Part shown: positions 1-32,000 of the stretch, piece after piece
Layout: every line of letters begins with the position of its first letter
Numbering within the stretch: the stretch's first letter is position 1
Origin: Bdellovibrionales bacterium
GTDB taxonomy: Bacteria; Bdellovibrionota; Bdellovibrionia; Bdellovibrionales; UBA1609
Length of the DNA: 32,000 nt
Direction of reading: 5' to 3'
Assembly (NCBI GenBank): GCA_963692945.1
Contig: OY843585.1
Location: 450,001-482,000, forward strand
Notes under the pieces: generated by a model
The model's input: the letters and a program-made list of their open reading frames with translations, nothing else
Database searches by the model: none
Told to the model about the DNA's origin: nothing
Program-made: the position numbers and the translations under genes

Positions 1-1215
1 AAAGGCAATCCCGTTATTCTTCTTGATGAAGTGGATAAAATGGGGGGAGTTAATTTTAGAGGAGACCCTTCTTCAGCCTTGTTAGAAATTTTAGATCCTG
101 AACAAAATCATACTTTTCAAGATCATTATTTGGAAGTTGAGTATGACCTATCAAATGTTTTATTTATTTGCACAGCAAATAGTCTTCACAACTTGAAGGG
201 ACCCTTGTTAGATCGTATGGAAGTTATTCCTATAGAGGGTTATATAGAGGAAGAAAAAATTCATATTGCAAAAAGGCATTTGATACCTCGTCAAATGAAA
301 CGGCATGGATTAGAAAAATATAAGATAGATATACCAGACACCATTTTAAAAGAAATCATTGGTTATTATACAAAGGAAGCAGGGGTTAGACAGTTAGAAA
401 GGGTTTTTGGAAAAATCTTTCGTAAAGTGGCTAAAAAAATTGTTACTGTTGGAAAAAATATCAAACGAAAAAAAGACTCTGCAAAAGTGCCTGATACCAT
501 TTCTATTTTAACGAGGAAAGATTTAGAGGAGTATCTAGAGGTTAGACAGTATCGGTTTAGTCATTTAGAAGAAGATAGCCTAATTGGTTTAACAAATGGT
601 TTAGCGTGGACAGAAGTAGGAGGAGACACTTTAATTGTAGAAAGTGTGGTTGTTCCGGGTTCTGGAAAGTATAATTTAACAGGTCAGCTTGGTGATGTTA
701 TGAAGGAATCTTGTTCTGCTTCTTTAAGTTATGTTCGGTCTAGAAGTTTATTGTTTGGAATTAAAGATAATTTTTTTAAAGAGCATGATTTTCATATTCA
801 TGTTCCTGAGGGGGCTATTCCTAAAGACGGCCCATCTGCTGGTGTGGCTATTATTACGAGTCTTGTTTCTTCTATTTTAAGGATACCTGTGAGAAATACA
901 GTGGCTATGACAGGAGAAATCACTTTGAGAGGGCGAGTGTTACCTATTGGAGGGTTGAAAGAGAAAGCTTTAGCAGCTCACAGATCAAAATTAAAAAAAA
1001 TAATTATACCTAAAGATAATGAAAAAGATTTGAGAGATATACCAAAAAAGATTTTAAAAGACATTACAGTTGTTCCTGTCAATCATGTAGATCAAGTTTT
1101 AATAGAGGCTTTAGAAATCAATTCTTCGGAACAGATCTTTAAATTCAATCCAGGAACATGGACTAAAAAAGTCACTTCTCAGGTGAAATCTAGGAAAACG
1201 GCTTCCGATTCTTGA
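1..1215 (+). CDS. lon: Lon protease, C-terminal part (5' end outside window)
   Basis: Frame 1 is open from nt 1 (KGNPVILLDEVDKM, the Walker-B end of the AAA+ module). The Lon proteolytic domain has the catalytic Ser motif PKDGPSAGVAI and the downstream GGLKEKALAA Lys. Confidence 0.95.
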   Translation, partial: KGNPVILLDEVDKMGGVNFRGDPSSALLEILDPEQNHTFQDHYLEVEYDLSNVLFICTANSLHNLKGPLLDRMEVIPIEGYIEEEKIHIAKRHLIPRQMKRHGLEKYKIDIPDTILKEIIGYYTKEAGVRQLERVFGKIFRKVAKKIVTVGKNIKRKKDSAKVPDTISILTRKDLEEYLEVRQYRFSHLEEDSLIGLTNGLAWTEVGGDTLIVESVVVPGSGKYNLTGQLGDVMKESCSASLSYVRSRSLLFGIKDNFFKEHDFHIHVPEGAIPKDGPSAGVAIITSLVSSILRIPVRNTVAMTGEITLRGRVLPIGGLKEKALAAHRSKLKKIIIPKDNEKDLRDIPKKILKDITVVPVNHVDQVLIEALEINSSEQIFKFNPGTWTKKVTSQVKSRKTASDS

Positions 1216-1386
1216 TAAGATTTTTTAATAGTTAAAATAAAAAAAGCACTTCAATGAGCTTCTTGAATGTTCTAAAAACAACTTTATTGCCAGAGAAATT
1301 TCATTTTCTTTAGATTTTGTAAAAATAATTGACTTTTTTTCCCTAGGTTTGTAAGGTTTTTTCATATTTTTAAGGAACCTTAAATT

Positions 1387-2706
1387 ATGTCAGATTTTTT
1401 GGATATAGATTCAAAACTTAATTATAGAGACCCACCAGAGAACTACAATTTTGAGTTAGGTCATACTCTTTTTCAAACAGGGAAATTTAAAAGAAGCATT
1501 CCCTATCTAAAAAAAGCTTTAATGGAAAATCTAGATAAAAAAAATTATGAAGATTATCTTTTTTGTCATGGATTGTTGCTTCATATTTTTACAGAATTTT
1601 CTGAGGTGGAAGAGCTCAAAAAGTTACAACAAGATTTTGAAAGAAACAGTCAAGAATTTTCTATCACTCGGAACATAAGATTATTAACCACTCAGGCTTA
1701 TTATTTTATGAATATTGATATTTGTACGGAAGATAAAAACGAGGAAAACAATAAGAAAGCTTTTGAAATTTTAACTGAGGCTTTAAAGTCAGCACTTGAT
1801 TCTTATTCTATGTATTCCAAAGGTCAAGACCCTGTAAAAGATATTGAAGCGAAAATAGATCTTATGAATTGTCTCTATATGTTTATCTTTTATTATTTTC
1901 GTAACCAAGAGTATGAAAAATGTATTAAAGATTTAGACAATTTAAAAATTCTTTTGAATTACTATTTTAATCTTAAGGAGGAGCTTCAATTAAGCAAGTC
2001 TAAGACAGATAATTTTCAGGAACAAAAAACTTATAGTAATGTTTTGGAAATTGTTAGAAAAAATTATCAATACATGCAAAGAATAAAATTGCATATCAAA
2101 TGTGTTGAAGCTTGCGTAGAGTTTGAATACAAACAAGATATTAAAAAATCTGATAAACTTTTACAAGAAAGTTATGAAGTTGCTAATAAAACAGATAACA
2201 CTTATTTTATACCTTACATCTTATTTTATATGGCAGCCAATCATGCAAATCAAAAAGATTTAAAACAAGCAGATATTTTCTTAAACTTAGCAGAACGAAA
2301 TGCAGATTCGGATCGTAAATTGTTTTTTAAAACTGTAGAGATTTTTAAGAATGCGTATGGTTTTGGAAAAAATGGAAATATAGGGAACTATGATATTATT
2401 TTCAATGAAGAGGAGCATTCTATAGTTGAAAAACAGAAAGGTTGTGTTAATTTTAAAAATCAATTTATTTTATTAGATATACTAAAACTTTTTGTTTCTA
2501 ATAAAGGGAGTATTTATTCTAAACAAGACCTTGTACAAAATATATGGAAACAAGAGTATTCCCCTTCAACTCATGACAATAAGATTTATGTAACTATTAA
2601 AAGGTTGAGAGAATTGATTGAGGTTGATATAAACAATCCAAAGTACATTTGTAGAAACAATAGAGGTTATTATTTAAATGAAAAGGCAAAGATTTTGGTT
2701 AAATAG
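1387..2706 (+). CDS. Putative transcriptional regulator: helical/TPR-like N-terminal region plus C-terminal OmpR/PhoB-type winged-helix
   Basis: 439-aa ORF. The C-terminus (LVQNIWKQEYSPSTHDNKIYVTIKRLRELIE...RGYYL) resembles the trans_reg_C winged helix. No receiver domain is visible. Confidence 0.6.
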   Translation: MSDFLDIDSKLNYRDPPENYNFELGHTLFQTGKFKRSIPYLKKALMENLDKKNYEDYLFCHGLLLHIFTEFSEVEELKKLQQDFERNSQEFSITRNIRLLTTQAYYFMNIDICTEDKNEENNKKAFEILTEALKSALDSYSMYSKGQDPVKDIEAKIDLMNCLYMFIFYYFRNQEYEKCIKDLDNLKILLNYYFNLKEELQLSKSKTDNFQEQKTYSNVLEIVRKNYQYMQRIKLHIKCVEACVEFEYKQDIKKSDKLLQESYEVANKTDNTYFIPYILFYMAANHANQKDLKQADIFLNLAERNADSDRKLFFKTVEIFKNAYGFGKNGNIGNYDIIFNEEEHSIVEKQKGCVNFKNQFILLDILKLFVSNKGSIYSKQDLVQNIWKQEYSPSTHDNKIYVTIKRLRELIEVDINNPKYICRNNRGYYLNEKAKILVK

Positions 2707-2722
2707 GATAAGAGGAGGGTAT

Positions 2723-3382
2723 ATGGAAAAAACAATATTTTTATTTTTTATTTTGATAAGTCATTCTATAGGAGCTTCTATAGATAATAATCCTCAAACT
2801 TCTATAGATAATGATCCTCAAACTTCTATAGCTAATGATCTTCAAACAAAGATACCTGCTGAGAGTAACCCTGTTCTTGTGATGGATTTTTCTGAAAATC
2901 AATCTGTAAAGGATACACGCTATTATAAAGTGACTCATTGGAGTGCTTCTAAAAATTATCTGATGATTAGTTTTAAACAGTTAGAAAATTTTACTAGTTC
3001 GGTATATGGCAGATTTGGAAATCATCATAGATCTTCTTCTATTAACAGCACTTGTTTTCTCACTTCTTCTTGGGAAAAAGATGTTTATAGAAACTTTTTA
3101 CCAGACGGAAGTGATTCTATATCTTTCATTTTTAAACGAAATAGTTTAGGTCCTAGACCTTATCCATTTCCTCTTCCATTGCCGTTTCGCAAGGTACAAA
3201 ACAGTTCTAGCAGGCTTGGAAAAGAATATAAAATGGAATCTATAGAGTATGGTGGTAAAAATGATAGAATTATATCTAAAGAAGTTATAGTTGTTGAATT
3301 TATGACAGTTGATGAAAATGTTTCTTCTAGGGATGTTTATAAAGAAGGATTTACTAATTTTATTCCTTGCTCAGATTTATAG
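2723..3382 (+). CDS. Secreted hypothetical protein with 3x 8-aa repeat (SIDNNPQT/SIDNDPQT/SIANDLQT)
   Basis: The internal ATG at 2723 is preceded by AGGAGGG (2712-2718) and gives the signal-like N-terminus MEKTIFLFFILISHSIGA. The ORF-track start at 2678 overlaps the upstream gene and lacks an RBS. Confidence 0.6.
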   Translation: MEKTIFLFFILISHSIGASIDNNPQTSIDNDPQTSIANDLQTKIPAESNPVLVMDFSENQSVKDTRYYKVTHWSASKNYLMISFKQLENFTSSVYGRFGNHHRSSSINSTCFLTSSWEKDVYRNFLPDGSDSISFIFKRNSLGPRPYPFPLPLPFRKVQNSSSRLGKEYKMESIEYGGKNDRIISKEVIVVEFMTVDENVSSRDVYKEGFTNFIPCSDL

Positions 3383-3496
3383 GGTATGTATTTTCCATAA
3401 GTAATAAAAAGGTCTTCTAGTTGATAAGAGTCGTTGTTATTGATTTTGTTTCTTGCTCAAAGTTATAATATATTATACATTTTAGTGTTTTCAATC

Positions 3497-3572
3497 AGGA
3501 GGTTAGCTCAGTTGGTAGAGCGCCACCCTTACAAGGTGGATGTCGTCGGTTCGAATCCGGCACCTCCTACCA
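3497..3572 (+). tRNA. trnV: tRNA-Val (anticodon UAC), CCA encoded
   Basis: A cloverleaf can be read by hand. Acceptor is AGGAGGT/ACCTCCT, D arm GCTC..GAGC, anticodon stem CCACC/GGTGG with loop CTTACAA, and T arm GTCGG-TTCGAAT-CCGGC, followed by discriminator A and CCA. Confidence 0.93.
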
Positions 3573-3577
3573 TTTTT

Positions 3578-3765
3578 ACAAAACTCTAGTTCAATTCTAA
3601 TATCTTTTCTTTTTAGGAGATTTTCGTCGTGAGAGGGATACTCCTCAAACACCTAAAAAGAAAAGAATTCTTACTTATAGTGAACTAGAGAAAACCTACT
3701 GGTTTTCGCACCTGACTTATAGAGGATTAACAAAAAACTCCGTTTTTCGCACCAGACTTTTTATG
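3578..3765. repeat. Modular hairpin repeat element (CAAAACTCTAG family), copy abutting tRNA-Val
   Basis: It starts 6 nt after the tRNA 3' end. Positions 3578-3694 are about 90% identical to the reverse complement of 14491-14603 and 24431-24543. It contains the long AT-rich hairpin CTTTTCTTTTTAGG...CCTAAAAAGAAAAG and the motif CTAGAGAAAACCTACTGGTTTTCGC. Confidence 0.75.
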
Positions 3766-3823
3766 AGATAGAATAAATTATCTTCTTGTAAGGATTTTTT
3801 TTTTAAGTCATAATAATGGATAT

Positions 3824-4495
3824 ATGAAATTTTTTATTTTTTTATTTTCTATTTTGTTTTCATTTCAAACATACAGTCAGTTTGTGTACTACTCAATGCC
3901 TTTTAATAAGAATAAATGTAAAGTTTCAAAGCATAAAAAACCTTATTTCAAAGCTTTTTATTCAGTTTTGAATCCTGATGAATTGGAAAATGATTTTTCA
4001 AGATCAGTTGCTATGGGAGATGTCAAGGCTGTGGAATGTCTTATAAAATCGGGGCTTTTGAAAAAAAATCCTTGGAAGATAACAAGTTCACTTTATATAT
4101 CTATTGTATTTTCTCCTAAGATGTCCAAGCGATTTATAGATTTAGGAGCCGATCTACATCAAGCCATTGGTGTAGGTACAGTAACGAAGGACTATGGAAA
4201 TTCAAGAGCTACAGCTCTTCATGTAGCTATAGGTTATAATCGCATGGAAATATTCAAATACCTTTTAAAAAAAGGAGCGGATGTAAACGCATCGGGTGGT
4301 CATCGCCATTGGCCTATTCAACATGCTGTTTTCCACGATCGTTATGAAATGGCAAAACTTCTTTTGCAATCTGGTGCAGATCCAAACAGGCGTCTTATAT
4401 TTAAAAACGCTTTTGATATTGCAGAAGACAAAAAATCGAGACGATTTATGGATCTGTTAAAACCCTATAAAAGGAAAAAACGGATATCTCAGTAA
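3824..4495 (+). CDS. Secreted ankyrin-repeat protein
   Basis: Signal-like N-terminus MKFFIFLFSILFSFQTYS. ANK repeat signatures are TALHVAIGYNRMEIFKYLLKKGADVNA and WPIQHAVFHDRYEMAKLLLQSGADPN. Confidence 0.85.
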   Translation: MKFFIFLFSILFSFQTYSQFVYYSMPFNKNKCKVSKHKKPYFKAFYSVLNPDELENDFSRSVAMGDVKAVECLIKSGLLKKNPWKITSSLYISIVFSPKMSKRFIDLGADLHQAIGVGTVTKDYGNSRATALHVAIGYNRMEIFKYLLKKGADVNASGGHRHWPIQHAVFHDRYEMAKLLLQSGADPNRRLIFKNAFDIAEDKKSRRFMDLLKPYKRKKRISQ

Positions 4496-4607
4496 CCCTT
4501 GAATTTCAGTTTTTTCAATCCATCCCATTTTTTTGATTCTTTTCTGTAAAAGGGGAGAGTTTTGTAACTGTCTCAAAACAAAAAGTCTCTAATGTAATAA
4601 GTAGATT

Positions 4608-5291
4608 CTATAAATTAAGAATACCTAGCCAAAAAGCAGTGTCTTCATTATTTTTTGATAGAATGGCAGATATATTATCTAAGGTTCGTTCTTTCCTTGA
4701 AACTTCTAGAAGATGACCTGGAATAAAATTTTTACTAATAAATAATAAACGATCGTCTGTTTTAATAGGAAGTTTAAAAATAGAAAAATGAGCATCAGAA
4801 TGTAAGCCTATGAGTTGTGAAGGAAGTGGTGGCAATTGTTCTTTAAAGGGAGAAAAACCTCCTGATAAATCTAGCACATGACCTAAAGTTTGTAAGGGAA
4901 TGTTTGGACGATCTAAATAAATAAAAGGATGACCTATTTGAGCAAAAATAATTTGATGATCAATCTTCATACCACAAACCATTTCATAGCCGAAAAGATA
5001 TTCTGTTTTATTATTTTGCTCGTTAAAAATCCATTGATTGCAAGAAAGGACTAGGTAACGCAACATGTTTTCTTCTTGAGATAAACTTTGAAGTTTAGGG
5101 ACAATATAAGTGACTTCTTCGTCATTAGAGAAAGTCTCATAATTTTGTATCAAAAAATCCATCACATTTTTTGTCTGATGTTTTGGTCCCCATGGAGTTA
5201 TGATAGCGAAGATTTTTAAATCGTCATTGATTAAAACCTCTGGTTGAGGTCTAAAAACGGTTCCACCAAAAGACTGATGTTGTAAATTCAT
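4608..5291 (-). CDS. Hypothetical protein (possible degenerate PP2C/SpoIIE-like fold)
   Basis: 227-aa ORF downstream of the FHA operon on the same strand. There is weak resemblance to PP2C strand motifs (IFAQIGHPFIYL; DDRLLFISKNFIP), but the metal-binding Asp motifs are not evident. Confidence 0.5.
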   Translation of the reverse strand: MNLQHQSFGGTVFRPQPEVLINDDLKIFAIITPWGPKHQTKNVMDFLIQNYETFSNDEEVTYIVPKLQSLSQEENMLRYLVLSCNQWIFNEQNNKTEYLFGYEMVCGMKIDHQIIFAQIGHPFIYLDRPNIPLQTLGHVLDLSGGFSPFKEQLPPLPSQLIGLHSDAHFSIFKLPIKTDDRLLFISKNFIPGHLLEVSRKERTLDNISAILSKNNEDTAFWLGILNL

Positions 5292-5437
5292 ATCTTGTTC
5301 CTTTATAATAGATAATAAATTTTAATAAGGCAATCAACCCTAATATTCCTAATCACTAGTAACATAGTTAATAATAAGTCCTATTCTTTTAAATTTAGAA
5401 TTTTAAGCGACTTCTTTCGTCTTGCATCCCTATAGGA

Positions 5438-7306
5438 TCACTTGTATTTATTTGAAAGAATCGTTGCTTTTTTGTGGTAATGACCACCTTCTATATCTTC
5501 TTTTAAAATTTTCTGCCAGAGTTTTTTAGCCTCTTCAATGTTGGCTAGACTTTCTTCAAAAACACTTTTTGCATAAATATCTTTTAGATTTTTTCTAATA
5601 GTGCTTTTGGCAAGTTCCATATGCTTTTGAGCTTTTGCATCCTCTTTTTTAAATTTTAAAATAGCCTTACATTCATAATAGGCTTTTTTCATTTTACCTT
5701 CTTCAATAAACTTTTCACAATGACTATATAATTTTTTGAGAGTGGTATTGTAATTTGTTTGTATTTTATTCATTTCTTTTTTTGCTTTTTTGCGGAGAGA
5801 AGATAAGCCGGAGATGCCTTTTGAAGAATTAAGAAAGACTTTGTAGGCTGCAACCGCTTTTAAGGGAGTATCCTTTTTATTGATTTTTTTGGCTTTATTA
5901 TAAAGATATCGTTTGCTTTGAATCATTTCTCTGTATTGTTGATTTTTTTCTTCAGCCATTTTAGCAGTAGTCTCTTTTTCTTCTATTTCTAATTTAATAG
6001 AGTTAATAATAGCATTAGAAGGATCAAGTTCTAGAATCTCCTTAGCACAAACATAGAGATCATCTACTGTTTGAAAAGTACTCGATTTTTTTTGACATTC
6101 TTCAGTCATCTTTTTAACTTTTTCTTCTGTTTCTTTTTTCTTTTTCTCATTAGCTAGATACTCATCATACTTCTTTTGATTTTCAGAGGAGTTTTGACAT
6201 TGAGTTAGAATTTGTTTGGAGTCTAAATACATCTCAGTCAATCGGTGGAGTTTATGGATTTCATCAATACAAAATTGAAACTTTTTTTGTTCTAAGAATT
6301 GAACAGCCAAACTGTAAGATTCCTTAATACTATTTGCTTTCTCTATTTCTGCTTTATTTTTTTGTGCTTGCTCTTTACCGTCTTTTTTAGAAGTGAAGAA
6401 AAGTAATCCTAGGAGTAATAATCCACCACCAGAGAATATAGCGATTCTTTTTTTATTAAAGAACTTTGCATTTTTAGGTTGTTCCTCTTCAGGGGAGATT
6501 TCTTCTAAAACTATTTTTGGAAAAGCCATCGTTGTTGGGGAATCCTTTTTTTCTGAAACAACAGCAGGAAGATTGTTCATCATATTTTCAAAATTTTTAT
6601 TTCTGATTTCAAAAGTGATGTTGAGTTCCCCAATAGTTACACGATCTTCTGCGTTTAAAATGTAAGGTTTGTTGGGTTCCATGTCTTCGTTATTTAAAAG
6701 AGAGCCATTAGAACTATTCAAATCTGTTACTGTGAAAGTGTTACCACTTTTTAAGAAACGAATATGTTCTCGGCTTAATACATTGTAATCTATATAAATA
6801 TCACAATTTTCAGATCGTCCTAGAACCCAAGATTCTCCTTCATTGAGAGGCATATGATCTGAACTTTCTCCTTCTATAGAAATATGAAGAGAATGAACAA
6901 GAGAGCTTGGTGCTAGAATTTTTGTAGATTTACTAAAAGTATTATTTTCATTTTTAGATTCAAACTCTTCAGATGTAGATAAGTTTTCGGATTCTTGTTT
7001 GTTTTCAGATGGTTCTTCAACAGAAAACTCAAAGGTGTAGTTGTTTAAGGAAACAGTCATAGAGTTTTCCAATTCTAAGAGATCAATGTTTTCGTTTTCA
7101 AAATAAAGTCCTTTTTTTTCAGAAATAGATTCAATAACCCAATTTCCTGATTCAGGGGATTGATAAATTTTTATATGTTTTCTAGATAATGTTTCATCTT
7201 CAAGTAGTAATTCACAATCTTTTTGACGACCACCAAAATACTCTTGGCCTTCTTCTAACTGAATTTCCTGAATAACTTTTCCTAAATGTTTGATTTTGAG
7301 TTTCAT
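5438..7306 (-). CDS. Membrane protein with two N-terminal FHA domains, one TM segment and a long Lys/Glu-rich helical C-terminal region
   Basis: The second FHA domain is canonical (WVLGRSENCDIYIDYNVLSREHIRF...VTDLNSSNGSLLN); the first is degenerate (GGRQKDCELLLEDETLSRKHIKIY). TM segment is IAIFSGGGLLLLGLLFF. Confidence 0.85.
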   Translation of the reverse strand: MKLKIKHLGKVIQEIQLEEGQEYFGGRQKDCELLLEDETLSRKHIKIYQSPESGNWVIESISEKKGLYFENENIDLLELENSMTVSLNNYTFEFSVEEPSENKQESENLSTSEEFESKNENNTFSKSTKILAPSSLVHSLHISIEGESSDHMPLNEGESWVLGRSENCDIYIDYNVLSREHIRFLKSGNTFTVTDLNSSNGSLLNNEDMEPNKPYILNAEDRVTIGELNITFEIRNKNFENMMNNLPAVVSEKKDSPTTMAFPKIVLEEISPEEEQPKNAKFFNKKRIAIFSGGGLLLLGLLFFTSKKDGKEQAQKNKAEIEKANSIKESYSLAVQFLEQKKFQFCIDEIHKLHRLTEMYLDSKQILTQCQNSSENQKKYDEYLANEKKKKETEEKVKKMTEECQKKSSTFQTVDDLYVCAKEILELDPSNAIINSIKLEIEEKETTAKMAEEKNQQYREMIQSKRYLYNKAKKINKKDTPLKAVAAYKVFLNSSKGISGLSSLRKKAKKEMNKIQTNYNTTLKKLYSHCEKFIEEGKMKKAYYECKAILKFKKEDAKAQKHMELAKSTIRKNLKDIYAKSVFEESLANIEEAKKLWQKILKEDIEGGHYHKKATILSNKYK

Positions 7307-7322
7307 AGACTACGCTCTTTTT

Positions 7323-8255
7323 TCAAATTTTATTTTCAAGTTTCAACTGGCATAACTTTCTGTTTTCTCTAGCTTCTTTATAAACAGGGCTTGAAGAATT
7401 TTGTATCATAATTTCTATGCTTTTAAAAGTCGCTTGACAGGCTTCATATTGTTTATTTTTTTTATAAGTTTTACCTAGTATAACTTTTTTCTGTATAAGT
7501 TTTTCTAATTGAATTTGAGATTTTCTAATATAACTTTTACATAAATCGTGGTTGTTCTGGATGGTTGTACATTGTTCAAAAAACTTTAAAGCTCTATGGT
7601 AGTAACCTTTTCTATAATCTCTAAATCCTTTTATAAATGTTACACGAGCCAATTTTTGTTCAGAAGTAAGAGTTTTTTTAGTGATTTCTTTTTCAGAAAG
7701 AGATTTTAGAGCATCAATTTCTTCTAACATTTCTTGTTGTGTTCTCAAACCTTTTTTGGCTTGTTCTTTTTTGACCTCTTGATCTAAGAAAAGATATCCT
7801 ATAGCAAAACAAATAAAAACGATGAACCCTACTCTTATAAAATTTTTAGATTTTTTTTGTTTTAACAAAAGAGATTCTTGTTGATGTTTTTGGTATTCAG
7901 AAGATTTTTGAACAGGAAGAGGGGCTTTATTCATAAATAAGAACTGTGATTTTCCAATAATTATAATATCTTTTTCTTTAAGTTTGTGATGGGTTACAGG
8001 TTGTTTATTTATAATAACAGGGTTTGTAGGGTCTAGAGATTTAATACTGTATTGATTGTCATTATCATAAGTGATTAGAGCATGGTTTTCAGAACAAGAG
8101 ATATTATTTTTTAAAATAATATCACAGTCAGAAGATAGCCCAATAGATATTTTTAAACCTAAAAGCCGAAACTGCTTACCTGCATAAGGGCCACTTACAA
8201 TTTTTAAAATTGCAGATTCTTCTAGTGATCTTGTTTTTGTTGGGAGATGACTCAT
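7323..8255 (-). CDS. FHA-like domain membrane protein with helical (TPR-like) C-terminus
   Basis: The N-terminus (ISIGLSSDCDIILKNNISCSENHALITYD...) is a degenerate FHA domain. TM segment is FIRVGFIVFICFAIGYLF. It starts 1 nt after the stop of the upstream gene. Confidence 0.72.
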   Translation of the reverse strand: MSHLPTKTRSLEESAILKIVSGPYAGKQFRLLGLKISIGLSSDCDIILKNNISCSENHALITYDNDNQYSIKSLDPTNPVIINKQPVTHHKLKEKDIIIIGKSQFLFMNKAPLPVQKSSEYQKHQQESLLLKQKKSKNFIRVGFIVFICFAIGYLFLDQEVKKEQAKKGLRTQQEMLEEIDALKSLSEKEITKKTLTSEQKLARVTFIKGFRDYRKGYYHRALKFFEQCTTIQNNHDLCKSYIRKSQIQLEKLIQKKVILGKTYKKNKQYEACQATFKSIEIMIQNSSSPVYKEARENRKLCQLKLENKI

Positions 8256-8256
8256 C

Positions 8257-9861
8257 TTAAGCTGCCCCCTCCTCCTCGGAGTTCATAAATGTTATAATGG
8301 CATAGGCAGGGTCTTTTTTACCCATGATCAGCTGACAAGTGGTTTGTATTGTCATATTTTTTATATGGATTTCGCCAAAGGAAATCTCTTCGGGGTTGGC
8401 TTTCCCTTGCTCTATTAACATTTCTAAATGCTCTTTCAAATCACTGTCAATATTTGATATGGGACTATTTACAATATCATTGTATCCTATTTGTTCTGTA
8501 AAATTAGAGTTAACAGAAGCAATTGTATCATCTGTAAGATTGATAGATAAACATGGGAACCCAACAATCTCTACAAGATTGTTCATTTCACTTTGTCTGT
8601 TTATATCTATATCTTTATCACTTTCTTTGGAATCTTCATTACTATTTAATATCTGATTTAAAGAGATTTGATTGAGAGCACTATTGATATGACTACACAG
8701 TTCATTAAGAATTGAGGATTGATAAGAAGTAGATATAGAAGAAGACTTACTTTTTAAAGCTTCATTGAGTTGGTGATTGATGCTTTTTATAGGGAACTCA
8801 ATAAGGTTAATTAAAAAGAAAAAAAAGAGTAACCCAATCACACAAGCAATAAACAAATTTTGTATAAGTAGGCTTAAAATTTCAGAATTACCTATAGTGA
8901 TAGAACCCATATCATATAAAACAACAGAATAAGCAACAGGTCTATTTTCTCCTGTTTCAGAATTGTGAAAACGAATAGGTACTACAGCACCCACTGTAGA
9001 GGTTCCTGTTTTTTGAATAGTATTTTTATCTAACTTGCGGGCTTTATGTATGAAAGATTGTTTAGGATAAGTGTGAGATAATTCAGAGGGTGCTAAAATC
9101 CGCCCATCCAAAGCACTGATAATATAAGCGTGTTTAACTCCTGGTCTTCTTTGAGCATAGTCCACCGTTAGAGCAGAGTGGAATCCAGATTTTAAATTTT
9201 CGCGATTTAATTTTGATAAAGTGACAGCAATACTTTCTGCATGATTTCTGCTTTCTTGTTCCACACTAGATTTTAAAATTTGAATCAGTGGGACAGAAGA
9301 TAAAGTCATAACCAAAAGAACAAAACCTATCAAAAGGAATCCAACAACCCATTTGAACTCCAACCATTCTGCTAATTTATAGACACCTGGTAGAACAACA
9401 TCATGGAGATAACCTTTAATTCCTTTTTCTATATTTTGAAAATTAGAATTTTTATTTTGTGCTGTAGCGTTTTGAAAATCTTCTCCTTCATTTTGTGTAT
9501 GGTTATTAGGTATAGATTGCCCATAATTTTGAACATGAGGGTAAGGTTGAAAATAAGGATGTATTTGTTGCTGATTTTTATGTAGGACTTCAAAAATAAT
9601 ATCATTTAAAGCTACCCGATCTCCTTCTTTTAGCTTTTGAGTTTTTATTTTTTTACCATTGTAAAAAATCCCATTACTTGAATTTAAATCTTTAATTTCA
9701 ATAGCATCATCGTTGACTGTAATTTGTGCGTGCTGTTGAGAAATTCCTTTAGAAGGAATAATGATCTGACAATCTTCATTTCGCCCCAATAGAACAAGTC
9801 CTTTTTGAAGTAAAATCTCTTGACCTGCTTTTGGTCCTGATAAAAATTTAATAACCCACAT
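8257..9861 (-). CDS. FHA domain protein with two TM segments flanking a putative periplasmic domain, plus a cytoplasmic C-terminal domain
   Basis: Canonical FHA domain (LLGRNEDCQIIIPSKGISQQHAQITV...IKDLNSSNGIFYNG). TM1 is WVVGFLLIGFVLLVMTLSSVPLI and TM2 is LFIACVIGLLFFFFLINLI, followed by a HAMP-like helix. Confidence 0.85.
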   Translation of the reverse strand: MWVIKFLSGPKAGQEILLQKGLVLLGRNEDCQIIIPSKGISQQHAQITVNDDAIEIKDLNSSNGIFYNGKKIKTQKLKEGDRVALNDIIFEVLHKNQQQIHPYFQPYPHVQNYGQSIPNNHTQNEGEDFQNATAQNKNSNFQNIEKGIKGYLHDVVLPGVYKLAEWLEFKWVVGFLLIGFVLLVMTLSSVPLIQILKSSVEQESRNHAESIAVTLSKLNRENLKSGFHSALTVDYAQRRPGVKHAYIISALDGRILAPSELSHTYPKQSFIHKARKLDKNTIQKTGTSTVGAVVPIRFHNSETGENRPVAYSVVLYDMGSITIGNSEILSLLIQNLFIACVIGLLFFFFLINLIEFPIKSINHQLNEALKSKSSSISTSYQSSILNELCSHINSALNQISLNQILNSNEDSKESDKDIDINRQSEMNNLVEIVGFPCLSINLTDDTIASVNSNFTEQIGYNDIVNSPISNIDSDLKEHLEMLIEQGKANPEEISFGEIHIKNMTIQTTCQLIMGKKDPAYAIITFMNSEEEGAA

Positions 9862-10201
9862 AAAGTTGATCTCCTTTTTTTAATTGATTTTGTTTAAGTA
9901 AATTGGCCTTCATTTCAAAAACAGAATGACTTTTAAAGCCTCCAAAAATAATTTTTCCTGGAGGGACAGAATTAAAAAGAGAAACAATACAAAGTTGTTT
10001 ATCAACAAAGAGAACATCAATTGGAAATTTCATAAAAAAAGTATGAATACTTTTGCAAGGTGAAATCCATAAAGTGAAATCATTAGGAATTTCTTTTTTT
10101 CCTAATAAACCCACCATTCGTTCTAGGATTGTTCGGGCTTTAGTTACAGAGTTAACAATGACCTTACCTGTTGTTTTATGACTAAGAGGTGTTGACATCA
10201 C
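9848..10201 (-). CDS. DUF192 family protein
   Basis: The pattern ERMVGLLGKK...LWISPCKSIHTFFMKFPIDVLFVDKQ...VFEMKAN...LKKGDQL matches my recollection of DUF192 (COG1430). It has a 4-nt overlap with the upstream gene and a 14-nt overlap with the downstream gene. Confidence 0.78.
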   Translation of the reverse strand: MMSTPLSHKTTGKVIVNSVTKARTILERMVGLLGKKEIPNDFTLWISPCKSIHTFFMKFPIDVLFVDKQLCIVSLFNSVPPGKIIFGGFKSHSVFEMKANLLKQNQLKKGDQLYVGY

Positions 10202-11220
10202 TTACCTCCTAAAAATTGAAATGCAGCAGGGGACATAATGATAATGAAAATAGCTGGTATAATAAATATCATCATAGGGATAAGAATTTTTTGAGAGGCT
10301 TTTGCTCCAGCCTCTTCGGCTTTTGCAAATCTTTCAAATCGCATTTGTTCGGCCTTAGATTTTAAAGCGATAGCAATACTTGCACCTGTTTCATCAGCAT
10401 CTCTCACAACAGACACAACACTTTTTAATTCTGGTAAACCCACTCGTTTGTCTAAACTTGTAAGGGCTTTTTTTCTAGATTGCCCAAGTTTTATATCTTT
10501 TAAAAGAATAAGAAACTCTTGTGATAAAACACTTTCTTTAGGAGCTTTTTCTGTGATTTTTTGTATAGACCCCATAAAATCTAACCCAGCTTCTGTGCTA
10601 AGGGCTAGAATATCTACAAAGATGGGAAGGTCACCAATGATGGAAAGGTGTCTTTTTTGTTTGCAACTGTTGCAGTAGGCATGAGGAAAATAAAATCCTA
10701 TCAGAGAAATAGCAAGGACTAAAAAGTGAGGGAATTCTAATTGTAAAGAAAGGTTAAATATAGTGAATAAAATAGGAAAAGCAATTCCCCAAAGCAGTTG
10801 TAGTCCAATAAACTCATCCACATTAAGTTCTTTTGTTAAACCAGCTGTTATAATTTTTTTTTCAATTTTATCACGGTATTTTGGGCTTTTTATTTTTTGT
10901 GCATGACTGAGCGTAAAGTTGTGAACAAAAGGTCTGGAAAATTGAATCAAGGGGAATTTAGATTTTTCAGGTTCTTTCCCCTCAGCCCAAGAGAGGGCAT
11001 CCACATCATTGGCTTGTTTAAGTATTGTGGAGGTCACAAAATAAACACATACAGCAGTTAACAAAAGGCTGCTCAGTAAAATAACAAGTTCTAAAGACAT
11101 AACTCTAATTCCTTTATATAAATATCGGTTTTTTTCTTGAAAAACCTGAATTTTAAAATCATTTTTTTCAAAGTTTTTTGGAATGGATATAAGAGATTGT
11201 TTTTTTGAGGTCTTTTGCAC
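10198..11220 (-). CDS. Type II secretion system F family protein (TadB/TadC-like pilus platform protein)
   Basis: T2SSF-like core (LPIFVDILALSTEAGLDFMGSIQKI...LKDIKLGQSRKKALTSL...VRDADETGASIAIAL) with flanking TM helices. An alternative start at ATG 11100 (MSLELVILL...) is plausible. Confidence 0.8.
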   Translation of the reverse strand: MQKTSKKQSLISIPKNFEKNDFKIQVFQEKNRYLYKGIRVMSLELVILLSSLLLTAVCVYFVTSTILKQANDVDALSWAEGKEPEKSKFPLIQFSRPFVHNFTLSHAQKIKSPKYRDKIEKKIITAGLTKELNVDEFIGLQLLWGIAFPILFTIFNLSLQLEFPHFLVLAISLIGFYFPHAYCNSCKQKRHLSIIGDLPIFVDILALSTEAGLDFMGSIQKITEKAPKESVLSQEFLILLKDIKLGQSRKKALTSLDKRVGLPELKSVVSVVRDADETGASIAIALKSKAEQMRFERFAKAEEAGAKASQKILIPMMIFIIPAIFIIIMSPAAFQFLGGK

Positions 11221-11262
11221 CTTTGAGTAGTCATTATTTTTATTTTTAGATAGGCTTAAACC

Positions 11263-12108
11263 ATGTATCCCCTATCTCATCTTAAAATTTCTTTTTTAGG
11301 TTGTGGTCAGATGGCACAAAGCCTAATTCAAGCTTATGTCCATCAGCCCAATTCACAGATATCTTCAAAAAATATTTTTATTTCTGGTCGTAATTTACAA
11401 AAAACAAAGCGAATTGCAGAAAAATTTAATGTGCAGATGGTTGTAGATAATGAAGAACTTTTAGATAAAAGTTCTGTTATTTTTTTATGTGTAAAACCTT
11501 TTGATGCAGAAGAGGCGATCCAAGCCTTAAGAAATAGTTTTGATTCCAATCATACTTTTATTAGTGTGATGGCAGGAGTGTCTATCAAACAGCTTCAAAA
11601 ATGGGGGTTATCTTCTCGTAGAATCGTTCGGCTTATGCCTAATATTGCTGTTTCTATAGGAGAAGGTTGTTTGCCTTTTTACAGTTATAAAAATCAAGAT
11701 TCCATTAATGCTTTTATTGAAGAATTATTAAAGTCTCTTGGACAAGTTGTGGTTTTAGATAATGAAGAATCTTTAAATGCTTTAACAGTGGCTTCAGCAA
11801 GTGGTGTTGGATTTTTCTTTGAGATTTTAGAGTATTGGATAGAGTGGTTGCAAAACCAAGGTTTTCCTTACAAAAAAGCCAGAGAAATCAGTGTGCAAAC
11901 TTTTTTAGCGACAGGGCTTTTAGCTCAAAAATATTCCCAAAAAAAGATTTTAGATTTACAAAAAGAAGTGGCTTCTGCAAAGGGAGTGACCGCTGCGGGT
12001 TTGAATACAATGAGAGAATTAGAATTGGAGAGAATTTTACGATTAAGTTTTGAAAAAGCAAGTTTAAGAGAAAAGGAATTATCTTATATAAAGTCTAAAA
12101 ACTCATAA
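11263..12108 (+). CDS. proC: Pyrroline-5-carboxylate reductase
   Basis: Rossmann N-terminus ISFLGCGQMAQSLI, then LCVKPFDAEEAI, ISVMAGVSIKQL, RLMPNIAVSIGEG and the C-terminal SAKGVTAAGLNTM motif. Confidence 0.9.
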   Translation: MYPLSHLKISFLGCGQMAQSLIQAYVHQPNSQISSKNIFISGRNLQKTKRIAEKFNVQMVVDNEELLDKSSVIFLCVKPFDAEEAIQALRNSFDSNHTFISVMAGVSIKQLQKWGLSSRRIVRLMPNIAVSIGEGCLPFYSYKNQDSINAFIEELLKSLGQVVVLDNEESLNALTVASASGVGFFFEILEYWIEWLQNQGFPYKKAREISVQTFLATGLLAQKYSQKKILDLQKEVASAKGVTAAGLNTMRELELERILRLSFEKASLREKELSYIKSKNS

Positions 12109-12178
12109 ATAACGCTTAGCAAAATAGCTCTCCCCCTAAAAGTTTTCTTTTTATCATCTTAAGCTATAGGATAATTCT

Positions 12179-12856
12179 ATGGATTTATCTAGAGATAGTA
12201 TTGTTTCCCGTCATTTTTCTAAGAAAGTTATGGGAGGGTTAAATGAGTTTGAAGTCCGTGATTTTCTTCATGTTTTGGCGGAAGAATTGAGGCATTTAAA
12301 GCAATTAAGTAAAGATCAAAATCAAAAATTAATGGCTCAAGAAGAGTTGGTCCAAGACTATAGAGATAGGGAACATATTTTGAAACAATCTATTTCTTCG
12401 GCCCAAGAAGTGGCTGATAGGATTCGTAGGGATGCTGAAAACCAAGCTCAACTGATTTTAGAAAAAGCTCAAGATAAATCAGATTCTTTAATTCAAGAAG
12501 CTCGTCATTCTCTTCAAAGTGTTTACAACGATATAGCCGATCTTAAACGACTTCATTTACAATTTAAAACGAGTTTGAAAGCGGCTTTGCAGGCTCAATT
12601 AGAATTGTTAGAACAAGGACCTCTTTTTGCTTCTAGCTTACCTTATAATTCAGAATCTTTAGCTGATAAAAATTTAAAAATTTCTAAACAAACTACAGAA
12701 CAAAATGCTGAATCTCCTGAAAGTTTAGAATCTCCTGAATCTCCTGAAAAACCTGAAAAGAATCTAGAAGACACTTTATCTGAAAGTCTAAGTTCTGATG
12801 AAGAATTAAACGCTTTAAAATCCTCTCTTCAATCTTTGGATAAGGATTTTTCTTAA
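12179..12856 (+). CDS. divIVA: DivIVA domain protein
   Basis: The N-terminus FSKKVMGGLNEFEVRDFLHVLAEELRHLK is a typical DivIVA lipid-binding/coiled-coil start. A long coiled coil follows, and the C-terminal tail has SPE/KPE repeats. Confidence 0.88.
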   Translation: MDLSRDSIVSRHFSKKVMGGLNEFEVRDFLHVLAEELRHLKQLSKDQNQKLMAQEELVQDYRDREHILKQSISSAQEVADRIRRDAENQAQLILEKAQDKSDSLIQEARHSLQSVYNDIADLKRLHLQFKTSLKAALQAQLELLEQGPLFASSLPYNSESLADKNLKISKQTTEQNAESPESLESPESPEKPEKNLEDTLSESLSSDEELNALKSSLQSLDKDFS

Positions 12857-13094
12857 AGTTTTAGATAGTTTTTTAATAAAGATTCTCTTTAAAAATCTCT
12901 TTTTTAGCTCGTTTTTTTTGAATATATTTTCTAGATTTTCTGGAGTTACTTTTTGATTTTGTGACCAAAAAAACGGGGTCAAAAACCTTGAAAAACTTAG
13001 ATTTTTTCTTTTTTTCAAATAAAAATTTTAAAAAAAATCAATTTTTCCAAAGGTCTTGACGATAATTAATTACAAGGCTTTTTTTGGAGGTCAC

Positions 13095-14258
13095 TTGGTT
13101 AAACAAATTATTTTACAGATTTTTATGGTTTCTTTTTTAGTGGCTTGTGGTTATGCTCCACCGGCTGTTCAAACACCTGCTTCACAAATTCCATCATACC
13201 CTACAGTGCAACAACCGGCTCCACAAACTCCATACCCACAAACACAACAACCGGGATATCCGTATGTGCAACAACCAGGATATCAAATACCACCTGTTGC
13301 AACGGCACCACAACCAACTCCAAGTGCTTCATTACCTTCAAGATCAAATAATAATGATGACGACGACGATGATGATGAGGATGATGACGATGAGGATGAG
13401 GATCAATGTAGAAATAAAAAAAGTTGTGTAAAAAGGTGTAAGGCTATTTATAAGTCAAGTCGTGATGAAACCCGATGTGGTAGATTAAGTGAAGATGAAG
13501 TTGAAGATTTAGAAGATGTTTTTGAAGTTTTAGAAGATCCCACTGAAGATGATTTAGAAGATTTAGATGTAGAAGATTTAAAAAAGTTTTTGAAAGTGAG
13601 TAATACTCCTCTTGAAAGAGAATCCAATAGATACTCTTCAGCAGATGCTAAAGCTTTTTTATTTTATATTGCAGAAAATGATGAAGTTGCGGAAGTTTTG
13701 AGATCAGAAGATAGTGGTTTTGAAATTTTAGATAATCTTTTAGAAGAACTGGATGAGGATACAGTAGAGGCTTTAGTGGACCGACTTGGGAGAGGAAATG
13801 ATAGCTTTATGGAAACCATTATAGAGTATGAAAATCTTGAGGCATTGGCATGGGTTCATGAGTATTTGGAAGATGGAACAAACGGTTACAATGCAAATTG
13901 TAATGGAAATGATAGATGTATTTTTGATAAATACTGTCGTATGGCTGATGAGTTAGATGCTAGCGAAAGAAGAGACCTTTATGAAACTGGGGACTTTGAA
14001 GACTTTTTAGAGGATGATGTTAATGTTCAGCAATCTGAGATAACTAATGATGATTATGGAGTGGCTTGTGAGATAAAAACAGAAGTAAGAGCAGCAGTAA
14101 CAGGAAACACACCATCACCAGCAGTTAATAAATACGAATACAGAGTGAAATCATGGACATCAGATCTTGATAGTAGGATAGATCAAGATGTTAAATATCT
14201 TATTTGGTCTCTATATCCTTCTCATTCTATTGTTTGGCCTCCATATCTTTCTCGATAA
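13095..14258 (+). CDS. Acidic Cys-signature lipoprotein, paralogue 1 (outlier, with Pro/Gln-rich linker and poly-Asp tract)
   Basis: A TTG at 13095 lies 4 nt after GGAGG (13086-13090) and gives MVKQIILQIFMVSFLVAC (lipobox). Core is CRNKKSCVKRCKAIYKSSRDETRC plus LEDPTEDDLEDLDV and AKAFLFYIAENDEVAEVL. The ORF-track start at 13056 is less likely. Confidence 0.78.
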   Translation: MVKQIILQIFMVSFLVACGYAPPAVQTPASQIPSYPTVQQPAPQTPYPQTQQPGYPYVQQPGYQIPPVATAPQPTPSASLPSRSNNNDDDDDDDEDDDDEDEDQCRNKKSCVKRCKAIYKSSRDETRCGRLSEDEVEDLEDVFEVLEDPTEDDLEDLDVEDLKKFLKVSNTPLERESNRYSSADAKAFLFYIAENDEVAEVLRSEDSGFEILDNLLEELDEDTVEALVDRLGRGNDSFMETIIEYENLEALAWVHEYLEDGTNGYNANCNGNDRCIFDKYCRMADELDASERRDLYETGDFEDFLEDDVNVQQSEITNDDYGVACEIKTEVRAAVTGNTPSPAVNKYEYRVKSWTSDLDSRIDQDVKYLIWSLYPSHSIVWPPYLSR

Positions 14259-14274
14259 AGAATACTCTACTTAT

Positions 14275-14603
14275 TTTCGCACCTGACTTTTTTGCATCGC
14301 TGTTTTTCTCTTCATTGCTTTACTTATTTTCTGAAAAACAATTTACAAAAAACCAGTAGTTTTTCTCTCTGCAAAAACCAGTAGTTTTTCTATCTACAAA
14401 AACCAATAGGTTTTCTCTAGTTCCATTTCCAAAACTCTAGTTCAAACATAAAATTCTATCTGCAAAAACCAATCTGCAAAAAATAGCAGTTTTTCTCTAG
14501 TTCGCTATAAGTAAGAACTCTTTTCTTTTTAGGTGTTTGAGGAGCTCCTACGATGAAAATCTCCTAAAAAGAAAAGAGTATTAGAACTGAACTAGAGTTT
14601 TGT
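14275..14603. repeat. Array of modular intergenic repeats, including the 113-bp left direct repeat (14491-14603)
   Basis: Three tandem copies of the (A/G)CAAAAACC-NNNN-GTTTTTCTCT motif lie at 14346-14420. The CAAAACTCTAGTTC termini are present, as is the hairpin module CTTTTCTTTTTAGG..CCTAAAAAGAAAAG. Confidence 0.8.
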
Positions 14604-14613
14604 AAATAGAGTT

Positions 14614-15039
14614 TTAATCAGAAGTTTCAGAAAGCTTCTTAGGTTTTCTTTTTTTGGGATTTACATAGTTTATATTGATTTTATCACAAATTTGACTCAT
14701 ATAAACTTCCATATGGCTTAAATGATTTACTTCTATTCTATTTATATTATCTTTTATTCCTATTATATTTTTTTTCATTCCTGTTATATCTTTTTTTAAA
14801 TCACCTGTTGTTCTATTTATATTATCTTTTATTCCTATTATATTTTTTTTTATTCCTGTTATATCTTTTTTTAAATCACCTGTTGTTCTATTTATATTAT
14901 CTTTCATTTCTACTATAGTTTCTTTTATTCCTGTTATATCTTTTTTTAAATCACCTGTTGTTCTATCAAAATAGTTTTTAACCATTTCCCACATTGTTTT
15001 TTGTTCTTCAGATATATAGTTTGAATTATCTTCACTCAT
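14614..15039 (-). CDS. Hypothetical protein with 3x 25-aa repeat (RTTGDLKKDITGIKKNIIGIKDNIN)
   Basis: There is a strong RBS, AAGGAGG, and an ATGA start/stop overlap with the upstream coiled-coil gene. The 75-bp DNA repeats lie at 14740-14964. Confidence 0.72.
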   Translation of the reverse strand: MSEDNSNYISEEQKTMWEMVKNYFDRTTGDLKKDITGIKETIVEMKDNINRTTGDLKKDITGIKKNIIGIKDNINRTTGDLKKDITGMKKNIIGIKDNINRIEVNHLSHMEVYMSQICDKININYVNPKKRKPKKLSETSD

Positions 15040-15365
15040 AAAACCTCCTTTATTTCGGTTTTAAGACTCTCTATTTTTTCATCTAGTTTATCTATCCTTG
15101 TATCTAGTTTTTTTATTTTAACATTTAGATCAACTACTTTTTCATCCAGCCTGTCTATTTTTCCAGATAACCCATCTACCTTTATATCTACTTTTGAATC
15201 TAGATTATCTATCTTTGAATCTAGATTTTCTATCTTTAAATCTAGATTATCTATCTTTAAATCTAGATTTTCTACTTTTCCACCTAATGTTTGCATTTCC
15301 ATAGATAACTTTTTTATTTCAAAAAGAATTTCATTTTGTCCTAAAGCATTTGCATTCATCGTCAT
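15036..15365 (-). CDS. Coiled-coil repeat protein (LDxKIDNLD heptads), paralogue of 23896-24309 but lacking its TM tail
   Basis: The N-terminus MNANALGQNEILFEIKKLS.EMQTL is shared with the right-hand copy. It contains heptad repeats NLDLKIDNLDLKIENLDSKIDNLDSKVD. Confidence 0.75.
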   Translation of the reverse strand: MTMNANALGQNEILFEIKKLSMEMQTLGGKVENLDLKIDNLDLKIENLDSKIDNLDSKVDIKVDGLSGKIDRLDEKVVDLNVKIKKLDTRIDKLDEKIESLKTEIKEVL

Positions 15366-15566
15366 TTTTTCTTCCTCTTTTTAGTGTCACTATTGTTTTT
15401 ATAAAAAATCATTTTTGAACAAGAATATCTTAACATAGATTGTAAAAAAATTCCATCCAAAAGACTTTCACTCATTACTAAAGCAAATATTACTGCTCCT
15501 TATAACTTCTAAAAGCCGTTTTTTTACAATTTTTTTGTATTACTGACAAATATCGGACAAAACTCT
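15055..15566. repeat. Left arm of large inverted repeat (partner 23695-24185)
   Basis: The reverse complement aligns with 23695-24185. This includes a 90-nt perfect match (15388-15477 vs 23784-23873) in the leader upstream of the coiled-coil genes. Confidence 0.85.
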
Positions 15567-15670
15567 AGTGTGTGAACTTTTATTTTCACGAGATTTGAAG
15601 AGTGTCCCTTTTGCGATGAAAAGCTCGTTAAAATAAGAGTAGGAAATACTTTTTTGAACGAGAGTTTTGT
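15558..15670. repeat. Single hairpin repeat module with terminal inverted repeats CAAAACTCTAG / CGAGAGTTTTG
   Basis: The internal hairpin is CTTTTATTTTCACGAG...CTCGTTAAAATAAGAG. Its first 45 nt or so recur at 24316-24360. Confidence 0.75.
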
Positions 15671-15882
15671 AAATTAAGACTTTTGTCCATTATTGATTTT
15701 TCTTGTGTTTGTTTACAACCATTTACCCTTAAACTATTTAAGTAGATAGCTTCATTTGGAACAAAAAAAGACTAAAATACAGCCATTTTTGAGGAGTCAT
15801 AGATTATTTATAAAATTTTTAAAGTTTAAAACCGACTTAACCGATGAATTTATTACTTGGAAAAGAAAAATGGAGGTTTTTC

Positions 15883-16893
15883 ATGAAACATTTTAAATAT
15901 ATAATTTTTTTACCAGCCTTATTGTTTTTAGTAAATTGTATTACACAGCCAGCAGATCCTGTTGTTCCAATTGTTACGAAACCAGCAAAATCAGCACCAG
16001 CACCTAGACCAGAATCTTATTATATTGAAAAAGCTAAGAGAGATTTAGATAAAGCAGAGACTTTAGCAAGAGCTAAAAATAAAAGAGATAGAGGTCCAAC
16101 TTGTGAAGGGGATGATGATTGTGAAGAAATCTGTGATGATATTTATAGAAGTCGTAGAGATCAAAACGATTGTGAAGAGTTCAGTGTTGCTCAAGTTGAA
16201 AGATTTGAAGAGATATATGAAATTTTAGAAGATCCCGATGAAGATGATCTTCAAGATATTGATGTATCTGAAGATGGAGACTTTGATGCTTTTATAAATA
16301 TAAGTATTGAGCCTTTACATAAACTAGTTGGAAAATACTCCTCAAGAGAGGCTAAAGACTTCTTAGCTTGGATTGCTAATAATGAAGATGTAGCTGAGCG
16401 TCTTGAAGATGAAGATGATGATTATGAAGTCCTTGATGCCCTTTTAGACGAATTAAATACTGAAGCTTTCACTGCTCTTGCAACTAATATTGATAGCAGT
16501 GATAACTTTATGGATCTTGCTGTTGTAGCGAGTAATGAAAAGGCTTTAGAGTGGATTCATGAATATCTTGAAAGTGAGCATGATAACTGTAGCAGTGATA
16601 CTAATACGAACAAAGAGGCATGTTTAACACACTATTGTGCCTTAGGAGCAGATATGGATGATGATAATGCGGAAGACTTACTAGGCGACTATGAATACTT
16701 TCAAGATTATATAGATGATATCATTTCAGATGAAATCTTTGGTGATACTAGTACTGCCGCAGATGGTGACACTCGAGAATCTGGCCACTGGGATGCTGAT
16801 GAAGACAGTGATAACTATATTGAAGAGTATGATGATATAGATGGTGATTGGTGGAGAGCTCCAACAAATACAGGCGGAGGTATCTGTCCATAA
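15883..16893 (+). CDS. Acidic Cys-signature lipoprotein, paralogue 2
   Basis: ATG at 15883 follows GGAGG (15872-15876). Signal is MKHFKYIIFLPALLFLVNC. Core motifs are CEGDDDCEEICDDIYRSRRDQNDC, LEDPDEDDLQDIDV, AKDFLAWIANNEDVA and a C-terminal WDADEDSDNYIEEYDDIDGDWW. Confidence 0.88.
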   Translation: MKHFKYIIFLPALLFLVNCITQPADPVVPIVTKPAKSAPAPRPESYYIEKAKRDLDKAETLARAKNKRDRGPTCEGDDDCEEICDDIYRSRRDQNDCEEFSVAQVERFEEIYEILEDPDEDDLQDIDVSEDGDFDAFINISIEPLHKLVGKYSSREAKDFLAWIANNEDVAERLEDEDDDYEVLDALLDELNTEAFTALATNIDSSDNFMDLAVVASNEKALEWIHEYLESEHDNCSSDTNTNKEACLTHYCALGADMDDDNAEDLLGDYEYFQDYIDDIISDEIFGDTSTAADGDTRESGHWDADEDSDNYIEEYDDIDGDWWRAPTNTGGGICP

Positions 16894-16915
16894 GATAATT
16901 ATCAATTTTAAATTT

Positions 16916-16950
16916 AAAAAGCCACTTTCAAAAGAAGTGGCTTTTTTTTT
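16916..16950 (+). terminator. Rho-independent terminator (bidirectional-looking)
   Basis: AAAAA-GCCACTT-tcaaaag-AAGTGGC-TTTTTTTTT lies immediately after the paralogue 2 stop. Confidence 0.75.
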
Positions 16951-17150
16951 AAACTCTAGTTCAATTTCCAAAACTCTAGTTCTACCCTTTTTACTTTTTG
17001 AGCTTTCATCGTAGGAGGGGATACTCTTCAACCTCAAAAAGTAAAAAGGGTATTCCTAGAGAAAAACTACTGGTTTTTGCATGAAGGGCTTTGTTCTTCA
17101 AAGCTCGTTAGAATAAGAGTAGGAAATATTTTTTTGAACTAGAGTTTTGT
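16951..17150. repeat. Composite of hairpin repeat modules
   Basis: AAACTCTAGTTC occurs twice. There is an 18-bp stem, CCCTTTTTACTTTTTGAG...CTCAAAAAGTAAAAAGGG, then CTAGAGAAAAACTACTGGTTTTTGC, with GAACTAGAGTTTTG at the end. The same modules occur inverted at 23458-23620. Confidence 0.8.
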
Positions 17151-17244
17151 AAAGCTAGACTAAAGTTTTATTTTTCTTTTTTTTGTCATAGGTTTAATTG
17201 TTGCAGGTTACTATGAAACATAGATTTTAAAGAGGAGAACTTTC

Positions 17245-18282
17245 ATGAGATATGTTTCGTTTCTATCCGTTTTTTTATTATTTGTGAATTGCACATCGGA
17301 ACCAACAAAAACAAAAGTTGTTCCTACACCAGAACCTAAATCAGACATTTATTATATTAAAAGAATTGAAAGAGATATAAATAGAAAATATGTTTTAGAT
17401 AAAGCCAAAGCGCAAGCAGGAAAAGTTTGTAAAGGTGATGAAGACTGTGAAGACATTTGTGATGATATTTATAGCAGTCGTAGAGAAAGAAATGATTGCG
17501 AAGAGTTAAGCATTACTCAAGTTAATAGATTTGAAGGGATATATGAAACTTTAGAAGATTCCGATGAAGATGATCTTCAAGATATTGATGTTTCTAAAGA
17601 TGGAGACTTTGATGTTTTTATAAATGTAAGTATTGAACCTTTACATAAATTGGTTGGAAAATACTCCTCAAGAGAGGCTAAAGATTTTTTAGCTTGGATT
17701 GCTAATAATAAAGATGTAGCTGAACTTCTTGAAAACGAAGATGATGATTATGAAGTTTTAGAAAGGCTTCTTGGTCGTTTGGGTGCTTCTGATAATCTCT
17801 TTGAAGCTCTTAAAAAAAATCTTGATGGTGGAGACACTTTTATAGATCTTGCTGTTACAGCAGATAATGAAGTGGCTTTAGAGTGGATTTATGAATATCT
17901 TGAAGAAAAAGATTCTAACTGTAAATTAGATACTGATGCAGGTAGAGAAGCTTGTTTAGAATCTTATTGTGGATTAGCAGGAGATATAGAAGATGACAAT
18001 GCTAACCATTTACTAGGTTATGATTTTTTTGAAGGTTATATAGAAGATATTATTGAAGATAAAATCAATGCTGATCCGGATACAAATGATGGTGCTGAAA
18101 CACCGGATTGTAATATTCCTCTTTCGAACCCGGTAACTCTAACTTATACAATTGCTACTTGTCCTAGTGGTGTTTGTGAGATTTCTGGTTGTAATGGTAG
18201 AGCATGGGATGCTGACCCAAATAGTGATAACCAAATTGAAGATATAGATGATTTAGATGATTGGTGGACAGATCTTTGTTAG
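17245..18282 (+). CDS. Acidic Cys-signature lipoprotein, paralogue 3
   Basis: RBS GAGGAG. Signal is MRYVSFLSVFLLFVNC and core is CKGDEDCEDICDDIYSSRRERNDC. It carries a unique Cys-rich insert (TPDCNIPLS...CPSGVCEISGCNG) and ends WWTDLC. Confidence 0.88.
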   Translation: MRYVSFLSVFLLFVNCTSEPTKTKVVPTPEPKSDIYYIKRIERDINRKYVLDKAKAQAGKVCKGDEDCEDICDDIYSSRRERNDCEELSITQVNRFEGIYETLEDSDEDDLQDIDVSKDGDFDVFINVSIEPLHKLVGKYSSREAKDFLAWIANNKDVAELLENEDDDYEVLERLLGRLGASDNLFEALKKNLDGGDTFIDLAVTADNEVALEWIYEYLEEKDSNCKLDTDAGREACLESYCGLAGDIEDDNANHLLGYDFFEGYIEDIIEDKINADPDTNDGAETPDCNIPLSNPVTLTYTIATCPSGVCEISGCNGRAWDADPNSDNQIEDIDDLDDWWTDLC

Positions 18283-18307
18283 TAAAATTAAAAACCGGAG
18301 GTTATTT

Positions 18308-19249
18308 ATGAAATATTTAAAGTATATAATTTTTTTACCAGTTTGTTTATTTGTTGTGAATTGTGTCCAACAAATACCGCCTGTTGCTCCTACTAAATCA
18401 GATACTTATTATGATACAAGAAATCAAGATGATGATGACAGAGATGAAATTTTAAGACTGGCTATAGAAGCTGGGGGAAAAGCTTGTAGCACAGATGATG
18501 ATTGTAGAGATGATTGTAGAGATATTTACAGTCGTCGTAAAGAAAAAAATGAGTGTGAAGAGTTAAGCATTACTCAAGTTGATAGACTTAAAACCATTTA
18601 TGAAACTTTAGAAGATCCGGATGAAGATGATCTTTTAGAAATTGATGTTACTAAAAATGGAGACTTTGATATTTTTATAAATATTGATATTAAGCCTCTA
18701 CATGATGCGGTTGGAAAATATAAAAAAGGAGAAGCTGGGGATGTTTTGGCTTGGATTGCTAAACACACAGAAGTGGCTACTATTTTTTCAAAAGAAGATA
18801 ATGATTACGAAGTCTTAAGTCGTTTGCTTAAGAAGCTGGATTCTAACACATTTACAGCACTTGGAACTCGTATTGAAAGCAGGAAAAATTTTATGGATCT
18901 TGCTGTTGTAGCAAGTAATGAAGCGGCTTTAGAGTGGATTTTTGAATACATTGAAGAAACAGACAATGACTGTAAAGAAAGTGATGATTCTAACAGGGAA
19001 GATTGTTTAGAATCTTATTGTGGCTTAGCAGAAGATATGGATGAAGATAATGCAGATGGATTATTAGATTATGATTTTTTTAGTGGGCTCATAGAAGATT
19101 TTATTGAAGATGGAATCAATGGTGATGATGATACAAGTAATGGTGATGACAGACCTGGTTCTGGTAAAGCGTGGGACGCTGATCCTGGAAGTGATAGTCG
19201 TTTTGAAGACATTGATGATTTAAATGAATGGTGGACAGATCTTTGTTAA
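18308..19249 (+). CDS. Acidic Cys-signature lipoprotein, paralogue 4
   Basis: ATG at 18308 follows CCGGAGG. Signal is MKYLKYIIFLPVCLFVVNC and core is CSTDDDCRDDCRDIYSRRKEKNEC. It ends WWTDLC. Confidence 0.88.
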   Translation: MKYLKYIIFLPVCLFVVNCVQQIPPVAPTKSDTYYDTRNQDDDDRDEILRLAIEAGGKACSTDDDCRDDCRDIYSRRKEKNECEELSITQVDRLKTIYETLEDPDEDDLLEIDVTKNGDFDIFINIDIKPLHDAVGKYKKGEAGDVLAWIAKHTEVATIFSKEDNDYEVLSRLLKKLDSNTFTALGTRIESRKNFMDLAVVASNEAALEWIFEYIEETDNDCKESDDSNREDCLESYCGLAEDMDEDNADGLLDYDFFSGLIEDFIEDGINGDDDTSNGDDRPGSGKAWDADPGSDSRFEDIDDLNEWWTDLC

Positions 19250-19321
19250 AATATTGGAAAAAAAGGATTTATAAAATTTTAAAAGTAACTTAATCAACGA
19301 AAAGAAAAATGGAGGTTTTTT

Positions 19322-20344
19322 ATGAAACATTTTAAATATATAATTTTTTTACCAGCCTTATTGTTTGTGGTAAATTGTACTACGCAACCAGTAGCTCCTA
19401 TTGTTGAAAAAAAAGCACCAGTCCCAGCACCTAAACCAGAATCTTATTATATTGAAAAAGCTAAGAGAGATTTAGATAAAGCAGACACTATAGAAAGAGG
19501 TAAAAAGAAAAGAGATAGAGGTCCAATTTGTGAAGGGGATGATGATTGTGAAGAAATCTGTGATGATATTTATAACAGTCGTAGAGACAGAAATGATTGT
19601 GAAGAGTTAAGTGTTGCTCAAGTGGAAAGGTTTGAAGAGATGTATGAAATTTTAGAAGATCCTGATGAAGATGATCTTCAAGATATTGATATGTCTGATG
19701 CTGGAGACTTTGATGTTTTTATAAATATAAGTATTGAACCTCTACATAAATTGGTTGGAAAATACAATACAAGAGAGGCTAAAGACTTTTTGGCTTGGAT
19801 TGCTGGAGATGAAGATGTAGCTGAAATTCTTGAAGATGAAGATGATGATTATGAAGTTCTTGATACTCTTTTAGACGAATTAAATACGGATGCTTTCCTT
19901 GCTCTTGCAGTTAATATTGATAGCAGTGATAACTTTATGGATCTTGCTGTTGTAGCGGGTAATGAAAAGGCTTTAGAGTGGATTCATGATTATCTTGAAA
20001 GTGAGCATGATGACTGTAAATTAGAAACTAATGCAGGAAAACATAATTGTTTAGTAGGCTATTGTGCCTTAGGAGTAGCTATGCAGGATCGTAATGCGGA
20101 AGACTTACTAGATAACCATGAATACTTTCAAGATTATATAGATGATCTTATTTCAGATAAAATCAATGGTGATGATACTATTGTCGGAGAGGGTGAAACT
20201 CGTACAACAACCAAATGGGATGCTGATGAAGACAGTCCTAACCAAATTGAAGAGTATGATGATTTAAATGAATGGTGGACAGGTCCAGCCGACGAAAAGG
20301 GTGAGGGTGGTTTCTGCACAACAGTTGAAGCAAGCAGAAGCTAA
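19322..20344 (+). CDS. Acidic Cys-signature lipoprotein, paralogue 5
   Basis: RBS GGAGG. Signal is MKHFKYIIFLPALLFVVNC and core is CEGDDDCEEICDDIYNSRRDRNDC. The 5' UTR and signal region are nearly identical to paralogue 2. Confidence 0.88.
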   Translation: MKHFKYIIFLPALLFVVNCTTQPVAPIVEKKAPVPAPKPESYYIEKAKRDLDKADTIERGKKKRDRGPICEGDDDCEEICDDIYNSRRDRNDCEELSVAQVERFEEMYEILEDPDEDDLQDIDMSDAGDFDVFINISIEPLHKLVGKYNTREAKDFLAWIAGDEDVAEILEDEDDDYEVLDTLLDELNTDAFLALAVNIDSSDNFMDLAVVAGNEKALEWIHDYLESEHDDCKLETNAGKHNCLVGYCALGVAMQDRNAEDLLDNHEYFQDYIDDLISDKINGDDTIVGEGETRTTTKWDADEDSPNQIEEYDDLNEWWTGPADEKGEGGFCTTVEASRS

Positions 20345-20420
20345 CGATTTTGATAAGTCAGTTACTATAAAAAATAAACCTCATAATAAAGAGGTGAATC
20401 ATTTTATAAATCTATAAACT

Positions 20421-21242
20421 ATGAAGTTGTTATTCTATTTTCTAATCTCCTTTTTCTTAATGTCTTGTGAAGATAATTTTGAGGAGAGGTTTAATTCTTT
20501 AGGAGATGGAAAGACTTCTTCAGAATTTTATCTTTCCTACAGGCAGCGGCATCCAACCAGAGCAAAATTTTTAACAGAAGCTGCAGTCTTGTATAATAAA
20601 AATGAGGTTTGTAAAGATTTAAAGGCTTGTTCCAATCTGTGTGGAAAATTATTTCAATATGATTTTGACCAAAAAGATTGTAGAGATTTACCTGTTTCTT
20701 TAGTAAACAGATTTAATTTTATTTATAAAACTTTTGAAAATAAGAATTTCAAAGCCCTTCCAACATTCAATCTGTTTGATCTCAAAATTTTTCTAAGCTT
20801 TAGTCTAGAACCTTCGGTTAGATTGTTTAGTAAACTGGGTTCATTGACTGCAAAAGGCTTTTTAAAGCAACTGGCTTCCAATTGGGATATAGCCCAGATC
20901 TTTATTCAGGAAGATCTAGACTTTATTTTGTTAGAAACTCTATTAAATGAAATTGGAAATGAACCGATAAAGGCTTTAGGAGAAACTATAGAGAGTGGAG
21001 CCTCTTTTCAAGAAATTGCTTTATTCAAACAAAATGATTTTGCAATTTCTTTTATTCATAATTTTTTTAAAAAATTATGTAATAATGAAGAAAGATGTAT
21101 TTTAAATCATTACTGTTTGGTTTCTAAGGGTTGGGATAAAAAGACTTTAATTGAATTAAGTCATTTTAAAAGTTTGAAGGAGATTTTACAAAAACATAGA
21201 GGACAAAATGATACATTACAATCTCTTTGTCCTATCTTGTAA
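20421..21242 (+). CDS. Cys-signature lipoprotein, paralogue 6 (divergent, not acidic)
   Basis: Signal is MKLLFYFLISFFLMSC. It has the same Cys spacing (CKDLKACSNLCGKLFQYDFDQKDC) and colinear motifs (FLSFSLEP, AKGFLKQLASNWDIAQIF, CNNEERCILNHYC). The RBS is weak. Confidence 0.78.
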   Translation: MKLLFYFLISFFLMSCEDNFEERFNSLGDGKTSSEFYLSYRQRHPTRAKFLTEAAVLYNKNEVCKDLKACSNLCGKLFQYDFDQKDCRDLPVSLVNRFNFIYKTFENKNFKALPTFNLFDLKIFLSFSLEPSVRLFSKLGSLTAKGFLKQLASNWDIAQIFIQEDLDFILLETLLNEIGNEPIKALGETIESGASFQEIALFKQNDFAISFIHNFFKKLCNNEERCILNHYCLVSKGWDKKTLIELSHFKSLKEILQKHRGQNDTLQSLCPIL

Positions 21243-21255
21243 AAAGGAGTTTATT

Positions 21256-22356
21256 ATGTGGAAAATATTTCAATGGTCACTGATTCTTTTTTGTATGCTT
21301 TTGTTGAGCTGTGGAGAGCAACAAAATAGTAGTGTTACAAAGGAAACTCCAGTAGATCCAGCTCCAGCTGTTGAAAAAGTTGTTACAGATGATCAGCTAG
21401 AAAAATCGGAAAAGAAAGTTGAATCAGAAAGAAGGCGGCTTAAACAAAATTTAGTTTTAAAAACAGATGTAGATGATCGTTACTCAACAACTAATTCATC
21501 TTCTTCTTTTACTGGTAACAGAGAATGTGGTGATTATGATGATTGTCGTGTCATTTGTGATCGTATCAAGAGAAATAACAGCCGTTGCTTTTCATACTCT
21601 TACAATATTGTTGAAGATATGGAACAAGCTTTACTCACCATAAGAAATATTGATGAAGTCAATCGTGTAGATATTGATCCTTATATTTTTGAAGCTATAT
21701 TGACACTTGGAACATCGGTCCTTTCTGATTTAATAGAAGATACAATGAGTGAAGGAGATTTAAAAAGTTTTTTAGCTTGGGTCGCTCTTAATGAGGATAT
21801 TGCTAGAGTGTTAAGCAATAAAGATCGCTCTGGTAAAATTTTGGAAAAAGCTTTTGATGAATTAGGTCGGCTTCAAGATGGAGTAACAAAACATTATGAA
21901 TTTATAGGATTAAACACAGGTTTAATTACAGACGATGACACTTTCTTTTATTTAGCTTCTGATGAAGACAATGAAAAAGCTTTTGCAATGGCTTATGATA
22001 TTTTAAACTCTGGTTCTTGTAGGAGTATAACTTGCCAACAGCAGATTTTATGTGCAAGGGAGCATCGTAGTCGTAGTAGATCTTCGCGTCGTCTCTTTGG
22101 TAACACAAGGGGGATTTCTCTTTGTAGAACTTCTTCCGAAGCGAGAAGAAGCTCTAGATCATCAAACACTTGTTATGTCCATGGAAGTTCTGTTTGGAGT
22201 TATCTTTATGATTTGATAGATGATAAAGAAATAAGAAGAGCACCATCTGAGTTCAGGGTAAAACCTTTAGGGGTGAAAAGGTGTAATGATGTTTGTGGAC
22301 GAACTTCTAGTAAAAATCAAAAATGTAGTTTATTTAATCCAGAGGAACTTAGGTAA
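21256..22356 (+). CDS. Cys-signature lipoprotein, paralogue 7 (divergent, Arg/Ser-rich basic C-terminus)
   Basis: ATG at 21256 follows AAGGAG. Signal is MWKIFQWSLILFCMLLLSC, with CGDYDDCRVICDRIKRNNSRC and LKSFLAWVALNEDIARVL. The C-terminal tail is HRSRSRSSRR...RRSSRSS. Confidence 0.82.
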   Translation: MWKIFQWSLILFCMLLLSCGEQQNSSVTKETPVDPAPAVEKVVTDDQLEKSEKKVESERRRLKQNLVLKTDVDDRYSTTNSSSSFTGNRECGDYDDCRVICDRIKRNNSRCFSYSYNIVEDMEQALLTIRNIDEVNRVDIDPYIFEAILTLGTSVLSDLIEDTMSEGDLKSFLAWVALNEDIARVLSNKDRSGKILEKAFDELGRLQDGVTKHYEFIGLNTGLITDDDTFFYLASDEDNEKAFAMAYDILNSGSCRSITCQQQILCAREHRSRSRSSRRLFGNTRGISLCRTSSEARRSSRSSNTCYVHGSSVWSYLYDLIDDKEIRRAPSEFRVKPLGVKRCNDVCGRTSSKNQKCSLFNPEELR

Positions 22357-22368
22357 TAGGAGGATCTT

Positions 22369-23196
22369 ATGAAGATTTTTAAAATTGTAACAACAATAAT
22401 AATTGGTTTTATATTTTTGTCTTGTATACAGGGAAGGCGACCAGTTGATTTTTCTACTATATTTGCAGCTTCTACTGGTGAGTCTAGTGCTAAAACTTCT
22501 AAAAGGAGAAGTTCTTCTAAAAGAGTAAGAAGCTCCTGTGTTGATGATGAGGATTGTGAAGACATTTGTGAAGATATTTATGACGATGATGACGATGATG
22601 GTGATGGAGTGATTGAAAGATGTCTTAAATTATCTAAGAAAACCATTGGTCATTTTGATACCATTATAGATTATTTGTCTGACCCTACATTGAGAAATGT
22701 GAGGACGGTTAAAGAAGAATACAGCGATGAATTTGAAGATTTAATAAATGTTTCTTTATCTCCTTGGATAGATGTTGCTGATAGTGTGAGTCCGACAGAA
22801 GCTGAAGCTTTATTAACTTTTATAGCTTCATCTGATGTGATTGCATCGGCTTTAAAAAAGGGTTCAAGAAATTATGAAGGTTATGATAAATATGAAGGAA
22901 TTAAAGAACTCTTAACAGAAGCTCGTGGAAGTGTTAATGCTGAGATCTCACGTGCTGGAGGTGGTGGGGATACTTCTACATACACTATTGTAACCCCCAG
23001 TAAATGTAATACGTTTTATTACGCTCTTTGTGAGTTAGGCATTTCTGGAAGTGATACTTTTAGTGAGATAGCTGTGACTGAGGAAAATACACATGCTACA
23101 AGTATAAGAGATTCTATTTTACTCGCTGCTTGTGATACAGATATTAGTCGTTGGGTAGTTCTTACTAATAATAGTGATAGTTGTTATAGAGACTAA
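22369..23196 (+). CDS. Acidic Cys-signature lipoprotein, paralogue 8 (divergent)
   Basis: RBS AGGAGG. Signal is MKIFKIVTTIIIGFIFLSC, with CVDDEDCEDICEDIYDDDDDDGDGVIERC, LINVSLSP and AEALLTFIASSDVIASAL. Confidence 0.82.
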   Translation: MKIFKIVTTIIIGFIFLSCIQGRRPVDFSTIFAASTGESSAKTSKRRSSSKRVRSSCVDDEDCEDICEDIYDDDDDDGDGVIERCLKLSKKTIGHFDTIIDYLSDPTLRNVRTVKEEYSDEFEDLINVSLSPWIDVADSVSPTEAEALLTFIASSDVIASALKKGSRNYEGYDKYEGIKELLTEARGSVNAEISRAGGGGDTSTYTIVTPSKCNTFYYALCELGISGSDTFSEIAVTEENTHATSIRDSILLAACDTDISRWVVLTNNSDSCYRD

Positions 23197-23200
23197 CTCC

Positions 23201-23690
23201 TAGTTCGTAATTTTCTTATGGCTGAAAAATTCTAGAAAATGATTCTGCGAAAAGTCAGTGAAGAGAAAAACCATGTTTTTCTCTATGAATGAGCTTTTGC
23301 AAAAACCAACATGTTTTCTCTAGATTCGCAATTTTCTTATGATGGCTGAAAAATTCTAGAAAATGATTCTGCGAAAAGTCAGTGAAGCGAAAAACCATGT
23401 TTTTCTCTATGAACAAGCTTTTGCAAAAACCAGCAGGTTTTCTCTAGTTCCATTTCCAAAACTCTAGTTCAATCTTTTATTTTAACGAGATTTGAAGAAC
23501 AAAGCCCTTCATGCGAAAAACAGTAGTTTTTCTCTAGGAATACCCTTTTTACTTTTTGAGGTTGAAGAGTATCCCCTCCTACGATGAAAGCTCAAAAAGT
23601 AAAAAGGGAAGCACTAGAGTTTTGTAAAAGAGTGTCCTTCTTACGATGAAAGCTCAAAAAGTAAAAAGGGAAGCACTAGAGTTTTGGAAA
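23201..23690. repeat. Largest repeat field: about 120-bp tandem duplication (23201-23320, 23321-23443) followed by hairpin modules
   Basis: The two tandem units are near-identical and each contains two GCAAAAACC..GTTTTCTCTAG-type motifs. Then come CAAAACTCTAGTTC, the 18-bp-stem hairpin (inverted copy of 16985-17055) and a partial duplicate of it. Confidence 0.85.
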
Positions 23691-23694
23691 TTAA

Positions 23695-24185
23695 GAGTTT
23701 TGTCCGGTATTCGTGAGTAATACAAAAAAGTTGTGAAAAAAACTGCTTTTAGAAGTTATATGGAGCAATAATATTTGCTTTAATAATGAGTGAAAGTCTT
23801 TTGGATGGAATTTTTTTACAATCTATGTTAAGATATTCTTGTTCAAAAATGATTTTTTATAAAAACAATAGTGCGACTAAAAATAGGGAGAAAAAATGAT
23901 GAACGCCAATGCTTTAGGACAAAATGAAATTCTTTTTGAAATAAAAAAGTTATCTACACAAATGCAAACATTAGATTCAAAGATAGAAAATCTAGATTCA
24001 AAGATAGATACAAAGATAGATGGATTATCTGCAAGAATAGATAGATTGGATGAAAAGGTGGTTGATTTAGATGTTAAGGTAGATAAATTAGATACAACAG
24101 TAAATGCAAGAATAGATAAATTAGATGAAAAAGTAGATACAAGGATAGATAAATTAGATGAAAAAGTAGAGGGTCTTAAAACCGA
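23695..24185. repeat. Right arm of large inverted repeat (partner 15055-15566)
   Basis: See the left arm. The 90-nt perfect match is at 23784-23873. Similarity ends right after CTTAAAACCGA (24185 / 15055). Confidence 0.85.
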
Positions 24186-24309
24186 TCATGCTGAACTCAG
24201 TGCAAGTGTGGTTAGTATAAAGTATTATCAAAAAGTTTCTACATGGCTTATTACTTTGCTTCTCCCTACATTTATGGGTATTGCTGTTGCAGTCATTAAA
24301 TATGTTTAA
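23896..24309 (+). CDS. Tail-anchored coiled-coil repeat protein (IDKLDEKVD repeats plus C-terminal TM)
   Basis: The N-terminus MMNANALGQNEILFEIKKLSTQMQTL is shared with 15036-15365. It has repeats of (I/V)DxLDxK(V/I) and a C-terminal TM, TWLITLLLPTFMGIAVAVIKYV. Confidence 0.8.
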   Translation: MMNANALGQNEILFEIKKLSTQMQTLDSKIENLDSKIDTKIDGLSARIDRLDEKVVDLDVKVDKLDTTVNARIDKLDEKVDTRIDKLDEKVEGLKTDHAELSASVVSIKYYQKVSTWLITLLLPTFMGIAVAVIKYV

Positions 24310-24315
24310 ATCCTA

Positions 24316-24543
24316 AACAAAACTCTAGTGTGTGAACTTTCATTTTAACGAGATTTGAAGAACAAAACTCCATAAGCGAAAAACAGCAGTTTTTCTATCT
24401 GCAAAAAACCAGTTTGTAAAAACCAGCAGGTTTTCTCTAGTTCGCTATAAGTAAGAACTCTTTTCTTTTTAGGTGTTTGAGGAGCTCCTACGACGAAAAT
24501 CTCCTAAAAAGAAAAGAGTATTAGAACTGAACTAGAGTTTTGT
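24316..24543. repeat. Repeat modules including the 113-bp right direct repeat (24431-24543)
   Basis: Positions 24431-24543 differ from 14491-14603 at one position (t/c in CTACGA[T/C]GAAAA). The repeat ends exactly at the stop codon of the convergent gene 24543-24767. Confidence 0.85.
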
Positions 24544-24767
24544 TATTGAATGCTATGATTCTTAACTCTTATCAATGTCATGCAATTGTGGCATTGAGCT
24601 CTTTCTACAGCAAAACGAGTTAGAGGGATGTATTCTATATAGGTATTTAAAGAATGACCGCAAAGATAGCATTCATTTTGAATTTTTAGAAAATCTTTTT
24701 TAATATCTTTTTTTTGAGTGATCGGATTTGTGTTTACTTCTTGTTTTAATAAAGTGTTTCTAGCCAT
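24543..24767 (-). CDS. Small zinc-ribbon protein (CxxC...CxxC)
   Basis: Strong RBS AGGAGG. The 74-aa product has CYLCG ... CHNC about 21 residues apart. Confidence 0.6.
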   Translation of the reverse strand: MARNTLLKQEVNTNPITQKKDIKKDFLKIQNECYLCGHSLNTYIEYIPLTRFAVERAQCHNCMTLIRVKNHSIQ

Positions 24768-24937
24768 TTTGTTTTCCTCCTGAGCTTTGAGCCTGAGCCT
24801 ATGTTCTATAAATAGTTATGCAAAGGCGATGCCAAAGGAGGAATCAGTGATTTAAATTTGGTCTAGTTTTTGAAATAGCCAGAAGCCATCGGATTGATCA
24901 AAATTTGTCAGGCAATGGCTAGGAATTAAAATACTTT

Positions 24938-25561
24938 TTAAGTTTTTCTAGCAGCATAATACTCTGTAAAGAGACCTGCATTAAAGGCAAAAGGTATGTG
25001 TTCTAAGCCGGGTTCAGATTGGACAATACCGACAATTTTTCCCTGTTTTTCTTCTTTTCTTAAAAAATCAGGGAGTTCTAAGCGTGGTTTTTGAAGACCT
25101 TGAAGAACATTCTGATTTTTTTGTGATTTTTCTCTAATGGAAACTTCTTGGTTTTGTTTTACAATAAAAGAGGAGATATCTACTTTTTTACCTTCTACAA
25201 GAACATGGCCATGGCTTACTAGCTGTCTAGCTGCCAAGATGCTTGGAGCAAATCCTAAGCGAAAAATAACATTATCTAGTCGTCTTTCTAACAGGGATGT
25301 CAATTTATTGACCCATTGAGTGGTTTGTCCTTTTTTTGAATTATGGATAAAGCGTCTTAATTGGCTTTCTTTGAGGGCGTAGTTCTGTCTTAATTTCTGT
25401 TTTTCTTCCAATCTAAGGGCATAATCAGAGTATTTTTTCCTCTTATTCCCACTTTCTCCTGGAGGATAAGGACGGCGATCTAAAGCACCAGGTTTGCCTA
25501 AACCAGGCAATTCGGTCCCTAAACGTCTTTGTATTTTAAATCGTGGTTTTCTTATAGCCAT
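24938..25561 (-). CDS. rpsD: 30S ribosomal protein S4
   Basis: It contains RRPYPPGESG, YALRLEEKQKLRQNYALKESQLRRF and the S4 RNA-binding domain RLDNVIFRLGFAPSILAARQLVSHGHVLVEGKKVDISS. Confidence 0.95.
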   Translation of the reverse strand: MAIRKPRFKIQRRLGTELPGLGKPGALDRRPYPPGESGNKRKKYSDYALRLEEKQKLRQNYALKESQLRRFIHNSKKGQTTQWVNKLTSLLERRLDNVIFRLGFAPSILAARQLVSHGHVLVEGKKVDISSFIVKQNQEVSIREKSQKNQNVLQGLQKPRLELPDFLRKEEKQGKIVGIVQSEPGLEHIPFAFNAGLFTEYYAARKT

Positions 25562-25719
25562 ATTTTCACCTGCTGGTTCTCACGGGTTCTTTTTCACAAC
25601 CCTAAACCTAACAAAATCCAGTTTTCTTTATATAAAGTTCTTTTTTTATTTTGTCTAGTTAAAAATTGAAATCTCCGTCTTGTCAGGAGTGAGTTTTTTG
25701 TGTTAAACCTTAAAGCCTT

Positions 25720-25974
25720 ATGAAAAAAGATATACATCCGAATTGTAAAGAAGTTGTTTTTAAAGATCTATCAACAGGATTTCATATTGTAACAACCTCC
25801 ACAGTTCAAACTAAAGAAACTATAGAAGTTAAAGGAAAGACTTATCCTTGTGTGACTTTTGATGTTTCCAGTTCTTCTCACCCTTTCTATACAGGAAAAC
25901 AACGGCTTCTTGATACAGAGGGAAGAGCGGAAAGGTTTATGAAAAAATACAAGAACTTCAGCAGCGACAAATAA
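25720..25974 (+). CDS. rpmE: 50S ribosomal protein L31, type B (no CxxC zinc motif)
   Basis: It has MKKDIHPN..., VSSSSHPFYTGKQRLLDTEGRAERFMKKY, and lacks the paired CxxC of type A. Confidence 0.9.
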   Translation: MKKDIHPNCKEVVFKDLSTGFHIVTTSTVQTKETIEVKGKTYPCVTFDVSSSSHPFYTGKQRLLDTEGRAERFMKKYKNFSSDK

Positions 25975-26070
25975 CTATCATCGTTTTAATTTCAAAGACT
26001 AAAATAGTACAAAAATGGGACAGGTTGATTGAAACAATCTCCTAGAAAAAAATAAACTAGGTTAGAATCT

Positions 26071-27109
26071 TCATTTTTCGGTTTTTGTTTTTCGTAAACG
26101 CCTATCTATTATTAACTGTCTAAACTGATAAACTCTTTTGATCATCTTTTTTCGTTTAGCAATTTTTTTTGAAAAAGGGAGTATGGTGTATTTGTCATAG
26201 CTGGCTTTTGAAAAACGAGTTGTATCGTCAATCTGAGTTCCTTCAAGATTCGCTCCTGTCAAATCCGCTTTTTGCAGGTTGGCTCCTTTAAGGTTGGTTT
26301 TTTGAAGCTGAGCCCTTTGTAGATTGGCTCCATAAAGATTAGTTTTTTGAAGCTGAGCTTCTTTAAGATTGGCATTTTCAAGATTCGCTGCTGTAAGATT
26401 AGCCTCTTGAAGCTGAGCCCTTTGAAGATTAGCACTATCAAGCTGAGCTCCTTTAAGGTTGGCTTGACGAAGATGAGCTCCATAAAGATTAGCTGAACTG
26501 AGGCTAGCTTTTTGAAAATTAGTTCGGTTAAGACGAGCAAATTGCAACTCATTCATTTGTACAGAGGATTTTTGCAACTGGCTATCTTGAAGTTTAGATT
26601 TGTGAAGTACAACACCTCTAAGATCAGCTCCTTGAAAATTCATTTTTTTTAAATCAACTCCTCGTAAATTAACAAACCGAAGATCTGCTTCTTGAAAATA
26701 AGCTCCTTGCACATGAGCTTCTTGAAAATTAGCAAATGAAAGTTTAGCTTTTTGAAACTGAGTTTTTTGAAGTTTGGCTTTACTAAAATTAGCCCATAGA
26801 AGGTCAGCTCCTTGAAAATTCGCTCCTCTAAGATCAGCTCCTTGAAAATTGGCGTTGCGAAAACTAAATTTTCTAAGATCAGCTCCTTTAAGGTTAGCCC
26901 CTTTAAGATCGACTCCTTGAGATATAGTGCTTTTCAAGTCTTTTCCTTTTAAATCTTTTATGGTGCAAATGCCATCACATATCTTTTCCTTTTAAATCTT
27001 TTATGGTGCAAATGCCATCACATACTTTTTTATAACGAGGTTTTGTTGCTACACTTTGTTGAATTGATGTAAGCAAAATGCAAAAACTTAAAGTGATAAT
27101 AAATCTCAT
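26071..27109 (-). pseudogene. Secreted pentapeptide-repeat protein disrupted by a 43-bp tandem duplication (signal peptide uncoupled from the repeat body)
   Basis: ATG at 27109 encodes MRFIITLSFCILLTSIQQSVA TKPRYKKVCDGICTIKDLKGKD, then runs into TGA at 26975-26977. Removing one 43-bp copy joins it in frame to ...DLKSTISQGVDLKGANLKGADL, the 288-aa pentapeptide ORF whose track start at 26937 is a TTG. Confidence 0.75.
26939..27024. repeat. Perfect 43-bp tandem duplication (2 copies)
   Basis: TCTTTTCCTTTTAAATCTTTTATGGTGCAAATGCCATCACATA at 26939-26981 is repeated exactly at 26982-27024. Confidence 0.92.
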
Positions 27110-27268
27110 AGAGTAAATCCTTTTAAGGCTTTTGATTAGAAGTTATATTATATAATGGGTTTTTAGGTTTTGTTAATATTTATTATTAAAAATGGGAATT
27201 ATTGTAATCATTTGAGATATATCCTCTAGATTTTAAAGTTTTTTTCAGATTAAGCCGATAATTTATTT

Positions 27269-27676
27269 ATGAGTGCATACATCTTATTATTCCTATCTAT
27301 TTTCTTTAGTTTAGAAGCCTATTCTCATAGTGGAAGATTAAATTCTCAGGGATGTCATAATGGTAGAAAAACGAGTGGTTATCATTGTCATAGAAATTTG
27401 GATCCTAAAGAATCAACTTCTGAAGTGAGAGGACTAAGAAGGAATTTACAAGATTTAGAAGATAAACTTATAGGACAAAAAAACTTTAAAAGAAGAGATG
27501 GTGTTAAGGTTGTAGAAAGAAGTACATATTCACGAGAAAGCACTCTTAATAAATTACTAATGAGTACAAAAAATATGAATGCTAGATTGGTTAGTATAGA
27601 GAAAAAATTATCAAGTATGAATATGGAACTGCTTAATATAAAACAGAATCTATCAAATACAAACAATCAAAAATAA
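27269..27676 (+). CDS. Secreted YHYH-domain protein with coiled-coil C-terminus
   Basis: Signal is MSAYILLFLSIFFSLEAYS. It is followed by HSGRLNSQGCHNGRKTSGYHCH, which matches the YHYH motif as I recall it. Confidence 0.75.
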   Translation: MSAYILLFLSIFFSLEAYSHSGRLNSQGCHNGRKTSGYHCHRNLDPKESTSEVRGLRRNLQDLEDKLIGQKNFKRRDGVKVVERSTYSRESTLNKLLMSTKNMNARLVSIEKKLSSMNMELLNIKQNLSNTNNQK

Positions 27677-27782
27677 GAAGTACTGTTCGTTTTTTAAGCT
27701 CAGAGTCAAATACGGAAAAGCAGTAGCTTTTTTAGAAAATGAAAGGTATTCTAAAAGTGAAAGACATATCAGGGAAGACATC

Positions 27783-28619
27783 ATGGTTAATAAAATTCAT
27801 AATGGAGACTGTGTCTCTTTAACAAATCAATTAGAAAAAGAATCAATACATTTATCTCTTTTCTCTCCTCCATACGATTTAATAAGAGATTATGACAATG
27901 GAAATGCGTTTGATAATGTTGAATTAGGAAAATCTATTTATGAAAAAACGGTAGATGGTGGAGTGGCTGTAGTTGTTATAGGTGATGGAACTAAAGATTT
28001 TGCAAAATCACTCACTTCATTTAGATTAGCTGTTAATTGGTGTGATCAAGCAGGCTGGAGGTTATTTGAATGTTGTATCTACAAAAGGCATGGAAATCCA
28101 GGAGCATGGTGGAGTAAAAGATTTAGAGTGGATCATGAATACATCTTAATATTTTTAAAAGGAAGACGTCCTAGATATTTTTCTAAAGAGCATTTATTTG
28201 TTGATTGTAAACATGCAGGTAAGGGTTACACAGGAACGGATCGTTTAACTAGTGGTGGAACAATTCCTATGAAAAAAGGCAAGGTGGTTGCAAATAAAAA
28301 ATGCAGAGGAACGATTTGGACATATGCAACTAGTAACAGTGAAGGAAATGCTTTAAAGTTAAAACATCCAGCCACTTACCCAGACCTTCTTGCGAGAGAT
28401 ATTATAAAAACTTTTACAAAAAAAGGAGATGTAGTTTTAGATCCTATGTGTGGGAGTGGAACAACCTGTGTTATTGCCTCTAAAGAGAAACGAAAGTATG
28501 TTGGGTTTGATATATCTGAGGATTATATTAAAATTGCTAGACAACGTTTAAAAATTGAACGAGGAGATGTAGAATGGGAAACAAGTTCAAACATAGAGAA
28601 AAACACGAGTTTTCTTTAG
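27783..28619 (+). CDS. DNA methyltransferase, beta-class (motif IV SPPY before motif I); N4-cytosine or N6-adenine
   Basis: It has LFSPPYDL near the N-terminus, KHPATYPDLLARDII, and DPMCGSGTTCV near the C-terminus. Confidence 0.88.
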   Translation: MVNKIHNGDCVSLTNQLEKESIHLSLFSPPYDLIRDYDNGNAFDNVELGKSIYEKTVDGGVAVVVIGDGTKDFAKSLTSFRLAVNWCDQAGWRLFECCIYKRHGNPGAWWSKRFRVDHEYILIFLKGRRPRYFSKEHLFVDCKHAGKGYTGTDRLTSGGTIPMKKGKVVANKKCRGTIWTYATSNSEGNALKLKHPATYPDLLARDIIKTFTKKGDVVLDPMCGSGTTCVIASKEKRKYVGFDISEDYIKIARQRLKIERGDVEWETSSNIEKNTSFL

Positions 28620-28657
28620 TTCAAATAAATTGTTAGTAATATCTCTTATCTCACCAA
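28615..28657. repeat. Left copy of 43/44-bp direct repeat (partner 31522-31565)
   Basis: TTTAGTTCAAATAAATTGTTAGTAATATC-TCTTATCTCACCAA. It overlaps the methyltransferase stop codon (28617-28619). The partner differs by one inserted A. Confidence 0.85.
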
Positions 28658-28759
28658 GGAGTTGAAGGAGGCCACCAAACAAAAAAGGGAAAGTTAATAG
28701 TGAGTTACTGACAGAAAAACTTTTACAGGGAAACAAATACTTAACATCCATTCCATAAT

Positions 28760-30184
28760 TCACTTTCTTTTTAGAGAAGATAGATTTTTTATCCCTAGTA
28801 ATTCACCAAAACCTTTAAAGTTTTTTTTGTAAGTTCTATTTACACCAGAGGGAATGTCAATAGGTTTTACTTTTAAGCCTTTAAATTTACCATCTGGTAT
28901 CTTCTTTAAGTGTTTGTATTTTTTTGATACTCTACAATAGTCATTCCATTCTTTTTGACTTTTTAGTTTGAGAGATTTAATAAATGTCTTGGCTTTTTTG
29001 TAATCCCTATAATTTTTTTTCTGATTTTGAATATTCTTTGTTCCTAAAAATTCACCCCAATTAAAATTTTCATTTTGAAAAATTTTATAATGATTATAAA
29101 CAGCTTTTGGAATATCAACAGGCTTTAATGGTAAGCCCTTAAATTTTTCTTTTTTTATTTTTGAAAGCTTTTGTTGAATAGCCATATCTGAAGCCTTACA
29201 ATAATCTTTCCATTCCCTTTGTCCGTTTAATTTAAGGTTCTTTGCAAACAAACAAGCTTTTTTATAATTTCTATAATTCATTGGTTCTAACTTAGGAGTT
29301 ACAAAGAGTAAAAAGAACTCCCAATCTCTCCACTGATCTTGATAAACTTTTTTAGGATTGTCGGGAATGTTAACAGGTTTTACTTTTAAGCCCTTAAATT
29401 TACCTTTTGGAATGATCTTAAATTTTTCATATCTTTTGGACTCTTTAGAGTATTCTTTATAAGTCACTTCTGAATCAATTAAAGTTTTGTATTTATTTAA
29501 TCTTCTGATCCATCTATAAGCGATAGAAAAAGAGCAATATTTTTTTTGATAAAAAGCAAGATTATTAGTCCCTAAAAAATCATTAAAACTTTTCCAATTT
29601 TTTTTATAAACTACAAAAGGATCAAAAGGAAGTTTTCCGATTGGGAATTTGGGAAGGTTTACTTTTCCAAGACTGATATTTAATTCATTTTTAGCCCATA
29701 ATTCATATTCTTTCTTGCCTCCAAGTTTTAGTTTCCTCACATAAGATTTTGCCTTTTTATAAAACCAAAAAGTTTTTGATCTTTGAAGTGGTGAAAATTT
29801 TTTTGTTCCTAAAAAATCAATCCAATTTGTCCAAGCTTCCTTTTTCTTATAATAAAAGTCTGCACTTACTGGAATGTCTTTATGTTTTTTTGACCATAAG
29901 TAAAACTCATGTTTATTTTTTAGATGAGCTTTTCTAACTTTTATTCTAGCTTTATTGAAAGGTAAAAATCCCTTAGACAGTTCGGAGTTTTTTTTATTGC
30001 CAGTTCCTAAAAAATCACCCCAGTCCTTCCAATCTTTTTTGTAAATAGAATTAGGATTGGTCGGAATGTTTTTTGGTTTTTTATTAGATTTAGCCCATTT
30101 AACAAATGCTTTTCTATTTCTAAACTTCTGTAGATGAATGTATTTTCTGGCTTCAGTAAAAGTTTTATAGCTTTTTTGAGGCAT
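28760..30184 (-). CDS. Very basic protein made of six degenerate repeats of about 60-80 aa each (F/Y..AK.F...LKL....EW..Y...[K.IP.GKFKGLKVKP]..IP..P...YK..W..W.(D/E)FLG)
   Basis: The internal repeats are read from the translation. The last three units share KFKGL(K/P)(V/L)KP(V/I)(D/N)IP, and most units end in W(G/T/R/N)(D/N/E)(F/L)LG. It sits immediately downstream of the XRE gene (1-nt gap). Confidence 0.78.
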   Translation of the reverse strand: MPQKSYKTFTEARKYIHLQKFRNRKAFVKWAKSNKKPKNIPTNPNSIYKKDWKDWGDFLGTGNKKNSELSKGFLPFNKARIKVRKAHLKNKHEFYLWSKKHKDIPVSADFYYKKKEAWTNWIDFLGTKKFSPLQRSKTFWFYKKAKSYVRKLKLGGKKEYELWAKNELNISLGKVNLPKFPIGKLPFDPFVVYKKNWKSFNDFLGTNNLAFYQKKYCSFSIAYRWIRRLNKYKTLIDSEVTYKEYSKESKRYEKFKIIPKGKFKGLKVKPVNIPDNPKKVYQDQWRDWEFFLLFVTPKLEPMNYRNYKKACLFAKNLKLNGQREWKDYCKASDMAIQQKLSKIKKEKFKGLPLKPVDIPKAVYNHYKIFQNENFNWGEFLGTKNIQNQKKNYRDYKKAKTFIKSLKLKSQKEWNDYCRVSKKYKHLKKIPDGKFKGLKVKPIDIPSGVNRTYKKNFKGFGELLGIKNLSSLKRK

Positions 30185-30185
30185 C

Positions 30186-30557
30186 TTATTTTATTGGAAA
30201 TCTAAATTCTTTGATAGACTGGATGTGTTTAATCATTACTAAAATCAATTGCAATTTCCATTCTTCATTGATGAGATAGACTGTGGATACAATTTCTTTT
30301 TTCACTGTAGGTTCTTTTTTATTTTGCAATAGTTTTTTATTATCAATTTCAAAAAAGTATTTTATTGGAATTTTATAAGCCAATGCGATTTTTTGGAGAT
30401 TGATGAGAGAAGCTCCCATGTGTCCTTTTTCTATTTTATTAAAATGAGCTTGATCAATACCAGCATTCAAAGCAAATTTTCTTTGAGATAAATTTAGTTT
30501 TTTTCTTAGGTTAATTATGCTCAATCGGATATGGTTTTCTAAATGTTTTACTTTCAA
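30186..30557 (-). CDS. XRE-family helix-turn-helix regulator
   Basis: It has LSQRKFALNAGIDQAHFNKIEKGHMGASLINLQKIALAYKIPIKYFF. Confidence 0.85.
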   Translation of the reverse strand: MKVKHLENHIRLSIINLRKKLNLSQRKFALNAGIDQAHFNKIEKGHMGASLINLQKIALAYKIPIKYFFEIDNKKLLQNKKEPTVKKEIVSTVYLINEEWKLQLILVMIKHIQSIKEFRFPIK

Positions 30558-30785
30558 AATGTCAAACTCCTTTCATTTTTAAAAAGCAAAAAGAATGTTT
30601 TTATGGTTATAATTTTATATTTTTTGAAAAATTTCTATATTGATTATTTTACTTAACTATCTATAGTATAAATATACTTCACAAAGAGCTTCTTAAATGG
30701 AAAAATCATTTTAAAATAGGTTCTTTTGGAGAAGAGTTTGTAATGCGAAATCGAGACTTCAGTTCAAAAAATAAAAAGGTAGGTA

Positions 30786-31439
30786 TTAGAGTTTTTGAAA
30801 AAATTTGGGTTTAAACCCCTGCTTATTAATAATACTGGAACTGCTTCCTGTCGCTCTGATCACAAACAAACCCTCTTTCTCAGCTCTTTTGTCAGAAGAT
30901 TGATTGGCTTTTAAATACGCAACGGCTCCATAAACTTTCTTACCTTTAAATTCTGGCATAAAATCCGTAACTCTATTTAATTTCTTAATAAAATAATTCA
31001 ACTCTTTAATATCTAAAGTTGTTTTCACTTCTACAACAACGATCTCTTCCCCATTGAAAGCTAAAATATCAAATTCAAATTGTTGTTCCCCGTGTTTTTT
31101 CAGTATATTTGTTGCCGTCCGATCAACTTGGATACCTTTTTGTTTTAGAAGTTTCACTAAATCTCCTTCAACTAAAGTTTCCATCAACTTACCCCAGTGA
31201 CCATTGAATTTTAAATCAGTCTCTCTTATTTGTTTGGTAGTTATTTCGTGTTGTATTCTAACCCTTTCAAAACCCTCTTCTGATCGTCTTTTGTATTCTT
31301 CTAGTTCTTTTTTTCGCTTTTCTTGTTCTTTTTTTTGCTTTTCTGCCATTTTTTTATCGTACTCTTTTTGCTCTTTAAAAAGTTGCCGAATTTCTGCAAA
31401 ATAAGCTTTAGCCTCTAAAACAGTAGATTTATTACTCAT
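30786..31439 (-). CDS. Coiled-coil plus PD-(D/E)xK nuclease-like protein
   Basis: ATG at 31439 follows AAGGAGAAAT. The Lys/Glu-rich N-terminal coiled coil is followed by FEFDILAFNGEEIVVVEVKT (a D...E-x-K pattern). The ORF-track start at 31490 has no RBS. Confidence 0.65.
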   Translation of the reverse strand: MSNKSTVLEAKAYFAEIRQLFKEQKEYDKKMAEKQKKEQEKRKKELEEYKRRSEEGFERVRIQHEITTKQIRETDLKFNGHWGKLMETLVEGDLVKLLKQKGIQVDRTATNILKKHGEQQFEFDILAFNGEEIVVVEVKTTLDIKELNYFIKKLNRVTDFMPEFKGKKVYGAVAYLKANQSSDKRAEKEGLFVIRATGSSSSIINKQGFKPKFFQKL

Positions 31440-31521
31440 TATTTCTCCTTTTTTTAGTTTACCATAAGTTATATGCAAAAACCATGCCAAGTTTTATAAA
31501 GAAATATGAAAAACAAAGTTT

Positions 31522-31565
31522 TTTAGTTCAAATAAATTGTTAGTAATATCATCTTATCTCACCAA
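31522..31565. repeat. Right copy of 43/44-bp direct repeat (partner 28615-28657)
   Basis: TTTAGTTCAAATAAATTGTTAGTAATATCATCTTATCTCACCAA. It runs directly into the 20-mer CACCAACTCATTCAACAAAC, which recurs at 31888-31907. Confidence 0.85.
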
Positions 31566-31696
31566 CTCATTCAACAAACTCTATTTGCAAAAACCAGAAG
31601 GTTTTCTCTAGGAATACCTTTTTATTTTTTGAGATTTGAAGAGTGTCTCTCTTACGATGAAAAGCTCAAAAAATAAAAAGGAAGAACTAGAGTTTT
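31566..31696. repeat. Hairpin repeat module (same family as 16985-17055)
   Basis: GCAAAAACCAGAAGGTTTTCTCTAGG, then the hairpin CTTTTTATTTTTTGAG...CTCAAAAAATAAAAAG, then GAACTAGAGTTTT. Confidence 0.75.
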
Positions 31697-31907
31697 ATAA
31701 AATGGATGGGGCGGCAGGATTCGCCTACTACATTCGTTCGCATCCAGCTCACTCATTGCGTAGGCTCACTTCAGTCACTAAGAAAAACATCCTGTTTTTC
31801 TTCCCTGTATCACTTGCTCCTAAAGTCGCAAGTGATTTGCTCCTAAAGTCGCAAATAATACAGGTCGTTCCTTCACTTCGAATCCTGCACCAACTCATTC
31901 AACAAAC
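31693..31907 (+). other. Structured repeat unit / candidate ncRNA with tRNA- or tmRNA-end-like termini; a second copy begins at 31977
   Basis: Nested helices: GCAGGATTCG (31714-23) / CGAATCCTGC (31879-88); GCCTAC/GTAGGC; GAAAAACA/TGTTTTTC; CCTGTAT/ATACAGG; CACTTGC/GCAAGTG. The 24-nt start TTTTATAAAATGGATGGGGCGGCA recurs at 31977-32000. Confidence 0.35.
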
Positions 31908-32000
31908 AGGGCTAGAGAGAACAAAAAAAGCAAAGTTAAAACTTTACTTTTTTTCTTCTTATAGGTTTTGATTATCTTTTATAAAATGGATGGGGCGGCA

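What the first reader, a model, noticed from the sequence alone, without database searches (positions are those of the whole stretch)
13095..23196. Eight tandem paralogues of a hyper-acidic lipoprotein with a fixed Cys signature that I cannot assign to any named family
Seen in sequence:
- Eight consecutive + strand genes: 13095-14258, 15883-16893, 17245-18282, 18308-19249, 19322-20344, 20421-21242, 21256-22356 and 22369-23196.
- Each starts with a signal peptide ending in a lipobox Cys: FLVAC, FLVNC, LFVNC, FVVNC, FVVNC, FLMSC, LLLSC, IFLSC.
- All share a colinear core. It begins with C-x5-C-x3-C-x(9-17)-C (for example CEGDDDCEEICDDIYRSRRDQNDC).
- The core continues with QVERFEEIYEILEDPDEDDLQDIDV, FINISIEPL, an amphipathic AKDFLAWIA..DVA block and DYEVLD.LL.EL.
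- It ends with a second Cys trio (C-x5/10-C-x4/5-C, the last as YC in paralogues 1-6).
- Paralogues 2-5 add a C-terminal WDAD..SD..IE..DDL.EWW motif and are extremely rich in Asp/Glu.
- Paralogue 6 keeps the scaffold but is not acidic. Paralogue 7 ends in an Arg/Ser-rich basic tail. Paralogue 8 has a poly-Asp insert.

Inference: I recognise no enzymatic motif. The conserved Cys pattern plus lipidation points to disulfide-bonded periplasmic or surface proteins that are diversifying by duplication.

Speculation: they could be a variable surface-lipoprotein repertoire, Ca2+/cation-binding proteins, or neutralisers of cationic effectors.
Basis: partly seen in the sequence, partly recalled or inferred. 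Interest (0 to 1): 0.85.

Follow-up and report, generated by a model that had tools for sequence, protein, structure and literature searches.

The report
Unnamed acidic lipoprotein family, eight-gene array
Eight neighbouring genes encode lipid-anchored, disulfide-rich, all-helical and mostly extremely acidic proteins of an unnamed family found so far only in small-genome Bdellovibrio-like bacteria, where the same kinds of copies recur in the same order, so it looks like an old multi-part cell-envelope system of unknown function.

Summary
All eight + strand ORFs (13095-23196) are real paralogues. A profile built only from 19 proteins of other genomes retrieves exactly these eight among 143 window ORFs (E 5.5e-118 to 5.5e-24). 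All have a signal peptide ending in a lipobox Cys and the invariant C-x5-C-x3-C-x9-17-C motif.

No Pfam, NCBIfam, PADLOC or PDB-sequence hit exists. Two confident AlphaFold models (pLDDT 88.6 and 86.5) are all-alpha and match nothing in the PDB by Foldseek.

Every named relative is a 'hypothetical protein' from a MAG labelled Bdellovibrionales.

The array is not simply a fast-diversifying repertoire. It sits at a conserved locus (proC-divIVA, then the array) in three other genomes. Paralogues 6 and 7 have well-supported orthologues in the same order elsewhere; 1 and 8 have weaker ones. Only the hyper-acidic copies 2-5 look like a lineage-specific expansion.

Acidity is specific to the family and positionally conserved inside the folded core. 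No conserved His, Ser or Lys catalytic motif is visible.

Best reading: a non-enzymatic, disulfide-stapled, envelope-anchored set of binding proteins. Its acidic members would bind cations or cationic partners, possibly the conserved Arg-rich loop of paralogue 7. That mechanism is inferred, not shown.

The parts
13095..14258 (+). Paralogue 1. 387 aa, TTG start, lipobox LVAC. An 85-aa Pro/Gln-rich tether is followed by a poly-Asp/Glu run and then the core. Net charge -53. Its C-terminus lacks the final Cys.
   Evidence: E 1.3e-57 with the non-window profile. Groups with the first array gene of L010, bootstrap 63%.
15883..16893 (+). Paralogue 2. Acidic subfamily, 336 aa, lipobox LVNC, net charge -66.
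   Evidence: E 5.5e-118. 75% identical to paralogue 5.
17245..18282 (+). Paralogue 3. Acidic subfamily, 345 aa, lipobox FVNC, net charge -53. A Cys-rich insert brings the mature protein to 13 Cys.
   Evidence: E 6.8e-110.
18308..19249 (+). Paralogue 4. Acidic subfamily, 313 aa, lipobox VVNC, net charge -51.
   Evidence: E 1.6e-104.
19322..20344 (+). Paralogue 5. Acidic subfamily, 340 aa, lipobox VVNC, net charge -60. This is the protein modelled with AlphaFold2.
   Evidence: Model pLDDT 88.6, pTM 0.85, about 15 helices. No PDB fold match.
20421..21242 (+). Paralogue 6. Non-acidic subfamily, 273 aa, lipobox LMSC, net charge 0. First gene of the tightly packed trio 6-7-8.
   Evidence: E 7e-45. 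Orthologues in L002, L010 and L011, bootstrap 100% and 93%. Model pLDDT 86.5 with the same helix layout.
21256..22356 (+). Paralogue 7. 366 aa, lipobox LLSC, net charge -6. Carries a conserved Arg/Ser-rich, Cys-containing loop followed by CYVHG..VWSYLYDLI. Starts 13 bp after paralogue 6.
   Evidence: E 3.7e-26. Orthologues in L002, L010 and L011 (96%), and in L006-L008 (91%).
22369..23196 (+). Paralogue 8. 275 aa, lipobox FLSC, net charge -22. Has a poly-Asp insert inside the 4-Cys motif (C-x17-C). Starts 12 bp after paralogue 7.
   Evidence: E 5.5e-24. Last position of the array also in L010, L011 and L002. Orthology is weakly supported (50% or less).
11263..12856 (+). proC (11263-12108) and divIVA (12179-12856). 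These form the conserved upstream anchor of the array.
   Evidence: Pfam hits. The same order, FHAx3-DUF192-T2SSF(-) then proC/divIVA(+) then family genes, occurs in L009, L010 and L011.
14397..15706 (-). Insertion that splits paralogue 1 from paralogue 2. It holds two coiled-coil ORFs (14614-15039 and 15036-15365, - strand) bracketed by MITE-like repeats. It is not part of the family.
16936..17186 (.). MITE-like repeat with inverted termini (ACAAAACTCTAGTTC ... GAACTAGAGTTTTGTAAA). It accounts for the 351-bp gap between paralogues 2 and 3.

Best explanation
**What it is (largely shown)**
- An array of eight genes for Sec/SPII-exported, N-terminally lipid-anchored proteins of a previously unnamed family.
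- Each protein has three parts. A flexible Pro-rich tether of about 20-90 residues comes first. A short basic helical hairpin follows. The rest is a compact all-alpha domain of about 210-260 residues stapled by four (in some copies five or six) disulfides, starting with the invariant C-x5-C-x3-C-x9-17-C motif.
- The set is old and differentiated, not a fresh burst of copies. A position-1 type, an expandable hyper-acidic type (here four copies, 2-5) and a fixed terminal trio 6-7-8 recur in that order, downstream of proC-divIVA, in related small-genome MAGs labelled Bdellovibrionales.

**How it most likely works (inferred)**
- The proteins are non-catalytic binding modules displayed in the periplasm or on the cell surface.
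- The acidic subfamily presents a folded, positionally conserved polyanionic surface (net -50 to -80). That surface would bind divalent cations or cationic macromolecules electrostatically.
- The co-conserved, tightly coupled paralogues 6-7-8 would act with them. Paralogue 7 carries a conserved Arg-rich loop that is a plausible docking site for an acidic partner, which would give a hetero-oligomeric envelope assembly.
For: **Family membership and export**
- Independent profile. Lipobox Cys conserved in 81% of aligned family members and present in 124 of 162 representatives that start with Met.
- No twin-arginine motif is visible in the eight N-termini printed. From established knowledge, Sec export of an unfolded chain argues against a cytoplasmically inserted Fe-S cofactor.

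**Disulfides**
- 120 of 124 representatives have an even number of non-lipid Cys. Cys70, 76, 80, 93 and 248 are conserved in at least 99% of members.

**Fold**
- Two models with pLDDT 88.6 and 86.5 share the same all-alpha layout.
- No internal repeat was detected.

**No enzyme signature**
- The invariant or near-invariant columns are Cys, hydrophobic residues, one Glu-Asp pair and one Asn. There is no conserved His, Ser or Lys.
- No Pfam, NCBIfam or PADLOC hit.

**Acidity is specific and structured**
- The other 22 window proteins have ordinary or basic pI.
- In 22 acidic-subfamily members from at least 12 loci (GC 31-55%), 32 profile columns are at least 80% Asp/Glu.
- The pLDDT>90 core of paralogue 5 has 65 Asp/Glu against 14 Lys/Arg in 215 residues.

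**Old ordered set**
- Trees. Conserved locus.
- Gaps of 13 and 12 bp within the trio 6-7-8.
- The Arg-rich loop of subfamily 7 is conserved from 31% to 41% GC genomes.
- Distant genomes L006-L008 keep a minimal trio: acidic, type 7, then a third member.
Against: - Nothing here demonstrates binding, localisation, complex formation or expression.
- Single-copy members occur in some genomes (L001, L003, L005, L013, L015). A multi-subunit complex therefore cannot be obligatory for every member.
- No canonical Ca2+-binding motif (EF-hand, Excalibur) scores in Pfam.
- Orthology of paralogue 8 is weakly supported.
- The promoter and terminator scans were no better than shuffled sequence, so operon structure rests only on gene spacing.
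Confidence: 0.5

Rival explanations
1. A variable surface-lipoprotein repertoire. The copies would be alternative antigens or adhesins, expressed one or a few at a time, that let a host- or prey-associated bacterium vary its surface. This is the logic of mycoplasma Vlp/Vsa or Borrelia Vsp/Vlp.
For: - Copy number differs between genomes and expansions are lineage-specific: 1, 2, 3, 6 or 8 copies, with 58% bootstrap for monophyly of paralogues 2-5.
- dN/dS between paralogues 2-5 is 0.5-0.7, and in four consecutive 30-codon windows of the C-terminal part of the 2-versus-5 comparison dN exceeds dS.
- Inverted copies of a coiled-coil gene cassette (92% over 178 nt) flank paralogues 2-8 and could allow inversion of the segment.
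- MITE-like repeats lie in the gaps of the array.
Against: - Paralogues 6 and 7 (and more weakly 1 and 8) have orthologues in fixed order in genomes that differ by 10% in GC.
- Acidic residues are positionally conserved.
- There are no homopolymer or short-repeat tracts beyond the 8-9 nt A/T runs expected at 31% GC.
- Every copy is full length, and seven of the eight have their own ribosome-binding site. There are no silent cassettes.
- Overall dN/dS is below 1.
Confidence: 0.12
2. Arrays of immunity or decoy proteins. The lipid-anchored acidic proteins would neutralise cationic toxins acting in the periplasm or at the surface. Those toxins could be the bacterium's own lytic enzymes, rival effectors, or host antimicrobial peptides and lysozyme. 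This is comparable to tandem T6SS immunity lipoproteins.
For: - Tandem paralogue arrays and lipoprotein anchoring are typical of periplasmic immunity genes (established knowledge).
- Extreme negative charge suits the capture of cationic ligands.
- The arrays attract insertions of defence and mobile genes: AbiEii and a restriction-modification system in L010, a YhgA-like transposase and Fic next to single copies.
Against: - No toxin, T6SS, CDI or lytic-enzyme gene lies next to the family in the window or in any of about 15 loci.
- No PADLOC hit.
- The main locus is a conserved housekeeping neighbourhood: proC, divIVA, and ftsW-murG-murC in L011.
- Paralogue 6 is uncharged.
Confidence: 0.13
3. 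Accessory lipoproteins of an envelope transporter, or fixed periplasmic polyanions. They would deliver a cationic substrate to, or receive one from, an ABC-2 exporter, or they would set the periplasmic ion balance (Donnan potential) in place of anionic glucans.
For: - In L006 and L007 the three-gene set is followed directly by an ABC-2 ATPase and permease.
- The ATPase gene overlaps the last lipoprotein gene by 28 nt in L007 and by 10 nt in L006.
Against: - No ABC-2 transporter lies near the array in the window, L009, L010 or L011.
- The linkage is therefore confined to one sub-lineage.
- There is no homology to known substrate-binding proteins.
Confidence: 0.08

Closest known systems
Helicobacter cysteine-rich proteins (Hcp; Sel1-like repeat family)
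   Same: - Exported, multi-paralogue family in a host-associated bacterium.
- All-alpha architecture stapled by several disulfides, with no enzymatic motif.
- This comparison is from my own knowledge of the family.
   Different: - No Sel1 or TPR profile hit at E <= 1.
- No internal sequence repeat.
- Lipid-anchored and hyper-acidic.
- The Cys pattern is one N-terminal 4-Cys cluster plus a C-terminal group, not one Cys pair per repeat.
Calsequestrin and other high-capacity acidic cation-binding proteins
   Same: - Folded, very acidic surface: 25-30% Asp/Glu, net -50 to -80.
- No canonical EF-hand.
- Plausible low-affinity, high-capacity cation binding.
- This is a functional analogy only, from my own knowledge.
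   Different: - No sequence or fold similarity. Calsequestrin is built from thioredoxin-like alpha/beta domains, whereas these proteins are all-alpha.
- These are bacterial lipoproteins with disulfides.
- Cation binding has not been tested.
Tandem periplasmic immunity lipoproteins of T6SS effectors (for example the three Sel1-like Tli5b genes next to PldB in Pseudomonas aeruginosa)
   Same: Tandem paralogous lipoproteins with helical folds, thought to act by binding rather than by catalysis (from my own knowledge).
   Different: - No adjacent effector or T6SS genes in any locus examined.
- No profile hit.
- The chromosomal position, next to divIVA, is conserved.
Variable lipoprotein gene families of mycoplasmas and Borrelia (Vlp/Vsa, Vsp/Vlp)
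   Same: Clustered paralogous lipoprotein genes whose copy number varies between strains and lineages.
   Different: - No phase-variation tracts or silent cassettes.
- Strong orthology and a fixed gene order across divergent genomes.
- A conserved folded core instead of variable repeats.

Membership tests
Bacterial lipoproteins (signal peptidase II substrates; PROSITE PS51257-type signal) | A short N-terminal region with Lys/Arg, then a hydrophobic stretch, then a lipobox ending in Cys within about the first 35 residues. | tested here: met
   - All eight have the Cys at residue 16-19, preceded by a hydrophobic run and by N-terminal Lys/Arg.
- The Cys column is conserved in 81% of aligned family members.
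- This was tested by regular expression and by eye only. SignalP and LipoP were not available.
Bacterial lipoproteins (signal peptidase II substrates; PROSITE PS51257-type signal) | Small residue (Ala, Gly or Ser) at position -1 before the Cys. | tested here: inconclusive
   - Paralogues 1, 6, 7 and 8 have Ala or Ser.
- Paralogues 2-5 have Asn (VNC), which is outside the classical rule.
- Homologues at the same aligned position mostly have Ser, Gly or Ala.
Any Pfam-A or NCBIfam family | Profile score above the curated cut-off. | tested here: not met
   - The best hits for the eight paralogues have E >= 0.015 and score far below the cut-offs.
- Ten longer family members gave no hit.
- Precomputed Pfam is '-' for all database relatives.
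Sel1-like repeat / Helicobacter cysteine-rich proteins | Repeated Sel1 motif of about 36 residues detectable by profile, with one disulfide per repeat pair. | tested here: not met
   - No Sel1 or TPR hit at E <= 1.
- hhalign of the N-terminal half against the C-terminal half of the core gave probability 0.6%.
EF-hand / Excalibur-type Ca2+-binding proteins | DxDxDG-type loop with an acidic residue at position 12, detectable by profile. | tested here: not met
   - No EF-hand or Excalibur Pfam hit.
- The D-x-S-x-D-G-D-F-D stretch occurs only in paralogues 2-5 and two relatives, and has Ile at position 12.
- Non-canonical cation binding is not excluded.
Toxin-immunity or anti-phage defence modules | An adjacent cognate toxin or effector gene, or a match to a known defence protein profile. 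| tested here: not met
   - No PADLOC hit.
- No toxin or effector domain among the neighbours in the window or in about 15 related loci.
Phase- or antigenically variable lipoprotein systems | Switching machinery: homopolymer or short-repeat tracts, an invertible promoter, or silent cassettes. | tested here: inconclusive
   - No tracts beyond 8-9 nt A/T runs, and no short tandem repeats.
- All copies are full length.
- Inverted repeats of a coiled-coil gene cassette flank paralogues 2-8. No population data were available to test for inversion.
Known protein folds (PDB) | Significant structural alignment of a confident model to a solved structure. | tested here: not met
   - Foldseek against the PDB gave a best E of 0.25 and TM <= 0.31 for both models. 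The hits were only generic ARM, PPR or designed helical-repeat proteins.

The most novel reading that the evidence does not exclude
These genes encode a clade-specific envelope machine with a new fold. It would be a hetero-oligomer of at least three ancient paralogous lipoproteins: an acidic type, the type-7 member with its Arg-rich loop, and a third type. Its amplifiable polyanionic subunits would form a surface or periplasmic 'charge shield', or a device that strips divalent cations. Small-genome Bdellovibrio-like symbionts or predators would use it to withstand host cationic defences or to destabilise the Mg2+/Ca2+-bridged outer membrane of prey.
Probability: 0.15. Interest if true: 0.8.

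Novelty: new variant of a known kind. Interest (0 to 1): 0.55.

Why it matters
- The family is sizeable: 799 clusters at 50% identity, 690 of them with E <= 1e-10. It has no name, no Pfam model, no solved or recognisably similar structure, and no studied member.
- It is confidently foldable and strongly conserved. It is organised as an ordered multi-gene set at a fixed chromosomal site in a poorly known group of small-genome, AT-rich bacteria labelled Bdellovibrionales. One relative's isolate name mentions a sea cave.
- Folded proteins with net charge -50 to -80 tethered to a membrane are unusual. Learning what they bind could reveal how these bacteria manage cations or cationic attack at their envelope.

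Tried and rejected
**Searches that found nothing**
- Pfam, NCBIfam and PADLOC scans of all paralogues, and Pfam on ten longer relatives.
- A PDB sequence-profile search found only designed helical repeats, with E >= 0.011.
- Foldseek against the PDB for two models showed no real match.
- Rfam and tRNA scans found only tRNA-Val at 3497.
- Four literature searches turned up no description of such a family.

- The word-indexed homologue search never reached beyond 41 proteins, even with a 140-sequence alignment, and gave no organism names other than 'Bdellovibrionales bacterium'.
- Exact-sequence look-ups of window proteins returned no names.
- The contig look-up for the window's own protein failed.

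**Tests with a negative or uninformative result**
- A search for a conserved functional partner gene failed. Neighbours differ between lineages.
- The ABC-2 transporter link holds only in L006 and L007, where the downstream genes were annotated.
- The promoter and terminator scans were not above shuffled expectation.
- Halophilic or whole-proteome acidity is rejected, because the other window proteins are neutral to basic.
- Internal repeat architecture is rejected.
- Co-variation of Cys presence did not resolve the disulfide pairing.
- One bootstrap run timed out and was redone with a faster distance method.
- I could not verify from the paper's main text that isolate 'RHO3_bin_17' (L006) comes from the sponge study PMC8163846.

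Full report

Yes.

With the proposed starts, seven are preceded by a GGAG-type ribosome-binding site. Paralogue 1 uses TTG at 13095, five bases after GGAGG. Paralogue 6 has no convincing site.

Each begins with a Lys/Arg-containing N-terminus, a hydrophobic stretch and a lipobox Cys at residue 16-19.

The eight align colinearly. Four Cys are invariant (C-x5-C-x3-C-x9/12/17-C), as are six other columns.

To avoid circularity I built a profile from 19 family members that do not come from this genome. Among the 143 window ORFs of at least 50 aa it finds exactly these eight, at E 5.5e-118 to 5.5e-24, and nothing else even at E <= 10.

Net charges of the mature proteins are -53, -66, -53, -51, -60, 0, -6 and -22. 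The other 22 proteins of the window are neutral to basic. The acidity therefore belongs to the family and not to the proteome.

**2. What the proteins look like**

After the lipid-modified Cys comes a Pro-rich, low-confidence linker. It is about 20 residues long in paralogue 5 and about 85 Pro/Gln-rich residues in paralogue 1. A basic helical hairpin follows, and then a compact all-alpha domain.

AlphaFold2 with a 25-sequence alignment gave pLDDT 88.6 and pTM 0.85 for paralogue 5. It gave pLDDT 86.5 and pTM 0.81 for the uncharged paralogue 6. The two share essentially the same succession of about 15 helices.

hhalign of the two halves of the core shows no internal repeat.

Cys counting supports disulfides. 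Of 124 family representatives with a recognisable lipobox, 120 have an odd number of Cys from the lipobox Cys onward. That leaves an even number after the lipid Cys, most often eight. Cys70, 76, 80, 93 and 248 (paralogue 5 numbering) are conserved in at least 99% of aligned members.

No twin-arginine motif is visible in the eight N-termini printed. From established knowledge, Sec export of an unfolded chain makes a pre-assembled Fe-S cofactor unlikely. I could not inspect coordinates, so the disulfide map is not established.

**3. Is it a known family?**

I found no evidence that it is.
- Pfam-A and NCBIfam give nothing better than E 0.015, far below the cut-offs.
- Ten longer relatives have no Pfam domain either.
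- PADLOC gives nothing.
- A profile search of all PDB sequences returns only designed helical repeats at E >= 0.011.
- Foldseek of both models against the PDB gives a best E of 0.25 and TM-scores of at most 0.31, to generic ARM, PPR or designed solenoids.
- Four literature searches found no description.

**4. How widespread is it?**

The word-indexed search found only 23-41 relatives.

The exhaustive profile search of 1.84 billion cluster representatives found 799 clusters at E <= 0.001, of which 690 reach E <= 1e-10 and 286 reach E <= 1e-30.

Among the best 164 proteins, 156 carry the 4-Cys motif. The median net charge is -40, with a range from -83 to +15.

The only names any source gives are 'hypothetical protein [Bdellovibrionales bacterium]'.

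All eight loci recovered from 185,579 species-representative genomes are MAGs with that same label. Their chromosomes or contigs are 1.0-2.5 Mb long, and the loci themselves have 30-55% GC. One isolate name mentions a sea cave. The patterns used for that scan were narrow, so absence from other phyla is not shown.

**5. Genomic organisation: the main new result**

Scanning the fetched loci with the family profile shows tandem arrays elsewhere too:

| Locus | Family copies | Note |
|---|---|---|
| L002 | 6 | The array fills almost the whole 6.3-kb contig |
| L010 | 8 | |
| L011 | 6 | |
| L012 | 3 | |
| L006, L007, L008 | 3 each | |
| L009 | 2 | |
| L001, L003, L005, L013 | 1 each | |

A further single called copy lies in L015; that locus was not scanned with the profile.

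In L009, L010 and L011 the array lies at the same place as in the window. Three FHA genes, DUF192 and a T2SSF/TadC-like gene sit on one strand. proC (absent in L009) and divIVA sit on the other strand, and the family genes follow. In L011 the array is uninterrupted and is followed, a few genes later, by ftsW-murG-murC.

Neighbour-joining trees with 200 bootstraps resolve ancient subfamilies:
- Paralogue 6 groups with the corresponding genes of L002 and L010 (100%), and with L011 as well (93%).
- Paralogue 7 groups with those of L002, L010 and L011 (96%), and also with the second gene of the L006-L008 trios (91%).
- Paralogue 1 pairs with the first array gene of L010 (63%).
- Paralogue 8 pairs with the last gene of L010 only weakly (50%).
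- The hyper-acidic genes mostly cluster by genome. Support is 58% for paralogues 2-5, 99% for the three in L012, 100% for the L009 pair and 75% for the L010 pair. This indicates repeated lineage-specific duplication of that one subfamily.

The order is the same wherever it can be read: position-1 type, then acidic copies, then 6, 7 and 8. In the window, 6-7-8 are separated by only 13 and 12 bp.

Subfamily 7 carries a conserved insertion. It is an Arg-rich, Cys-containing loop followed by CY[VI][HQ]G..VWSY. The insertion is recognisable from the 31% GC window to the L006-L008 loci (36-41% GC).

**6. Selection and variability**

Pairwise dN/dS among paralogues 2-5 is 0.51-0.69. In four consecutive 30-codon windows of the C-terminal part of the 2-versus-5 comparison dN exceeds dS, but these windows are too small for a formal test.

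There are no homopolymer or short tandem-repeat tracts of the kind used for phase variation.

In the acidic subfamily, 32 profile columns are at least 80% Asp/Glu across 22 sequences, and 55 columns are at least 60%. They are concentrated around the 4-Cys motif, the LEDPDEDDLxDID segment and the EDDDY segment. The confidently modelled core of paralogue 5 holds 65 Asp/Glu against 14 Lys/Arg in 215 residues. The charge is therefore a conserved property of a folded surface, not a disordered tail.

**7. Neighbours give no conserved partner**

BLAST of window proteins against loci L001-L008 shows no shared neighbours other than the family itself.

Single copies lie next to YhgA-like transposases, Fic, Sel1 proteins or housekeeping genes.

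In L006 and L007 the trio lies between mutS, a LuxR-type regulator and a thioesterase upstream, and an ABC-2 ATPase and permease downstream. The ATPase gene overlaps the last lipoprotein gene. This link is absent in the window, L009, L010 and L011.

The arrays tolerate insertions. The window has coiled-coil genes and MITE-like repeats. L010 has an AbiEii pair and an SNF2 helicase, methylase and BglII-like block.

**8. Interpretation**

*Shown:*
- a new, sizeable family of exported proteins with a lipoprotein signal;
- an even complement of conserved Cys;
- a confident all-alpha model without a PDB counterpart;
- family-specific, positionally conserved acidity;
- an old, ordered set of differentiated paralogues at a conserved locus, with expansion of the acidic type.

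*Inferred:*
- The proteins are binding modules rather than catalysts. The conserved positions are Cys, hydrophobic residues, one Glu-Asp pair and one Asn.
- The acidic members bind cations or cationic partners.
- The fixed trio, with the Arg-rich loop of paralogue 7, suggests the types work together and perhaps bind one another.

I put 0.5 on this composite statement. Most of the uncertainty lies in the mechanism.

*Rivals:*
- A variable surface repertoire (0.12) is disfavoured by the orthology, the positional conservation and the absence of switching signals.
- Immunity or decoy arrays against cationic toxins (0.13) are disfavoured by the absence of any neighbouring toxin.
- Transporter accessory proteins or fixed periplasmic polyanions (0.08) are supported only in one sub-lineage.

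**9. Novelty and score**

This is not a member of any named family. As a kind of thing, a clustered paralogous envelope-lipoprotein family, it has many precedents, so I rate it 'new variant of a known kind'.

It is more interesting than a typical hypothetical-protein cluster. The model is confident yet unmatched, the charge is extreme and conserved, and the gene order is conserved. The function remains open. Interest 0.55.

Noticed in passing
window 3580, 14431/14591, 15559, 16970/17138, 23458/23613/23675, 24319/24531, 31686: A MITE- or REP-like intergenic repeat of about 150-230 bp, with inverted termini ACAAAACTCTAGTTC ... GAACTAGAGTTTTGTAAA. The 11-mer AAAACTCTAGT occurs 12 times against 0.08 expected (aligned). 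Copies fill the gaps of the lipoprotein array. One lies just after tRNA-Val.
   Followed up: partly
window 15036-15365 (-), 23896-24309 (+), 14614-15039 (-): A small coiled-coil gene family. Two copies share the N-terminus MNANALGQNEILFEIKKLS and lie in inverted orientation (92% over 178 nt of adjoining DNA). They flank paralogues 2-8, so homologous recombination could invert that 8-kb segment. The 14614-15039 ORF is built from 21/33-nt tandem repeats. Pfam and PADLOC hits are generic coiled-coil matches only.
   Followed up: partly
window 28760-30184 (-): A 474-aa protein with net charge +81 (25% Lys/Arg, pI 10.2). It has weak Pfam hits to INT_rpt (integrase repeat unit) and to BspA-type LRR_5, and no evident signal peptide. 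It is striking a few kb from proteins of net charge -60, but no link between them was established.
   Followed up: no
window 3824-4495 (+): An ankyrin-repeat protein with what looks like an N-terminal signal peptide (MKFFIFLFSILFSFQTYSQ), pI 9.96. This is a eukaryote-like repeat protein of the sort common in host-associated bacteria.
   Followed up: no
window 5438-11220 (-); L009, L010, L011: A conserved block of three FHA-domain proteins, DUF192 and a T2SSF/TadC-like membrane protein, transcribed divergently from proC-divIVA. The block is syntenic in three related genomes.
   Followed up: partly
L006 8304-15063; L007 7477-14156: In more distant relatives a three-gene version of the family is preceded by mutS, a LuxR-type HTH gene and a 4HBT thioesterase. 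It is followed by an ABC-2 ATPase, whose start overlaps the last lipoprotein gene by 10-28 nt, and then a permease.
   Followed up: partly
L010 8038-9830 and 11446-16092: The eight-copy array of this relative is interrupted by an AbiEii toxin-antitoxin pair and by a block of SNF2 helicase, N6/N4 methylase and BglII-like endonuclease. The window likewise has an N6_N4 DNA methylase at 27783-28619 with no obvious endonuclease next to it.
   Followed up: no
window 20421-21242 (+): The exact 273-aa sequence of paralogue 6 is not in the public protein collection. A 260-aa protein from the same contig (P0165) is probably the same gene called from Met14, which deletes the signal peptide and leaves the lipobox Cys at residue 3. 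The two were not aligned. This is likely a start-codon annotation error, because orthologues keep the lipobox.
   Followed up: partly
L014 779-4219: A 1146-aa 'protein' matches the family profile in six stretches on a 6.9-kb long-read contig. Several other 450-600-aa representatives contain two family domains. These are either real fusions or arrays merged by frameshift errors. This was not resolved.
   Followed up: no
window 26071-26937 (-) and 27269-27676 (+): A pentapeptide-repeat protein with a strong Pfam hit. Also a small basic protein with what looks like a signal peptide (MSAYILLFLSIFFSLEAYS...HSGRLNSQGCH), pI 10.0, of unknown function.
   Followed up: no

Follow-up and report, generated by a model that had tools for sequence, protein, structure and literature searches.

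A probable inverted, diverged partial duplication of a small coiled-coil operon brackets seven lipoprotein genes in a Bdellovibrionales genome

Results

The lipoprotein array and the repeats at its borders

The window analysed here, a 32-kb stretch of a Bdellovibrionales contig, contains eight paralogous genes for Cys-rich, acidic lipoproteins. Seven of them are co-oriented on the plus strand between 15844 and 23196 (genes 1 to 7: 15844-16893, 17245-18282, 18257-19249, 19322-20344, 20421-21242, 21208-22356, and 22369-23196), and the eighth lies upstream of this block (13056-14258, plus strand), with an orthologue at the same place in the related genomes L005 and L014. The eight are genuine paralogues, as their alignment contains five invariant Cys residues, and all of them (8/8) start with a hydrophobic N-terminus followed by an invariant lipobox Cys (VNC, LSC, VAC, or MSC, judged by eye). 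They match no Pfam or NCBIfam family, and their relatives were found solely in Bdellovibrionales MAGs.

At least seven copies of a MITE-like element occur in the 32 kb, and its terminal-repeat motif is found 25 times, against 4.9 expected. Element A (14423-14609), delimited by terminal inverted repeats TTTACAAAACTCTAGTTC and GAACTAGAGTTTTGTAAA, abuts the 3' end of a repeat gene, ORF141. Element B (15554-15673; RNA fold z = -2.6) precedes lipoprotein gene 1, and element C (16962-17153), which separates lipoprotein gene 1 from gene 2, pairs as a nested inverted repeat with element D. The latter belongs to a MITE cluster located downstream of lipoprotein gene 7 (23200-23693), which is composed of a tandem 124-nt unit (23200-23447), element D itself (23453-23628), and a partial copy (23629-23690). 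Finally, element E (24314-24543; RNA fold z = -3.1) begins 5 nt past the stop codon of a coiled-coil gene, CC137, and its positions 24404-24543 are 95% identical, in direct orientation, to 14464-14603. No clear target-site duplication was seen at the element ends, and no transposase is encoded in the window.

An inverted repeat with unequal arms

Local alignment and a repeat finder both returned a single inverted repeat around genes 1 to 7, with 15055-15566 matching 24185-23694. The first-pass annotation had described such a repeat of about 0.5 kb bracketing seven of the eight paralogues, and it was right in this: 15055-15566 aligns with the reverse complement of 23694-24185. The arms enclose 8.1 kb and form the largest inverted repeat of the window, the second largest being a MITE pair (16965-17136 / 23457-23628). 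They are 81% identical across 516 columns (BLASTN), but identity is unevenly distributed. It reaches about 92% in the inner part (15248-15566 / 23694-24010), where 320 columns contain 27 differences, and 93% in the outer block (15055-15112 / 24128-24185); between them, the middle part of the left arm (15113-15247) is degenerate and falls in heptad repeats. Overall, the arms differ from each other by 8-19%, with indels and unequal repeat numbers.

Each arm consists of an upstream region of about 90 nt, a small open reading frame (ORF), and part of an outward-facing coiled-coil gene. The left arm, on the minus strand, contains 94% of CC109 (15055-15365 of 15036-15365), and the right arm, on the plus strand, 70% of CC137 (23896-24309). 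Hence the earlier description of both arms as carrying the 5' two-thirds of such a gene holds for the right arm only. Homology stops on the inner side within a MITE terminal repeat: the last positions of the left arm (15557-15566, ACAAAACTCT) are the first 10 nt of the terminal repeat of element B, and the right arm opens with a 10-nt terminal-repeat remnant (AGAGTTTTGT). On the outer side, it stops at the codon (LKT) that joins the differing 3' modules of the two genes. Both coiled-coil units sit in intergenic slots rich in MITE-like repeats.

CC109 encodes a 109-aa coiled-coil protein that contains heptad repeats and has no membrane anchor, and CC137 a 137-aa protein in which the coiled-coil repeats are followed by a C-terminal hydrophobic, transmembrane anchor (STWLITLLLPTFMGIAVAVIKYV). 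Neither passes a curated Pfam, NCBIfam, or PHROG threshold, and only sub-threshold, generic coiled-coil matches appear among the best 25 of the 131-146 matched families per protein. Small tail-anchored KIDxLDxK proteins can be aligned with CC137 from one end to the other (P0223 at 36% identity), and three phmmer relatives exceed a family threshold: P0204 and P0223 for PF07798, and P0228 for KID. Between the two coiled-coil genes, both differences in the first 19 codons are synonymous, and the next 19 codons contain seven replacements. This pattern indicates that the copies have diverged under selection at the protein level, rather than having been homogenised recently.

Beyond the inverted repeat, CC109 is followed by ORF141 (14614-15039, minus strand), which overlaps its end by ATGA, has an AAGGAGG ribosome-binding site, and encodes a protein of 141 aa in which a unit of 25 residues (75 nt) is tandemly repeated. 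Coding scores are similar for CC109 and ORF141 (+0.42 and +0.43 bits per codon). The exact ORF141 protein is present in a public collection of predicted proteins, from a 1.56-Mb contig. By contrast, CC109, CC137, and the small ORF are all missing from this collection, which holds their neighbours from the same contig.

The 90-nt exact block and the small ORF

The longest exact match between the arms is a block of 90 nt, as previously noticed: 15388-15477 (minus strand) is the reverse complement of 23784-23873 (plus strand), at -112 to -23 relative to the ATG of the coiled-coil gene. When the 27 differences were randomly placed in the 320 columns, an exact run of 90 or more arose in 0.2% of 200,000 trials (P = 0.002). 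The run is therefore longer than chance would have it, which lends statistical support to the initial proposal that the block experienced either gene conversion or constraint. That proposal also took the block to be non-coding, whereas it probably corresponds to the first 29 codons of a 37-codon ORF, intact in both arms, and begins 2 nt ahead of its ATG. In the left arm, this candidate small ORF (MSESLLDGIFLQSMLRYSCSKMIFYKNNSDTKKRKKK) lies at 15362-15475 on the minus strand and its TGA stop overlaps the ATG of CC109; in the right arm, it lies at 23786-23899 on the plus strand, ends in NNSATKNREKK, and its TGA overlaps the ATG of CC137. The resulting ATGA is the type of overlap that also joins CC109 to ORF141. 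From these features of the sequence, the small ORF may well be translated and coupled to the coiled-coil gene. Purifying selection on the encoded peptide would readily account for the identity: the 29 codons contain just 14 synonymous sites, and the probability of observing no difference in the block is 0.14-0.31 under strict purifying selection, versus 4e-6 to 5e-4 under neutrality.

A tenable, though rather improbable, alternative is that the small ORF is open by chance and that the block, in ordinary promoter DNA without coding function, owes its identity to a short and recent gene-conversion tract. The significant length of the exact run would fit this, as would the patchy identity of the neighbouring lipoprotein paralogues 1 and 4, whose exact runs of 45-51 nt and 92-98% identity in 50-nt windows are compatible with conversion in the region. 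Moreover, no Shine-Dalgarno sequence is found at a normal distance from the start of the small ORF, the nearest GGAG being located 20 nt upstream, and all three changes between the copies in its final eight codons are replacements. On the other hand, a conversion tract would not be expected to start so close (2 nt) to the ATG of an ORF that ends in an exact ATGA overlap, such an ORF having a chance of 0.004, and the codon log-odds of the small ORF are positive in frame in both copies: +6 bits on the left and +10 bits on the right, the latter only at the 92nd percentile of the 61 small ORFs of the window. As only two copies are known and none occurs in relatives, selection on the small ORF and a conversion tract cannot be separated.

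Either of these explains the identity better than a regulatory or RNA element, the other function initially suggested for the block. A promoter/operator or structured leader RNA constrained at every base is a poor candidate: its location would suit a promoter plus 5' UTR, and identical control regions would co-regulate both coiled-coil genes, but the block has no Rfam match, even at relaxed thresholds, its RNA fold is no better than that of shuffled sequence (z = -0.9 and -0.3), no related sequence was found elsewhere in the window or in the related loci searched, and regulatory DNA rarely requires 90 unbroken invariant bases. In addition, a consensus scan (which misses even ribosomal-protein promoters) detected no sigma-70-like site common to both arms.

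The locus in related genomes

Three related genomes (L005, L012, and L014) carry the same lipoprotein array, in unchanged orientation relative to the DivIVA, S4, and zinc-ribbon genes. The closest relatives have an S4 94-95% identical to that of the window, L014 being more distant. The comparison of cassette orientation advocated by the first-pass annotation thus yields a single orientation in the three genomes, none of which carries the arms. The coiled-coil genes, the leader, and these MITEs are all absent from them, and the leader and the coiled-coil genes are missing from every related locus and collection searched, an outcome that the annotation had considered, together with a single orientation in long reads and strains, to favour a mere duplication remnant. 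The slot between lipoprotein gene 7 and the zinc-ribbon gene has a different content in every genome examined. At this border, L005 carries a different inverted repeat, of 180 nt: a partial copy of its lipoprotein 7 orthologue, inverted and lacking a promoter, shares these 180 nt with the gene and then encodes a different C-terminus, an alternative one for lipoprotein 7. No recombinase was found near this inverted cassette.

Discussion

Origin of the inverted repeat

We consider that the inverted repeat probably arose when part of a small, lineage-specific operon was duplicated in inverted orientation within a hypervariable locus for surface proteins, the copies having diverged since. The duplicated part would comprise the upstream region of about 90 nt, the 37-codon small ORF, and the N-terminal module of the coiled-coil gene, and its copies now lie in the two intergenic slots, hypervariable and filled with MITEs, on either side of lipoprotein genes 1 to 7. 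The copies would then have become different genes, the right one retaining a C-terminal membrane anchor and the left one ending early, in translational coupling to ORF141. Purifying selection on the 37-codon peptide would be the simplest reason for the 90-nt identity, possibly reinforced by a short gene-conversion tract.

Alternatively, the two units could be separate insertions of a mobile cassette with MITE-type termini, instead of a segmental inverted duplication. MITE terminal-repeat sequence does bound both units (AGAGTTTTGT at 23694 and 15566, ACAAAACTCT at 24316, and AAAACTCT at 14609-14616), and MITEs of this family, of which the relatives have none, are abundant here. However, the outer terminal repeats are parts of complete neighbouring MITEs, the 3' ends of the two units differ, and neither a target-site duplication nor a transposase was seen in the window, which leaves this origin doubtful.

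Could the arms invert the 8-kb segment?

Inversion of the lipoprotein cassette by homologous recombination had been envisaged from the outset. It is physically possible, given a 90-bp perfect block within about 320 bp at 92% identity, but nothing supports its occurrence. A site-specific invertase switch of the Hin/Gin/Fim/shufflon type would have a recombinase gene next to the invertible segment, but neither a serine nor a tyrosine recombinase came up when every protein of the window was scanned against Pfam. Rare RecA-type homologous inversion via the arms is possible and would be nearly neutral: as both arms include an upstream region, the gene structures are restored by any crossover within them, and the pairing of promoters and genes within the arms would remain unchanged. 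The repeat is thus presumably not a programmed inversion switch, and switching is presumably absent.

It is nevertheless worth weighing a switch of the kind known in Campylobacter fetus, in which RecA-dependent inversion of the 8-kb segment between outward-facing genes with a conserved 5' region would exchange the coiled-coil gene that follows the lipoprotein operon, or that follows a unique promoter carried by the segment. The arrangement is reminiscent of it, with opposed paralogues having common upstream and 5' coding sequences and differing 3' ends around 8.1 kb, and a perfect tract of 90 bp is longer than the homology that RecA recombination minimally requires. CC137 is also downstream of, and co-oriented with, lipoprotein gene 7, with no canonical terminator between them, so that an inversion would put CC109-ORF141 there instead; and the L005 repeat at the same border, with its alternative lipoprotein 7 C-terminus, would fit as well. 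Yet the divergence of the arms (8-19%, with indels), when sap 5' regions are near-identical, argues against frequent exchange, and the roughly 200 nt upstream of the gene in each arm imply that each copy probably has its own promoter. Furthermore, the present orientation matches the ancestral one seen in three relatives, lipoprotein gene 7 and the right arm are held about 500 nt apart by MITE hairpins that fold strongly, and only two copies are known. Altogether, we regard such a switch as unlikely. Still less credible would be a recombinase-independent inversion switch operating on these arms in a reduced-genome Bdellovibrionales lineage, each flip swapping the downstream set between membrane-anchored CC137 and soluble CC109 plus ORF141, with a second, independent inverted repeat at this hypervariable locus swapping the lipoprotein 7 C-terminus in the sister lineage L005. 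If this were true, the arms and the L005 repeat would hint at a family of surface-variation devices based on homologous recombination in the clade.

Under the duplication scenario that we favour, the locus would reflect ordinary genome dynamics, an orphan operon having been partly duplicated at the MITE-rich borders of an old lipoprotein array, and it would matter more only if inversion occurred and altered expression. The gains are then chiefly in annotation: two coiled-coil genes new to a public collection that holds their neighbours, a candidate small protein of 37 aa, and an undescribed MITE family in this small-genome Bdellovibrionales lineage. The locus behind DivIVA also appears as a hotspot, where lineages insert defence genes, ankyrin genes, orphan genes, or inverted cassettes.

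Comparison with known systems

In the phage Mu G segment and the R64 shufflon, as in L005, an inverted partial copy encodes an alternative C-terminus. These systems rely on a dedicated recombinase and short crossover sites, whereas L005 has a long homologous repeat and no nearby recombinase, and the window itself has no such cassette.

The sap (S-layer) locus of C. fetus, in which Dworkin and Blaser reportedly described, in the 1990s, RecA-dependent inversion between the conserved 5' regions of opposed sapA homologues, resembles the window. Both have outward-facing paralogues with upstream and 5' coding sequence in common and divergent 3' parts, which bracket a multi-kilobase segment, and neither has a dedicated invertase. 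However, sap arms are about 600 bp long and essentially identical, instead of 81% identical overall and 92% over 320 nt; sap relies on a single promoter inside the invertible segment, instead of about 200 nt of own upstream DNA per arm; and it comprises 8-9 copies for large S-layer proteins, instead of two tiny coiled-coil genes.

Like MITEs and Correia-type repeats, the elements at the borders are 118-230 bp long and non-coding, with terminal inverted repeats of 18-19 nt and strong hairpins, and they occur in many intergenic copies and at rearrangement breakpoints. Unlike them, they belong to a sequence family unrelated to the described ones (no Rfam match) and are mosaic and nested.

Finally, CC137 resembles the Borrelia Bdr proteins (PF02524 KID repeat) and bacterial PF07798 proteins (CCDC90-like, formerly DUF1640) in its short unique N-terminus, its KIDxLDxKV-type repeats, the number of which varies among paralogues, and its C-terminal hydrophobic anchor. 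This similarity is mostly repeat-driven, and CC137 and CC109 remain below the curated thresholds, CC109 differing further by the absence of the anchor. Bdr genes, too, are multi-copy and adjoin lipoprotein gene families.

Structure of the inverted repeat and its genes

The locus is best read as an orphan operon that was duplicated in inverted orientation along the repeat-rich borders of a surface-protein array, a further instance of a familiar process. In a local alignment, positions 15055-15566 pair with the reverse complement of 23694-24185, a repeat finder gives the same pieces, and BLASTN yields an arm-to-arm identity of 81% across 516 columns; all three analyses thus bear out the inverted repeat described in the first-pass annotation. 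The eight lipoprotein paralogues that it mentioned are also genuine, seven of them (lipoproteins 1-7, 15844-23196, plus strand) lying between the arms and the eighth (13056-14258, plus strand) outside. The inner part of the arms (15248-15566 / 23694-24010) shows 27 differences in 320 columns and the 58-nt outer part (15055-15112 / 24128-24185) is 93% identical, while the middle part (15113-15247) is degenerate because it lies inside heptad repeats of unequal number. An assembly artefact was rejected as the explanation, because the two arms show many mismatches and unequal repeat numbers and neither gene is broken.

Read along its transcribed strand, each arm leads from some 90 nt of upstream DNA through a candidate 37-codon ORF (15362-15475, minus strand; 23786-23899, plus strand) to a coiled-coil gene: CC109 on the left (15036-15365, minus strand) and CC137 on the right (23896-24309, plus strand). 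Both products have a common N-terminus, MNANALGQNEILFEIKKLS, followed by KIDxLDxKV-type repeats, in heptads or 11-residue units; three additional heptads are present near the N-terminus in CC109, and an additional 13-15 residues closer to the C-terminus in CC137. Homology ends directly after the LKT codons. Beyond them, CC137 has a C-terminal anchor of hydrophobic residues, and CC109 has six further codons before its TGA, which overlaps the ATG of ORF141 (14614-15039, minus strand). ORF141 encodes 141 aa with 25-residue tandem repeats and has its own AAGGAGG site. The window's housekeeping genes served to train a codon model, under which all three genes score as coding. Over codons 1-19, CC109 and CC137 differ by two silent changes and no replacement, and over the following 19 codons by seven replacements. 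The copies have thus had time to diverge, and selection acts on them at the protein level.

No match to the unique N-terminus came from 5.8 billion proteins searched by word index, from 1.84 billion representatives searched exhaustively with phmmer, from viral and metagenome contigs scanned for peptide patterns, from phages searched with tblastn, or from Pfam, PHROGs and NCBIfam. Every match found for the two proteins was repeat-driven coiled-coil similarity only, and neither reaches a curated family threshold in the latter three databases, with Pfam judged on the best 25 of the 131-146 families matched per protein. Over its whole length, CC137 is similar to small tail-anchored coiled-coil proteins that make up a loose class; several of these pass Pfam PF07798 or the Borrelia KID-repeat model. 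CC109 and CC137 are absent from about 15 billion public predicted proteins (several alternative starts tried) and seem to have been missed by public gene calls. The public collection does contain other products of the 1.56-Mb source contig, namely ORF141, lipoproteins 2, 4, 6 and 7 and the zinc-ribbon protein, and a 349-aa protein listed for this contig is probably lipoprotein 1.

MITE-like elements at the repeat borders

Almost every intergenic region here is composed of a previously undescribed MITE-like family with terminal inverted repeats TTTACAAAACTCTAGTTC / GAACTAGAGTTTTGTAAA, a motif found 25 times in the window (4.9 expected). Complete elements of 118-230 bp are located at 3572-3713, 14423-14609, 15554-15673, 16962-17153, 23453-23628, 24314-24543 and 31580-31707, and further stretches of the family at 23200-23693 and 30746-30815. 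The elements are mosaic, often nested with duplicated termini, and their modules fold into strong hairpins (z-scores -2.2 to -3.1). One copy begins 3 nt past the end of a tRNA-Val. The family was unmatched in the 12 related loci searched for it, namely all but L013 and L014.

The inner end of both arms corresponds to the first 10 nt of the MITE terminal repeat: the left arm continues into a complete MITE, and on the right a 10-nt remnant stands beside the end of another element. The outer ends of both gene units adjoin further MITEs. Rearrangement breakpoints thus coincide with MITE ends, a coincidence which suggests, without proving it, that MITEs mediated the inverted duplication. Positions 14464-14603 and 24404-24543 form direct repeats (95% identical), and a second, nested inverted repeat (16965-17136 / 23457-23628, 91% identical) is a mere pair of MITEs.

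Nature of the 90-nt block

The longest exact match between the arms is 90 nt long (15388-15477, the reverse complement of 23784-23873). When 27 differences were scattered randomly over 320 columns, an exact run of at least 90 occurred in 0.2% of trials, so the block is no chance feature of two sequences about 92% identical. Initially described as a perfect non-coding leader, it is better read as a small ORF, a conversion tract, or both.

The best-ranked explanation is that the block is the first part of a small coding ORF, perhaps with conversion. It starts 2 nt ahead of the ATG of the 37-codon ORF and spans its first 29 codons. This ORF is uninterrupted in both arms. Its stop codon, TGA, shares bases with the ATG that opens the coiled-coil gene, in an ATGA coupling identical to that between CC109 and ORF141; ATG-initiated ORFs of at least 37 codons with such an overlap arose in 0.4% of Markov-1 leader simulations. 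Just 14 synonymous sites are present in these 29 codons; full identity at the divergence of the flanks is therefore expected with a probability of 0.14-0.31 if purifying selection is strict. For a neutral block, the probability is 4e-6 to 5e-4. In-frame codon log-odds are also positive (+10 bits for the right copy, the 92nd percentile among small ORFs of the window, and +6 bits for the left). However, translation is called into question by the lack of a Shine-Dalgarno sequence at normal distance, by three replacements within the last eight codons and by the absence of the peptide from the public protein collection. Weighing the simulation, identity and codon statistics against these caveats, we rank the small ORF above a pure conversion tract, in which conversion would by itself account for the identity, and the latter above a regulatory or RNA element.

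A structured RNA, which the first-pass annotation had considered, was rejected: the block has no Rfam match at gathering or relaxed thresholds, and single-sequence folding is no better than for shuffled sequence (z = -0.9). BLASTN detected no relative of the block elsewhere in the window, nor of the leader in 12 of the 14 related loci (all but L013 and L014), and a 24-mer from the block was unmatched in metagenome contigs. A consensus promoter scan was blank upstream of the S4 and L31 genes, and is hence uninformative in this window.

History of the lipoprotein array

The lipoproteins are very acidic and share five invariant cysteines. The family (13056-23196) matches no Pfam or NCBIfam model, and its homologues were found in Bdellovibrionales MAGs only; a confident AlphaFold model (pLDDT 87, pTM 0.84) is all-alpha, with no significant fold match in the PDB. 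According to S4 searches, the source organism (contig of 1,561,448 bp) belongs to a Bdellovibrionales clade known from MAGs only, with genomes of 1.0-1.6 Mb.

Cassette orientation, which the first-pass annotation proposed to compare among relatives, is the same as in the window in the three related loci holding the array, where coiled-coil genes were not found. In L005 (S4 94% identical), DivIVA is followed by the orthologue of the paralogue outside the arms, by two small unrelated genes, by a single gene in the place of lipoproteins 1-4, and then by lipoproteins 5-7, the zinc-ribbon gene and S4, with neither leader nor MITE. In L012 (S4 95% identical), an ankyrin gene and an AAA ATPase separate the zinc-ribbon gene from lipoprotein 7. 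The more distant L014 was obtained from sample ERZ25072174, which also yielded locus L009 (S4 of L009 85% identical). The L014 array follows DivIVA and is split by genes for AbiE, restriction-modification and a helicase. Protein searches with tblastn detected no coiled-coil gene and no ORF141 in L013 or L014, and the other S4-based relatives (L006-L011) show no synteny at the lipoprotein locus. Since L005, L012 and L014 share array and orientation, the array is old and its orientation in the window ancestral. By the same comparison, the coiled-coil units, the lipoprotein 1-4 expansion and the MITEs are specific to the lineage of the window, and the two border slots are insertion hotspots.

Lipoproteins 1-4 (15844-20344 in the window) have a single counterpart in L005, the gene at 15612-16556, so their fourfold expansion is specific to the lineage. 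Between lipoproteins 1 and 4, protein identity is 77%, and their DNA shares exact runs of 45-51 nt, with 92-98% identity in 50-nt windows. The arms are about as similar to each other, which suggests that duplication or conversion there is of comparable age.

Several observations concern the contents of these slots. L005 carries three direct copies (9001-9444, 17035-17457 and 17851-18275; about 95% identical) of an unrelated gene for a small secreted or tail-anchored protein, two in the slot matching CC109/ORF141 and one beyond L31 and S4; this slot draws different multi-copy small genes in different lineages. The ankyrin-repeat gene and AAA_14/DUF4143 ATPase of L012 (3343-5468), found with a 73-nt duplicate of the zinc-ribbon gene 3' end (4168-4240), look like the footprint of an inserted element. 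In L008, a MAG locus (S4 86% identical), a tyrosine recombinase of the phage integrase family (11080-12041) directly follows the zinc-ribbon gene, where the array starts in the window, and the contig ends at this gene. The L014 array, with an AbiEii system, an SNF2 helicase, a methyltransferase and BglII-type endonuclease, and an AAA_14 ATPase (8038-9830, 11446-17665), also serves as a defence-island insertion site.

Elsewhere in the window (3824-4495, 5438-9861, 26071-26937, 27783-28619, 30786-31490), further genes encode an ankyrin-repeat protein, three consecutive FHA-domain proteins beside a T2SS-F gene, a 288-aa pentapeptide-repeat protein, an orphan N4/N6 DNA methyltransferase and an Hjc-like nuclease-domain protein. 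This gene set, in combination with a genome size of about 1.6 Mb and a GC content of 31%, hints at a host-associated lifestyle.

Potential for inversion

Inversion of the lipoprotein cassette through the arms, as first suggested, could in principle occur, since the minimal homology that RecA-type exchange requires is shorter than the perfect tract of 90 bp. However, it is unsupported. No serine or tyrosine recombinase is encoded in the window, and the 8-19% arm divergence would depress homologous exchange. A crossover anywhere in the arms rebuilds the same order on both sides (upstream region, small ORF, N-terminal module, C-terminal module), and the sole effect of inversion would be on which gene set follows lipoprotein 7. 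Between this gene and the right arm lie some 500 nt of MITEs that form hairpins.

In the close relative L005, the corresponding border carries a separate inverted repeat (11042-11221 / 12553-12731; 56 nt perfect and 124 nt at 87%). It is formed by a partial copy of the lipoprotein 7 orthologue that is inverted, has no promoter and continues into a different Ala/Asp-rich C-terminus. Inversion there would exchange the C-terminal half of the orthologue, and the layout is shufflon-like, with no recombinase nearby. As for the window, near-identical arms are a feature of Campylobacter fetus sap that its arms do not share, and the likeness to that system lies in the geometry of the arrangement.

Follow-up and report, generated by a model that had tools for sequence, protein, structure and literature searches.

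A probably solitary DNA methyltransferase gene and a neighboring patch of unrelated accessory genes in a Bdellovibrionales bacterium

Our analysis of a 32,000-nucleotide (nt) stretch of Bdellovibrionales bacterium DNA (the window) favors, on balance, reading positions 27783 to 31565 not as one system but as a solitary DNA methyltransferase (MTase) gene beside a patch of unrelated accessory genes. In particular, the MTase would belong to a Type II family whose usual ~220-amino-acid (aa) partner is gone from the source lineage, and would have been passed on at a fixed place by rpsD and rpmE; the source lineage, by its inferred placement, is apparently a small-genome symbiont near Bdellovibrionales. 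The DNA downstream of the MTase would be variable and repeat-rich and would hold two components independent of each other: an XRE regulator whose gene is translationally coupled to that of an INT_rpt repeat protein, and one copy of a stand-alone, multi-copy DUF8196 gene. A 60-bp repeat, which duplicates the MTase 3′ end, would most likely mark the site of a 2.9-kb insertion or recombination (the module, enclosed by the two repeat copies). The features are as follows.

27783–28619, plus strand: MTase, a probably solitary beta-class amino-DNA methyltransferase, probably m4C; 278 aa; PF01555, SPPY, DPMCGSGTT
28598–28657, no strand: direct repeat copy 1, comprising the final ~20 nt of the MTase ORF, its stop codon, and 38 nt downstream
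28760–30184, minus strand: 474-aa basic protein with six INT_rpt (PF14882) units; 37.7 bits versus a cut-off of 26.5
30186–30557, minus strand: XRE-family HTH regulator; HTH_3 1.7e-10; TTG start, GGAG Shine-Dalgarno
30761–30801, no strand: half copy of a dispersed intergenic element (a ~120-nt palindrome), immediately 3′ of the nuclease-like gene
30786–31439, minus strand: DUF8196 / Hjc-like predicted PD-(D/E)xK protein with an N-terminal 100-residue coiled-coil helix; Hjc 3.4e-9; PF26618
31508–31565, no strand: direct repeat copy 2, 69–126 nt upstream of the ATG of the nuclease-like gene
31586–31704, no strand: complete copy of the dispersed ~120-nt palindrome; arms 31606–31637 and 31661–31692
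31693–31976, plus strand: strongly structured 284-nt unit that restarts at 31977; MFE z-scores −6.1 and −6.7

The MTase has the motif order of a beta-class enzyme, as the earlier note on this DNA had described. Specifically, motif IV (SPPY) is positioned at residue 28 and motif I (DPMCGSGTT) at residue 220, the catalytic (SPPY) and AdoMet-binding (FxGxG-type) motifs are both intact, and the Pfam model PF01555 (N6_N4_Mtase) matches the protein over its full length (3.3e-32). Homologues with identities of about 60–67% are spread across phyla, SPPY is conserved in 119 of 120 homologues, and the family is a Type II family that has been widely transferred. The enzyme is predicted to be active and, since its family carries SPPY, its product is probably m4C. 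The beta-class order and SPP(Y/F) are common to this MTase, to solitary or orphan MTases from Type II restriction-modification (R-M) systems, and to the N4-cytosine enzymes M.PvuII and M.BamHI; among PDB sequences it best matches an N4-cytosine MTase (8s9m), M.MboIIA, and M.PvuII, and the top PADLOC model is 'orphan methyltransferase'. Like orphan MTases, the MTase here has no adjacent cognate nuclease; unlike known orphan MTases, it has relatives that pair with an uncharacterised ~220-aa gene without a match to any known restriction enzyme family.

This partner gene (216–221 aa) is conserved and lies directly after the MTase in 17 of the 27 loci of MTase homologues, 60–65% identical, that have at least 700 nt of downstream sequence, overlapping the MTase stop in most of the loci that carry it; it is missing from 10 of the 27. 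A tblastn search found no trace of it in the window or in a related genome (L004). The partner finds no match in Pfam, NCBIfam, or the PDB and hits the PADLOC REase_II model only at E 0.065; its position and size suggest that it may be a restriction enzyme. The MTase itself is inherited at a fixed position next to rpsD and rpmE. In particular, collinearity between L004 and the window extends from about 20.9 kb up to the MTase and includes the rpsD-rpmE-MTase order, with identities of 94.7% for S4, 92.5% for L31, and 79.5% for the MTase through residue 273. After its MTase, L004 runs, within the 650 nt of 3′ sequence compared, into an unrelated gene with no counterpart in the window, and both the module and the repeat are absent there.

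The nuclease-like gene, counted from its ATG, spans 30786–31439 (the mechanical ORF begins at a TTG at 31490), and its product, of family DUF8196 (PF26618), is modeled with a PD-(D/E)xK (restriction-endonuclease-like) fold. The Pfam Hjc match (3.4e-9) exceeds the curated cut-off; residues E122, D124, E137, and K139 are invariant in 39 homologues; and the AlphaFold model (pLDDT 85) comprises one helix, residues 3–100, and an alpha/beta domain that Foldseek matches to AF1548 and to the NucS/EndoMS, Can2, and Card1 nuclease domains with a probability of 1.0. These results agree with the earlier proposal of a PD-(D/E)xK core after a coiled coil. The fold and the E..D...ExK catalytic signature are the same as in Hjc, NucS-EndoMS, and Can2-Card1; however, the DUF8196 protein has no CARF or other sensor domain and instead carries a single ~100-residue helix with heptad repeats that vary in number, and, unlike those proteins, it is multi-copy and stand-alone.

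DUF8196 is a stand-alone, multi-copy, coiled-coil PD-(D/E)xK family with 2502 homologues; species-representative genomes contain at least 444 loci, and a single genome often has several. The source genome contains at least four paralogues, including P0002–P0004 on the same 1,561,448-bp contig, with nuclease domains that are 94–99% identical and coiled coils that are 54–62% identical. Tandem arrays exist, paralogues have units of about 0.85–0.9 kb in common, and homology between paralogues in other genomes begins about 200 nt upstream. At 79 DUF8196 loci, single-sequence phmmer searches, which MTases of other classes would escape, found no relative of the window MTase, XRE protein, or INT_rpt protein within 6 kb. 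Clustering of neighbours revealed no conserved neighbour, which argues against any conserved partner; at one locus (L001) the gene stands alone with housekeeping genes on both sides. Rpn/YhgA-like recombination-promoting nucleases likewise have several stand-alone PD-(D/E)xK paralogues per genome and no fixed neighbours; DUF8196, however, has no sequence relationship to them in any search and differs in size and domain layout. The pattern seen for DUF8196 is faintly suggestive of genetic conflict or mobility.

The XRE gene and the INT_rpt gene are translationally coupled, with the repeat-protein gene starting 1 base past the XRE stop, as had been noted before along with the six repeats. The 474-aa protein has a pI of 10.2 and a K+R content of 25%, and its INT_rpt match (37.7 versus 26.5 bits) exceeds the Pfam gathering threshold; its six units with a W..W..FLG-type signature are those of INT_rpt (PF14882) proteins. 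Homologous proteins join these repeats to Helicase_C, DUF559/Vsr, or MTES_1575 domains, whereas the 474-aa protein has no attached catalytic or helicase domain. PF14882 carries the name 'Integrase repeat unit' and describes a motif repeat only, with no catalytic domain. The structure model resembles giant-virus SF2 helicases and has no PDB match, and the protein probably binds nucleic acid. A paralogue (P0136) is present in the same genome. An XRE homologue (E 2.5e-31) is present at L002, two genes upstream of an INT_rpt gene, the one other place where this coupling was met. The contexts of INT_rpt homologues include a TIR gene (L002), a resolvase and a reverse transcriptase (L003), and an array of at least nine paralogues (L124), and no MTase or DUF8196 gene is near the homologues at these three loci. 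INT_rpt is itself a family that expands into arrays.

The direct repeat is sharply defined. Its 29-nt core, TTTAGTTCAAATAAATTGTTAGTAATATC, has exactly two occurrences in the window, at 28615 and 31522, and the pair was found in 0 of 100 shuffles. Aligned with gaps, the two copies span 61 columns at 91.8% identity (blastn, E 2e-16): the right 43 nt are near-perfect, the left 18 nt are more diverged, and copy 2 has one additional A. The repeat does not extend to either side, local alignments of the flanks scoring under shuffle means. The earlier note had placed the MTase stop within a recurring 43-bp sequence (28615–28657 and, with an inserted A, 31522–31565); this stands, with the full repeat being ~60 bp. 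Specifically, the MTase stop TAG (28617–28619) lies within copy 1, and therefore ~20 nt of MTase coding sequence belong to the repeat. The part of the MTase tail within copy 1 looks native, since the window and L004 both encode an MTase of 278 aa and the two proteins align as far as residue 273. Because it is the 3′ end of the MTase gene that the repeat duplicates, the 2.9 kb probably arrived at this site by insertion or recombination, and an origin of the repeat by insertion is what we infer.

Other repeats lie close by. The ~120-nt element is an imperfect palindrome present at seven or more intergenic sites in the 32 kb, with further copies at 3540–3710, 14521–14606, 15578–15673, 16962–17081, 23512–23629, and 24413–24541; 18 nt of the half copy at 30761–30801 match 31615–31632 perfectly in inverted orientation. 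This element, beside repeat copy 2, resembles REP/MITE-like dispersed intergenic palindromes, whereas the 60-bp repeat is neither palindromic nor structured (fold z-scores +1.6 to −2.2) and has two copies only in the window. The 284-nt unit, which has no match in Rfam or ARAGORN, has 20 nt of its 3′ end in common with the end of copy 2 (31888–31907 = 31560–31579), and the match at 31560–31579 overlaps the end of copy 2 and continues 14 nt past it.

The earlier suggestion of an inserted module bounded by repeats is plausible but unproven. In its favor are a genuine, sharp-ended repeat that duplicates the 3′ end of the MTase and the absence of the module from L004. Against it, a recombinase is absent, the three genes form no unit elsewhere, the genome has many dispersed intergenic repeats, and L004 lacks the sequence to the right of copy 2 as well. 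In a more specific form, which we regard as possible but unlikely, the 2.9 kb would be a non-autonomous cassette integrated site-specifically in the MTase 3′ end, with the 60-bp repeats as attL and attR and with a recombinase that acted in trans or has since been lost. The high significance and sharp bounds of the repeat are consistent with such a cassette, as are the module-free L004 and the inclusion of a gene 3′ end in the repeat, which is found in gene-end integrating elements that carry a replacement end; the module is slightly GC-poor (27–28% versus about 31–35% nearby), but so, to an equal degree, are other parts of the window. Against the cassette, Pfam, NCBIfam, PADLOC, and PHROGs revealed no integrase, transposase, resolvase, or classical restriction enzyme domain in the four proteins, which agrees with the earlier note, 'Integrase repeat unit' being a name only; the three genes do not travel jointly elsewhere; and L004, which lacks the repeat along with the module, provides no empty site bearing one repeat copy. 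In addition, the novel DNA may reach beyond the repeats, since the sequence to the right of copy 2 is likewise non-syntenic and repeat-rich.

Slightly less probable again is that the 60-bp sequence is a low-copy dispersed intergenic repeat, or an upstream region of DUF8196 paralogues, with copies that mark no ends. The window contains several dispersed repeat families, the palindromic element among them, with one copy 21 nt past repeat copy 2; copy 2 lies in a zone upstream of the nuclease ATG that is co-duplicated with DUF8196 paralogues in other genomes; and the right flanks of both copies have short modules in common with the 284-nt unit. However, a dispersed repeat is hard to square with just two copies within 32 kb, and copy 1 covers 20 nt of MTase coding sequence with a native-looking tail and adjoins no DUF8196 gene. 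We consider it improbable that a small cassette, with the 60-bp repeats as its junctions and with no classical recombinase for its movement, targets the MTase 3′ end and that the DUF8196 protein is a recombination-promoting or homing-type nuclease; if true, this would also explain why DUF8196 units of ~0.9 kb occur at scattered sites and in tandem amplifications across many symbiont genomes.

Least probable of all, and already largely refuted by lack of co-occurrence, is the earlier proposal of an atypical R-M or defence unit made up of the MTase, an XRE controller, the repeat protein for DNA recognition, and the PD-(D/E)xK protein: a span of 3.8 kb nominally provides every required activity, the nuclease-like protein has its catalytic residues intact, the XRE protein weakly matches PADLOC controller-protein models, and INT_rpt repeats are joined to nucleases and helicases in other proteins, but the genes are not found together at 79 DUF8196, 35 MTase, and 3 INT_rpt loci. 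Moreover, the usual partner of the MTase family is a different gene and is missing here, L004 keeps its MTase with no module, and the genome has at least four near-identical nuclease paralogues versus one MTase. The MTase has no adjacent, co-inherited cognate endonuclease. The XRE gene is coupled to the repeat-protein gene, not the nuclease gene; it does not occupy the C-protein position directly upstream of, and co-transcribed with, an endonuclease, being separated by a 228-nt spacer from a nuclease gene that is itself upstream. PADLOC-DB 2.0 gave generic MTase, HTH, and nuclease-domain matches only, with zero matches for the repeat protein and no match of the gene set to any described defence system.

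The candidacy of this segment as a restriction or defence system thus fails, and the segment should not be carried forward as one. Our favored reading, a solitary MTase beside unrelated accessory genes, offers instead a clear case of a Type II MTase that a reduced symbiont genome has retained as an orphan, always at one chromosomal site, and it points to an uncatalogued ~220-aa protein as the usual partner of the MTase family. The DUF8196 paralogues, with near-identical catalytic domains and divergent coiled coils, represent a multi-copy, stand-alone family of predicted nucleases.

The earlier note proposed that an SPPY methyltransferase (MTase) and the ~2.9-kb module beside it, lying between two copies of a direct repeat, form either an atypical restriction-modification (R-M) or defence unit or an inserted module. 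All of its open reading frames (ORFs) are found in the window, an AT-rich stretch (G+C content ~31%), and the region comprises the following features:

26071–26937: pentapeptide-repeat protein
27269–27676: YHYH-domain protein
27783–28619, plus strand: MTase, 278 aa, with SPPY at residue 28 and DPMCGSGTT at residue 220
28760–30184, minus strand: INT_rpt repeat protein, 474 aa
30186–30557, minus strand: XRE HTH gene, TTG start with GGAG ahead of it
30761–30801: half copy of a ~120-nt palindrome, directly 3′ of the nuclease-like gene
30786–31439, minus strand: nuclease-like gene, a separate gene 228 nt upstream of the XRE gene
31586–31704: full copy of the ~120-nt palindrome, 21 nt right of repeat copy 2
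31693–31976, plus strand: 284-nt structured unit, starting again at 31977–32000, the window end

A Pfam search matches the MTase to PF01555 over its full length, and SPPY does precede DPMCGSGTT, as read in the earlier note. Homologues 60–67% identical to the MTase occur in Chloroflexota, Armatimonadota, Planctomycetota, Gammaproteobacteria, and other groups, and SPPY is kept in 119 of 120 homologues; a search of plasmid proteins returned only distant MTases. A metagenome scan identified close homologues at 35 loci, of which 27 have at least 700 nt of downstream sequence, and 17 of those 27 carry a conserved gene for a 216–221-aa protein 3′ of the MTase, overlapping the MTase stop by ~20 nt in most cases (for example, L101 5776–6426 and L091 3060–3725, among loci L084–L118). 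This partner contains the motifs WDxKAK and CDVEYND. Pfam, NCBIfam, and PDB give no match to it, and PADLOC only a marginal REase_II match; from its position and size we infer that it is probably the cognate restriction enzyme and represents a probable Type II restriction enzyme family not yet catalogued. A tblastn search of the window reveals no trace of the partner, and the window MTase is best described as an orphan SPPY methyltransferase adjoining a variable patch.

The nearest MTase, 79% identical, is located on L004, a contig from a related genome that is collinear with the window from ~20.9 kb through rpsD (94.7% amino acid identity), rpmE (92.5%), and the MTase, with local insertions and deletions distinguishing the two segments. 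Neither the direct repeat nor the module is present after the L004 MTase; an unrelated minus-strand gene comes next. The retention of the MTase without the module in L004 argues that the MTase is a solitary, vertically kept gene in this lineage. The MTase is 278 aa long in both genomes and the alignment reaches residue 273, so its tail has merely diverged; we therefore dropped the idea that synteny breaks precisely where copy 1 of the repeat begins on the left. Upstream of the MTase, the pentapeptide-repeat gene, a small ORF, and the YHYH gene, all within 25975–27715, are missing from L004, in which only ~260 nt separate rpmE from the MTase; this difference is a second local insertion or deletion adjoining the MTase. 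Within the same interval, a perfect 43-nt tandem duplication (26939–27024) overlaps small ORF 26975–27109 (minus strand).

The nuclease-like protein has an above-threshold Pfam match to Hjc, and its relatives carry PF26618, named DUF8196. An alignment of 39 family members shows no variation at E122, D124, E137, or K139, and an AlphaFold model (pLDDT 85) comprises a single helix (residues 3–100) followed by an α/β domain that matches the nuclease domains of AF1548, NucS/EndoMS, Can2, Card1, and Cdn1 with probability 1.0. The PD-(D/E)xK fold predicted from sequence was thus correct. A protein search returned 2502 DUF8196 homologues, and species-representative genomes contain at least 444 loci, often several per genome, most of them in MAGs from host-associated Spirochaetia, Bdellovibrionales, Gammaproteobacteria, and Candidatus Thiosymbion. 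The closest DUF8196 loci, together with genome size, suggest a placement of the window near Bdellovibrionales. In a sample of 79 loci with 6-kb flanks (114 family members), we found no conserved neighbour family and no relatives of the window MTase, XRE, or repeat protein; in one comparison locus, L001, the gene stands alone between a sigma-54 activator gene and glmS. DUF8196 is a large stand-alone family.

Within genomes, DUF8196 paralogues have ~0.85–0.9 kb of DNA in common, comprising the ORF and ~200 nt upstream, and many symbiont MAGs contain tandem arrays and dispersed ~0.9-kb units (for example, L050 4486–9066; L018, L023, L029, L049, and L078; and proteins P0002–P0004 of the window's own genome). 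Within a genome the nuclease domain is near-identical, whereas the N-terminal coiled coil differs in its number of ETDRxMQ-type heptads. Specifically, three further paralogues on the window's own 1.56-Mb contig have nuclease domains 94–99% identical to that of the window copy and coiled coils only 54–62% identical, with indels.

The gene for the 474-aa protein begins one base past the XRE stop, confirming the 1-nt spacing noted earlier. The protein is basic (pI 10.2), and its above-threshold Pfam match is to PF14882, "Integrase repeat unit"; despite its name, PF14882 is a repeat motif only. Homologues join INT_rpt repeats to Helicase_C, DUF559/Vsr-like, or MTES_1575 domains, and a viral structure library gives giant-virus SF2 helicases as matches to the predicted structure, for which the PDB gives none; a nucleic-acid-associated role can reasonably be inferred. 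Among the comparison loci, L002 carries an XRE homologue located two genes upstream of its INT_rpt gene, with a TIR gene close by, L003 contains resolvase and reverse transcriptase genes, and metagenomic contig L124 has an uninterrupted array (5107–22208) of at least nine PF14882 genes encoding 169–1041 aa; none of the three has an MTase or DUF8196 gene nearby. A literature search found nothing relevant on the function of PF14882 or DUF8196.

The direct repeat is real: its 29-nt core occurs exactly twice in the window and in none of 100 shuffles, and the two copies, 28598–28657 and 31508–31565, align when gaps are allowed (61 columns, 91.8% identity, E 2e-16), copy 2 containing one additional A. 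Similarity in the flanks on either side does not exceed shuffled controls, and a longer repeat, leftwards or rightwards, was rejected. Given these sharp limits, copy 1 takes in ~20 nt at the 3′ end of the MTase ORF together with the stop codon. This coding sequence is native to the MTase, judging by equal MTase lengths in the two genomes and alignment to residue 273; the simplest reading of copy 2 is then a duplication of the 3′ end of the MTase, as an insertion or recombination event at this boundary might have produced. Since L004 lacks the module, the lineage can exist without it. The repeat and this absence make an inserted module plausible, although no recombinase was found inside the repeat-bounded segment by Pfam, NCBIfam, PADLOC, and PHROGs scans. 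Three further observations fall short of proof for insertion: dispersed intergenic repeats abound in the window, copy 2 falls within the nuclease-upstream zone that is co-duplicated with DUF8196 paralogues in other genomes, and the DNA right of copy 2 is missing from L004 as well. The direct repeat is not significantly structured, its core has no match among the genome and viral contigs searched (a set exclusive of the source genome), and a promoter and terminator scan performed no better than on shuffles.

The dispersed repeats include an imperfect palindrome of ~120 nt (CAAAAACCAGnAGGTTTTCTCTAG ... CTCAAAAAnTAAAAAGG ... CTAGAG) with at least seven copies in the window, at many intergenic sites (3540–3710, 14364–14610, 15578–15673, 16948–17136, 23264–23692, and 24404–24543, besides the two listed), one immediately following tRNA-Val. 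The palindrome is reminiscent of REP or MITE elements, or of bidirectional terminators; derivation as MITEs from a nuclease-carrying transposon is rejected, since the gene-flanking arms are oriented opposite to the palindrome. Upstream, at 15844–23196, lies a tandem array of ~7 paralogous genes, which contain acidic stretches rich in D/E and give no Pfam match; the array is bracketed by 170–190-nt inverted repeats of 88–93% identity (15055–15566 / 23694–24185; 16963–17136 / 23457–23692) that also hold two small coiled-coil genes (14614–15039 and 23896–24309) with 21-nt periodic repeats.

The predicted fold of the 284-nt unit is far stronger than that of shuffled sequences (z −6.1 and −6.7). 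A 10-bp stem (GCAGGATTCG / CGAATCCTGC), after which comes ACCA, closes the unit, and inside it are two tandem 23-nt hairpins that share the loop UCCUAAAGUC but differ in their stems (TTGC-N10-GCAA in DNA). The 3′ end of the unit has 20 nt in common with 31560–31579, overlapping the end of copy 2 and 14 nt beyond. The unit has no Rfam or ARAGORN match, and 28500–32000 holds no credible RNA gene by Rfam (gathering and E-value thresholds) or ARAGORN (default and relaxed). By blastn, neither the unit, the palindrome, nor the direct repeat matches any comparison locus, and the two viral contigs that match an 18-mer of the unit do so by chance, their high-GC DNA being unrelated. The unit could be a novel small RNA or, alternatively, paired operator sites.

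An R-M or defence unit of MTase, XRE, repeat protein, and nuclease is not supported by these comparisons: the MTase family has the 216–221-aa protein as its usual partner, L004 keeps the MTase alone, and four near-identical nucleases accompany one MTase, unlike R-M systems. PADLOC, the defence-system check, recognised no system, and the parts co-occur in none of the 79 DUF8196 loci nor in L002, L003, or L124. The variable patch beside the MTase is best described as an XRE–INT_rpt gene pair plus a single copy of the DUF8196 nuclease gene, which is multi-copy, and each part of the region belongs, as a new member, to a family already catalogued.
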